Shown piece after piece: positions 1 to 64,000 of a DNA stretch of 64,000 nt. Origin of the DNA: Leucoraja erinacea (Eukaryota); NCBI RefSeq assembly GCF_028641065.1, contig NC_073387.1:15872001-15936000 (forward strand), written 5' to 3'. A program made the translations under genes and the position numbers. A model generated the notes under the pieces. The model saw nothing but the letters and a program-made list of their open reading frames with translations. It ran no database searches and was not told where the DNA came from. The first letter of the stretch is position 1. Each line of letters opens with the position of its first letter.

Positions 1-957
1 GAGGCTGTGGGGATCCACTCGGAGAGGAATTTAATGAGAAATGAAATTCAGAGAAAGGACTTGAGTGCCTTGAGGGTATGAGGGAACCAACATGGAGTTA
101 GCTGCATCATCTGGCTGGGGGAGAGTGTGGGAGGGAAAGGAAGAGCCGAGGAAGGGGAGAATGCAGGGAACTGGATCATCAGTCTGAGACAACTTGAAAT
201 TAGGAAATTCAATACTCGTGCCTTTGGGTTGCTGGCTACTGTAGTATAGCCAGGCGTTTAGAAGAATACCACCTTATATTCCACCACGGAAAGTTTACAA
301 CCAATGGTATGTACATGAAATATTCTAATTTGAGGAAACATACACCTTCTGTGTTGCACTCTCCCCCTCTTTCTGAACCACCTCTAATACTCACATTTAT
401 GTTTCCTCTCCCATCTCCCCTCTCCAGTCCCCCTTTCTCCTCTCCCTCTGTCTCCCGGCTCCATCTCCTCTCCACCCACACACTTCACCACTGGATCCCC
501 TCCCCCATCCGGTTCCATCTGCCCTTTATCTCTCCCTTAATGGTTCCCATCAGCACTATCATCACTTATCCGATTCCAGCACTTGTTGGCCCCGTCTTCT
601 GTCTGTATCGTTCAATCTAAGAAGAAACCTATCAATTCCCTAATATTACACTTTCATATTTTGCTGTAACATGGATCGTGCATTTCAGCACCTCAAACAG
701 CGCCTGGCTGCTGGAAAACACAGGCGCCCTGGAATGAGCTGTGGCGAGAGATAGAGAGAGAGAGAAAGCAAGTTAGAGAGAGAGAGAGAGCAAGTTAGGG
801 AGATAGAGGGTGCGACAGTGATTGAGAGAGAAGGCGAGTGAGATAGAGAGGGCGATATAGTGAAAGAGGGCGAGAGAGATGGAAAGGGTGGGCGAGGGAG
901 ATAGTGAGAGGGAGAGAGAGAAGGAGAGAGAGGGTGGGAGAGATGGAGAGACGATAA

Positions 958-3900
958 TTAGCAATGTTACAACATTTTGAGATTTTAAAAATCAAGTCTG
1001 CAATTTATTCCATCAGATAAAGCATAACAAGTTTAATTTGACACCAAATTCACTTTCATATCTCAAGTATTAAAAAGGTTATGGCCATTTTCATACTCGG
1101 AAATTAGCATCTTGTTCCCTATTGATTTTCTATGGACATTACAAAAAAGCTGTGATCTTGGATAGTCAAAAGCCCGTAACTTTCTTAAGAATTAAGAGAA
1201 CTGAATGAAATTTTCACTTATCATAGATTGAAGCATTCTGAAAAAATATAAAACAATCTTACTTGGATGACCTGAAATTAAAGCATATAATTAGCTAATT
1301 ACCTAATTGTAGCTAATTACAAAATTGACCGATGTGACAGAAATGGTAATAAACAACCAGACTGCCTTGAAAATTCAAAAATGTGATATTCTCAAGATCA
1401 GAACTTTAATATTATTGTTTAATATGCTGTAAGTCAGTTATGGATAGGTAAATAAATTACAATTTCTAGCAAAAGACCAAGTCTTTATGGAGAAGATCAG
1501 CTGCTAGCTGGTACATTGGCATATCATAATCAGTAGCATCATCATACTCCTCAGACTGCAACCAATAAGCAACTCTGTACACGTTGTTTTTCCTCAATTT
1601 TTCAATTTTGGCATTGTAAACTACAAGTTTTTGATCTTCAAACCACGCATGGCATGCCTTTCCGCCAACTACTTTCCCACTAATAATGTCGTGTAGATCA
1701 TCACATTTGGAATAGTCCAAATTCGGATAATCTCTGCGAATGCTGTCGAAATCAGTCTCTTTCAATTCTTTCCCTAGTTTTTTGCTCTCTTTCGTGTCTC
1801 GAGCATGCTCCTTGCCTTTCTGTCGCTTGATGATTTCTGCTCTCAATTCCTTCTGTTTTTTCTTCCGTCTGTTCCTCTGCACTCTCCCCCATGTCACTGC
1901 CTTACAGAGCACCCCCTCCCTACGATGCTCCTCGAGATTATCAAGGAAGTTGACTGTTCTATTCTTGCAGGCCCGCATCCTACATGACAAATAACACATG
2001 GTGGCAATGGGAGATTTCTGTTTCGATGAACTAAACATCCCCATTATCTCCTCCGCATCAATGTTGTGTGATCTTGCTGATGCAGTCTCCTCCTTCAGTT
2101 TCTCAGTAACATCAAGTTCAAAGTATTTACTATACTGCCTCTCCAACACAGTGATGACAGCTTGAAGACAGCTCCTCATCTTTGAACTGAACTGTGGATG
2201 TACTGGTAGCTCCTGAAGTTTTGTCAATGTGGCATCAAGATGTACCTCCTCACCGAAGAAATCTTCCCTTGCCAATATCAATTCCTCTGGATCTTCTGTG
2301 GCTTCCTTTAGAGCAGCAATCACCCCTTTAACCACTTTGATGCCATCAACATGGTTGATCTGATTCTGGCTTGAAGTGTAGAAGCGCTTCATCCAAGGCC
2401 CAGTCAGATATTTGCCAAGTAAGCCCAATATCTGAAGTTCTACTTTTGCTTCAGCCTGGGTGAAGTCATAGAGGATGGCGCTTTTCAACCCCCCACAGGA
2501 TATTCCGCTATTCAGCAGGGCAACAAAGTCATCATAATGTTCTATTAGCTTGCCACTAATGTGAAACAGTATTTGCAATCTGTTGCCGCGCTACCGTGGG
2601 AGGACACCTCGGGGGATGTTCCTGTCATCTAAAAATGCGACAAATCCTTTTGGGTCCCCTTTTCCATTTTTATAATGAAGCTTGCTCATCTGCAGAATGG
2701 CATTTACTGCTAGACAGTCTTTCCCAAACAAGAATTGTCCTCCAGATTGTTTCTGCATTTTTAGGGCTGAGCAAACTGATGTAGCAATGGAGTCAAGAGG
2801 ATGCAAGTGGCAGTAGAGCTCGTTCAAATATTTACCCCACTCACTACTCACAATTCTAATAGCAGCATGATTTGTTGCACACTAATGTCACTCATTGTGT
2901 TTGAAATGTTGGCGATCATATTTTGTCTGGTTTCTTGATAATTTGCTTGCAGATTGAAATAAGTGTAGGTTTTACATAAATTGTCAATTGTTTCACAAAT
3001 ATGTTGTGCATAGTCCTCAGCAGTCCCACCAGCTAATTCCTCGACTGCTGCAGAGAGACATTTGTTTGTGGTGGTGAAATGAATGCTGTTAATGTGGATC
3101 TCTTCCTGGGCGGTTGCGTCAAAACCCACAGTCAAACCCTTTGTTGCAAGGAGCATCTCTGCTGTTTGCAACTCTGCAATAGCCCCCAATTCTCGGGCCA
3201 TAACTTCAACTGCACTACGTTGTGGAACATGATCCAGATGAAGTCCACTCCGCTTGTAAAACTGGCTTATCAGGATTGGAATGTTTGCTGTGGGAGTTTT
3301 GTTTACAATAGAGTCAAACACATGCATCCTTATTGTTGAGGAGTAAGTTTTCTGGCCCATCTTTGCCTTGACAATACTGGCAGCCTGCAGAGTTTTGATT
3401 GTTTCTTTGACAACAAGAATGTCAAATTCGAGGCGTCTTACATCCTCTTTCCTGTCCTTTAAATATTCTTGACATTTTCTGAACTGTTGAATTGAAACAA
3501 TTTTCCTCTTTTTCGTACTGCCACGAAACATCAGCAATTGTCTGTGTGCTTTTTTAAGTTTCAAAAACTCTGCCTTGGTGTTAGAGAGCTCTCGTGCCAA
3601 AGTGTTATCATGTAATTTGGTTTTGAGTCCCTGAATCTTTCTGTCCTTTAAATCTATTTGCTTTTGCTTTCTCTTTAAGGCTTGGTTAACTATACGTTTG
3701 GGAGTTTTCAACCGTGCCCTAAGTTCACTGATCTTTGTGTGATACTTTGTTGAAAGAGCAGCCCTGGATTCGGACACAAACTGTAGTCTTTTCTTAAATT
3801 TCTGGTTCCTTGGTGAAAGACTTAGAAATTCTCTGCTACATCTTGTAGAAACACCAGATGTCGATGGCATTGGTACAGGTGAGGCAGTAGCTGTCGTTGG

Positions 3901-4610
3901 CGTTGCTAGATTTAGTGGAGAATGCAGACTATCACTGTCATCGCCCATGTCCTCGGTCTCTTGAAATATGGGCAGTTGGCTTTCAGCTGATGTCAAGAAT
4001 TCAGGATCTTGAGCACCAGGCAGTGGAATGTCATCTAAAGAAATGTGTCGACTGCCTTTTTGAAGTTTAAAAGTTTCATTACAAATTTCCATAAATGCTC
4101 CAAATTCCTTGGGATTGGTGAGTTTTTTAAACTTTTTTTATTTATTTTTTTTTATTTTGTTTTTTTGTTTTAAGTTTTTTAAACTTAAGCAAAGTCTGTT
4201 TAACGAGAGCCTGCACTCTTAACTTAACAGCAGCACATGAATAGGGTGATTTCACCAAATGACAAATGAGCGTAGATCCCTCCCTCACATGACCGAAAAA
4301 TTTAACTGGAGGACATATGTCACTTCGGTACATGTTAGTGAATGGGGAAACACGCACTTTCACACCCGTTAAAAACATGGAAAACGGCCGATATTTTTGC
4401 TGAAATTTTCTATGCTAGTCGGGATGACCGTGAAGCACGGCGACCTAAATTTTCAGGCAAAAAAAAAGATAGAAAGTAAGGTAATTAAAGAGGGAACTGA
4501 AGGTGGAAAAACAGCGGAAGTGAACAGCAGACATTTGCCGTGGAGATTTACAGGTCCAAAATATCGGGAATTATCGCATTTGCTCGCTGAATTTCATCAA
4601 AAGTAAGGCA
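958..4610 (-). mobile_element. DNA transposon with disrupted DDE transposase, hAT-like
   Basis: ORFs 2848-4092, 2591-2851 and 1466-2578 join into one protein with GFDAT (D), TMSD (D), CHLH (CxxH), RGNR and NIDAEEIMG (E). Terminus TAGCAATGTTACAA near 960; other end not seen. Confidence 0.7.
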
Positions 4611-4638
4611 TTACTTTTGATGAAATTCAGCGAGCAAA

Positions 4639-5128
4639 AGCAGTGCAGCCTAGGTTCACAAGATTGATCCCTGGGATGGTGGGACTGTCATATGAGGATT
4701 GATTGAAAAGACTAGTTTGTGTTCACTAGAGTTTAGAAGAATTAGGGGGAATCTCATTGAAACATATAAAGATATAAAATGACTGGACAAGCTAGATGCA
4801 GGAAAAATGTTCCCAATGTTGTGCGAGTCCAGAACCAGGGGCCACAGTCTTAGAATAAAGGGGAGGCCATTTAAGACTGAGGTGAGAAAAAACGTCTTCA
4901 CCCAGAAAGTTGTGAATTTATGGAATTCCCTGCCACAGCGGGCAGTGGTGGCCAAATCACCGGATGGATTTTTAAGAGAATTAGATAGAGCTCTAGGGGC
5001 TAGTGGAATCAAGGGATATGGGGAGAAGGCAGGCGCGGGTTATTGATTGGGGCCGATCAGCCATGATCACAATGAATGGCGGTGCTGGCTCGAAGGGCCA
5101 AATGGCTTCCTCCTGTCTCTATGTTTCT
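4639..5128 (+). mobile_element. CR1 LINE 3' fragment
   Basis: TRGHSLRIKG..VVNLWNSLP ORF2 C-terminus, 3'UTR and ctatgtttcta tail. Confidence 0.9.
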
Positions 5129-5912
5129 AATCTCCCGGGATGGAATGAAACCTCCCACAGACTCCCAAGAGCGGTCCGGAAGGTGAATCTCTCTGTCAGT
5201 CTGCAGGAGGTGGTGCAGGTCGAGGCTGGTGACAGAAGCAGCCCAGAGGATGCCTGCGCAGGGCCAGATCTGGACACGTTGGCAGCTCAAGCGCGTCAGG
5301 TGTTCCTGTCCCTTCATTCCCATTATTCCCACCATCCCTCTCCCATTCACACCCATTGATTCCCTGCCCTTCCCTCTTCCCCGGGTCCTGCTTCTAGCTA
5401 CTGCTGATCCGAAGCCTGAGTCTGCAGCAGCTGGAATCACTTCAAACAGCAGCGTGACTCAGAGAGAAGGGTCAGTGAGGGGAGGGGGGACGGATTGTTG
5501 TTCAGTGCTGATGTGTGCACCGGGACCCCCAGTGTGAGTGTGAGCAGCAAGTGCTGGTGGTTGTCATGGTGACTACACTTTCTATCCGACACTTTGACGT
5601 GAGTCCTGTATCAATATCTCAGTCTCAGATACTGGAGCATTGATGGCAAGCTAAAGTGAGAAAATACTTTACTGAACAATAGTTACAGAACATCATTACC
5701 CCTCCTGTGCTGTGTGTGTGTCACACAAAGACAAGCAGGCAGCTGCTCCACAGAGAGACTTTCTGGAAACTTCTCTCTGACCATTCAGCATTTTATGCAT
5801 GAGAGCAGTTGGTCACTGTCCACAGTTCTTCACAGGCTGCACATTAGACATTGCAAGAAGCACCAATGATACAAATGTCTCTTAATATCTAATGGGAGGT
5901 GTGCACAATTAC

Positions 5913-6179
5913 TCCATTCTACAGTAAAACCTGTGTTACTTGTGTGAACAATGTTTCCGTATTCCTGCACTTCACACACATACTTCCCATCCTCCACTGT
6001 AACATGTCGAACCATCAGATAGACCATGTTATTCAGGCGGAACTGATCAGTGTTGCTCGTGTTCTGCTGGGATGAGTTCATTGGTCTCCAATGAAGACTG
6101 ACTGTATCTGAGAGTCTGGAGATGGTGCAGCTGAGTGTGACGTTATTCCCCAGCAGAGGGCGCTGTGGACTTGCATCAA
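5913..6179 (-). CDS. Gene B' C2 domain exon (segmental duplicate of 29998-30264)
   Basis: Near-identical 267-nt open exon. The donor is weaker (gtaatt instead of gtaagt). No leader or V exon is seen before the gap at 9964. Confidence 0.7.
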
Positions 6180-6192
6180 CTGTGAAAAACAG

Positions 6193-6536
6193 ATATAACC
6201 ATATAACTATATAACCATATAACAATTACAGCGTGGAAACAGGCCATCTCGGCCCTACAAGTCCGTGCCGAACAACTTGTTTCCCTTAGTCCCACCTGCC
6301 TGCACTCATACCATAACCCTCCATTCCCTTCTCATCCATATGCCTATCCAATTTATTTTTAAATGATACCAACGAACCTGCCTCCACCACTTCCACTGGA
6401 AGCTCATTCCACACCGCTACCACTCTCTGAGTAAAGAAGTTCCCCCTCATGTTACCCCTAAACTTCTGTCCCTTAATTCTGAAGTCATGTCCTCTTGTTT
6501 GAATCTTCCCTATTCTCAAAGGGAAAAGATGGTCCA
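6193..6536 (-). mobile_element. CR1-type LINE 3' fragment with (TGGTTATA)n tail (duplicate at about 30278-30621)
   Basis: TRGHDFRIKG..FFTQRVVAVWNELP; inserted about 14 nt upstream of the C2 acceptor. Confidence 0.85.
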
Positions 6537-6568
6537 CAATGAGATTCAGAGTGAGTAGTGGTGTGTAC

Positions 6569-7560
6569 AAGTCAAGTCAAGTCAAGAAAGTTTATTGTCA
6601 TATGTCCCAGATAGGAGAATTAAATTCTTGCTTGCTGCAGCACAACAGAGTATTGTAGGCATAAATACAGAACACGTCAGTGTGTCCATATACTATAGAA
6701 TATATATACACATACACACACATAAATAAACAGATAAAGTGCAATAGGCTGTTATAGTTCAGAGTTTGTTTGAAGTTGTGTTTAATAGTCTGATGGCTGT
6801 GGGCAAGTAGTTGTTCCTGAACCTGGATGTTGCAGAACCTGGATGTTGCAGCGGAGAGATGAGTATGTGGCCAGGATGGTGTGGGTCCTTGATGATGCTG
6901 GCAGCCTTTTTGAGTCAGCGACTACGATAGATCCCCTCGATGGTAGGGAGGTCAGACACGATGATGGACTGGGCAGTGCTCACAACTTTTTGCAGCCTTT
7001 TCCTGCTCCTGGAAGTTCAAGTTGCCGAACCAAGCAACGATGCAACCCGTCAGCATGCTCTCTACTGTTGAAAATGTCCGTAGAATTTACAGCCAGTTGG
7101 TCCGCACAGGTTTTTAAAACATGCCCGGGTATACCATCATGTCCAGGCGCTTTCCGAGGGTTCACCCCTCTGAAGGATATTCTGACGTTGGCCTCTGTGA
7201 GTGTGACCAAAATACCAGCACGGCAAATGGGGGCTCGGGAAGGCTCATCAGTGTTCTCCCTATCAAAGCATGCGTAAAATGCATTGAGCTCGTCAGGGAG
7301 TGATGATTCGCTGACATTTGAGTTGCTTCCTGATTTTGCCTTGTAAGAGGTGATTGCATTCAAGCCCTGTCACAGTTGACCTGTCACGCCCTGTCATCTG
7401 TCTCATCCTCCAGCTTGGAGCAGAAGTCCCTTTTGGCCTTTTTGATGGCCATACCAAGGTCGTATCTGGACTTCTTGTAGACCTCTGCATCTCCAGGCCT
7501 GAATGCCTGGGATCTAGACTTCAGAAGAGTGCGGATCTCATGGTTCATCTAATAACCGAG
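6569..7560 (-). mobile_element. Rex1/Babar-type LINE fragments (duplicate at about 30654-31645)
   Basis: SLPDELNAFYACF..VNPRKAPGHDGIPGHVLKTCADQLA; (CTTGA)n tail; internally deleted. Confidence 0.75.
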
Positions 7561-7839
7561 CTTAAAGCTGACAGCCTGGCTGAAAGTTAGAACAACTTCT
7601 CCCCCACTGCTCTCAGACTCCTGACACGTGTGGTTGGTCACATTGACGCAGTGAAATGCCGGCTGTTCACCGTGGGGCAGCTGTTGGAACCGGCAACATT
7701 CAGGCGTTGTTGTATTTACACATGCTCTGTTTCAAATATTCACAAACCCCGGAGTCATCCGGTGCCACTGCACGGAGACATTGGTTTCATTCCACCTTGC
7801 CACGATCACCTTACCGTGTGCTGACGAGAAGACCATGGT

Positions 7840-9950
7840 ATAAGTAAGTCAGTAAGTAAGTAAATAAGTAAGTTTATTGCTCAAGTATTCACATACAAGG
7901 AATTTGCCTTGGTGCTCCACCCACAAGTAACAACATGACAAAGTGACAGTTACGAATGACTCAGAAAACACTAAACATTAATAATAATAAAACATTAATG
8001 TTAAAACACCATTAAAGGGGAACCGGTGGATGTGGTATACTTGGACTTCCAAAAGGCTTTTGACAAGGTGCCACATAAGAGACTATTGCTAAAAATAAAA
8101 AATTATGGGATTGGGGGTAATATATTAGCATGGGTAGAGGATTGGCTAACAAATAGGAAGCAGAGAGTGGGGATAAATGGTACTCGGGATGGCAACCGGT
8201 AACTAGCGGGGTTCCGCAAGGGTCGGTGCTGGGACCCCAGTTGTTCACAATTTATATAAATGATTTGGAGGAGGGAACCAAGTGTAATATATCAAAATTT
8301 TCGGACGATACAAAAATGGGAGGAAAAGTAGGGGATGAGGAGGATAGGAAGATTCTGCAAAAGGATATAGATAAGCTAGGTGAGTGGGCAACAACTTGGC
8401 AGATGAAATTTAATACTAATAAATGTGAAGTCATTCACTTTGGGAAAAAAAATGATAGGGCAAGTTATTTTCTAAATGAGGAGGAGCTGCGTTGTAATGC
8501 AACGCAAAGGGATCTAGGGGTATTAGTACATGAATCACTGAAAGTTAGTATGCAGGTGCAGCAAGCAATCAGGAAGGCCAATGGAGTTTTGGCCTTTATT
8601 GCTAGGGGGATTGAGTATAAAAACACGGAGGTCTTGCTGCAGCTGTACACAGTATTAGTGAGACCACATTTGGAATACTGTGTACAGTTCTGGGGTCCAT
8701 ACTTAAGAAAGGATGTACTAGCCCTGGAGGCAGTGCAGCGAAGGTTTACAAGATTAATTCCTGCAATGAGGGGATTGACATATGAGGAAAGGTTAAGTAG
8801 GCTGGAACTCTACTCTTTGGAGTTTAGAAGAATGAGAGGCGATCTCATTGAAACATATAAGATCGTGAGGGGCCTTGATCGGGTGGATGCACCGAGGATG
8901 TTCCCAATGATTGGGGAAACTAGAACTAGGGGACATAGTTGCAGAATAAGGGGGGGGCTCTTTTAAAACTGAGATGAGGAAGAACTTCTTCACCCAGAGG
9001 GTGGTTAATTTATGGAATTCACTGCCCCAGGGAGCAGTGGAAGCAGAAACTTTAAATATATTTAAGACTAAAATAGATGGTTTTTTAGCTGCCAAGGAGA
9101 TAAGGGGCTACGGGGAGAGGGCAGGGATATGGACCTAGGTATGGTTAGTATAGTAAGACCTGAGTGATCTCCTGGACAAGTGTTGATCGCCTAGATTGGG
9201 GTCGGAGAGGAATTTCCCGGATTTTTTTCCCGAATTGGACCTGGGTTTTTATCCGGTTTTTTGCCTCCCCCAGGAGATCACGAGGTTCTTGGGGTGGAGA
9301 GGGGTGATAGCGGTATAAAGGGGAGGGTAGTGTCTTGTGTTCTGTGTCTTGTGTCTACTGTTTGTGGGTAAGTGTGTCTGTTTAGTGTTCAGCCATGAGC
9401 GAATGGCGGTGCGGGCTCGATGGACCTGGTGGTCTGCTCTCGCACCTACTTTCTATGTTTCTATGTTTCTATGTTTCTATTAAGCATGTGAACCAACAAA
9501 ATACCAGATCAAAGGGAGGCTACAGATTTTTGTTTGTTGAGTAGAGCAACTACTCGTGGATAAATACTGTTTTTATGTCTGTCTGTGGCAGCTTTGACAA
9601 TCCGGAGTCGCCATCCAGAGGGAAGTGATTCAAAGAGTTTGTGAGGGGTCAGAGATGATCTTGCCCGCTTGCTTCCTTGCCCTTGCAGTGTACAGTTCAT
9701 CAATGGAGGGAAGATTGCAGCCAATAACCTTCTCTGCTGATCGGATGATTCGCTGCAGCCTCCAGGTGTCGTGCTTGGTGACTGAGCCAAACCAGACCAT
9801 GATGGAGAAGGTGAGAACAGGCTCTACGATGGCCGTGTAAAATTGGACCATCATTGTAGGTGGCAGATTGTGCTTCCTCAGCTGCCGTAGGAAGTACATC
9901 CTCTGTTGTGCCTTTTTGACTGTGGAGTCGATGGTAGCCCCCCACTTAAG
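7840..9950 (-). mobile_element. Rex1/Babar-type LINE 3' part split by a CR1 (uninterrupted copy at about 31929-32930)
   Basis: KAQQRMYFLRQLRKHNLP..VWFGS..LQRIIRSAEKVIG; (TTAC)n tail. Confidence 0.75.
8014..9480 (+). mobile_element. 5'-truncated CR1 LINE, present only in this duplicate
   Basis: [31 protein letters not shown] motifs; (CTATGTTT)n tail. Empty site at about 32095. Confidence 0.92.
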
Positions 9951-9963
9951 ATTCAGATTCAGA

Positions 9964-10063
9964 NNNNNNNNNNNNNNNNNNNNNNNNNNNNNNNNNNNNN
10001 NNNNNNNNNNNNNNNNNNNNNNNNNNNNNNNNNNNNNNNNNNNNNNNNNNNNNNNNNNNNNNN
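9964..10063. other. Assembly gap (100 N)
   Basis: Run of N. Confidence 1.
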
Positions 10064-10667
10064 GTGCGCCTGGGCACTCTGGGGGATTTCCGGGACCGCT
10101 GGTCACTGCGTGGGGTATTGCATCCTTGACCAAGGACTGTGCAGGTATTAGTTGTACCAATTGTTTTATTGTTTCCTTGGTTTTTAATGGTTGGGTGATT
10201 GTATTGTGGTTTATTGTCTTTTACATTATTATATTCAATATTTTAATAAATAATTTTGAGAAAAAATATCAAAATGTGTCTAAGCGCACAACGCTAACTG
10301 TGTTTGACCGATACAGTCCAGAATGAGTGTCTTCAACAATAAAACACCAATATGCAAATCTCCCCCACCATGTTCTTTGTTCACATAAAGCCATTGAGTA
10401 AAACTTTAATGCATGGATAAACCCTAAATACAATACATGCACCCATCAACGTGCAGAGTTTTACAGCACTGTCTGACGGACATCAGAAAAACACTGCAAT
10501 CAATCAGCAAAACACGTGAGCATCAGCCCCACCAGTGCAATGTGATGAGGTGGTTCAAGAGTCAGAACGCCTGGAAAGTTGTTCTTCTATCTGTAATGTC
10601 TAGGTTTTCAGCTGAGGTGAGATGAGCCCCCATTCATTCAAGCTGTCCCACCCTCACTCACTCGGAA

Positions 10668-11681
10668 TCAAGGATCTTAGAGCGAGCAAGATAGGCACTC
10701 CTGGAATACAATGAGCTGGACGTTTTGTACTCTACGAGGGGATCCTGGGCATTTTTCAACCCGCCCATTTTATAACCGGATATACCTACCGACCTGACTC
10801 ACAGTTAAATCATTGGTTGCGGGGCAACGTTTGGATGTGTGTGATATGGGTTAGAGCATAATTCTGTTCTGCAGTTCAATAATTATTCTTGTCGCCAAGA
10901 ATACAAATTTGAACTCGTAATTTTCTTTTGTTTATGTTTTTGTACATCATTTTTTTTTAAATGGCTCACAATCATGTTTGAGTTGATTTTGTATTGAACC
11001 TGAACGACCTACCTCCCCGGTAATTACATTGCTGAGAAGATTTTTGTGATTGATGCAGGGGTTAGATTCACAATTCTGGTTAGGTTCATAATTCGTTCTA
11101 TGTTCTTGTTAAAGGAATAAAATGGTTTATAAAACACCCATACCAGGACTGTGATTATAATATATAATAATTCATATAACACACACCAATTATAATTTCT
11201 GTCTGAGCCGAATGATGACTTTATTGTCGACTAGACAAGGGGAATTAAATAAGCAACATGGTAACCTCTCCCCGCAACTGTCCACACACACGAGGCCTAT
11301 CCCCCCCCTCAACAACCCCCCCCCCCTCCTCAACCCCACCCCCCCCGCCCCCCCCCCAACCCCCCTCCCCCCCCCGGCACTGCCCGATCGGCCTCCCCCC
11401 ACACGACAATGTCTCCCTCCCCCCCTTACTTCCCCTCTCCCCCGCTTGCCCCAGGCCGCTTCACTTCCTCTCCCGCCGGGCGCACACCCCCGCATACTGC
11501 TGCGGAAACAAAGATCCCGATTCTGTTGGTCCGTAACAACAATGGCTGGCGGGATCTGGTCGCTAAAAAATGGGGTTCCTAGAAGCCCCATGGTAGCTGG
11601 CCCATGAGCGTTACTGACACGTTTTTGCGTGAGTAGTACCAAACCTACATCGGTCTGCTCTAAAGACCTTTGCTCCTTGAT
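10668..11681. mobile_element. Non-autonomous DNA transposon with imperfect TIRs
   Basis: tcaagga..tcttagagcgagc at the left mirrors tctgctctaaagacctttgctccttga at the right. Absent from the homologous position in gene A (about 51953). Confidence 0.55.
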
Positions 11682-11705
11682 AATCATTGATCTGTTTTTT
11701 CACAG

Positions 11706-12060
11706 TTTGAGGCAAAAGGGTTCCACAAGCGTCCTCCTTTCTGCTGGGGCAAGTGACGGTCACCACTCACCCAGCTGCACCACTCCAGGGACTCTCAGGG
11801 GATACAGTCAAGGTCTTCCCGTGGGACCGGTGGGGGACCAATGGACGGATTCACTAACCCCCCCCTTAAGAAAACACGAGGCCAACACACAGATCAGGAT
11901 ACCCGCTGAATACACACGGTCTATCTGAATGTTGCCCGCAACACATGGTTATATTACAGTGGAGGGGATGGGGGAAGCTGTATGTGTGTGAAGCATGAAA
12001 GGGGGAAAAAAAAAAAAGAAAAAAAAAAAAAATCGTTCATTACAACAAAGTAACGCCAAA
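11706..12060 (+). pseudogene. Garbled copy C of the D2 (C2) exon
   Basis: Follows attgatctgttttttcacag. Colinear with 51975-52244 but with many extra bases (e.g. ggaagctgtatgtgtgtgaag retained). Confidence 0.7.
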
Positions 12061-13079
12061 ATTTAAAAATTTGTTATTTTTGCGTAAGTGTTTCAAATAA
12101 ATCATATTAGGATATTAAAAATATACAGCTTGTTACCATTGGGGCTTATTTTTTATAACATTTCCTGTGTGCACCCTGTGGGAAAGGGAAGATTGTGTTT
12201 TTAGTTTCATGTGGCCAAAAATCTCTTCTTGTAACAAAAAAAAAAAAAATTGGCTTCAGTGTTCAAGGAGAGGAGCTTCAAGAAAGTCTCCCTTGTGAGC
12301 AGCTTGGTGGGCCTTTCATTCTTCTGTTTGTACAGATTACACAATACTGACAAAGAATTAATTTATGATGGTGTTTGTAGTAAAGGGAGTAAAACTCAGT
12401 GGGGGCATGTATTTGGGGAGAAAGATTTATAATAAGTGGGACCGTTTTTGGTTTCAGACATCTCCTTTTTCAGGTTGAAATGATTCCAGCTGCTACCGGA
12501 CTCGGGCTTCTGATCAGCATTCAGCTCTGGGGGAGCAGGGGGGGACCCAGGGAGAGGGAAGGGGGCCTGTTTTAACACAAAATGGGTTTGGTGAATGGGA
12601 GAGGGTGGATGGGTGGGAAAAAATAATGGGAAATGAAGGGAAAGGGTTGGGAAAATTGGAAGTGCAAAAAGAGAGGAAGGGGAGGCAAGCTGGGGGACAA
12701 GGAGGAATGTGACAAAGAGTGGGGGTAGGGGCTGATGTTTTGCAGCATGGTCTGGTTCTGATATGAGGGGTAGTGAAGCGGAGGGTATGAGGGGTCAGGG
12801 GAGACATTCAACCATTTCCCCACCACGGGGAGTCACTTGGGGTGCCAGACCCAGCTAATTATTATTGTGTAAAAACCTGAAGTGTTTTGTTGTGGAATTC
12901 ATGCAAAGGGTCACATTTTGAAACAACAAAAAAAAACATCGATTGAACAAAACAGAAAGAATTTTAATAAAAAAAAAAAATCTGGTTGGGAATTTTTTAC
13001 CTGATTGCCCCCTTTGTGCCTCAGTTAAAAACTTTTGATGCTGAAAAGGAGTTTATATTTTCTTTTGTCTCTTGCTCTA

Positions 13080-13300
13080 GGACCATAATCAAGCCCCCAA
13101 CATGTCACACACTTCAAGTGCTCCCCAGCCACAGAATCAACAGTGAAGTCCAGCTGGGTATTTGCGATTTGTATTTTCCATATTTCCGGGACCTGGACAA
13201 TTATCTAGTCGCCTAAAAAGACCAGCCGGGGAAGTAATAGCATCAGGCAACACATCTCTCAACGCACCAATGTCACCATAGGCCGCTTTCAGGAAATTGA
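13080..13300 (+). pseudogene. Garbled, 3'-truncated copy C of the D3 (V) exon
   Basis: Shares cagtgaagtccagctgg, agtcgcctaaa..gaccag and gtaatagcatcag with 53898-54105. Preceding intron matches 53715-53897. Confidence 0.65.
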
Positions 13301-13421
13301 CTTTGCATACTAATTTGTAATAGCTTTCCACCTTTATACCTGCTCAGACTAAAAAAAAAACATAAATCAATTACATTCAAGCTTTTTACAAAAATGCATT
13401 TCATTTCCTGCCATTACTTAC

Positions 13422-13561
13422 AAAGTGAGAAATCAGTTTTCTTCTTCCACTGGTTCAACATCTGTATTCAGCGGCTTCCAATTAGATTTGGGGAAAAAAA
13501 AAACAATGAAGATGAATGCAACAACAAAAAAAAATGACCATTGCTTGGGATATTGCTGGTC
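13422..13561 (-). CDS. Putative transmembrane exon of gene B (indel-noisy)
   Basis: Phase-1 start GPAISQAMVIF..VVAFIFIVF..LIG followed by basic residues, then a gtaagt donor. The frame is broken at long T runs and the acceptor (aag) is weak. Confidence 0.35.
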
Positions 13562-13751
13562 CTTCAGGCTTTGAATTTCAGAATTATAACAACTAACAAT
13601 AATGATTTTACTAATAAATGAAAAAAAAAAAAAAAAATTTCAGGTCCTCACTCAGGTGTAGAAGTGAGGGGAGAACTAAAAAAAAAAACTGTTGGAGGTG
13701 TGTATCTATAAGATATATAATCACTGGTATGTTTGCCCGGCAATCTCAGGG

Positions 13752-14062
13752 GGGCCACGATGGTGCAGGTGGCAAGCGGTTGCTGCATTACAGTGCCAGA
13801 GACCCAGGTTAGATCCTGACTACTACTGCTGTGTCTGTACTAATTTGTACATTCTCCACTTGGACTGCTTGGGGTTTTCTCTGAGATATTTGGTTTCCTT
13901 CCACACTCCAAAAATGTACAATGTGTAGGGAAATTGGCTTGGTATAAATGTGAATTGTACCTCTAGAGTGTGTAATATTGTGTGTGCGGTTCGCTGGGTT
14001 TGTGGGGTCTCAGTTGTGCCGAGTGGCCCTCTTTCTGTGCTGTATCTCTAAAACTAAACTCA
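13752..14062 (+). mobile_element. tRNA-derived SINE (related copies at about 35640-35945 minus and 56040-56318 plus)
   Basis: tRNA-like head (ggtgcag..gagacccaggttagatcctgac) and ctgtatctcta(aaact)n tail. Confidence 0.65.
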
Positions 14063-14225
14063 ACTGCATTTTCATGGATCTACAGATATCAATAGGTGAA
14101 TTGTTGCCAATGCGTCGTCCTGACCATTATTTTATCCCACAAATCAACAGTTATTAATCTGAATATTAGCACATTGTGAGAACATTCTCTGTGGAGATGG
14201 GTTGCTGAATTTCCATCATTCTTAC

Positions 14226-14364
14226 CGCGACTTTTTCTACTCCTGCCAGTGCCCATCCATTTTGTCAGTGGGACTTTCCACTGGGGATGTTGTGAAGACT
14301 GGGGTTTAGCTTTTGATGTGATGTGAAGTGTAGAGAGGGAGGATATCATAGTGCCTGGACATTA
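14226..14364 (-). CDS. Putative Ser/Thr/Pro-rich stalk exon of gene B (indel-noisy)
   Basis: ctgtacag acceptor, CGCG|gtaaga phase-1 donor. Removing a few homopolymer bases gives IMSGTMISSLSTLHITSKAKPVFTTSPVESPTDKMDGTGRSRKSR. Confidence 0.35.
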
Positions 14365-14805
14365 CTGTACAGTTATTGTAAAACTTTTCTATATCAACTA
14401 AGGGATTGTCACCCACAATAAAAACAAATGTGATCACTTTTTTCCATTTATTTTGAATGTCGGGGTGGCAGGAGGGTCTCATAGATTTTTCTTGGCAATT
14501 ACACAAAGGGGGGGGACACACATATTATGATACCAAACAGACAGAGATTAGGGACCCTTGATAGAACAGCTGGTGATGTGACAATTATCTCTCAAGGAAG
14601 GGTGGGATCATGTTATCCTTGAAGGGGATAATCCATGCAGTGAGGCAAATCATGGATGCAGGAGCCATGTTTAAATCACCACAGGGATCTGAAGGTGGGT
14701 CAGTGGTTGATGACAAAAGCAGAGGCACTGTGTTGTTGAAGAAGAAATGACAAAAGTGATGGAAAACAGAGAGCTGAGCTAACAGTAAAGAGCTTGGAGC
14801 TCTGG

Positions 14806-15890
14806 AGGGGCTGTGGGGATCCACTCGGAGGGGAATTTAATGAGAAATGAAATTCAGAGAAAGGGGGACTTGATTGCCTTGAGGGAATGAGGGAACCAAC
14901 ATTGGAGTGTAGCTGCATTCAATCTGGGCTGAGGGAGAGGGAAGTGTGGGGAGGGAAAAAGGAAGAGCCGAGGAAGGGGAGAGAATGCAGGGAACTGGAT
15001 CATCATTCAGGTCTGAGACAACTTGGAAAATTAGGAAATTCAAATACTCGTGCCTTTGGGGTGCTGGCTACTGTCTAGTATAGCCCAGGCGTTTAGAAGA
15101 AGTAACCAACCTTATATTCCACCACGGAAAGTTTACAACCCAATGGTACGTACATGAAATATTCTAATTTTGAGGAAACATACACCTTCTGTGTTGGCAC
15201 TCATCTCCCCCTCTTTCTGAAAACCACCCTCTAATACTCACCTTGTTTTTTGTTTCCTATCCCATCTCCCCTCTCCAGCCCCCCTTTTCTCCTCTCCCTC
15301 TGTCCTCTCCCGGCTCATCATCTCCTCCTTCCACCCACACACTTCACCACTGGATCCCCTCCCCCCATCCGGTTCCATCTGCCCTTTATCTCTCCCTTAA
15401 GGGTTCCCCATCAGCACTATCATCACTTATCCGATTCCAGCACTTGTTGGCCCCCGTCTTCTGTCTATCTCGTACCTTTCAATCTAAGAAAAGAAACACT
15501 ATACAATCTCCCTAATATTACAACTTTCATTTTTGCTGTAAACATGGATCAGTGCATTCACTCAACTCAAACAAGCACGCCTGGCTGCTACGGGACAAAA
15601 ACAAAACACAGGTGCCCCTGGAATGAGCTGTGGGCGAGAGATATAGAGATGAGATCTGAGAAAGCAAGTTAGAGAGAGAGGAGTTAGAGAGAGAAGCAAG
15701 TTAGGGGGAGATAGGAGGGTGTGCGGACCCAGTGATCGAGAGAGACAAAGGCGAAGTGAGATAGAACGAGAGGGCCGATATAGTGAAAGAGGTCGAGGAG
15801 AGATGGGAAAAGGGGTGGGCGAGGGGAGGAATAGTGAGGGGGAGATGAGAAGGAGAGAGAGGGGCGGAGAGATGGAGAGAGAGAGACTAT
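14806..15890 (+). repeat. Noisy duplicate of window positions 1-955 including the GA-rich microsatellite
   Basis: Colinear (ctgtggggatccactcggag.. to (GA)n) with numerous single-base insertions. Confidence 0.9.
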
Positions 15891-17966
15891 AATCAGGTCG
15901 TGGTCCGTCCTCTCCTCTCGACAGGGAATGGGGAGAGGAAGCCAAAGGTGGAACCTCAGTTTGGAAATTACCGTTGCCTGAGGACGAGGAATGCTGCTGG
16001 AGAGAGAGAGAGAGGCGCATTTGTCGTCAAGTGGGGGGGGGTCCTACACTCAGAGTTGCGCTACTCACACCTGGTTCCGAGTCAGTGTTTACTCCTCCTC
16101 AAAACAACCAGGCACCCTGCAGGTGGGACGGCAAAAAGCCATGGACACCGACTACAGAATAATACGCTGGTCCTCCTCTCTCTACAAGGGGGACTACTCG
16201 TTTTCGGGTCCCAACATCGTTCTGGAAGCAGCATAGCATAGGGAATCGAAAGAGCGGGGATCCTCCTCTCACTTGACCCATGCTCTCTGGAGGTTGGGTC
16301 CACGATGTTACAATGTTAGTCCCGGGATTTCAAAAAACTTTCCCAGGGGGAAAAAATTTGTGGACGACGGACACGATTTTTTTCCCTCAAGGGTCCGCCC
16401 TCCGATCACTGTCAAGCAGCCAAGCCAGGAATAAGCCAGCATTTCAGCCCCACAAACAGTAAGTAATTGGAAGAGGGCCTGGGTTAAACCGAACCAGTGA
16501 ACAACAGCAAAACATTTGCCGTGGAGATGTAAAGATCCGGTAAAATAATCTGAATTATCGCCCAGCAGTCACTGAATTTTCATCGACTAAAAACTAAGGC
16601 AACTGGCTGTTGGCAAAAAGACCCAGGAATTGGATCAACTCCATCTGTAACCTCATCTAGCTTCTCCTTTATTTTGCCCCAAATTTAGGTCGCACTGTTT
16701 TCAAGCCAGAGCGGCATGAGAGAGGGAGGGGAAGCAGGTGCAGGAAGAAAATGGAAAGGGAAGGAAAGTGGAAAAACCCCATTAATTAAACGATGTCGAT
16801 TTGACCTATCAGAAGGCTCGAAGAAGAATTTTCGGACCGTGAGGGGGGGCGCAGCATCATTCCCTCATTTTGGTTGACCCATAGAGTGGATGGCCTGCTG
16901 GGGATCAAATGCCATGGGATAGTAACGGTGGCCGGATGTCATCACAGCCCCTGGCCAGGAAAATGTGATGACTTGTGGCCACATCTAGGCCAGCGCTGGA
17001 CCTGTCGACCGGACATTGCAGAAGCCAGACTAGTTGTGGTGGAGGGCATTGCGTGTGACACCGGCACGTAGACTGGCTGTGGCCACAGAGTCACATCAGT
17101 CATGGTGCGTGGTCCCAATCCCCAGGAATTGGGTTCAATATATCATCAATCGTCAGCCTCCTCCTTTTAGACACAAGGGAAATTAAGCCAGTGTGGAAGC
17201 TTTCTGGGATTTGAGGGCTAGACAGAAAGGGACTGAAGGTGGCTGGGTATTGTAACTCTGCAGTTTCACAGGATGAAAGAAGGAGTGACCTGCGTGAGGC
17301 TTGCCCATTGAGTGAGCTTGGGATTGGTTTACAGGGAATGGTGCCAGCTGATCATGGCAGCACTTTGATGCAAGTGTAACTTGGTGGTGATAAATGTGAG
17401 GCCATCAGGTACTAGTGGGTGCCAGCAAGAACCGGTAAGGGGGGACCCCAGATATTTATAATAGTGAATGTGGTTTCAGATTAGGGAAAAATGGGAACAC
17501 CTTCAGAATTGGTGGATGTGACACTTGCTACATCAGGTGTCACTGAAATGGGAAGTAAAGAGGCTAGCGGGGTTTACAGCAGGCAGTGTGGACAGACTGC
17601 ATGGTATGCATGTGGTCTGCATTGGTCGAGAGGATCCACTTAGGGTGTGAAAGGAGAGGGTGGCAGCAGTTGTCAGAATGTGGTCCAGATTGGACAATGG
17701 GAGTTGCCGGGCTGTGGGAGTACTTGTGTCACTGCAAGTGAACATTCTACAGCAGTGGAGTGAAGGCAAGGACATATGCAGGCGCATTTTGAGATTAGGA
17801 GCAAGTGCATTTGGGCAGTTGTACAGGTTGGTTGATAGAGCACCTGGAGGATGGTGGGACTGACATATAATGAAAGAATGAGTCCACTGGGGGTTTCAAA
17901 GTGCAAGCGTAGGTTAACGTGATTAATGAGGGGGTTGGTGGGAACGAAATATTGATGAAAGTCTGC

Positions 17967-20900
17967 ACTTCCCGGTTGCGCCATGCGAAGCTATGTAGCA
18001 GGAGGCAAACTTCTAGCTCCGATTTTAACTCTGCACGTTTTCCGGTTTGCGCCCTTGGCGCTGCCAATTAAAACGGACGAGGGAAAAGCAGTTTAAATGA
18101 AAAAAAACGTCTCCAGCTCAGAGCCCTCGGAGAAGAAGAAACATTACAAAACTGCTGAAAAACACAGAAAACTGAAGAACAGACCTCTGAAGTGGTTTCT
18201 GCAATGTCTACAAGATCCAAGACTGAGATGGCTACTAAGGACAAAACAATGAAATGGAGGACATAAAAGAGCTCAGTAAGAGATTTGAGAAAGGATATTG
18301 AGGCTGGAAACTCAAAAATGTTGGAAAGTATGGAAAATATGAATGTTAAATCAATGGAAAATATGGCAAACATTAATGCTGGTAATCAAAAAATTATTGA
18401 CTGCATTGGCATTATACAAAAACGAATTGAGGATGTGCATGAAGAGCTAGTGGTCAGAATTAAGAAAGGCGAAGTAGAAACTGAGAAGAAGTTTGAGGCT
18501 GTGAACGTAATTGTTTCTTCACATGGAACCGAAAAAAAAGACATGGAAACAGCGGTTGAACAAATGGCTGAAGATATGTAGGGAATGAAGCTAGAAGTGG
18601 ACAGCCTCAAGAGTCAACTGGCGAAAGTTTCAGATAAATGCCTTGATCTTGAAGCTCGCTCACGACGCCAAAATCTACGAATACTGGGAGTAACAGAAGG
18701 GGCAGAAGGGGACAACGCTCGTGGGTTCACTGCCAACCTAATCAAACAAGTACTAAATCTTCCTGTGGAACCGGAAATTGAAGTGGCACATCGAGTACCG
18801 AGATTTAAGCCAAGAGCATAAGCAGATCCAGCCCACCCACGACAGATCATAGTTAAACTGAATAAGGGGGGTGGGGTGTTGAATGGGACAGTGGAGGATG
18901 GAGTTAAAGGGAAAGGGTTTCTTAAATGTGTGAGCATAGAGACCGAAGGGTGTAAAATGAGGGTAGAAGAAATAGGTAGCAAGGTGAAAAGTAAAAGTGG
19001 CAGGCAGACAAAACCAGGGCAAAAATCAAAAAGGGCCACTTTTCAACATAATTGTGTAAGGGGTAAGAGTGTTGTAAAAACAAGCCTGAAGGCTTTGTGT
19101 CTCAATGCAAGGAGCATTCGTAATAAGGTGGATGAGTTGAATGTGCAAATAGCTATTAATGACTATGATATAGTTGGGATCACGGAGACATGGCTCCAGG
19201 GTGACCAAGGCTGGGAGCTGAACATCCAGGGATATTCAATATTCAGGAGGGATAGACAGAAAGGAAAAGGAGGTGGGGTAGCGTTACTGATTAGAGAGGG
19301 GATTAATGCAATGGAAAGGAAGGACATTAGTTTGGAGGATGTGGAATCGGTATGGGTAGAGCTGCACAACACTAAGGGGCAGAAAACGCTGGTGGGTGTT
19401 GTGTACAGGCCACCTAACAGTAGTAGTGAAGTTGGAGATGGTATCAAACAGGAAATTAGAAATGCGTGCGACAAAGGGCAAAACGGTTATAATGGGTGAC
19501 TTCAATCTACATATAGATTGGGTGAATCAAATTGGCAGGGGTGCTGAGGAATAGGATTTCTTGGAATGTATGCGGGATAGTTATCTAAATCAACATGTAG
19601 AGGAACCAACGAGAGAGCAGGCTATTTTAGACTGGGTATTGAGTAATGAGGAAGGGTTAGTTAGCAATCTTGTTGTACGTGCCCCCTTGGGCAAGAGTGA
19701 CCATAATATGGTTGAGTTCTTCATTAGGATGGAGAGTGACATTGTTAATTCAGAAACAATGGTTCTGAACTTAAAGAAAGGTAACTTTGAGGGTATGAGA
19801 CGTGAATTGGCCAAGATTGACTGGCAATTAATTCTAAAAGGGTTGACGGTGGATATGCAATGGAAGACATTTAAAGACTGCATGGATGAACTACAACAAT
19901 TGTTCATCCCAGTTTGGCAAAAGAATAAATCAGGGAAGGTAGTGCATCCATGGATAACAAGGGAAATCAGGGATAGTATCAAAGCGAAGGATGATGCGTA
20001 CAAATTAGCCAGAAAAAGCAGCATACCGGAGGACTGGGAGAAATTCAAAGACCAGCAGAGGAGGACAAAGGGCTTAATTAGGAAAGGAAAAATAGATTAT
20101 GAAAGAAAACTGGCAGGGAACATAAAAACTGACTGCAAATGTTTTTATAGATATGTGAAAAGAAAGAGATTAGTTAAAACAAATGTAGGTCCCTTGCAGT
20201 CAGAAACAGGGGAGTTGATCATGGGGAACAAGGACATGGCGGACCAATTGAATAACTACTTTGGTTCCGTCTTCACTAAGGAAGACATAAATAATTTGCC
20301 GGAAATAGCAGGGGACTGCGGGTCAAAGGAGTTGGAGGAATTGAGTGAAATCCAGGTTAGCCGGGAAGTGTTGTTGGGGTAAATTGAATGGATTAAAGGC
20401 CGATAAATCCCCAGGGCCAGATAGGCTGCATCCCAGAGTACTTAAGGAAGTAGCTCCAGAAATAGTGGATGCATTAGTAATAATCTTTCAAAACTCTTTA
20501 GATTCTGGAGTAGTTCCTGAAGATTGGCGGGTAGCAAACGTAACCCCACTTTTTAAGAAGGGAGGGAGAGAGAAAATGGGGAATTACAGACCAGTTAGTC
20601 TAACATCGGTAGTGGGGAAACTGCTAGAGTCAGTTATTAAAGATGGGATAGCAGCACATTTGGAAAGTGGTGAAATCATTGGACAAAGTCAGCATGGATT
20701 TACGAAAGGTAAATCATGTCTGACGAATCTTATAGAATTTTTCGAGGATGTAACTAGTAGCGTGGATAGGGGAGAACCAGTGGATGTGGTGTTTCTGGAC
20801 TTCCAGAAGGCTTTCGACAAGGTCCCACATAAGAAATTAGTATACAAACTTAAAGCACAAGGCATTGGGGGGTCAGTATTGATGTGGATAGAGAACTGGC

Positions 20901-23900
20901 TGGCAAACAGGAAGCAAAGAGTAGGAGGAGTAAACGGGTCCTTTTCACAATGGGCAGGCAGTGACTAGTGGGGTACCCCAAGGCTCAGTACTGGGACCCC
21001 AGCTATTTACAATATATATTAATGATCTGGATGAGGGAATTGAAGGCAATATCTCCAAGTTTGCGGATGACACTAAGCTGGGGGGCAGTGTTAGCTGTGA
21101 GGAGGATGCTAGGAGACTGCAGGGTGACTTGGATAGGCTGGGTGAGTGGGCAAATGTTTGGCAGATGCAGGATAATGTGGATAAATGTGAGGTTATCCAT
21201 TTTGGCGGCAAAAAACAGGAAAGCAGACTATTATCTAAATGGTGGCCGATTGGGAAAGGGGGAGATGCAGCGAGACCTGGGTGTCATGGTACACCAGTCA
21301 TTGAAGGTAGGCATGCAGGTGCAGCAGGCAGTAAAGAAAGCGAATGGTATGTTAGCTTTCATTGCAAAAGGATTTGAGTATAGGAGCAGAGAGGTTCTAC
21401 TGCAGTTGTACAGGGTCTTGGTGAGACCACACCTGGAGTATTGCGTACAGTTTTGGTCTCCAAATCTGAGGAAGGACATTATTGCCATAGAGGGAGTGCA
21501 GAGACGGTTCACCAGACTGATTCCTGGGATGTCAGGACTGTCTTATGAAGAAAGACTGGATAGACTGGGTTTATACTCTCTAGAATTTAGAAGATTGAGA
21601 GGGGATCTTATAGAAACTTACAAAATTCTTAAGGGGTTGGACAGGCTAGATGCAGGAAGATTGTTCCCGATGTTAGGGAAGTCCAGGACAAGGGGTCACA
21701 GCTTAAGGATAAAGGGGAAATCCTTTAAAACCGAGATGAGAAGAACTTTTTTCACGCAGAGAGTGGTGAATCTCTGGAACTCTCTGCCACAGAGGGTAGT
21801 TGAGGCCACTTCATTGGCTATATTTAAGAGGGAGTTAGATGTGGCCCTTGTGGCTAAGAGGATCAGGGGGTATGGAGAGAAGGCAGGTACGGGATACTGA
21901 GTTGGATGATCAGCCATGATCATATTGAATGGCGGTGCAGGCTCGAAGGGCCGAATGGCCTACTCCTGCACCTAATTTCTATGTTTCTATGTTTCTAACT
22001 TCGGGACATTTCAGCACTTGAGGACCTGATGAAAAAAATCAAATATGGAGTGAAGATGACCTTTGGACAAGACACTATCAAACTCCTGTGGGATTATCCC
22101 TTTGAGATCATTCAAAAGAGAAGAATGTTTGAACAGACAAGACAGATTCTCTATGGAGTCAAAGATGTTAGATGTGGCATTTTTTATCCGGCCAGAATGC
22201 GCATTACTTACAAGGGAAAAGTGAAAACCTTCACTAACTCGGATGCATCATATAAATATGCCGAAGAGATTGTCGCAAAGGCAGAAACAGAAGATTAACC
22301 ACACCAGCGGGAGGATATGGACATTTTCTTGCCTTTTATGATCTCACAGAGAACACCCGAAGACAAGGGAAGAAACAACACTCTCTAAAAGTTTAAAATG
22401 GAACCTAATTTCCACGTGCGTTTGTCTAGACATCTTATCTCCTTTGGATGCTCTGGAATTTAACTCAAGGACATCCTTTGTTCAGAATGAATGAAAGACT
22501 GATGAGCTAACCAAAGATGAACACCAGAGCCAAATGTGGAAAACACCCCAAGGTCGAATGGTGAATCAAGATTTTTAAACACTTTTACAAAATATAGAGA
22601 ATTACTAATAACTAACAAATACTAATATAGAAATATAAATGGAAACTAACCTGAACTATATAATGGGTAAAATGTAATAATCTGCTTATAAGACAGACTA
22701 GTTCATGTATAGAGATGACTAATTTTAGAATTAAAGTAGATAACATTGAAATGATAAGGGATACGTAGTTCGTGTGAAGAAGGGAGAAGACTCAGGCACC
22801 TGGCATAATTCCAGGAGCCTGTTTCTGGTTAACCCTTACAGCTAACAACTTACTTTTATCAAAGATATAACTAACTATAAATAAATAGTAGATGAAAACA
22901 TTAGATAAATAAATTTTACAGTAGCTGAACATAGATCGGATACTGGCTAATGAAATATATATAAATATACAGATATAGATAAGGTAATGGGTGAAATTTA
23001 GCTGAATTTGAAACGGCACCTCCTTCTTAGGGACAGAATAATAAAAAGAGCAGAGCTAACAGTACAACATCAATTTCGGAAGTCGAATAAATGTCGGATT
23101 CCACAGACGTGTGGGACACGCATTACAGTGTCGAACACTTCAGACACTGTAATTTTATCTGCCAAATTTTTTTTTTATCACAATATGTCACTATTTTCTG
23201 TTTTTTTTTCAAGGAAAATCGCAAAAGGGATCTACCAAGGAAGTTAATAATATAAATGCCCCCCAACTATCCAGAGTCCTGAGCTACGGATGCACCGTAA
23301 TAAATAAAGGTACTAAAATCAGAGAAAATGCAAGATGACAAAAAAAAGAAAATGGGAGGAATCACACTGTGTAGCTGGAATATAAGGGGTATTAATGAAC
23401 CAATTAAAAGGGGCAGAATACTAGCTCAGTTGAAATCATATAACACGGACATTTCCTTTCTTCAAGAAACGCACCTTAAACATCAAGACCAGATGAGGTT
23501 GAGGGCGAAATGGATAGGCCAAACATTTCACTCCTCATACACATCGAAATCCAGAGGCACCGCAATTATTATTCGCAAAGGAATACCATTCAAATCAAAG
23601 AATATTATATCAGATAAGGAAGGGAGATACCTTATAGTCACAGGAGAGATTTATGCTACGTCAATCACCTTGGTAAACATATATGCGCCCAATTTTGACA
23701 ATCCTCAATTTTTTAATAAAATTCTGAATAAAATCGCAGAATCTAACTACTAAAATGTTATAATTGGAGGAGACTTCAACTGTGCTTTAGATCCGTATTT
23801 AGATAAATCGACGCAAAAACAAAGAGGTAATATGATATCTAAAACTAGTGAACTCTTAAATACATATATATAAAAAATACAAATATAGCAGATGTTTCGA

Positions 23901-26900
23901 GGATCGCGGACCCGACTGGAAGGGAATACTCGTTTTATTCAATGGTGCATAAAACATACTCACGTATAGACTATTTCCTAGTGGATTGAAAACTAATCCC
24001 TTATTCTCTTAACCCTAAATACCACACTAATACGATTTCAGATCATTCCCCGCTATCTTTTGTTTTAAAATTGGAAGGAATCTCTACGAACATATCGTTC
24101 TGGAGGTTTAACTCGCAAATTTTGAAAGACCCACAAGGGGGTATATATCTAAAAAATCAAATGGATCTATTTTTTGAGATAAATGATACACCAGATATTT
24201 TGCCTACTTTATTATGGGAATCCTTCAAAGCATTTATTAGAGGAGTCATTATCTCGTATCAAGCTTTTCAAAACAAAAAGAATAAAAATGAACAAAGACA
24301 ATTAGAAGAACAAATCAGACAACTAGATATAGATAATGCTAAAGATCCAACTATGGATAAACATAATAAAATTTTAATTCTGAAATTTAAGCTAAATAAA
24401 TTACTATCAGAGAAGATTATAAGATTATTCCAAATTACCAAACAAGAATGTTTTGAATTTGGGGATAAACCCCATAAACCTTTGGCACGCCAATTGAATA
24501 GTGGGGAAAAAGATCATACAATTTTAAAGATTAAATCAGATAGAGGGGAATTATTAACACTACCTAATGATATCAATAAAAGATTTGCTCAATATTATAA
24601 GAACTTATATACATCGAAAACACTAATAGACAATAACAAAGCTTCAGAATTTTTGACCGATTGTAACCTCCCAAAATTAGAATTGAAAGAACAAGAGGAA
24701 CTGGGAGCACAAATTACAGCTAAGGAAATAGAAGACACAATAAACACACTTAAGAACGGAAAAACACCAGGACCAGACGGATTCAGTAATGAATTTTATA
24801 AATGTTTTTACGATACAGTGACCCCACGTCTACAGAAAATGTATACATTTGCTTTTAAAGAACAAATCTTACCTGAAACACTAGCAGAATCAACGATCAC
24901 ACTAATACTAAAAAAAGATAAAGATATAGAAGAACCAGGATCATAAAGAGCTATTGCATTGTTAAATACTGATCAAAAAATATTAGCGAAAATACTAGCT
25001 AGAAGATTGTCAATATGTCATTAAATTAATAAATAAGGATCAGACGGGATTTATACCTAAGAGACACTCATTTAATAACCTGAGACGTCTGCTTAACATA
25101 ATGCACTCTCACAAATCTCAAGAACAAGAGTTATCTATCATTTCATTGGACGCAGAAAAAGCGTTTGATCAAGTAGAATGGGATTATATGTTTAAAGTAT
25201 TGCAAAAATTTCAAATGGGAGAGAGCTTCATCGCATGGATAAAATTATTATATAACAAACCCACGGCTAGAATATTAACTAATAATATACTATCTACGAA
25301 ATTCCAATTAACAAGGGGCAATAGACAAGGGTGTTCATTATCACCGCTATTATTCGCTCTGGTAATTGAACCTTTAGCTGAAAAAATTAGAACACATCCT
25401 GACATCTATGGGTATAATACAAAACATTCAAATAACAAAATATCCTTATACGCAGACGATGTATTACTATATATCACAAAACCCCAAATCAGTATACCAA
25501 ACATATTAAACCTAATCGAGGATTTCGGATCTTTCTCAGGATACAGAATAAACTGGAACAAAAGTGAAATTATGTCAATAAAACCGAAAGACTCAACACA
25601 TCTTTTGAAATTCCCCTTTAAAATAGCTACAGAAAAATTTAAATACTTAGGAATTGAAATCACTAGAAATTATCACGGTATGTTTAATGCTAATTATAGC
25701 CCCTTACTTAAGAAATTAAACAATCTAATTAAATTCTGGAAAACGCTGCCGATGTCTTTAATAGGTCGAATAAATGCTATAAAAATGATCTTTTTACCAC
25801 AAATCCTATATTTATTTCAATCAATTCCAATATATCTTCCAAATTTTTTTTTCAAAAAATTAGACTCAGACATCACAAACTTTATATGGGATTATAAATC
25901 CCACAGAATACAAAGAGCACACCTCAGTAAACCAAAAGAGATGGGTGGTCTAGCGCTCCCTAACTTTATGTACTATAATTGGGCGGTAAATATTAAAAAT
26001 ATGATTCACCTGCTGGACAACTCTGCCCAGCAGGTGGACTGGATTATAATGGAGAGAGAGGACTGCGCTCCAGGTAATACAGGAGCGACTCTCCTCTCAC
26101 CAACGAATTTGAATAACAAACATTATAATAAAAATCCAATGATACATAGTACAATTAGAACTTGGAAACAAATAAAACAGAACTTAAAATTAAGAAATCT
26201 ATCTCTGCTAATGCCAATAGCCAATAACCCTTCGTTTAAACCCTCAATTATAGATAAATCATTTACACAATGGGAAAGAACGGGAATCAAAACGCTCGGA
26301 GACCTGTATGAATTAGGGAAATTATTACCATTTCAACAATTACAACTGAAATATAACTTGAAAAATAATCAATATTTTAAATATCTTCAAATCCGTGATT
26401 ATCTGAAAAAAATATACAAAAGACTATTATAATATGCCCCCAGACTTATTAGATGAAGCCATGAAGATAAAGGCTGAATCAGCAAATCTAATATCATACT
26501 TATATAATATTATATTGAATATAGAAATACCTACAACAGATAATATTAGAAGAGATTGGGAACAAGAATTAGCTATAAAAATTTCAAAAGAGAGCTGGGA
26601 TAAACACTTAATATATGTGCATAAATGCTCGATCAACGTACGACATACTCTAATCCAATATAAAACATTACACAGACTATATTATTCAAAAACGAAAATA
26701 AATAAACTTTTCCCCAATGTCTCACCCATTTGTGATAAATGTCAGTTACAAGAAGCTAACATAGTGCACTCTTTTGTTTTCTGTATAAAAATCCAAAAAT
26801 TCTGGAACAAAATATTTGAAATCTTCACAAAATTATTTAAAACAAAACTACTACCCAGAGTAGAATGGATCATTTTTGGAATATCGGAAGGTAACCCAGA

Positions 26901-27512
26901 ATTAAATATGTTTCAAAAGAACTTACTTAATTATGGGCTAATAATCGGAAAAAAGCTTATACTTAAATTTTGGAAAAATGCTCCAATACCAACAACAAAA
27001 ATGTGGATTTCAAACATGTTCGAAACATTACACTTGGAAGAGATGAGACTCCTCCTAGCAGGTAAAGCAGATCACTTCCAAAAGACGTGGTCTGCATTTA
27101 TGGAACTATTACAAGCATAAGGTGCAATAATAAGTTAAAATATAAAGGCTACCAGGACCTGGTAATGGGGGGATATAAAATAAATTTTTAATAAAAACAC
27201 GGTTGGTATATCCTTTTTTGCGGAGTTTTGTGTTACAATAGAGCGATTGATTTTCCTTTCTTCCTTTTTTTTCTTTTCTTTCTAGGGTCTTATTTATTTT
27301 CTTTGCTTCCTTCTCTAATTCCTTCCCTAAGGGGTTCTCTTCTCCCAACACTTTCCTGCACCTTCACGATTCTTGCTTACTTTCCTTACTTCTTTTATTT
27401 CTATCTTTTTTAAAGCTCAAAAAATGAAGTGGTACAACATAATGTAATAATATATATGCGATGTATTAATGTGATTTACTGTACTGCAAATAAAAAAAAA
27501 ATAAAAAAAAAT
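17967..27512 (+). mobile_element. Full-length degenerate L1 LINE (fish type) with nested CR1
   Basis: 5' acttcccggtt. ORF1 LEARSRRQNLRILGV (about 18200-18859 plus 21997-22298); about 1 kb spacer; ORF2 23328-27120 with APE (SWNIRG, LQETH, NIYAPN), RT (LDAEKAFD, LYADD) and CCHC knuckle; poly-A at 27490-27510. Stops and frameshifts present. Confidence 0.95.
18860..21996 (+). mobile_element. CR1 LINE (near-complete ORF2, frameshifted) nested in L1 ORF1
   Basis: LNARSIRNK, GITETW, YRPP, SDH, YRPVSLTS, FADDTKL motifs; (CTATGTTT)n tail; AACT at both junctions. Confidence 0.95.
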
Positions 27513-28310
27513 ATATATATATATTTTAATGTCTTAAAGCATTGGACAGGCTAAATGCAGAAAAAAAATGTTCCCATTGTGTGGGAGTCCAGAACCAGGG
27601 GTCAAAGTTTAAGAATAAGGGGTAAGCCATTTAGGGCTGAGATAAGGAAAAACATCTTCACCCAGAGAGTTGTGAATCTGTGGAATTCACTGCCACAAAT
27701 GGGGGCCTCACGAGAGAGAGGGCAATATTGATCAACTTTGGGGAAAAAGGGCAGAACATACGATTGAGTTCTCAGTGGCAATACACTTTGCAAGAAGTGA
27801 AAATTCTTCGATTTAATTAAAAATGTTGATGGTTTTGCAAAAGTTGATTGGAGAAGGTTGTCTGCAGGCAAAGTGACTCCTGGCAAGTGGGAGGTTTATA
27901 AAAGTGAGTTAGTGATAGTGTCAAGGTCTGCAGGTTGCTGTTAGAGTGAAGAGCAAGGCAGGACTTGAGTGAAGAGCAAGGCAGGAATGCGTATGAAACC
28001 CTGGATGACAAGACATATTGGGCCTCTGGTCGGAAATAAAGAGGCAAGGTCAGGTCATGTGCAAGCAAATGGGATCGAGTGAATTGGTAGAAGAATATAG
28101 GTTTACAAGAAGGAAGTCAGGAGGGCAACAAGACATCTTGAGAAAGCTTCGGTAGAGAAGATTAAGGAGAAGTCAAATTGATTATTAGTATTTAAAAGGG
28201 TGTGATGATAGATTATCCCCAAGTGCCGCTCTGATCCTTGTTACTAGCAAACAGGCCGGGGGCCTGTCAAATAACATCATCACTCTGGACAGAGTTCCGG
28301 ACTATCCCAG

Positions 28311-29212
28311 CTCAAGTTTGCGGATGACACAAAGCTGAGTGGCAGTGTGAACTGTGAAGATGATATTAGGAGGTTGCAGGGTGACCTGGACAGTTTGAGT
28401 GAGTGGGCAGATGCGTGGCAGATGCAGTATAATATAGATAAATGTGAGATTATCCACTTTGGTGGCAAAAACAAGGGAGCAGATTATTATCTCAATGGGG
28501 TTAGGTTAGGTAAGGGGGAGGTACAGCGAGACCTCAGTCTCCTTGTACACTGGTCACTGAAAGTTGGCGTGCAGGTACAGCAGGCAGTGAAGAAAGCTAA
28601 TGGAATGTTGGCCTTCATAACAAGAGGATTTCAGTATAGTAGAGAGGCTCTTCTGCAGTTGTATAGGGCTCCAGTAAGACCACATCTGGTCTCCTAATTT
28701 GAGGAAGGACATCTTTGTGATTAAAGCAGTGCAGCCTAGGTTCACAAGATTGATCCCTGGGATGGCGGGACTGTCATATGAGGATTGATTGAAAAGACTA
28801 GTTTGTGTTCACTAGAGTTTAGAAGAATGAGGGGGAATCTCATTGAAACATATAAAAATATAAAATGACTGGACAAGCTAGATGCAGGAAAAATGTTCCC
28901 AATGTTGTGCGAGTCCAGAACCAGGGGCCACAGTCTTAGAATAAAGGGGAGGCCATTTAAGACTGAGGTGAGAAAAAACGTTTTCACCCAGAGAGTTGTG
29001 AATTTATGGAATTCCCTGCCACAGAGGGCAGTGGAGGCCAAATCACTGGATGGATTTAAGAGAGTTAGATAGAGCTCTAGGGGCTAGTGGAATCAATGGA
29101 TATGGGGAGAAGGCAGGCGCGGGTTATTGATTGGGGCCGATCAGCCATGATCACAATGAATGGCGGTGCTGGCTCGAAGGGCCAAATGGCCTCCTCCTGT
29201 CTCTATGTTTCT
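28311..29212 (+). mobile_element. CR1 LINE 3' portion (another small fragment at about 27525-27705)
   Basis: [24 protein letters not shown]; tail at 29200-29212. Confidence 0.9.
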
Positions 29213-32200
29213 AATCTCCCGGGATGGAATGAAACCTCCCGCAGACTCCCAAGAGCGGTCCGGAAGGTGAATCTCTCTGTCAGTCTGCAGGAGGTGGTGC
29301 AGGTCGAGGCTGGTGACAGAAGCAGCCCAGAGGATGCCTGCGCAGGGCCAGATCTGGACACGTTGGCAGCTCAAGCGCGTCAGGTCTTCCTGTCCCTTCA
29401 TTCCCATTATTCCCACCATCCCTCTCCCATTCACACCCATTGATTCCCTGCCCTTCCCTCTTCCCCGGGTCCTGCTTCTAGCTACTGCTGATCCGAAGCC
29501 TGAGTCTGCAGCAGCTGGAATCACTTCAAACAGCAGCGTGACTCAGAGAGAAGGGTCAGTGAGGGGAGGGGGGACGGATTGTTGTTCAGTGCTGATGTGT
29601 GCACCGGGATCCCCAGTGTGAGTGTGAGCAGCAAGTGCTGGTGGTTGTCATGGTGACTACACTTTCTATCTGACACTTTGACGTGAGTCCTGTATCAATA
29701 TCTCAGTCTCAGATACTGGAGCATTGATGGCAAGTTAAAGTGAGAAAATACTTTACTGAACAATAGTTACAGAACATCATTACCCCTCCTGTGCTGTGTG
29801 TGTGTCACACAAAGACAAGCAGGCAGCTGCTCCACAGAGAGACTTTCTGGAAACTTCTCTCTGACCATTCAGCATTTTATGCATGAGAGCAGTTGGTCAC
29901 TGTCCACAGTTCTTCACAGGCTGCACATTAGACATTGCAAGAAGCACCGATGATACAAATGTCTACTTAATATCTAATGGGAGGTGTGCACACTTACTCC
30001 ATTCTACAGTAAAACCTGCGTTACTTGTGTGAACAATGTTTCCGTATTCCTGCACTTCACACACATACTTCCCATCCTCCACTGTAACATGTCGAACCAT
30101 CAGATAGACCATGTTATTCAGGTGGATCTGATCAGTGTTGCTCGTGTTCTGCTGGGATGAGTTCATTGGTCTCCAATGAAGACTGACTGTATCTGAGAGT
30201 CTGGAGATGGTGCAGCTGAGTGTGACGTTATTCCCCAGCAGAGGGCGCTGTGGACTTGCATCAACTGTGAAAAACAGATATAACCATAGAACTATATAAC
30301 CATATAACAATTACAGCACGGAAACAGGCCATCTCGCCCCTACAAGTCCGTGCCGAACAACTTGTTTCCCTTAGTCCCACCTGCCTGCACTCATACCATA
30401 ACCCTCCATTCCCTTCTCATCCATATGCCTATCCAATTTATTTTTAAATGATACCAACGAACCTGCCTCCACCACTTCCACTGGAAGCTCATTCCACACC
30501 GCTACCACTCTCTGAGTAAAGAGGTTCCCCCTCATGTTACCCCTAAACTTCTGTCCCTTAATTCTGAAGTCATGTCCTCTTGTTTGAATCTTCCCTATTC
30601 TCAAAGGGAAAAGCTGGTCCACAATGTGATTCAGAGTGAGTAGTGGTGTGTACAAGTCAAGTCAAGTCAAGAGAGTTTATTGTCATATGTCCCAGATAGG
30701 AGAATTAAATTCTTGCTTGCTGCAGCACAACAGAGTATTGTAGGCATAAATACAGAACACGTCAGTATGTCCATATACTATAGAATATATGTACACATAC
30801 ACACACATAAATAAACAGATAAAGTGCAATAGGCTGTTATAGTTCAGAGTTTGTTTGAAGTTGTGTTTAATAGTCTGATGGCTGTGGGCAAGTAGTTGTT
30901 CCTGAACCTGGATGTTGCAGAACCTGGATGTTGCAGCGGAGAGATGAGTATGTGGCCAGGATGGTGTGGGTCCTTGATGATGCTGGCAGCCTTTTTGAGT
31001 CAGCGACTACGATAGATCCCCTCGATGGTAGGGAGGTCAGACACGATGATGGACTGGGCAGTGTTCACAACTTTTTGCAGCCTTTTCCTGCTCCTGGAAG
31101 TTCAAGTTGCCGAACCAAGCAACGATGCAACCGGTCAGCATGCTCTCTACTGTTGAAAATGTCCGTAAAATCTACAGCCAGTTGGTCCGCACAGGTTTTT
31201 AAAACATGCCCGGGTATACCATCAGGTCCAGGCGCTTTCCGAGGGTTCACCCCTCTGAAGGATATTCTGACGTTGGCCTCTGTGACTGTGACCAAAATAC
31301 CAGCACGGCAAATGGGGGCTCGGGAAGGCGCATCAGTGTTCTCCCTATCAAAGCATGCGTAAAATGCATTGAGCTCGTCAGGGAGTGATGATTCACTGAC
31401 ATTTGAGTTGCTTCCTGATTTTGCCTTGTAAGAGGTGATTGCATTCAAGCCCTGTCACAGTTGACCTGTCACGCCCTGTCATCTGTCTCATCCTCCAGCT
31501 TGGAGCAGAAGTCCCTTTTGGCCTTTTTGATGGCCATACCAAGGTCGTATCTGGACTTCTTGTAGACCTCTGCATCTCCAGACCTGAATGCCTGGGATCT
31601 AGACTTCAGAAGAGTGCGGATCTCATGGTTCATCTAATAACCGGGCTTAAAGCTGACAGCCTGGCTGAAAGTTAGAACAACTTCTCCCCCAGTGCTCTCA
31701 GACTCCTGACACGCGTGGTTGGTCACATTGACGCAGTGAAATGCCGGCTGTTCACCGTGGGGCAGCTGTTGGAACCGGCAACATTCAGGCGTTGTTGTAT
31801 TTACACATGCTCTGTTTCAAATATTCACAAACCCCGGAGTCATCCCGGAGCCACTGCACAGAGACATTGGTTTCATTCCACCTTGCCACGATCACCTTAC
31901 TGTGTGCCGACGAGAAGACCATGGTATAAGTAAGTCAGTAAGTAAGTAAGTAAGTTTATTGTTCAAGTATTCACATACAAGGAATTTGCCTTGGTGCTCC
32001 ACCCACAAGTAACAACATGACATAGTGACAGTTACGAATGACTCAGAAAACACTAAACATTAATAATAATAAAACATTAATGTTAAAACACCATTGATTA
32101 AGCATGTGAACCAGCAAAATACCAGATCAAAGGGAGGCTACAGATTTTTGGTTGTTGAGTAGAGCAACTACTCGTGGATAAATACTGTTTTTATGTCTGG

Positions 32201-32570
32201 CTGTGGCAGCTTTGACAATCCAGAGTCGCCATCCAGAGGGAAGTGATTCAAAGAGTTTGTGAGGGGTCAGAGATGATCTTGCCCGCCCGCTTCCTTGCCC
32301 TTGCAGTGTACAGTTCATCAATGGAGGGAAGATTGCAGCCAATAACCTTCTCTGCTGATCGGATGATTCGCTGCAGCCTCCAGGTGTCGTGCTTGGTGAC
32401 TGAGCCAAACCAGTCCATGATGGAGAAGGTGAGAACAGGCTCTATGATGGCCGTGTAAAATTGGACCATCATCGTCTGTGGCAGATTGTGCTTCCTCATC
32501 TGCTGTAGGAAGTACATCCTCTGTTGTGCCTTTTTGACTGTGGAGTCGATGGTAGTCCCCCACTTAAGAG
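28724..32570 (+). repeat. Segmental duplicate of 4638-8013 plus 9481-9950
   Basis: Near-identical colinear sequence at an offset of about 24.08 kb; paired ORFs in the track differ by few residues. Confidence 0.95.
29998..30264 (-). CDS. Gene B C2 domain exon (paralogue of gene A D2)
   Basis: gtttttcacag acceptor, A|gtaagt donor, 267-nt open frame VDASPQRPLLGNNVTLSC..LHW..GKYVC..FTVEW. Confidence 0.8.
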
Positions 32571-33122
32571 CCTTGGAGATGATGGTTCCCAGGAACTAAA
32601 AAGACTCCACAGATGTGACTGTGGTGTTGTTGATGGTGAGCGGGGTGAGGGGAGGGGGAGGTCTCCTAAAGTGTACAATCAATTCCACTGTCTTAAGAGC
32701 ATTGAGCTCTAGGTTGTTGTGATGGCACCAGGATGCCAGTTGTGGAATTTCCTGTCTGTAGACAGATTCCTCCCCATGCTGGGTCAGTCCAATCAGGGTT
32801 GTGTCATCCGCAAACTTGAGAAGCTTGACAGAGGTATCTGTGGAGGTGCAGTTGTTGGTGTAGAGAGAGTAGAGGAGAGAGTACGCAGCCTTGAGGTGCT
32901 CCTATGCTGAGCGTTTGCATGTCAGGGTGAAGTCATCAAACTATTTTCACTCCTGCTGATCATTACAGAATCAATGAAAAAACACTTCCCCAGTTGTTTT
33001 ACTGTGAGATTCTCTTCTAACCGGGTGGAATAAGTCTTTTAATTCCTGCCATCTCTCATCATTATGTGACAATATTTACAGAGATAAATTAAACATTATT
33101 GATCCTTATTGCACCCATTCAC

Positions 33123-33458
33123 CTTTGATCCCAAATATTTCATATTGTTTCAGGATTTCCTTTCTCGGTTCTGTTTGAGCCAAAGTGAAAAATATGCCCA
33201 TTTAAATGTGGGTTTATAAATTGCCAGATCAAGGGTAAAGGGATTAACATTCACTTCCAGGTACAAGTCCACGTTACTCTCGCCAGCGGCCTTCTCTATG
33301 ATCCAATAGCCCCTCATTCTTCTAAAAGTCATTAATTTTTCGATTTTCCTGAGTGTGGTTTCCATTCCCAGACAACAACAGTGTCTTTCTCAGGATTGTC
33401 CGGTCCGTTTAACACAATGTCGTCTCTATTATCCAAGAAATACGTTCGACTTCTATTC
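33123..33458 (-). pseudogene. Gene B V-like domain 1 exon (frameshifted as assembled)
   Basis: Reads RSRTYFLDNRDDIVLNGPDNPEKDTVVVWEWKPHSG / IEKLMTFRR..KPTFKWA / FFTLAQTEPRKEILKQYEIFGIK with ag and gt ends. About three single-base deletions relative to gene A D1. Confidence 0.75.
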
Positions 33459-33942
33459 CTGTTACAAATACGAACAATGAAGTATTAACATTTAAAACAC
33501 ATTTTCCCCACCCCATTTTAAACTTAATTTAATTCCAGACAGTTTGATCTTCTTTGGAAACCCCAGCGAGGAAGACACGGTTTGTGAAGAGATGTCTGTC
33601 TGGAATAACTTGGCTTGGAGGAGTTGGTGGAGGATGGTGTGAACAACCGTGTCAAAGGCTGCAGAGGCTGAGCGGGATGGGGAGGGAGAGTTTAACTCTG
33701 CAACAAGCTCACAGGAGGCCATTTCTGACATGATAAGGACCGTTTCAGTGCAGGAGAAGGAGAGGGAGCTGATGGGAGGGGCTCAGAAATGAAGCTCCAG
33801 CAAGGAATGGCGTGGATTTGTGAGGCAGCAGCACATTCAGGGACGTGGAGAGGAAAGCGAGATTGACAATGGGGTGCGGGTTTACACGGACAATGATAAC
33901 GTAATGCAAGGTGATTGTAACCGGCGAAGAGAAAGCACTTAC

Positions 33943-34029
33943 TCTGTGTGGAAACAGCTCGAAGCAGGAATACAAAGAAACCGAACATCAAACCAACTGG
34001 CAAATGCTGCAGAGAAAACTAGGCCTCAT
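33943..34029 (-). pseudogene. Gene B leader exon (paralogue of 46491-46578; 1-nt deletion)
   Basis: MRPSFLCS/..PVGLMFGFFVFLLRAVSTQ with A|gtaagt donor; 87 nt vs 88 in gene A. An internal ATG (MFGFFV..) is in frame with the donor. Confidence 0.7.
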
Positions 34030-34983
34030 TTTGTGCATTATCTGTTTAGAAATAATGTGCAGTTTTAGACTAGGGATCAGTAAATTGGTAGTTGGCAAAT
34101 GTTGTATTGAGTTCAGCCAATTTGAAACTCCTGACCCAGGGCAGTTTAGAATTGGCCGCACACAATTACACGGGGAAAATACATTCGCTTGGTGTACTCT
34201 GTCGCTGGAATATTGTTACTTCTGTAATCTGGGATTTCACGACCATATTCAACTGCTATCGGTTGATTAATTAATTGAGCCTGGAACAGAACGGCGAGGA
34301 CGTTGAACATCCTCAAACAGTCCCAGAGGATTGCCGGAGAAATGGGAAAAATAAAATCCTCATTGGCATGGAGACATTAGATTGACCAGGCAACAAATAG
34401 GAAAGCCCAAAGGGGTAAAATGGCAGATGCTGGTTATTTAGCTTCATTAAGTTTCTAGTGGAAACAATGGAACCAAAAATACATTGATAACGTTTTGTGT
34501 TGGAAGGAACTGCAGATGCTGCATTATACCGAATATAGACACAAAAGTAACTCAGCGGGAGTAACTTGGCGGGACAGGCAGCATCTCTGGGAAGAAGGAA
34601 TTGGTGACGTTTCGGGTCGAAGAAGTCTGGGTCTGAAGAAGTGACTTGACCCGAAACGTCATCCATTCTTTCTCTCCATAGATGCTGCCTGTCCCGCTGA
34701 GTTACTCCTGCATTTTGTGTCTCTCTTCATTATTAATTAAGTTTCTATGACTGTGTAAAATCTAAAGCATAACAGACTGTAACAGTTGTAGGAGTGAAAT
34801 ATCACACGTTAGAAATTATTTAACACGGAGTTCCGTTTCTAGCTCCCTGTTTAAACCACTCCTTTACCTGTAGTGAGACTGCAGTGAGGTCGCCTGCTTT
34901 GTGGGAAGAGACTGGTGAACGAGTCCAGAGACTGTGCAGCAAAGCTCTAAGCATGGCGACACACTGAGTTCCCCAATCTCAAA

Positions 34984-35300
34984 CCCCTTTCCCACGGTAC
35001 GAGTTCATTCCAAGCGCTCTCCCGAGTTTAAAAAAATCAAATTTGTGGTAAGCACGGAGAATGAACGTAGCGGGTTCGTCGGAGCTCGGGGAAGTCTCTA
35101 AGCGCTAACGGCAGGTAAGCTCGGGAAGACTCGCTAACGGCAGGTAAGCACGGGAAGACTCGTGAAGATTTTTCAACATGATGAAAAATGTCCACGCGAC
35201 CCCGAGTACCGAAGAGTGGCCATTACCGTAAATCTCCAAGTTCGAATCAGGGCAAACTCGGGAGAATTCTTGGAATGAACTCGTACCGTGGGACAGGGCT
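34984..35300. mobile_element. MITE with long TIRs (second copy at 59882-60190)
   Basis: ccct(t/g)tcccacggtacgagttcattccaag ... ttggaatgaactcgtaccgtgggacaggg; Harbinger-like ends. Confidence 0.8.
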
Positions 35301-38300
35301 ATCACTCTGCCCAATAACTAACACACTAACACAATAACTAACTTATGAAACTACAGGACCTTACTCTTTCTCTGCTGCTCAGGGTTCAGACATCACTTCT
35401 GTTGAAAGCATTTGCGTCAGAGTAAAAACCATCTTATAAAACCTTATATCGGCAAAGCAAAATGGGAATTTACTGAGCTCAAACATGCATTGGATGCGTT
35501 GACACATGGAACCTCGTTTTTCTAAAGGTTATTGGAGGATAACAAATGTCAACGGCAATGGGAAGTGAAAGAATCTATTGTTTTGTAATGATGATTACAT
35601 GTCATTTTTTTTGCATCTTTAGTGAGGTTCTGATTGAGTTTGGTTTTGAGATACAACATGGAAACAAGTCCTTCAACCCTCCGTCCACGCCGACCACTGA
35701 TCACCCGTTCACGCTAGTTCTGTTATCTCACTTTCCCGTCCACTCCTTACACACTCCAGGCAATTTATGGAGGTCAAGTAACCTACAACCCGCTCATTCG
35801 TGGGATGTGGTAAGAAACCAGAGCACCCGAAGGAATTCCACGTGGCCACAGGGAGCGTGCTATCTCCACCCAGAGAGCACCCGAGGCCAGGATTGAACCC
35901 TGGTCTCCGGCACTGTGAGGCAGCAGCTCTAACATCTGTTCCACTGTGATTTGGATGGTTTGGCAGTTTACAACAATGTAAGTTTTGGATTGGGGAGAAC
36001 ACAAACGAGCAGATGTGATAATAAAAATGCTGTATTTTCTCAGTTATTCCAACATTGAGTGTAATTATCTCCTGCGTTTCACACAAGGTAAACCCACCAG
36101 CCACCATTCTCATTTCCATCCATTTTCTTCTGCAACTTTCAGTGTTCTCCAAATCAAACCGTACAGTTTGCACCAAGACCTTCACAACCTCTGGGAATAA
36201 ATCCTGTCCCTTCCAGTTCAATTCAGTTTAGTTCAGTGGCACGTATCTGAGGTAAAGAAAAAAGCTTTCGCTGAGTGCTAACCAGCCTGGGGAAAGACAA
36301 TTATAATTAATGCTATTCACAACTAAAGTTAGAATTGTTTCTTGTAACACATGTTCAAGTGAATGACTGTGTGAGGCTTGAAATGTCTATGATAATAGCC
36401 AATCACAGAATCTGTTGTTTTGTAATTAAGTGAACGGTCAACATTCTTGCCTGTTCATGCTGTAGCTGGTCCGATAGTTCAAACCTATATTCAATTGCAT
36501 CAGATCGTGGTGGAGGTTGGACTTAGGAGGTCACCAATGAGCTGCATGTGATAATCAAGCTACTACATTTTTTCACAATAAGTTCAATATTGAGAGGCAT
36601 TTTCTCCTGAGTTCTCAATTTCACTCAATGTAGAACCTCCAGCAAACATTTTCACAATCACAAATTTTTCCCTATGTCATTTGGTGTTCTCCAAGCCTAA
36701 GCTCACAGAGTAGGACCAAGATCTCCACAGCTGAGAGATATAGACACGAGAGATACATTGGGTTCCAGGTGTACACTGGCCCTATCCCCGGACTCTATCC
36801 CCATTACATTGATGACTGCATCGGTGCTAGAAAATATATCTACAATATGCAAGCACAATCCATGCCCATGGCCCAGAATTGCTTGGTCAAATTAGCGGAG
36901 TGGCACAAGTTGACCCAGTTAATCACCATCATAACTTGGAAATACATTGCTGGTCCTTCGTTATTTGTGGGGCCTACTCCTATCATTTACATCATTTACT
37001 AAACACCTCAGTGGTGAAATAAGGATGTACCCATCCTCATGGGTTAAAAATGGAAGCCTGAGCACTGAGGCCCACATCCAAAAACATTGATTTATAAGCA
37101 AAAATGTTGGAGGGAATCACAAGTGCAGCTCATCATCTGCTCAGGAGTTAGTGTCGTCCTAATCGTGACAATAAATCTAATTAATCCGGGTTAACAACTC
37201 ATTTCCCCCATATTGTGTGAATTCTGCAGAGAAATACAATTCATTTTTATTGCTGCTTCACCCTCTGTTTTGATATTTTTCCCCCAGCTCCTGAATCTTT
37301 CTCTTCGTAATTCATCTCATCTCCCCCTCCAACCCACACTGTCCGTCAAACTCACATTTTAAACACTGGGATTACCCCCTGTCTTATCTAGTGCAAATGT
37401 ATCTGTGGGGCACTTGCTGAGTTTTGCAGCAGAGTTTTGCAGATAGTTGTTCGGCACGGACTTGTAGGGCCGAGATGGCCTGTTTCCGTGCTGTAATTGT
37501 TATATGGTTATATGGTTATAAGTGTAAACAGGGCTTAACACAGATCCTTCCTCTTTTACGCTGATGCTATCTTCAGAAACAACTTCTCTATTTCCCCTTT
37601 ATATTTTCAGAAAAAGTAATTCCATATAATTTTATTTATGTCGTTTTTAAAAATACTTTGAGAACAGATCATGGGGCATGTGTGCTGAGGATGCATTTAT
37701 TATAAGGATAGTAACTAACAGACAGAGCAGCTCAAGTGTCATTGTCGGTGATTGGGATAAATTGTGGCAGATAATTAATATTTTATCATCCATCGCTAAC
37801 TGCCTTGGAAAAGGTGATGGTGAGTTGCCTTCTTGATGTTCTACAATCCTTTTGTTGAAGGTGCTCCCACACAGTGTCCCCAATCCTCTCTGGAAATGGT
37901 TCAGTTTGTCCCAATGGGTGTGATGGAATCGCCAGCATGTTAATGAACACAACCCCTTATGGATGTGGCAGTGTGAGTTTTTCATCACTGTGGCAGGACC
38001 TTCCTGGACTGCTTGTACTCTCTCTCAGCTGCTCATTACTTCACACACCCAGCAGAATGCAGCAAAGCACCTGGAGCTCTCCCATTAGAAATCCATCAGA
38101 TATGATCAAAACCACATGTGCGTTCAATTCCAGGTGTGAAATCTCTTTGATCTCAAAACATTCCCATTTTGAGCATCCCTATCTTTATTCGTTGTATAAT
38201 TCTATATTTTAACCCATTTTGGATCAACACCAGTGGTGCAGGAAACCTGAGCAGGCGGGGGAGTGCCATTTAGTTTGACAAGAGGCAGCGTCAGTTACTA

Positions 38301-39181
38301 TGCAGAGTGAGGGAACCTCAGCTTGTCCTGTGCTGGGCTCAAAGCCACGTTGCTGCTTCTCTGGAATTCAACACAAGTCCCCCTGCAGAAGGTCAGTAAA
38401 CTTCAGACATTATTCTTCATTGCTTTAAAGTGGTTTAATTGGACAGGATTAAATGATTGAAAATGGAGTTTGCAAAATTGATGTACTTCTTCAAATTTTA
38501 TTTTTAAATGTCTTCTCCATTTGCATTGTTGGTGTTAACCAAAAATTGTGTTGTTTTCATATTTTTGCTACTTCCTACTGATTAAAAATTAAAATAGCCG
38601 TGTTTCAACTAAATGATTGCTCTTTATTCTTTTCGACATATTACATTTCCTGTTTGATACCTGCTGGATGAAAATATTTCAATTTCCAACCTGGTTTGGT
38701 GTTTCCGGGTTCCAAAACAGTGTTTGGATATTTAACAATAATTTATGCGATAAGACAATGTCTTTTTGAATTTATGTAAGCGAAATCATGGCAAACAAAT
38801 CTATTGGAGATCATTGTGATGTACCATGTAGAATAGATAAGGGAGAAGATGTGGCGACCGAAGAGTTTGCAGATGCTGGAAACACGAGCAAAGAGCAAAC
38901 TGCTGGAGGGAATTTGTGGATCAGGAATCATCTGTGGAAGTAAATGGACAGATGATCATTCGCAAATAAAGAAGGGCCACGATACAGGGTCACCTGCACA
39001 TTTTCCTCGATGAACGCTGCCTGACCCACTGAATCCGCCCAGCAAATAGTTTTTGTTTGTTTCAGGGAGAACAAGTGGATGTGTTGAATTTTCGGAAGGT
39101 CTTTGAATGTTAAAATATGTGCATTAGGCAACGGGTTTGAATTGAAATGTATTTGGCAGACAGGAAACAGAGAGGAGACGT

Positions 39182-42100
39182 CTTTAGGATGCCCAATTCA
39201 TACATATCCCCTACTTTCCTAATCCCCAGTCTATCCCATTGTTGATATGTGTTGTCGATGAGAGAAGGTTTGAATGCGGGGTTGTTCAATAGTGGGGTTA
39301 GTACTGATAAATTATTTAATTTCAAGGATATTTTTATTTGTTTCCAAATTCTTATTATATTGTGAATAATTGGGTTCTTCTTATATATTATACTATTCAA
39401 TTTTATCGGTGAGAGCAGGATCGTTCCTATATCGTGCGGATAGCACTCCTCTTTCTCCATTCTTATCCACTCCAACTGCTGAGTGGAACTATCCAGCCAG
39501 TACATTATGTTCTTAATATGCACTGCCCAGTAGTAATACATAAAGTTAGGTAATGATAAACCCCCAACTTCTTTAGATTTGCACAAATGCTTTCGTTGAA
39601 TTCTATGTGTTCTGTAGTCCCATATAAAATTAGTGATAGTGGAATCTAGTTTTTTGAAAAAATATTTTGGAATATATATTGGGATAGCTTGAAACAAATA
39701 TATTAATTGTGGTAAGAAAGTCATTTTTATAGCGTTAATTCTACCTAACAATGAGAGCGGAAGCGTTTTCCAAATTTTAATCGTATCATTCAGTTTATTT
39801 AATAGTGGTATAAAATTGGCACTAAATAATGATTTGTGTCTTCTCGTAATTTGAATACCCAGATACTTGAATTTTTCTGTTGCAATTTTGAAGGGGAATT
39901 TTAGTAAGTGTCTCGAATCCTGTGGTTTTAAAGACATAAATTCGCTTTTATTCCAATTTATTCTATATCCTGAAAAAGAGCCGAATTCCTCAATTAGTGT
40001 TAATAAGGTGGGTATACTCGTTTGTGTATTAGTAATATATAAAAGGATATCATCAGCATATAATGAAATTTTATTCTTTGAGTCCTTAGTGTTATATCCG
40101 TGAATATTCGGGTGATTTCTAATCTTTTCGGCCAGCGGTTCTATCATAAGGCAAATAGCAATGGTGATAAGGCACACCCTTGCCTATTACCCCTTGATAA
40201 GTAAAATTTTGGAGATAGCGTATTGTTAGTTAATATTCTTGCCGTAGGTCTATCGTAAAGTAGTTTAACCCATCTAATAAAATTCTCTCCCATATTAAAT
40301 TTTTGGAGTACCTTGTATAAATACTGCCATTCTACTTGATCAAATGCCTTCTCTGCATCCAGCGTGACAACTGAAATATCTTCATTGTCCTCATTATGAG
40401 AGTACATTATATTGAAAAGCCTCCTCAAATTATTAAATGATTGTCTTTTGGGTATAAATCCCGTTTGATCCGTATTTATTAAATTGTTAATATAATTATT
40501 TAGCCTTCTAGCTAGAATCTTTGCTAAAATTTTCTGATCCGTATTTAGAAGTGAAATAGCTCTATAAGAACCCGGTTCATCTAAATCTTTATCTTTTTTT
40601 GGTATAAGCGTTATTGTTGCTTCTGCTAGGGTTTCTGGTAGTTTATTTTCAGTATAAGCCTGCGTGTATAAATTGAATAATCTTGGTACAATTGACTCCT
40701 GAAATCTTTTATAAAATTCATTACTAAAACCGTCTGGTCCTGGGGTCTTCCCATTTTTCAGTGAGTTTATTATTTGTTTTATTTCTTCACTAGTAATCCG
40801 TGCTCCTAATTGCTCTTGTTCTAAACTATCCAATTTTGGGAGCTTGCAATTATCTAAAAAATTTGTAATTTTACTTACATCTGTATTTATTTTAGATGTA
40901 TATAAATTATGATAAAATTGGGCAAACCTCTTATTAATATCCTTAGGCAATGTTAGAAACTCACCCTTATCCGATTTAATTTTAGTAATAGTTTTTTCCT
41001 TTTCTCGTTGCTTCAGTTGCCTCGCAAGTAGTTTATGTGGCTTATCCCCAAATTCGAAGTGTGCTTGTTTTGTAATTTGGAATAATCTTATTACTCTAGC
41101 CGATAGTATTCTATTGACTTTATATTTCAATAAAGTTATCTTATTATGTTTATTTATGGTTGGGTCAGTTGCATTGTCCAGTTCTAGTAATTTTATTTTC
41201 TGTTCTATCCGCTGAAGTTCTCTTTTATTTTCCTTATTTTGAAAACTTTGGTAAGAGATTATGACACCGCGAATATATGCCTTGAAGGTTTCCCATAATA
41301 GCGGTGCAGAAATACCCGGCGTGTCATTTATTTCGAAAAAAAGTTTTGTTTGTTCTTTTATATACTCATAACCCTGCGGGTTATTTAATATGTGTGCATT
41401 GAATCTCCAAAAAGGTTTTATACTCGGCATTCCCTCAATTTTAAGTATAAAAGTCAATGGTGAATGATCAGAAATAATACTATTATGATATGATGGTTTA
41501 TTCGTATACGGGATTAATTTTGTGTCCAATAAGAAATAGTCAATTTGCGAATAAGTTTTGTGAACTGATGAATAAAATGAGTATTCCATACCACTTGGAT
41601 TTGCTATTCTCCAAACATCAGCTATGTTATTATTTTTTATATAAGTATTTAAAAATTCACAGGTCTTAGTTTTAACAAGACGCTTCCCTAGCTTTATTGA
41701 TTTAACTAAGTATGGGTCTATAACACAGTTGAAATCTCCCCCCATTATTATATTTTGAAAATTATGCTCTGCGATTAAATCTATTATTTTCCTAAAAAAT
41801 TGTGGGTTATCAAAATTAGGCGCGTAAATATTTATCATAGTTAATGGTGTATTGTAAATTTCTCCCGTGACTATAACATATCTTCCCTCTTTATCAGATA
41901 TGGATTTCTTTAATTTAAAAGGTATACCCTTCCGAATTATAATGGCCGTGCCTCTTGCTTTAGAGGTGAATGAGGAGTAATAGGTTTGACCTATCCAATT
42001 TGCCCTTAATCTGATCTGAGTTTGTTGTTTCAAGTGTGTCTCTTGTAGGAAAGCAATATCCATATTTAATGATTTTAATTGTGCCAGAATTTTACCCCTC

Positions 42101-44403
42101 TTAATTGGCTCATTCGCACCTATGATGTTCCAACTACAGAAGGTGAGACCTCCAACATTTATTCAACTATTATCTTGCATTGGCTATTATTACCAGACTG
42201 TATGATTCATGTGATGCAGCCAAGTACCTCGGAATCCCGAATCCAGAGTTGTCCTTCATAATTTCTACAGTAGTTTTACATCTCCTGACACTATTAAACA
42301 TAATTAAGGGAAAGAGAAAAACATAAAATAAAGTGTACATAAAAATTATTAAGTCTTACAACACATAATTGTGAATAAACAAAAAAAGTGAATGTAATTT
42401 ATCAAAAAAGCGATAAATTACAAAAAAGCCACCTAAGGTAGCTAGATTTGTTTTTAAATTGACCTCTGTCGATGAGATTATGCACTGGGCCTTATCCCCC
42501 TATTAGAATTTGACCCAACGTTAGTCGGTTCCCTCTAATTGTTACCCAAATTATCATATCAGATCAATTAATCGCTGAACAGTTTAAAATAGAATAAAAT
42601 AAAAGGGAGGGTAGAAGATTTGGATTAAAATAAAAGTAATTATGGGTTAAAGTACCTCGTCAATAATTACACTTTTCATTTACCTGTATGTTAGTTAATT
42701 CATAATTAGTATTTAGTATTTAAAATATATGTCTAACCTCCCCCATCCTTCCTGCTATATAGTTAGTCGTGTTAGTATAGAACATTATGCCTTTAATGTT
42801 GGATGAGTTTATTGCGCGTAATTGGTTAATTAGTTAGTTAGTTATATGTGTAAATAATAGGACATATAGTGTGGAACAGATGCCTCATATCATGGCCATT
42901 TCAAAAGGAGACGGTCTCATAGTTCTCCCTGCTGAAGGGTTTGGTGACGAGCTTGCGACCTTGAGCTTTCATATGTGCTTTCAGTTCAGGAGTTTAATTT
43001 GGCCTATGTTATTGAACAACACATTCTTGCCAGATAAGCCTGTCTGGTAACCGTCTGAAGCGTTCTAGTGTCTTAATTGAAACAGAAAAAACAAAGTTCC
43101 ACAGATAAAATGGCTATTAATCTGTTCCTCCTTGAATTTTGTTTAAAATCTCCTGGGCGTATTTGCAAGCAGAGTCCGGGTCCGTGAATGAGTGTTGCTT
43201 GCCCTTAAACGTAATTAGCATTTTCGCTGGATAGATCATGCCATAACGAACTTCAGAATGTCCATATAAAATACTGCTTGCCCTTTTAAACTCGCGTCTT
43301 TTTGCCAGAATTTCCCGAGGATAATCCCTGTAGAATCTTACGATATTATCAGCGAATGTAAGATTTTCTCCACAGGTTATCTTCTTTAATAGAGTTTCCA
43401 CAGTTGAAATATCTAGGAACTTTACAATAATTTGCCTTGGTGTAGCATTATCATGTTTTTGGAAGCGACCCACTCGATGAGCCAGATCTATCTTTGGTTT
43501 TTCTGGAAGTTTGAAAACATCTTTAAGTAGATTAGTAATAAAATCACGCATTTGAAGGCCGTGTTCAGCACCCTCTTTAACTCCTACTATTCTCAGATTT
43601 TGCCTCCTTGACCTGGCCTCTAAATCTTGACATTTCTCATTCAGTTTATTCGTTAGCTCCCAATTCGTATCGTGTTGTTTTTTCAGACCTGTTATTTCTT
43701 GGCTCATCTGTTCCATTTCACCCTCCATCTCTTCCATCAATTTTTCCGTGTCTGTTAATTGCTTCAACAGGGTGTCATGTTTATTGTTATAATCTCTCTG
43801 CATACTTTCCAATTCCTTCGCAGTCCTGGACTCCAAATCTTTAAACTGCTGGTTCAGGGCTACATAAAGCTCTTTTACTTCGCCGCAGCTATTTTCTTAG
43901 AAAGATTGCCCTCCATAGTGGAGAAGTTGTTCTGAATTGTAGAATTCATTTTGGCAAATTGCTTCTGAAGATCTTTAGTAATGTCTTTAAGAATATTAGC
44001 TCTTACCGTTTCTTCCCAGCTTTTCATTTCTTTCTCCTTTGTATCACTTCTCGCAGCCATATCGCTTGTAGGTTGTTGAGGTTCCAGCTCCTCTTCCAAA
44101 CTTTCAAAAGTGGGTTCAGGGGTGGTTTCAAGCTCATCCAGAGCTTTTTGGAGCTGGAAACTGATTGTAGTCTTCTTGGGTCCTCTCTGACCTCTTCTCT
44201 TTCTCATCCAGTTTTTACGATAAGATCGTTTAAAATCCCAAATCCACCAGTACCGTTTGATGGAGTCAGTACCCTCGACGTTCAGCAAACCTGATAAGAA
44301 TTTTTAACTCGATCCTGGCATGGGAGTCGACTTTAAACACGATTTGTCTGGAGGAGAGCTCAGTGCAGCTGCCTTCACTGCTTCATAGCAGCCACCGGAA
44401 GTC
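39182..44403 (-). mobile_element. L1 LINE, 5' intact and 3' truncated
   Basis: 5' gacttccggtgg. ORF1 44288-43117 (one stop; LEARSRRQNLRIVGV). ORF2 about 42180-39182 with APE and RT (LYADD), one frameshift near 40150. No CCHC, 3'UTR or poly-A. Confidence 0.93.
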
Positions 44404-44409
44404 GAGTCC

Positions 44410-45180
44410 ATTATTTTCAATGTTCATCAATGGTATTGACAAGGAAACAAATTTAATGTTTCTAAGTTTGATGACATGAAACTGAGAATAAATAGAAGCA
44501 AAGAGGATGCAAAGAGGTTTCCAGACGATCTCAGCCAGTCGAGTTACTTGTCAAATATACACAGATATTGCAGCAGAGAGTCATAGAGCTGTACAGCATG
44601 GAAATAGACACATTGACCCAACACACACATGCTAACCAACATGTCCAACTGACCCCATCACAATTGGCTGCACCTGGCCCATGTCTCTCCAGACATGTCT
44701 TTGTGCTCTCCTTACCAGAGAAAGGGTTTTTCAGCCACAAAGGGAATACAGCCAAGGCTGACTAGACTGATTCCTGGAATGGCAGGACTAATGTGTAAGG
44801 AGAGGAGGAGCTAACTGAGCCAGTAGTTACTGGAGTTTGGAAGACTTAACAGGACCTCTCTAAACTAAACAAAATTCAAAGCAGAGCTAGACAGAGCTAG
44901 ACAGACTCGATACGTAAGGATATTTCCAGTGACTGTACGATCTGGAACAAGGGGTTTTGGACTCAAGATAAGGGGTGAGACATTTAGGGCTGAGAAATGT
45001 CTTCATTGTGAAAATGCCGAGCCATTTAAATTCACCCCACAGAAAATGGTGGATGGCAGGTCACTGAATCTTGTTAAGTAGGGGATAGATTTATTTGACA
45101 TAAAATGCATCAAAATTTATCGGGAGAGAATTGGAATATGATATTGTTTTGAATGATTAAACAGGCTCAAAGTGACAAAT
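44410..45180 (+). mobile_element. Old degraded CR1 remnant; its upstream part lies at about 39065-39180, split by the L1
   Basis: Degenerate SKFDDMKL, actagactgattcctggaatgg and ctcaagataagggg segments. Confidence 0.6.
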
Positions 45181-45187
45181 AATCCAC

Positions 45188-45487
45188 CCCTGATTCTCTT
45201 TTGCTTGTTTCAATACGTTTGGGGATGGTTTGATGTTTTCTTTGTCCTTCACACTTCTGATGTTTATTGTGCAATTTAGTCGAGATAAAAAACAGGAAGC
45301 AAAACAGCCCAGAGCTCAGAATAGACGAATCATTGTGGTTAAATTGCAAGGCAGCTCTTCATGCAGCCTAACCATTGCTCTGAATTTTGCATCAGGTCCT
45401 GAATGTGATATGGGGAAATGCAGAATCCTTGCACCCTTAAAACCTCACATTTTTTTATATTCAAAAATAAACTTTATTTCAGAATAA
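45188..45487 (+). repeat. About 300-bp direct repeat, second copy at 47509-47817, flanking the gene A leader exon
   Basis: Colinear high similarity; both copies carry AGATAA, AGGAAG and TGTGGTT motifs. Confidence 0.85.
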
Positions 45488-46490
45488 AACATATATACGA
45501 AACTAGTCTGAAGGGTCCCGACTTGAAACTATCCTTGTCCTCCAGGAGTGCTGCCTGACACTGAGTTACTCCAGTATTTTATGTATTTCTTTGGTAAACC
45601 AGCATCTGCAGTTCCACATTTCTATACAAAACTAACACACTCTTGGTGTCTATACATTCAATAGTGTCACACTCAGTAGTGTTTGCACCCATATTTACAC
45701 AATACGCCATTGACTGTTATTTGCCACTCCTGGGGTGATATCCCTTCCCTTGTATGGGTGACCCACCAGTTCTCCAATGACCAGCAGGGGAAGGACCCAA
45801 GACAGTGATCCTCCCTAACAGAGTCTATAAGTTGTTTGTACAAAGCTTCAGTGCGTCCCTCAGCACGTTATACTGCAGTCTGGAATGGGTCAATCAGCCT
45901 CATTCCTAGATGGACCTCTCTTTGTCATATCGTTGTTTTATTCCTCAGCACAGTAACAGTGTATGGGACATGGGGCAATGTTCCTGTCCTCATAATCTAG
46001 ACTTTGACCCACAGTGGGCAGCACCAGAACAAAAATAATGCATTTGAAGATTTGTCTATAGAAACAAGTAAACAGATTCCTGTCTCTGTATCACCAGCGT
46101 CCTCAAGGAGAGACAACCTGCGATCCTTATACAGTGTGTGCTGTACATGACCACGGGGCACAATAACGTGGGTGACTGTGAAGTGGCTCACAATTGGGTC
46201 AGTTGAAGGATAATTCAGGATGGCATGAAAGTGTCCACATTTAATGGAAACATTAAAAATGAGAAATGTTCAACTGCTTTTTTCCTTTACCAGTCCTATA
46301 GAGCTGCATCATGACCTCCTGACTCTGATGTTCAATGGCCTTAGCATTGAAGGCAAGCATACTCCACCCTATCTACTTGTGCTGCCACCTTCAGTGTCCG
46401 ATCAACTTGTAGCCCAAATGTGCTGAAGATATGTGTCTCAGATAAGCTCAGTCTAAAACTGCACGTTATTTCTCACAGGGAATCCACGAA

Positions 46491-46578
46491 ATGAGGCCGA
46501 AGTTTCTCTGCAGCGGTTTTCCAGATGGTTTGATGTTCGGTGTCTTTGTTTTCCTGCTTCGATCTGTTTCCACACAGA
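46491..46578 (+). CDS. Gene A leader/signal-peptide exon (MRPKFLCSGFPDGLMFGVFVFLLRSVSTQ)
   Basis: ATG, hydrophobic core FGVFVFLL and small-residue end. Phase-1 donor A|gtaagt at 46579; upstream acceptor tctcacag at 46478. An inverted homologue lies at 33943-34029. Confidence 0.75.
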
Positions 46579-47974
46579 GTAAGTGCTTTCACTTCACCGG
46601 TCACAATCACCTTGCTGTACTTTATCATTGTCCGTGTAAACCCGCACCCTTTTGTCAATCTCACTTTCCTCTCCACATCCCTGAATGTGCTGCTGCTCAC
46701 AAATCCATGCCATCCTTTTTGGAGCTCCATTCCTGAGCCCCTCGCATCAACTGCCTCCCCTCAGGGAGATATTCCCACCTGTGAGCTTGTTGCACAGGTC
46801 GCTGCCCAAGAATCACCCGCAATATCTTCACTTCACGCTCCCGCACAGTTCCGTCGTGCTGCCTCAAACAATAAGTGAGTTCTGTATTCTGAATAACGCA
46901 AGGAATCATGGGATTTGTCAAAGTTAGTAAGCTATAACAGTAAATAGATCTCAGCGTTATAGATACAATGAGTATACTTTTGGTCCGATTTTTTGTCTTT
47001 TGTCATGGTTGATTCAAAGTTCCAAGATATGAAGCTGGAAGATTTTATGTCATGGAAAGTCGAAGCTTTGAAGATTTTCTTAGCAGAGAGGGGGTTAAAA
47101 AATATGGGACGAAAAGCTGTACTTGTAGCTCTTGCTGTAGCTACAGCAATTTAAATCAGTCCAAAGAACTCCTTAAAGTCTATTGAAAGTTATAGAAATC
47201 AAACATTTAATTTCACTCCCCCCACCCTCAAGAAAAAAAAAATGCGTATCATTTATCTTGGCGATCTCGCTCACTCATGGAGGCATGAACCAATAAAAAC
47301 GAGAAAAATATCGCAGCTTTTTACAAAGGAAAAATAAATGCAACAAATTAATAGTTTTAAAACAGTATTTCCTTACTATAGTACTATCGAAACCACAGAG
47401 GAAATGAAGCCCTGTTTACACAAATCAGCTCAGCGCCCCTCGAGAGATCGGGGTGGGGGAGAGACCGGGGGTGGGGTGGATGGGTGGGGGGGAGACCGGG
47501 CGGGAGAACCCCTGGTTCTCTTTTGCATGTTTCAATAGGTTTGGGATAGTTTGATGTTATCTTTGTCCTTCACAATTCTGATATTTATTTACACATTGTG
47601 AAATTTAGTTGAGATAAAAAATAGGAAGCGAGTCAGCCCAGAGCTGAGAATAGACGAATCATTGTGGTTAAATGGCAAGACAGCTCTTCATGCAGCCTTG
47701 ACCATTTCTCTGAATTTTGCATCAGGTCCTGAATGTGATATGGGGAAATGCAGAATCCTTGCACCCTTCAAACCTCACATTTTTTAATATTCAAAAATAA
47801 ACTTTATTTCAGAATAATAAAGACCGGGCAAGGGGGAGCCCAGGCCGGGGGAGGGGGGGGAGACTGGACCGGCTCTCATCCGGAGAACTGCGTCTCGTTT
47901 CCAGTCAGGATCGGACCCGTGTCCCCGCAACCACAAACGCTGCCAAACTGCAAGCGCTGCATAACCGTCACTGG

Positions 47975-48106
47975 NNNNNNNNNNNNNNNNNNNNNNNNNN
48001 NNNNNNNNNNNNNNNNNNNNNNNNNNNNNNNNNNNNNNNNNNNNNNNNNNNNNNNNNNNNNNNNNNNNNNNNNNNNNNNNNNNNNNNNNNNNNNNNNNNN
48101 NNNNNN
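47975..48106. other. Assembly gap (132 N) in gene A intron
   Basis: Run of N ending 18 nt before the D1 exon. Confidence 1.
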
Positions 48107-48124
48107 TGCTCCTCTTTCCAACAG

Positions 48125-48463
48125 AAATCAGAAATCTGGTTTATTTCTTGGATAATGGAGGCAACATTACGTTAAAAGGACCGGACAATCCTGGGAGTGA
48201 CGTTGTTGTTTGGGAATGGAAACCACACTCAGGGCATGGAATCCAGACAGTGTTAACTGGCAGCAGAGCGGACAAGCATTGGACCATCCAGTGGGGCGAT
48301 GGCTGGAGAGAGAGTGACAAGAACCAGGAGGTGGATGTGGATGCCAGTACTTGTAATCTGACAATAAAAAACAACGCATTTAAATGGGCGGGATTCTTCA
48401 CTTTGTCTAAAACACAACCGAGGAAGCAAATCCTGAAACAATATGAAATATTTGGGATCAAAG
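48125..48463 (+). CDS. Gene A Ig domain 1 exon (V-like, lacks canonical B/F cysteines)
   Basis: ttccaacag acceptor, G|gtgagt donor, 339 nt, phase 1-1. Sequence KIRNLVYFLDNGGNITLKGPDNP..VWEWKPHSG..NLTIKNNAFKWAGFFTL..YEIFGIK; paralogous to D5 and to 33123-33458. Confidence 0.8.
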
Positions 48464-48585
48464 GTGAGTGGGCGAGACACGGATCAATAATGTGTTTCTC
48501 TGTATGTAAAGTCACATGTAAATCTATGTTTTGATGTTAATACTCCAGTCACTCTGGGCTGTGGGTAATAATTGGGCTACAGTTA

Positions 48586-49269
48586 AGGGCCTGTCCCCCT
48601 TACGTAACATTGTCACGCAAATTACGCGACCTCGTGGTCGTGTTGAGGCGCACGGGCATCCTATGGCCACGTGGGGCCGGTCCCACTGAGAGGAGGGGTA
48701 TGTAGTTGTGCGTGACATCGCGCGGGGCCCCGAAATTTCTGTAGCGAGCAAAATCTTTGCGCACCAACGGCCTGTCGCATAACTGACGGCCAAAGTGGGA
48801 CCGGCCCAAGACGCTGGCGCGACGCAATTTCTCACCTGCAACAGCAGCAGAAGCAGGCAAACGATCGCCGAGCTCGGCCTGGGGCTCACGGACGTTGCAG
48901 TCCGGTTCCGCCCCCACTTCTACTCCCAGAGCGGGGCCAAGAAAATTGAAGGTAGACACAAAATGCAGGAGTAACTCAGCGGGACCGGCAGCATCTCTGG
49001 AGAGGAGCAATGGGTGACGTTTCGGGTCAAGAGCCTTCTTTTCAGATTGAAGAAGAGCCTCGACACGAAACGTCACCCATTCCTTCTCTCCAGAGTTGCT
49101 GCCATTCCCACAGAGTTACTTTGTGTCCATCTTCAAATGACGTCACGCGCTCCAGACGGTAGTGTGTACGCATTAAATCGTGCGCGACCCTCGTGGGACC
49201 GTCACGGCTCAACGTGACCATGAGGTCGCGTAATTTGCGTGCCAAGGACACGTAAGTGGGACAGGCCCT
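48586..49269. mobile_element. PIF/Harbinger-type MITE
   Basis: TIR agggcctgtccc(c/a)cttacgt ... acgtaagtgggacaggccct; TTA target duplication on both sides. Confidence 0.85.
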
Positions 49270-49649
49270 TTAGTTTCTTCACTTTTCTTTGATCACAGAC
49301 AATCGCAGTAGCAGGTAACTCAACATGTCCACCAGGGGACTTTTATACGCTCCACAAATTAATTCCCCAATACAACAGTAGGAACCAAAAGACTAACTCA
49401 TAAGATTAACTTATAAATATCTGATACAATAATTATAATATAATTCGTAGCCTTATTATGACAACAATAGAAATAATTATAATATCATTAGTAGCCATAT
49501 AATGACTTCAATAGAAATAATATATTGTATAGTATTATTATTATTATAATAAACCGTACAAAAATAAATGCAATACAATACAACTTAGATTACAATCTTC
49601 CCTTGCTACAAAAAGAAATGTCCTTATTTAAACAGTGACCAACAAGCCA

Positions 49650-51260
49650 CAGCACTGGCAATAGACACAACAAGTGTCTGGAGGAACTCAACAGGACAGG
49701 CAGCATCTCTGGAGAGAAGGAATGGGTGACGTTTCGGGTTGAGATCCTTCTTCTTCAGACTGGTTAGGAATAAGGGAAACGAGAGATATAGACAGTGATG
49801 TGGAGAGATAAAGAACAATGAATGAAAGATATACACAAAAGTGACGATGATAAAAGAAACAGGCTGTTTGTAGCGTGAAAATGAGAAGCTAGTGTGAATA
49901 GGGTGGGGGAGGGATGGAGAGCGAGGGAATGCAGGGGCTACCTGAAGTGAGAGAAATCAATATTCATACCACAGGGCTGTAAGCTGCCCCAGTGAAATAT
50001 GAGATGCTGTTCCTCCAATTTGCATTTAGCCTCACTCTGACAATGAAGGAGAACGAGGACAGAAAGGTCTGTGTAGGAATGGGTAGGTCAATTGAAGTGT
50101 CCAGCAACTGGGAGATCATGTTGGTTCACGTGGGCTGAACGATGGTGTTCCGTGAAACAATCGACCAGTCTGCCTTTGGTCTCGCCGATGTAAAAGAGTC
50201 CAAATCTTGAACAACGAATACAGTAGATTAGGTTGGAGGAGGTGCAAGAAAACCTCTGCCTCACCTGAAATAGCTTTCGGGGTCCCTGGACAGAGCCAAG
50301 GGAGGAGGTATAGTGACAGGTGTTGCATCTTCGGCGGTTGCAGGGGAAGGTATCTGGGGAGTGGGTGGTTTGGGTGGGAAGGAATGAGTTAACCAGGGAG
50401 TTGCGGAGGGAACGGTCTCTGCGGAAGGTGGGAAGGGTTGGAGATGGGGAAATGTGGCTAGTGGTGGGATCCCGTTGGTGGTGGCAAAATTTAGGAGGAT
50501 TATATGTTGTGTACAACTGCTGATGGGACTAGGGGGACTCTGTCTCTGTTGTGACTAGGGTGGAGAGGACGCAAGGGCAGAGCTGTGGAGTACCGAGGAG
50601 ACAAGAGTGAGGGCCTCATGAATGATGGGAGAGGGGAACCCCGTTGCCTAAAGAATGAGGACATCTCGTATGTTGTGGTATGGAACACCTCATCTAGAGT
50701 GCAGATGCGGCGTAAAAGGAAGAATTGAAAGTAGGGGATAGAGTCTTTGCAGGAAGCAGGGTGGGAAAAAGTGTAGTTGAGATAGTTGTGGGAGTCAGTG
50801 GGTTTGTAATTGATGTCAGTCAATAGTGTATTTCTTGTGATGGAGACTGTGATATCAAGAAAGGGAAGGGAGGTGTCAGAGATGGTCCAAGAAAATGTGA
50901 AAGCAGGATGAAAATTGGTGGTGAAGTGGATGTTCCATGAGTTCTGCATGGGTGCATGAGTTAGCAACGATGCAGCATCAATGTAATGAAGATAGAGTTT
51001 GGGGATATGGCCAGTGTACGCCTGAAACAGAGATTGTTCAACATACCGAACCAATAGGGAGTCATAGCTGGGGCCAATGCGGGTGCCCATTGCTACGCCT
51101 GGAACATGGAGGAAGTGAAATGAGTCAAAGGAGAAGTTTTTGAGGGTGTGGACCAGCACCGCTAACACCATCACTAATTTCATCACTTCTGGCTGTCTGC
51201 CTTCCACAGCCTCCAACCATATAGTTTCCCAGCCCCGCAAAGCCAGTTTTTACCTTCTCT
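49650..51260 (-). mobile_element. Penelope-like element (RT plus GIY-YIG), degenerate; further fragments at about 53020-53690
   Basis: GVAMGTRIGPSY, LPFLDI, YKPTDSHNYL, CxxxxCxxC and NLIYCIRC..YIGETK..HFN motifs. Confidence 0.85.
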
Positions 51261-51974
51261 CATAGGCCTGGCCAAGCTGGCCACCTGCGAGTCATGGCGC
51301 CAGGTGGATGAGGGCTCTGCCCGAGCCAGCTGCCTGCCGCTTTTCCGGGGTTACGTCCGTGCCCGGGTGGTTTTGGAGAGGGACTATGAACTCTGGGGGA
51401 ATTCCGGGACCGTTGGGCACCGCGGGGGGTTGAATGCATCCTTGACAAGGACTGTAAGATAGTTGTATAATAGTTTATTGTTTGGCTTGTATTATGGTGG
51501 TGGGTTGTGTTGTGTTTTATTGTCTTGTAAATATTACTTTAATATTTGAATAAATGTATTGAACAGCAACAACGTAACTGTGTAGACCGATACTGGTTCA
51601 GATGAGTTTATTGTCATAAACACCAGGATGAAAATACATTTTTGTTCACATGAAGCTCATTGAGTAAAAGTTAATGATGGATAAAATTATAAACACAATA
51701 AATGCAACACAGCAGAACAGTGCAGAGTTTTCAGAGCTGTCTGAATGAACGCAAAATAAAACTAAGGTACAATAACTGCAAGAACATGTGACAGCACCAC
51801 CAGGAAGTGCGAGTGAAGGTGATGTCAAGAGTCTGAAATCACTAGGAAATCACTGGGAAAGAAGTTGTTCTTCAGTCTTTATGTCTACGTTATCAGTTGA
51901 GGTGAGATTGAGCCCAGTCATTGGACTGTCCACACCACTACTCACTCTGAATCTCATTGATCTGTTTTTCACAG

Positions 51975-52244
51975 TTGAGGCAAGTCCACAGCGCCCTCTG
52001 CTGGGCAGTGACGTCACACTCAGCTGCACCATCTCCAGACTGTCAGATACAGTCAGTCTTCACTGGAGACCAATGGACTCATCCCAGCAGAACAGGAGCA
52101 ACACTGATCAGATCCGCCTGAATAACACGGTCTATCTGATGGTTCGACATGTTACAGTGGAGGATGGGAAGCTGTATGTGTGTGAAGTGCAGGAAAATGG
52201 AAAAATCGTTCATACAAGTAAAGCCAATTTTAATGTTACTGTGG
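51975..52244 (+). CDS. Gene A Ig domain 2 exon (C2-type)
   Basis: gtttttcacag acceptor, G|gtgagt donor, 270 nt. VEASPQRPLLGSDVTLSC..LHW..EDGKLYVC gives the C-W-C Ig signature. Confidence 0.9.
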
Positions 52245-53897
52245 GTGAGTGTCAATACCTCATATTAGATATTGAACATACACTTGTACCATTGGTGCTT
52301 ATTATAATATCATGTGTGCACCCCGTAAAGAATTGTAGTTTGTGTCCAAAATCTCATTTGTACAAAATGCTTCAGTGTTCAGGGAGAAGCTTCCAGAAAG
52401 TCTCCCTGTGGAGCAGCTGCCTGTTCATCTCTGTTTGACAGATACACAATACTGAAAGAATGAATTCTAATATGTTTAGTAAGAGTAACTCAGTGGGGCA
52501 TTACTGGGGAACATTAATAAGTGACGTTTTGGGTCAGAACTTTTCTTCAGATTGAAATGATTCCAGCTGCTCCAGACTCGGGCTTCAGATCAGCATTCAG
52601 CTAGGAGCAGAACCCAGGAAGAGGGAAGGGCTGGGAATCAATGGGTGTGAATGGGAGAGGGATGGTGGGAATAATGGGAATGAAGTGAAGGTCGGGATTG
52701 GATGCAAAGAGAGGTAGGAGGCAGCTGATGTGTGACAGAGAGTGGGGTAGGGCTGATGTTTGCAACATGCTGGCTCTGTATGAGGGTGAGCGAGAGGGTG
52801 AGGACACGTTCAGCATTCCCACGGGGGAGTCACTAAGATGCCAGACCAGCTCATAATTATGTAAAACCCACCCCATGAAGATGTCAGTCCTCCTGTGATT
52901 CCAGGTTAATGTGTTCACACCATCTTGTTCTGTAACCTGGTCACCCTGTGCTCTTCATCTCTCCCCCAAGCTCCCTGTAGAACTGTCTCTGCTGTGTAGA
53001 CATTAACACGGACACGAGTGTTGCAAACTCTGCCGGGGTCTGACGTGGAAGGGTCACCATCCAATATATTGTAGACATGAAGAACTGCAGATACTGATTT
53101 ACAAAAAAGAGACAAAGTGCTGAATAATGGTGGATCTGGCAATATCTCAGGATGCTGCCTGGCCCACGTTTTCGGTCGAGACCTTTCTTCAGACTGATTG
53201 TAAAAGGGGGAGAAAGCTGGAAGAGGGTTGGGGGTGTGACAAGGCCTGCAAGTGATAGGGGGACATAGGTGATGGGGGAGGGGGGGTTGTTGATTAACAA
53301 ATGGTCGGACAAAGGCCAGAGATAAAATTGTGAACCAGTGTGATATGATAACGATAGAAGACATGTGGGGGGAGGGGGATGCTTACATGTTAGTAACCAA
53401 ACACTGGATAATTCAATGTTTGTATCATTGGGTTGCAAGCTATTCCAGCAGAATATGAGTTGCTGTTGCTCCAGTTCAGAACTCCGCGACTGGACAAGAG
53501 GAGGAAATGATTTATGTGGGGCAGGGGTAGGCAGAACCAATGGGTCTGCCAGGGCTGCCCTGTTTGTGGTGTTTCAGAAGGAGATAGATAGGGGCTGGTG
53601 GACGATTAGGTTGGAGGCTGTGGATGGGCGATCGCCAGAGATGATGAGATCAGTGACATTCTGGGAGATGGTGGCCTGGTGCCTGTATTGTAGTGGGCAT
53701 CTGTTTTATTTTTAGAAAAAAACCTGAAGTGTTTTGGTGTGGAATTCATGCAAGAAGTCACATTTTGAAACTTATCAGATGAACAAAACACAAAGAATTT
53801 TAATAAAAATCTGGTTGGGAATTTTTACCTGATTACCCCTGTGCCTCAGTAACTGTGATGCTGAAAGGAGTTCTATTCTTTTGTCTCTCTGCTATAG

Positions 53898-54242
53898 ACA
53901 TATACAGCAAACGTCACACACTTTACCGCACCAGCACAGATCACAGTGAAGTCCAGCTGGTTTGCTATTTTCTTCCTGGTTCCGACATTTCTTCTGACGT
54001 GTGTACCTGGACATATAGTCGCCTAAATGACCAGGACAAAGTAATAGCATCAGCAACATTCTCTCAACCCATCAATGTCGCCAATACCGCTTTTAAGAAT
54101 CGACTGATGACCTCAGTGAAACACTTCAAAGGCGAGGATTTTAGTGTGCGGATTGTCCCAGTTTTGTTTGAAGATGCCGGAGTTTACAAATGTTCAGCAG
54201 GAACATATCCATTTCTCACCATTGATCTAATCACAGTGAAAG
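53898..54242 (+). CDS. Gene A Ig domain 3 exon (V-set)
   Basis: gctatag acceptor, G|gtagga donor, 345 nt. QLVC..TW..NRL..DFSVRIVPVLFEDAGVYKC is a V-set motif. Confidence 0.9.
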
Positions 54243-54320
54243 GTAGGAGACAGAATGCTGCCAGTGTTTTCACTGATGAACTAATTGTTTAAAATATAAA
54301 CAACCTGCTTGTTTCCACAG

Positions 54321-54581
54321 TCACAGCTGAACCGTCCGATGCAGTGACTGAGGGAGACAACGTTACCCTGACCTGCTCTGTGTCTCACGTCACTGAGTCA
54401 ATGAGACTGGTTTGGATCAATGGCGATGACAAACGTGTTGGAGAAAAGACACTGACCGTGGAAGAGAAATCACTGAGTCTGGTTATTCAGAAAGTTGAGA
54501 GGGGCAGAGGGAATTGGAGATGTGGTTTGTTTCATCAAGACCTGCCCCGGCTTTTAGTCCCGTACTATCAGGAGACCAGTG
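54321..54581 (+). CDS. Gene A Ig domain 4 exon (C2-type with WxC F strand)
   Basis: ttccacag acceptor after a 78-nt intron, G|gtaagt donor, 261 nt. VTAEPSDAVTEGDNVTLTC..LVW..GNWRC. Confidence 0.9.
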
Positions 54582-55139
54582 GTAAGTGACTCAGGATTTG
54601 CTCTTCATACTTAGAATCAGGATCACATTTTGATGTCACTTATTGCACTATTTGCCAGTATTCACTCCTCCTTTACAGCCTATGTGGGATGCTTTGGTGT
54701 GGTGTAGTGCCTGGGAATATGGACCGTGGGATAACTCCGTGCCCCTGGGTTAATATTGAAACTTCACCTTTCTATGTGTCACTGATGGGAAAGTGGGAAA
54801 GTGACAGAGCTGGGACAAGCATTGGGTCCTGTCAGCAAAACAGAGCCTTTCCATTGGACCCTGAACCAATTCCACTGCCGGAATCACTGCCCACAGTCCA
54901 TCATGCCCATACTGACCGATGCTGAACACAGAGAGACCATCTCACTGATCCTCCTCACTCGGAGCACAGCTGGACCCTGGAGTGTTCAGGATATCTGGAT
55001 GGAGAACGCTGTTTACATAAGCAGTCCTGCCACCTGTGGTACTATAAACTGTGCAATCATAGAATCATGCAGCATTGGAATGGGCTGCTTACCCATTTCA
55101 TCCATGTTGACCAGTTATACATGTCAATAATGTCCCGTC

Positions 55140-55780
55140 AGAGACCTCAACTCCATGGCAAATAGATTTTGCTTATCTAATCTCTTCTCAAGTAGCATCC
55201 TGTCAATCTCCTCTATACCTTCTCCAGTGCTACCACATCCTTCCTGTCATTTGGTGACCAGACTGCATACAGTACTCCAGCTGAGGTCTGACCAAAATTT
55301 ACACATCTGCCGCATAACTTCCCTACTTCTGTGATCTATGTCCTGACTGATGAACACACTATCCCGTATGCCTTTCCAACCACATTATCTATTTGTGTGT
55401 CCACGTTCAAGGATCAATGGACGTACTCCAATGTCCCTCTGTTTCTCAATAATTTGTCAGACCTTGTAATTCATGGTGTATGTCCTAGCCCCATTTGTGC
55501 CCCTAGGACACATCACCTCACAAATTCTGGATTAAGATCCATCTTTCATTTCCCAGCACATTTCACCAACACATTGACATCTCTCTGCAGAATAAGACCA
55601 CTGTCCACACTATCAACAACTTCACTAATCTTGCCTGCCAAATCCACTGCTATCCACTGCAAGACATTTGTGTACATTAGATTCAACAAGGTCCCAGGAC
55701 CAATCCTTGTGGAACACCATTAGTCACCGTTAGTTACAGGCATCCGGGTGTAAAAATAACTCTCTGTCATCGCCTTCTGT
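55140..55780 (-). mobile_element. Old CR1-like remnant in the D4-D5 intron
   Basis: Reverse strand carries degenerate gtcagacctcagctggagtactgtatgcag and ggtgttccacaagga RT segments. Confidence 0.55.
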
Positions 55781-56756
55781 CTCCTGTTGCCATCGATGAT
55801 TGGACATGGCTGCTGACTGTTTGCAAATAAACCTGCCCTCCTCTGCCCCATCTCCATTGGTCATTGTTGGGTCAACCAGCCCTCCCTCCACTTTTCTCAT
55901 AGAAGACTTGATTAGACTGGGAGACTGTGAAATGTCCATACAATCTCCCCACACCATCATGGATCTCAGCTCCTCTCAAACTCTTCCCCCAAACCATATG
56001 TTCAATAATCTGAATTCACACATTCACAAGGGCTGGTGAACAGTGCCAGAGACCTGGGTTCAATCCTGACCAAGGGTGCTGTCTGTATGGTGTTTGTACG
56101 TTCTCCCTGTGATCGTATGGCTTTTCTCCAGATCCTCCGGTTTCCTCCCACATTGCAAAGATTTGCAGGATTGTAGGTTAAGCGGTCTCTGTAAATTATC
56201 TCTTGTGTGTAGGATGGAACTATTGTGTGGGGTGATCAGTGGCCATCATGCACCCGGTGGGACAAAGGACATGTTTCCAAACTGCATCTTGAAACTAACT
56301 AAACAAAACTAAACCAAACATCATTACTTGTGGTAACTGTGTGCCATTTCTGCTCTCCTCTGATGCCAATCTCATGTGCTTATCAAATTATAAAACGTCT
56401 AGCTTAACTGTGATGTATTGTTACATTAGTGATGCAATGGTAAGCTGTTCTATGGATGTACTTCACTGCTTGTTGTAAAATATAGTTGTATTTAAAACTG
56501 CTGGGCAAATCACACTTGAATCACATTGGCATTGCGGACAATTGACCAAACAGATGGGACAAATATGGAAGAGTACACTGGTCGACATCGCTGGGCTGGG
56601 TTAGAGGGTCTGTTTCACTGCTATAAAATTATATCATTCTATAAACTATAACTAACAACCTTTTTAAAGAAAACAATTTCACAGTATTCAGTACGACATA
56701 GATCAGACTGAGAAGTTATCGTCCGATATTAAAACACTATTTTGCTTTTCTGGCAG

Positions 56757-57095
56757 GGACTACTATTTACCTTTTCCACCAGGAAGGCAACTATGTGTTG
56801 AAAGGACCAGACAGTCCTGGAAATGGCCCCATTGACTTGGAATGGAGGCCACACTCAGGGCAACAAACCACAAAGCAATTGGCTACTTTTCACAGAGAAG
56901 ATCAGCAGTGGGCCGTACAATGGAGTGATGAGTACAATCAAATACCAGGCATTTCCCAGAGTATGCATATGGACTGGGGTACCCTTAATCTGAGGATCAG
57001 GAAACCCATCTTTGAACTTGCAGGGCTCTTCACCTGGAATCAGGCACAGCCCAGTGGGAAAATCCTGAGACAGTGGGAACTATTTGTGATCAAAG
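56757..57095 (+). CDS. Gene A Ig domain 5 exon (cysteine-free V-like; paralogue of D1)
   Basis: tttctggcag acceptor, G|gtatgt donor, 339 nt. LKGPDSP..LEWRPHSG..LNLRIRKPIFELAGLFTW..WELFVIK. Confidence 0.8.
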
Positions 57096-58348
57096 GTATG
57101 TCGGAGGAGGAACAGAAAGGGTAGACAAATGTGTTTTTCTGTAACGTTTTCCACAAATTTGTGACAGATTGTTGGAATTAGGTCAGTTATTTGATGAGTT
57201 TTTTTTATACAAACAATGCTGCAGAGTTAATGAATTGATGAATATCCCCACAATTTGGAAACGGCCAAGACTGACAGATGTGGAATCATCAATTTTTTAA
57301 TGACATGTATAGCCATTTTACTGCTCTGTTACCCCCACACCTCCACCCCACCATTCATTCTAATTCAATAACAGAAATGGCTGGAAAATTTCACAGCACG
57401 TCAGGCAGCATTTGCAGAAAGAGAAACAGTCAAGATTTCTGGGAACGACTTGAGGAAGACGGCAGCCCAGGCAGCATTGAAATGTGGTGAAACCAGGGAA
57501 CTTCTCCTGATAGAGAGAAGACCTGTGGCAGGTGGGATAAGATCAGTTCACTGTAGCTGAGTAATTTGTTGATGATGTGGTTCTGGCCGACTGTGACATA
57601 CTCTCTACACAGAGAGGAAACGGAAAACAATGATGCCTGACGGTAATAATCCTTATGTAGATGGAAGTTCCATATTGACAATAGAAGGTAACAACTTGCC
57701 CAGACCAAAGATGAGGTGTGGCTCTTGGAGCATGTTGTCAAAAATGCTTATATTTTAGCTACATCAATATCTAAGATCTGTGTTCCAACATATTGGATTC
57801 TGGAAACTGTTAAAATATTAACATTAACTTTCAGTTTTCCCTTCTTCATTTTCCGTCACTGGGGAGGGTTTAATATGAATGTCAGCTCTGGTAATATGAT
57901 GGCCATGTTTAGGACAGATATTCCCATAAACTGGCCCTGACACTGGGAAAGTGAAGTCCTGGCCACAGAGAGGGCCCAACCTCTGTAGCAGCTTCCTCAA
58001 GGTCAGCAGCAGTGACCTTGCTTCACCAGGCCATTGTTAGCCAAGTCATCGACAGCACAGAGACCATGGGAGGGTTGCGAGAGGTGGCGGGAGGCAGAGC
58101 TGGTGCTGGGAACCTACCTGTGGAAGCTGCTCAATGTCTTTGGATGATGTTGTTCGGGAGCAGTGGGTAGATGTGGGAGACGAGGGGGACGAGGGGGACA
58201 GGTGGTCACTACCAGGAAGTGTGGATGACATCACTGAGCACGGATGCTCAACATTCGGCCGACTGTCTGTTTGCAGGAAAGAGACAATTCTGCCCGCAGT
58301 CGTTCAGAAAGCTGGACTGAACCACACGTCATGTGTCTGTTTCCACAG

Positions 58349-58621
58349 TTGAGGCAGACTCACCGAGGCCAGTAATGGGCAGTGACATCACCCTCAGCTG
58401 TACCATCTCCAGACTCCCAGATACCGTCAGTCTTTACTGGAAACCAAGAGGCTCATCTCAGCAGAACAGGAGAAACAACACTGATCAGATCCATCTGAAT
58501 AACACCGTCTATCTGATGATCCAACACGTTGGAGCAGGAAATCCCAATCTGTACACATGGGAAGTGCTGGAAAATGGCTCCATTGTTCTCACTGGAGACA
58601 CCAATGTTGAAGTGGATCAGG
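58349..58621 (+). CDS. Gene A Ig domain 6 exon (C2; paralogue of D2; F-strand Cys replaced by Trp)
   Basis: ttccacag acceptor, G|gtgagt donor, 273 nt. VEADSPRPVMGSDITLSCTISRLPDTVSLYW..NNTVYLMIQHV..LYTW. Confidence 0.88.
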
Positions 58622-59421
58622 GTGAGTCCAAAGCTGCCTTGCAGCAGGTATTAAATAGTTCTTGATATCAAACTGTTCCACATATTGTACAGTGAGCTCT
58701 GACTTCACCGTGGGCTTTCACTGCAGGATATTGGCATTGCCTTTAACCTGGGACACGGTGTAAATATAAAATGGTGGCACTAAAATTGATGGAGCTACAC
58801 AGGAGAACCAAGGGATTAATTTCAATTCACCTGCATGAATCAAAGGGGATAACATCAATCAATGGAGAGAAGCAAGTTGTCTTCTGTCCAGAGTAGATGG
58901 GAATATTAACTTATTCAAGATAATGTACAGCTGCACCAAAATTCAGTTGTTGGCTGAACCATTTCCTTGGGTTGGGTGTTGTTCGTCACTCACTCCAGTG
59001 ATCTTAGTGTCTGACATTCAGTGGCACTCTCATCTTCCAAATAATGTTCCTTCATGTCCCTCTCACTGTATGACTCACCTTGTGTAACAACCTGATGCCC
59101 AGTTCAATGTGTGATAAATATTTCACTGTAATCGATTTCTGAGACTGGGTAACAGATTGTTTATTATCTCCAGTCCACCGGCATCACTTTGCTGGGTGTG
59201 TGTCTGGGGAAGATGGACTTTGGTGCACAGCCCGGCGTTTGAACAATGGGCACCTGGACCGGCAGTCAGTGTATTGCAGCTCCCAGCCGACTTTCCTGTC
59301 TCAGTGCGGCCCTCCCAGCTGACATTCCAGAGCTGGGGGTTTGTCCCTGTGGAAATTCAGATTATCTGTATCTCACTATCTGTGGAAATCTAATTCTTTG
59401 TTCCCTGTCCCTCTCTTGCAG

Positions 59422-59760
59422 ATTTATATAACAAGATGTACACAGTTTATCGTTCAGTCACAGATCACAGTGAACTCGACCTGATTTGTGAAGCTTCTCT
59501 TGAGCTCAATGAAACCAAATGGACTTGGAGATCACAACATGTCCAAAATCAAGAGAAGGAAATATATTTTTCTCACAGGTCTGAGCCGATCCATGTCGAC
59601 ATGAGTTACTTTGGGAATCGACTGAAAACCACAGAGGGAAATGTGAATGGCACGAATTTCCGTGTGAGGATTGTCCCCGTGCAGTTTGCAGATGCTGGAG
59701 TTTACACATGCTACATAGGATCAAATAAATATGTCACCATTGATCTAATCACAGTTACAG
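59422..59760 (+). CDS. Gene A Ig domain 7 exon (V-set; paralogue of D3)
   Basis: ctcttgcag acceptor, G|gtagga donor, 339 nt. TDHSELDLIC..WTW..NRL..FRVRIVPVQFADAGVYTC..TIDLITVT. Confidence 0.9.
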
Positions 59761-60844
59761 GTAGGAGACTGAATATTGGAATATGAATGGTAAAGTCATT
59801 GGGCTAAAGTACTCACTTTCATGCAGACTTTGATTTCAGCACATGTTTCTCCAAATATTTTACTCTGAAAAAAGATTTAAATCCCTGTCCCACGGTACAA
59901 GTTCATTCCAAGAGCTCTCCCTAGTTTGCCTTCATTCAAACTCGGAGATATACGGTAATGGCCACTCGTCAGTACTCGGGGCTCTCATGGACATTTTTCA
60001 TCATGTTGTCAAATCTTCATGAGTCTTCCCGTGCTTACCTGCCATTAGCGAGTCTTCCCGAGTACCTGCCGTCAGCACTAAGAGACGAGCTCCGACGTAC
60101 CCGCTATGTTCATTCTCCGTGCTTACCACGAGTTTGATTTTTTAAAACTCGGGAGAGCTCTTGGAATGAACTCACACTGTGGGACAGGGCTATAATTTCA
60201 ATAGAACTGCTACTCAAATATAGTTGTATTTTACTCATTAAAAAATTGCCCTGATAAAACACATGTTAATTCACAATTTAAAAAAAATCCCTTTGCCACT
60301 CCTCCACCTGTGCATTCCCTGAGTTTGAAGCACCATCACAATGTGTTGGAGGTTGGGTCATTAATGGGAAGTAGACTCGGGGTGAGGGTCGCTGCCGACA
60401 GTCGTGGTGGTGGGAAGTGGGTGGTGTCTTGGACTGGTCGTCTGTCTTTTATTTGATTGGTGGGAGTGGGTTGTGTCGACTGATTGTTGGATGTGTACTG
60501 TCCGATCATGTGATCAATGGGTGGAGAGGCTGTTGTGTGATGGGTGTGTGGGGTTCTTGATTGGGTGAAAGTGATGAGGTCTGGAGGAGGGTGGAGGTTG
60601 CACTCCACCCTCCTTGGGGGGGGGGGGGGGGAGGGGGAGCAGAGGGGCTCAGGTGAGAAGCGCTAATGAAATAAATTAAAGGGAACCCGCCTGCATTTGG
60701 TGCTGATCATTTGCTTATTTCCTGCTCAATTCCTTTAAATTGTGAAGAAACATTTTTGAAGCTTGCCCAAGCAGACTACCAATCCCAATATAAATCCAAG
60801 AAGTCTGTAACTTGGGTCCACTGTGTGTTATATACCCCTAAGAT

Positions 60845-63800
60845 ACTGGAAGAGAGAAGGTGGGTGACGGTGAGAAAGGGAGGGAAACATGGAATGCAAA
60901 GGTCCCTGGGTGTTGTACCTCTTGTGAACAGGTTCACCCGCTTAGAAGCTGTCGGGACAGAAGACGTTATCACATAGAGCGGCTGGCTGAGTGGCAGTTT
61001 AAATTCCATTTGGAATAATTTGGAGGACCAAGAAACCAAGAACCAATAACCAAGAAGCAAAAAGGGCTGTTGAGCCAAAACCAAAGAGGCCGACGTCAGG
61101 CAACGCCATTGTAGTTGGAGACTCCATTGTGAGAGGTACGGACAGGGGTTTCTGCGGGAACAGACGGGATTCGAGGATGGTGTGCTGCCTTCCTGGTGCC
61201 AGGATCCAGGATGTCACGGACGGAGTGCAGAAAATCCTCAAGGGCGAAGGTGAACAGCCGGAAGTGGTAGTGCACGTCGGCACAAACGATGTCAGAAAGA
61301 AGTGGATGAATATTCTGCAGCGTGACTTTAGAGAGCTCGGAAAAATGCTGAAAAGCAGGACCTGCCAGATGGTGTTATCTCTGGTTTGCTTCGAGTTCCT
61401 CGTGCTGGCGAGAGCAGGAACTGGGAGATACGGGGCCTGAAAGTGTGGCTGAGAAACTGGTGCAGGGGACAGGGATTTAGATTCTTAGAACACTGGGATC
61501 TGTTTTGGAGTAAAGGGGAACTGTACAAAAGGGACGGATTGCATCTTAACAGGTGGGGGACCAGCATCCCGGCAGGCAGGTTTGCCACTGCTACATGGGT
61601 GGTTTTAAATTGAATATGGGGGGTGGGGTGTCAAATGGGATAGTCAAGGACGGAGTTAAAGGGAAAGAGAGTAAAGGGAGAGTTAATGCCCCTAGAATTA
61701 ACGGGAAAGGAAGCTCACAAAGGGATAGGAGAGTATGGCCAAGTGTAATAGGGATCGATGTGAATGGTGAGATGCGTAAGGAATTAAAAGTATTGTATAT
61801 GAATGCGCAAAGTATAAGAAGTAAAGTAGATGAGCTTGAGGCTCAGTTAGAGGTTGGCAGACATGACATTGTGGGGATTACTGAGATGTGGCTGCAGGAG
61901 GATCGGGCCTGGGAACTTAATATTCAGGGTTATACATCCTATAGAATGGACAGGCAGGTGGGCAGAGGAGGAGGGGTAGCTCTGCTGGTGAGGGCTGGAA
62001 TTCAGTCCCTTGCAAGGAAGACATAGGGACTGACGAGGTAGAGTCACTGTGGATTGAGTTGAGGAATTGTAAAGGCAAGAAGACACTAATTGGTGTTATC
62101 TACAGACCCCCAAATAGTAGCCCGGATGTAGGGTGTAAGGAGTTAAAACTGGCATGTAACAAAGGTAATGCCACTATGGTGATGAGGGATTTCAATATGC
62201 AGGTAGACTGGGAAAATCAGGTTGGTTCAGGACCCCAAGAAAGAGAGTTTGTAGAATGCCTCTGAGATGGATTCTTAGAGCAGCTTGTAATGGAGCCGAC
62301 CAGAGAAAAGGCAATGCTGGATTTAATGTTGTCCAATGAACCAGATATGATAAGAGAATTTGAGGTAAAGGAACCGCTTGGAGGTAGTGATCATAATATG
62401 ATTAGTTTTAATCTGCAATTTGAGAAGGAGAAGGTTAAATCGGCAGTGTCAGTAATGCAGTTGAACAAAGGGGTCTATGAAGGCATGAGAGGGAAGCTGG
62501 CCAAGGTAGACTGGAAAGGGATCCAAGCAGGAATGACGGTGGAACAGCAATGGCAGGAATTTCCGGGCATACTCCGGAAGAATCAGGATCATTTCATTCC
62601 ACAAAGGAAGAAAGATTCTTAGGGGAGTAGGAGGCAATCGTGGCTGACAAGAGAAGTTAGGAATAGAATAAAACTAAAAGAAAAGATGTATAACACAGCA
62701 AAGAGTAGCCGGAAGCCAGAGGATTGGGAAACTTTCATAGGACAACAGAAGTAAACTAAACGGGTAATACGGCTGAAAAGATGACGTACGAGGAGAAGCT
62801 GGCCAAGAATATAAAGATGACAGTAAAAGCTTCTTTAGATATGTTAAGGGAAAAAGAGTAGCAAAGTCAAAGTGGGTCCCTTGAAGGCAGACATGGGTGA
62901 AATTATTATGGGCAACAAGGAAATGGCAGAAGAGTTGAATAGATACTTCGGATCTGTCTTCACTAACGAAGACACAAACAATCTCCCTATTGTGCTGGAG
63001 GACAGAGCATCTAAGGGGGTAGATGAACTGAAATAAATTTTAATTAGGCGAGAAATATTATTGGGTAGGCTAATGGGATTGAAGGATGATAAATCCCCTG
63101 GTGGTCTGATGGTCTGCATCCCAGGGTCCTCAGGGAGGTGGCTCTAGAAATAGTGGACGCATTGGTGATCATTTTCCAATGTTCAATAAATTCAAGATCA
63201 GTTCCTATGGATTGGAGGATAGCTAATGTTATCCCACTTTTCAAGAAAAGAGCAAGAGAGAAAACGGGGAATTACAGACCAGTTAGCCTGCCTTCGGTGG
63301 TGGGAAAGTCAATTATTAAAGAGGTAATAATGGGGTATTTGGATAGCAGTAAAAGGATTAGTCCAAGTCAACATGGATTTATGAAAGGGAAATCATGCTT
63401 GACTAATCTTTTGCAATTTTTTGAGGACAAGTAAGATGGATGAAGGGGTGCCAGTGGATGTAGCGTATGTAGACTTTCAGAAAGCCTTTGATAAGGTCCC
63501 GCACGGGAGACTGGTGACCAACATTAGAGCACATGGTATTGGATGTAGGGTGTTGACATGGATAGAAAATTGGTTGGCAGACCGGAAGCAAAGAGTAGGA
63601 GTGAACGGGTCCTTTTCAGAATGGCAGGCAGTGGCGCGTGGAGTGCCGCAAGGCTCGGTGATGGGGCCGCAACTGTTTACCAAATATATTAATGATTTGG
63701 AAGAGTGAATTAGGAGCAACACCAGCAAGTTTGTGGATGACACAAAGCTGGGTGGCAGTGTGAACTGTGCAGAGGATGTTAGGAGGTTGCAGGGTGACCT

Positions 63801-64000
63801 GGACAGGTTGAGTGAGTGGGCAGATGTGTGGCAGATGCAGTATAATATAGATAAATGTGAGGTTATCCACTTTGGTGGCAAAAACAAGGGGGCAGATTAT
63901 TATCTCAATGGGGTTAGGTTAGGTAAGGGGGAGGTGCAGCGAGACCTGGGCGTCCTTGTACACCGGTCACTGAAAGTGGGCTGACAGGTACAGCAGGCAG
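60845..64000 (+). mobile_element. CR1 LINE with SGNH-esterase ORF1 and disrupted ORF2, running off the window
   Basis: VGDSIVRG, VHVGTND, DGLHLN (esterase); NAQSIRSK, YRPP, SDH, YRPVSL, DFQKAFDKV, DDTKLGG; multiple stops. Confidence 0.93.

What the first reader, a model, noticed from the sequence alone, without database searches (positions are those of the whole stretch)
46491..59760. Ig receptor with an internally duplicated CD4/LAG-3-like cassette: leader + (V*-C2-V-C2)-(V*-C2-V-...)
Seen: eight exons, all GT-AG and phase 1, splice to 751 codons without a stop. D5, D6 and D7 are clear paralogues of D1, D2 and D3, and no leader or TM exon is evident between D4 and D5. D4 has the F-strand WxC (GNWRC), and V-to-C2 junctions run on with no linker (LITVK-VTAEP, FGIK-VEASP). 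Known: V-C2-V-C2 with WxC typifies CD4, LAG-3 and teleost G6f-like proteins, which have four or two domains. Inference: a seven- or eight-domain member of this wider family, possibly an undescribed cartilaginous-fish immune or thrombocyte receptor. The pattern differs from CD4 (D1 lacks the disulfide, D2 has YxC), so it is probably not the CD4 orthologue.
Basis: partly seen in the sequence, partly recalled or inferred. Interest (0 to 1): 0.88.

Follow-up and report, generated by a model that had tools for sequence, protein, structure and literature searches.

The report
Eight-domain CD4/LAG-3-like skate receptor gene
This is a real little-skate gene for a long surface-type protein made of two copies of a four-part, CD4/LAG-3-shaped immunoglobulin module. 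It is already in RefSeq as an unnamed protein, and it is one more member of a large shark-and-ray immune-receptor family that this scan has met on neighbouring DNA.

Summary
Observation confirmed. The eight exons (46491-59760, + strand) all have AG/GT borders and phase 1, and give 751 codons with no stop. The N gap (47975-48106) lies in intron 1, 18 nt before the D1 acceptor, and breaks no exon. D5-D7 are paralogues of D1-D3 (40, 64 and 43 % identity).

The model is identical to RefSeq LOC129701496 of Leucoraja erinacea (851 aa, "uncharacterized protein"). That model adds a D8 beyond the window and has no membrane span.

About 60 relatives exist in sharks and rays. Most are ~990 aa, with eight domains, a membrane span and two ITIMs; some carry Arg or Lys in the span. 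Weaker relatives occur in sturgeon, paddlefish, bichir and eels. None is named.

All D5-D8 cassettes form one clade, so the duplication predates the shark-ray split.

An AlphaFold model shows one continuous strand across each V-to-C2 junction. Its best match among 48,161 solved chains is CD4 D3-D4 (Z 15.3, 3.0 A, 170/177 residues). LAG-3 and CD4 are also among the best profile matches.

WxC is present in D4 only, so this is CD4/LAG-3-like, not CD4 or LAG-3.

RNA reads confirm the D3>D4 and D6>D7 junctions but mostly carry paralogue-type letters. The D4>D5 junction was not seen, at ~1x depth.

The scan found this family before on neighbouring DNA (s1-141729, s1-877330).

The parts
46491..46578 (+). 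Exon 1: start codon and signal peptide (29 codons plus 1 base), donor GTAAGT
   Evidence: 100 % match to residues 1-29 of RefSeq P0083. Leader homologues in relatives.
47975..48106 (.). Assembly gap (132 N) inside intron 1, ending 18 nt before the D1 acceptor; it interrupts no exon
   Evidence: Not filled.
48125..48463 (+). D1: V-like domain without the B-F disulfide (WEWKPHSG motif), phase 1/1
   Evidence: No Pfam hit. The D1+D5 profile finds 43 cluster representatives. In the model, residues 31-141 superpose on V domains at 2.3-2.5 A over ~102 residues.
51975..52244 (+). D2: C2-type domain with the normal LSC...YVC disulfide (YxC, not WxC)
   Evidence: C160 and C212 are invariant in the family alignment.
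53898..54242 (+). D3: V-set domain
   Evidence: Pfam V-set E 2e-7. The D3>D4 junction is seen in RNA reads.
54321..54581 (+). D4: C2-type domain with F-strand WxC (GNWRC)
   Evidence: W413 and C415 are (nearly) invariant. WxC aligns with the WxC of LAG-3 D2 and D4. Model residues 237-431 superpose on CD4 D3-D4 (Z 15.3).
56757..57095 (+). D5: paralogue of D1 and first domain of cassette 2
   Evidence: 73 % identical to D5 of the Mobula eight-domain protein P0004.
58349..58621 (+). D6: paralogue of D2, with the F-strand Cys replaced by Trp (YTWEV), a family-wide trait of cassette 2
   Evidence: W618 is nearly invariant.
59422..59760 (+). D7: V-set paralogue of D3. The donor GTAGGA leads into an intron that holds a LINE. 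D8 lies beyond the window.
   Evidence: The D6>D7 junction is seen in RNA reads. Residues 757-851 of P0083 do not map in the window.

Best explanation
Window 46491-59760 holds the first eight exons (leader plus Ig domains D1-D7) of little-skate gene LOC129701496. The gene encodes an eight-Ig-domain type I protein, leader-(V*-C2-V-C2)-(V*-C2-V-C2).

It belongs to a large, unnamed multigene family of elasmobranchs, with weaker relatives in non-teleost ray-finned fishes and eels. The four-domain cassette consists of two rigid V-C2 rods of the CD4/LAG-3 type. The cassette was duplicated once, before sharks and rays split. The gene lies in a cluster of paralogues.

Most eight-domain relatives end in an uncharged membrane span and a tail with a YxN motif and two canonical ITIMs about 39 residues apart. 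Some instead have Arg or Lys in the span and a short tail.

Inferred mechanism for the family: paired inhibitory and activating leukocyte receptors. They would bind a still unknown ligand with the variable membrane-distal V domains (D1 and D3) and signal through ITIM-recruited SHP phosphatases or through an adaptor chain.

For this gene, the anchor and tail lie outside the window, and the RefSeq model stops after D8. So it may be an inhibitory receptor whose last exons were missed, or a soluble or decaying member.

Shown here: exon structure, paralogy, identity with the RefSeq model, family range, age of the duplication, and the predicted CD4-like fold. Inferred: cell type, ligand, signalling, and a common origin with CD4/LAG-3.
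For: - Exon chain, phases and open frame.
- Identical RefSeq protein P0083, including the junction ..PYYQETSG-TTIYLFHQ...
- No leader, membrane-span or tail exon between D4 and D5.
- The D1+D5 profile finds only this family (43 representatives, 25 at E<=1e-10).
- 62 long relatives in Mobula, Hemitrygon, Hypanus, Pristis, Amblyraja, Rhinoraja, Narcine, Carcharodon, Cetorhinus, Rhincodon, Hemiscyllium, Chiloscyllium, Stegostoma, Ginglymostoma, Heterodontus, Heptranchias and Pristiophorus.
- Window D5-D7 match D5-D7 of the Mobula proteins (73/80-83/62 %) better than they match D1-D3.
- All 31 cassette-2 rows form one clade (SH-aLRT 97), sister to cassette 1 plus the four-domain members (93).
- AlphaFold2 model (pLDDT 74.9, pTM 0.67) has single strands across each V-to-C2 junction (131-146, 336-350, 537-550, 740-754).
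- The best of 48,161 chains is rat CD4 D3-D4 (Z 15.3, rmsd 3.0 A, 170/177). Human CD4 D1-D4 gives Z 15.8 over 310 residues. LAG-3 D3-D4 gives Z 12.7, 165/173, 21 % identity.
- Profile against PDB sequences: LAG-3 E 1e-10 with two stretches that span V-end plus C2 and align WxC; CD4 E 8e-8.
- Tails of relatives have two ITIMs (IHYGSI, VIYAQI) or a charged span.
- D1 and D3 are the most variable domains (50 and 56 % mean pairwise identity); D5 and D6 are the most conserved (73 and 77 %).
- RNA reads cover exons but not introns, and show the D3>D4 and D6>D7 junctions.
Against: - The D4>D5 junction was not reported in the RNA reads. Depth there was about 1x, and the listing threshold is 3 reads.
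- Most exon reads are only 95-99 % alike and carry paralogue-type changes: 54360 A>C and 54429 A>G give the residues of LOC129701495. Expression of this very gene is therefore not shown.
- RefSeq P0083 has no membrane span or tail.
- D8 of P0083 has lost two conserved Trp (W781C, and W818H of WxC).
- A LINE sits in the D7-D8 intron.
- The CD4/LAG-3 likeness is partly generic. CEA scores as well as LAG-3 as a whole sequence. Many V domains reach Z 12-13. D1-D2 has no CD4-specific top match. WxC is missing from D2 and D6.
- The structure is a prediction.
Confidence: 0.8

Rival explanations
1. The gene is a decaying or non-functional member (a pseudogene in the making), or only a soluble form. 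The exons in the window are still open, but the gene has lost its membrane anchor and tail and is hardly expressed.
For: - RefSeq P0083 stops 14 residues after D8 without a hydrophobic span.
- 6 of its 17 departures from conserved family columns lie in D8, among them both conserved Trp.
- A LINE lies in intron D7-D8.
- Only a handful of RNA reads are 99 % or more alike; the rest carry paralogue-type letters.
- A truncated paralogue remnant lies head-to-head upstream, so gene decay does occur in this cluster.
Against: - All eight exons are open, with canonical splice sites.
- The overall departure from conserved columns (17 of 359) is mid-range for the family.
- A scan note places dual-ITIM tail exons 13.8 kb beyond the window (s1-877349). 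These may belong to this gene, but this was not tested.
- Four RNA runs of unknown tissue at 5-25 % sampling cannot show silence.
Confidence: 0.2
2. The resemblance to CD4/LAG-3 is only the general likeness of V-C2 tandem Ig receptors. The family would be an independent Ig-superfamily lineage (nearer to CEACAM, nectin, JAML or CD200R-type receptors) with no special common origin with CD4/LAG-3.
For: - CEA is the best whole-sequence profile hit (8e-12), and NCAM, pIgR, MXRA8 and JAML follow closely.
- phmmer with a single member gives only E 0.01-0.2 for LAG-3 and CD4.
- The best two-domain matches for D1-D2 are CD200RLa, CD166 and Lutheran, not CD4.
- WxC is absent from D2 and D6.
- No CD4- or LAG-3-named protein appeared in the large sequence searches.
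Against: - CD4 D3-D4 is the single best match in an unbiased search, 1.4 Z above the next chain, and it superposes both domains at 3.0 A.
- Whole CD4 aligns over 310 residues of D1-D4.
- The best single profile stretch is with LAG-3 (22.9 bits, against 17.0 for CEA). It crosses the domain junction and aligns WxC and the following G strand.
- Continuous junction strands are rare among Ig proteins (PMC10768021).
Confidence: 0.3
3. There are two separate four-domain genes (D1-D4 and D5-D8) that were wrongly joined.
For: The D4>D5 junction was not seen in the RNA reads. Four-domain family members exist.
Against: - No leader, membrane-span or tail exon lies in the 2175-nt intron.
- The phases are compatible.
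- The same direct junction is present in about 30 RefSeq models of many species and in a nurse-shark database entry (P0093).
- No cassette-2 sequence carries a leader of its own. The one model that starts inside D5 (P0105) starts in mid-domain.
- Cassette 2 is one old clade.
Confidence: 0.04

Closest known systems
CD4 (T-cell co-receptor)
   Same: - V-C2-V-C2 order.
- Rigid V-C2 rods with one strand running from V strand G into C2 strand A (predicted).
- WxC in the F strand of D4.
- The best structural match of the model is CD4 D3-D4 (Z 15.3, 3.0 A, 170/177). All four CD4 domains align (Z 15.8, 310 residues).
- One V-type domain lacks the disulfide (D3 in CD4, D1/D5 here).
   Different: - Eight domains instead of four.
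- D2 and D6 lack WxC.
- Sequence identity is only 13-16 %.
- Relatives carry dual ITIMs or a charged span, not the Cx(C/H) LCK motif.
- It is a multigene family in a cluster, not a single gene.
- Shark CD4 is a different, already identified gene (PMC10768021).
LAG-3 (CD223)
   Same: - Same four-domain plan.
- It gives the best single-stretch profile match (profile D3-end plus D4 against LAG-3 D1-end plus D2, and against D3-end plus D4), with WxC and the G strand aligned.
- It has the highest identity of the structural matches (20-21 %; Z 12.7-13.1).
- Inhibitory tail logic: LAG-3 has an ITIM-like (F/Y)xxL(D/E) motif, and relatives of this gene have canonical ITIMs.
   Different: - No long loop 1 in D1.
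- WxC occurs in only one C2 domain per cassette.
- Two canonical ITIMs plus YxN, instead of one ITIM-like motif.
- Eight domains.
- Shark LAG-3 has been identified separately (PMC10768021).
Teleost G6f-like (G6fL) and mammalian G6F
   Same: [quoted passage not shown] Relatives of this gene also have a membrane-proximal YxN (YSN/YAN).
   Different: G6fL has an ITAM and is a thrombocyte collagen receptor; relatives here have ITIMs. No sequence comparison with G6f or G6fL could be run, because no tool returned such a sequence.
Paired inhibitory/activating Ig receptors (LILR, KIR, PIR, SIRP, PECAM-1 type)
   Same: This is what the family works like: a multigene cluster with ITIM-tailed members and members with Arg or Lys in the span and short tails, the most variable domains at the membrane-distal end, and rapid duplication and decay in the cluster.
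   Different: The domain types and their order differ. No detectable specific sequence kinship. Ligands are unknown.

Membership tests
CD4/LAG-3 family (features as listed in PMC10768021) | V-C2-V-C2 ectodomain | tested here: met
   Pfam V-set for D3 and D7; Ig_3/ig for D2, D4 and D6. D1 and D5 are V-like in the model. The pattern is present twice.
CD4/LAG-3 family (features as listed in PMC10768021) | Continuous beta-strand across the D1-D2 and D3-D4 junctions (rod-like V+C2 sets) | tested here: met
   In the predicted model only: strands 131-146, 336-350, 537-550 and 740-754 cross the four junctions. D3-D4 superposes on CD4 D3-D4 at 3.0 A over 170 residues.
CD4/LAG-3 family (features as listed in PMC10768021) | WxC motif in strand F of both D2 and D4 | tested here: not met
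   D4 has NWRC. D2 has YVC (YxC). D6 has YTW (no Cys). D8 of this gene has NHRC, while relatives have WxC. So WxC occurs only in the second C2 domain of each cassette.
CD4/LAG-3 family (features as listed in PMC10768021) | Tail motif: Cx(C/H) for CD4, or (F/Y)xxL(D/E) for LAG-3 | not testable with these tools
   The tail lies outside the window and the RefSeq model has none. Relatives have IHYGSI and VIYAQI ITIMs and no Cx(C/H).
CD4/LAG-3 family (features as listed in PMC10768021) | Genomic place beside CD4/LAG-3 (GNB3/USP5/COPS7A region) | not testable with these tools
CD4/LAG-3 family (features as listed in PMC10768021) | Specific sequence similarity to CD4 or LAG-3 | tested here: inconclusive
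   Profile against PDB: LAG-3 1e-10 and CD4 8e-8, but CEA 8e-12. A single sequence gives only E 0.01-0.2.
Unnamed elasmobranch V*-C2-V-C2 receptor family (RefSeq 'uncharacterized protein', e.g. Mobula XP_072120630.1, Amblyraja LOC116978408) | Disulfide-less D1/D5-type V domain (WEW(K/R)PHSGQ, AGLFT) | tested here: met
   The profile of window D1+D5 finds family members at E down to 1e-154. Window exons are 50-93 % identical to them.
Unnamed elasmobranch V*-C2-V-C2 receptor family (RefSeq 'uncharacterized protein', e.g. Mobula XP_072120630.1, Amblyraja LOC116978408) | Eight domains with a distinct cassette-2 lineage and Cys>Trp in D6 | tested here: met
   P0083_c2 lies within the cassette-2 clade (97). 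YTWEV is in window D6 and W618 is nearly invariant.
Unnamed elasmobranch V*-C2-V-C2 receptor family (RefSeq 'uncharacterized protein', e.g. Mobula XP_072120630.1, Amblyraja LOC116978408) | Membrane span plus dual-ITIM tail, or charged span plus short tail | tested here: inconclusive
   Present in most relatives but absent from the RefSeq model of this gene. The DNA beyond 64000 could not be read.
G6F / teleost G6f-like | Four Ig domains, tail with YxN and (in fish) an ITAM; thrombocyte expression | not tested
   No G6f sequence was returned by any tool. Relatives have YxN but ITIMs, not an ITAM. G6fL features are from PMC3528668.
Skate MDIR (modular domain immune-type receptors) | CD300/TREM/pIgR-like V domains | not tested
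   Known only from the description in PMC3031540. No MDIR-named protein appeared among the hits, and CD300/TREM are not among the fold matches.

The most novel reading that the evidence does not exclude
The family is a third, undescribed branch of the CD4/LAG-3 superfamily. It predates the shark-ray split, survives in cartilaginous fishes and early-branching ray-finned fishes, and comes in inhibitory and activating versions and in a doubled, eight-domain form. If so, it would be an outgroup for working out how the MHC class II co-receptors arose. For example, was the ancestral cassette an ITIM-bearing innate receptor with WxC in only one C2 domain?
Probability: 0.3. Interest if true: 0.75.

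Novelty: new variant of a known kind. Interest (0 to 1): 0.5.

Why it matters
CD4 and LAG-3 are the only well-described receptors built from two rigid V-C2 rods, and their origin is unresolved. This is a large family with the same predicted architecture but ITIM or charged-span signalling, present from sharks to sturgeons and eels.

If the kinship is real, it offers comparison material for that question. It also adds a paired-receptor system to the thin list known from cartilaginous fishes.

This locus adds three things:
- a second eight-domain member in the same skate cluster;
- evidence that the cassette duplication is old;
- a case where the anchor and tail may have been lost.

It does not by itself open a new question beyond what the neighbouring loci already showed.

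Tried and rejected
- CD4 or LAG-3 orthologue: rejected. Shark CD4 and LAG-3 are known genes (PMC10768021), WxC is missing from D2 and D6, and relatives have ITIM tails.
- Two separate genes: rejected.
- ESM Atlas look-up of cassette 1: only generic Ig clusters.
- Foldseek with the whole 851-residue model: dominated by long multi-Ig proteins (CNTN2, DSCAM), so it did not discriminate. CD4 and LAG-3 did have the highest target-normalised TM (0.39 and 0.33).
- Searches for named bony-fish relatives: only unnamed sturgeon, paddlefish and bichir proteins, plus weak CD22-like hits. The word filter capped the candidates, so a blank means little.
- Literature searches for the family, for the nurse-shark 'obscurin-like' entry V9NJF3, and for MDIR: no paper on this family was found. 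Hits for 'obscurin' were the word 'obscuring'.
- The D4>D5 junction stayed below its listing threshold, which is not evidence against the junction.
- The joined (spliced) window model was never sent to a search or a fold. Window exons were searched one by one by reference. The joined form was used only inside a script, to count codons and stops. For whole-protein work, the identical database protein P0083 returned by a search was used instead.

Full report
**1. The observation**

I re-derived the eight exons from the window. They are 46491-46578 (leader), 48125-48463 (D1), 51975-52244 (D2), 53898-54242 (D3), 54321-54581 (D4), 56757-57095 (D5), 58349-58621 (D6) and 59422-59760 (D7). Each acceptor ends in AG after a pyrimidine tract and each donor begins with GT. 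Every Ig exon starts and ends in phase 1. The sum is 2254 nt, which is 751 codons with no stop.

**2. The gap**

The N run 47975-48106 lies inside intron 1. It ends 18 nt before the AG of the D1 acceptor, so no exon or frame crosses it. The leader/D1 split codon gives Lys (STQ-K-IRN). The same leader type is joined in the same way to the same D1 type in Amblyraja proteins P0006 and P0007. This argues that no exon is hidden in the gap. The gap's true length and the branch site are unknown, and nothing was filled in.

**3. Paralogy and domain types**

- D1/D5 are 40 % identical, D2/D6 64 % and D3/D7 43 %.
- Pfam calls D3 and D7 V-set, and D2, D4 and D6 Ig_3/ig.
- D1 and D5 have no Pfam hit. They lack the B and F cysteines but keep the C-strand Trp (WEWKP / LEWRP).
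- D2 has the normal LSC...YVC pair.
- D4 has NWRC, the WxC motif.
- D6 has YTWEV, with Trp in place of the F-strand Cys.

**4. It is an annotated gene**

A profile of D1+D5, searched against 1.84 billion cluster representatives, found only 43 proteins. A follow-up search with the best full-length hit returned P0083, which is RefSeq 'uncharacterized protein LOC129701496 [Leucoraja erinacea]', 851 aa.

- tblastn shows its residues 1-756 lie on the eight window exons at 100 % within exons. The direct D4>D5 junction (..PYYQETSG-TTIYLFHQ..) is included.
- Residues 757-851 (D8) are not in the window.
- P0083 stops 14 residues after D8 and has no hydrophobic span.

The spliced window model itself was not sent to any search. 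Window exons were searched singly by reference, and P0083 stood in for the whole protein.

**5. One gene or two**

- The 2175-nt D4-D5 intron and the stretch 59761-64000 hold no leader-, span- or tail-like exon, by relaxed tblastn with the leaders and tails of seven relatives and by a hydrophobicity scan.
- The only leader homologues in the window are at 46491 (+) and about 34003 (-).
- Window D5, D6 and D7 are 73, 80-83 and 62 % identical to D5, D6 and D7 of the Mobula eight-domain proteins. That is more than to any D1-D3.
- In a tree of 31 first cassettes, 31 second cassettes and 15 four-domain members, all second cassettes form one clade (SH-aLRT 97). That clade is sister to first cassettes plus four-domain members (93).

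The duplication therefore happened once, before sharks and rays diverged, and the eight-domain form has been kept since.

**6. RNA**

Four raw RNA runs of the species label were laid on 53850-59800.

- Reads cover D4, D5, D6 and D7. They leave the introns empty except for a SINE-like repeat at 56040-56112.
- The junctions 54242>54321 (6 reads, two runs) and 58621>59422 (4 reads) are as predicted.
- The D4>D5 junction was not listed. Depth at its two sides was about 1x and the listing threshold is three reads, so this says nothing either way.
- Nearly all exon reads are 95-99 % alike and share fixed differences. 54360 A>C turns GDN into GDT, and 54429 A>G turns INGDD into INGDG. Both are the residues of the paralogue LOC129701495 (P0090).
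- The reads therefore come mostly from a close paralogue or a divergent allele. Expression of this very gene is not shown.

**7. The family**

Relatives are all 'uncharacterized' or 'hypothetical'. One nurse-shark entry (P0093) is called 'obscurin-like'.

- They occur in rays and skates, and in lamniform, orectolobiform, carcharhiniform, heterodontiform, hexanchiform and pristiophoriform sharks.
- Weaker D1-type matches occur in sturgeons, paddlefish, bichir, bonefish and eels.
- Most eight-domain members (~990 aa) have an uncharged span, a YSN/YAN motif and two canonical ITIMs (IHYGSI and VIYAQI) about 39 residues apart.
- A few have Arg or Lys in the span and short tails.
- D1 and D3 are the most variable domains (50 and 56 % mean pairwise identity). 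D5 and D6 are the most conserved (73 and 77 %).
- LOC numbers 129701489 to 129701496 and the window itself show a gene cluster.

**8. Likeness to CD4/LAG-3**

The family features were taken from PMC10768021.

Sequence:
- A profile of 15 four-domain members against PDB sequences gives CEA 8e-12 (a sum of many weak repeats), LAG-3 about 1e-10 and CD4 8e-8.
- The best single stretch is with LAG-3 (22.9 bits). It runs from the E-F-G strands of the V domain through the whole following C2 domain, and it aligns WxC and the G strand.
- A single sequence gives only E 0.01-0.2.

Structure:
- AlphaFold2 was run on P0083 with 33 family rows (pLDDT 74.9, pTM 0.67).
- It predicts one long strand across each of the four V-to-C2 junctions.

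Fold search:
- With the whole model, Foldseek is dominated by long multi-Ig proteins.
- VIA-align puts CD4 first, both among Foldseek's top 1000 and in the unbiased scan of 48,161 chains.
- Rat CD4 D3-D4: Z 15.3-15.4, rmsd 2.9-3.0 A, 170 of 177 residues, on model residues 237-431.
- Human CD4 D1-D4: Z 15.8 over 310 residues.
- LAG-3 D3-D4: Z 12.7, 4.2 A, 165 of 173 residues, 21 % identity.
- Below them lies a plateau of single V domains and Fabs at Z 12-13.
- D1-D2 has no CD4-specific top match.

Membership: WxC is found in only one C2 domain per cassette. The tail motifs of relatives are ITIMs. Linkage to the CD4/LAG-3 region could not be tested. I therefore call it CD4/LAG-3-like in architecture. 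It is not CD4 or LAG-3, and a common origin remains unproven.

**9. State of this gene**

It departs from 17 of 359 conserved family columns, which is mid-range. Six of those departures lie in D8, including both conserved Trp. Together with the missing anchor in RefSeq, the LINE in intron D7-D8 and the thin specific RNA support, this leaves room (about 0.2) for a decaying or soluble member. A scan note places dual-ITIM exons 13.8 kb beyond the window.

**10. Verdict**

The gene model already exists in RefSeq. The family is large, widespread and unnamed, and I found no paper on it. This scan already met the family at two neighbouring loci (s1-141729, s1-877330). This locus is one more member: of moderate interest in itself, and of higher interest if the family proves to be a true third branch of the CD4/LAG-3 superfamily.

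Noticed in passing
window 33118-34038 (-), 30005-30265 (-), 5920-6180 (-): Remnants of a paralogue lie head-to-head with the gene. There is a leader exon (90 % to the LOC129701495 leader), a D1 exon whose match is split over frames, and two copies of a D2-like exon. No D3 or D4 was found. It is probably a truncated or decaying family member.
   Followed up: partly
window 4637-8013 and 28723-32095: A direct duplication of 3.4 kb at 98.3 % identity carries the D2-like exon. It is either a recent segmental duplication or an assembly duplicate.
   Followed up: partly
window 56040-56112: A SINE-like repeat lies in the D4-D5 intron. Many RNA reads from elsewhere in the genome pile up on it (depth 4-13, with loose ends on both sides). 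It is not an exon of this gene.
   Followed up: partly
window 61129-64000 (+); also 39110-44288 (-), 18876-21900 (+), 23328-27120 (+): These are LINE-type retrotransposons (endonuclease plus reverse transcriptase by Pfam). The first sits in the D7-D8 intron, which explains why D8 lies outside the window even though the matching D3-D4 intron is only 78 nt.
   Followed up: partly
window 58349-58621 (D6) and family alignment A2: The F-strand Cys of D6 is replaced by Trp (YTWEV) in nearly all eight-domain relatives from sharks to rays. The second cassette's first C2 domain therefore lacks the canonical disulfide as a conserved trait, not as damage.
   Followed up: yes
window 1466-4092 (-): Two adjoining long ORFs (370 and 414 aa) have no Pfam family above threshold. 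They may be a transposon-derived or unannotated gene.
   Followed up: partly
window 9964-10063: A second assembly gap (100 N), outside the finding.
   Followed up: no
P0026 (sturgeon relative), tail: The sturgeon four-domain relative ends in two YxN motifs (YDNV...YENC) instead of ITIMs. This recalls the Grb2-type YxN of G6F/G6f-like. It is a lead for the G6f question that could not be tested here.
   Followed up: no
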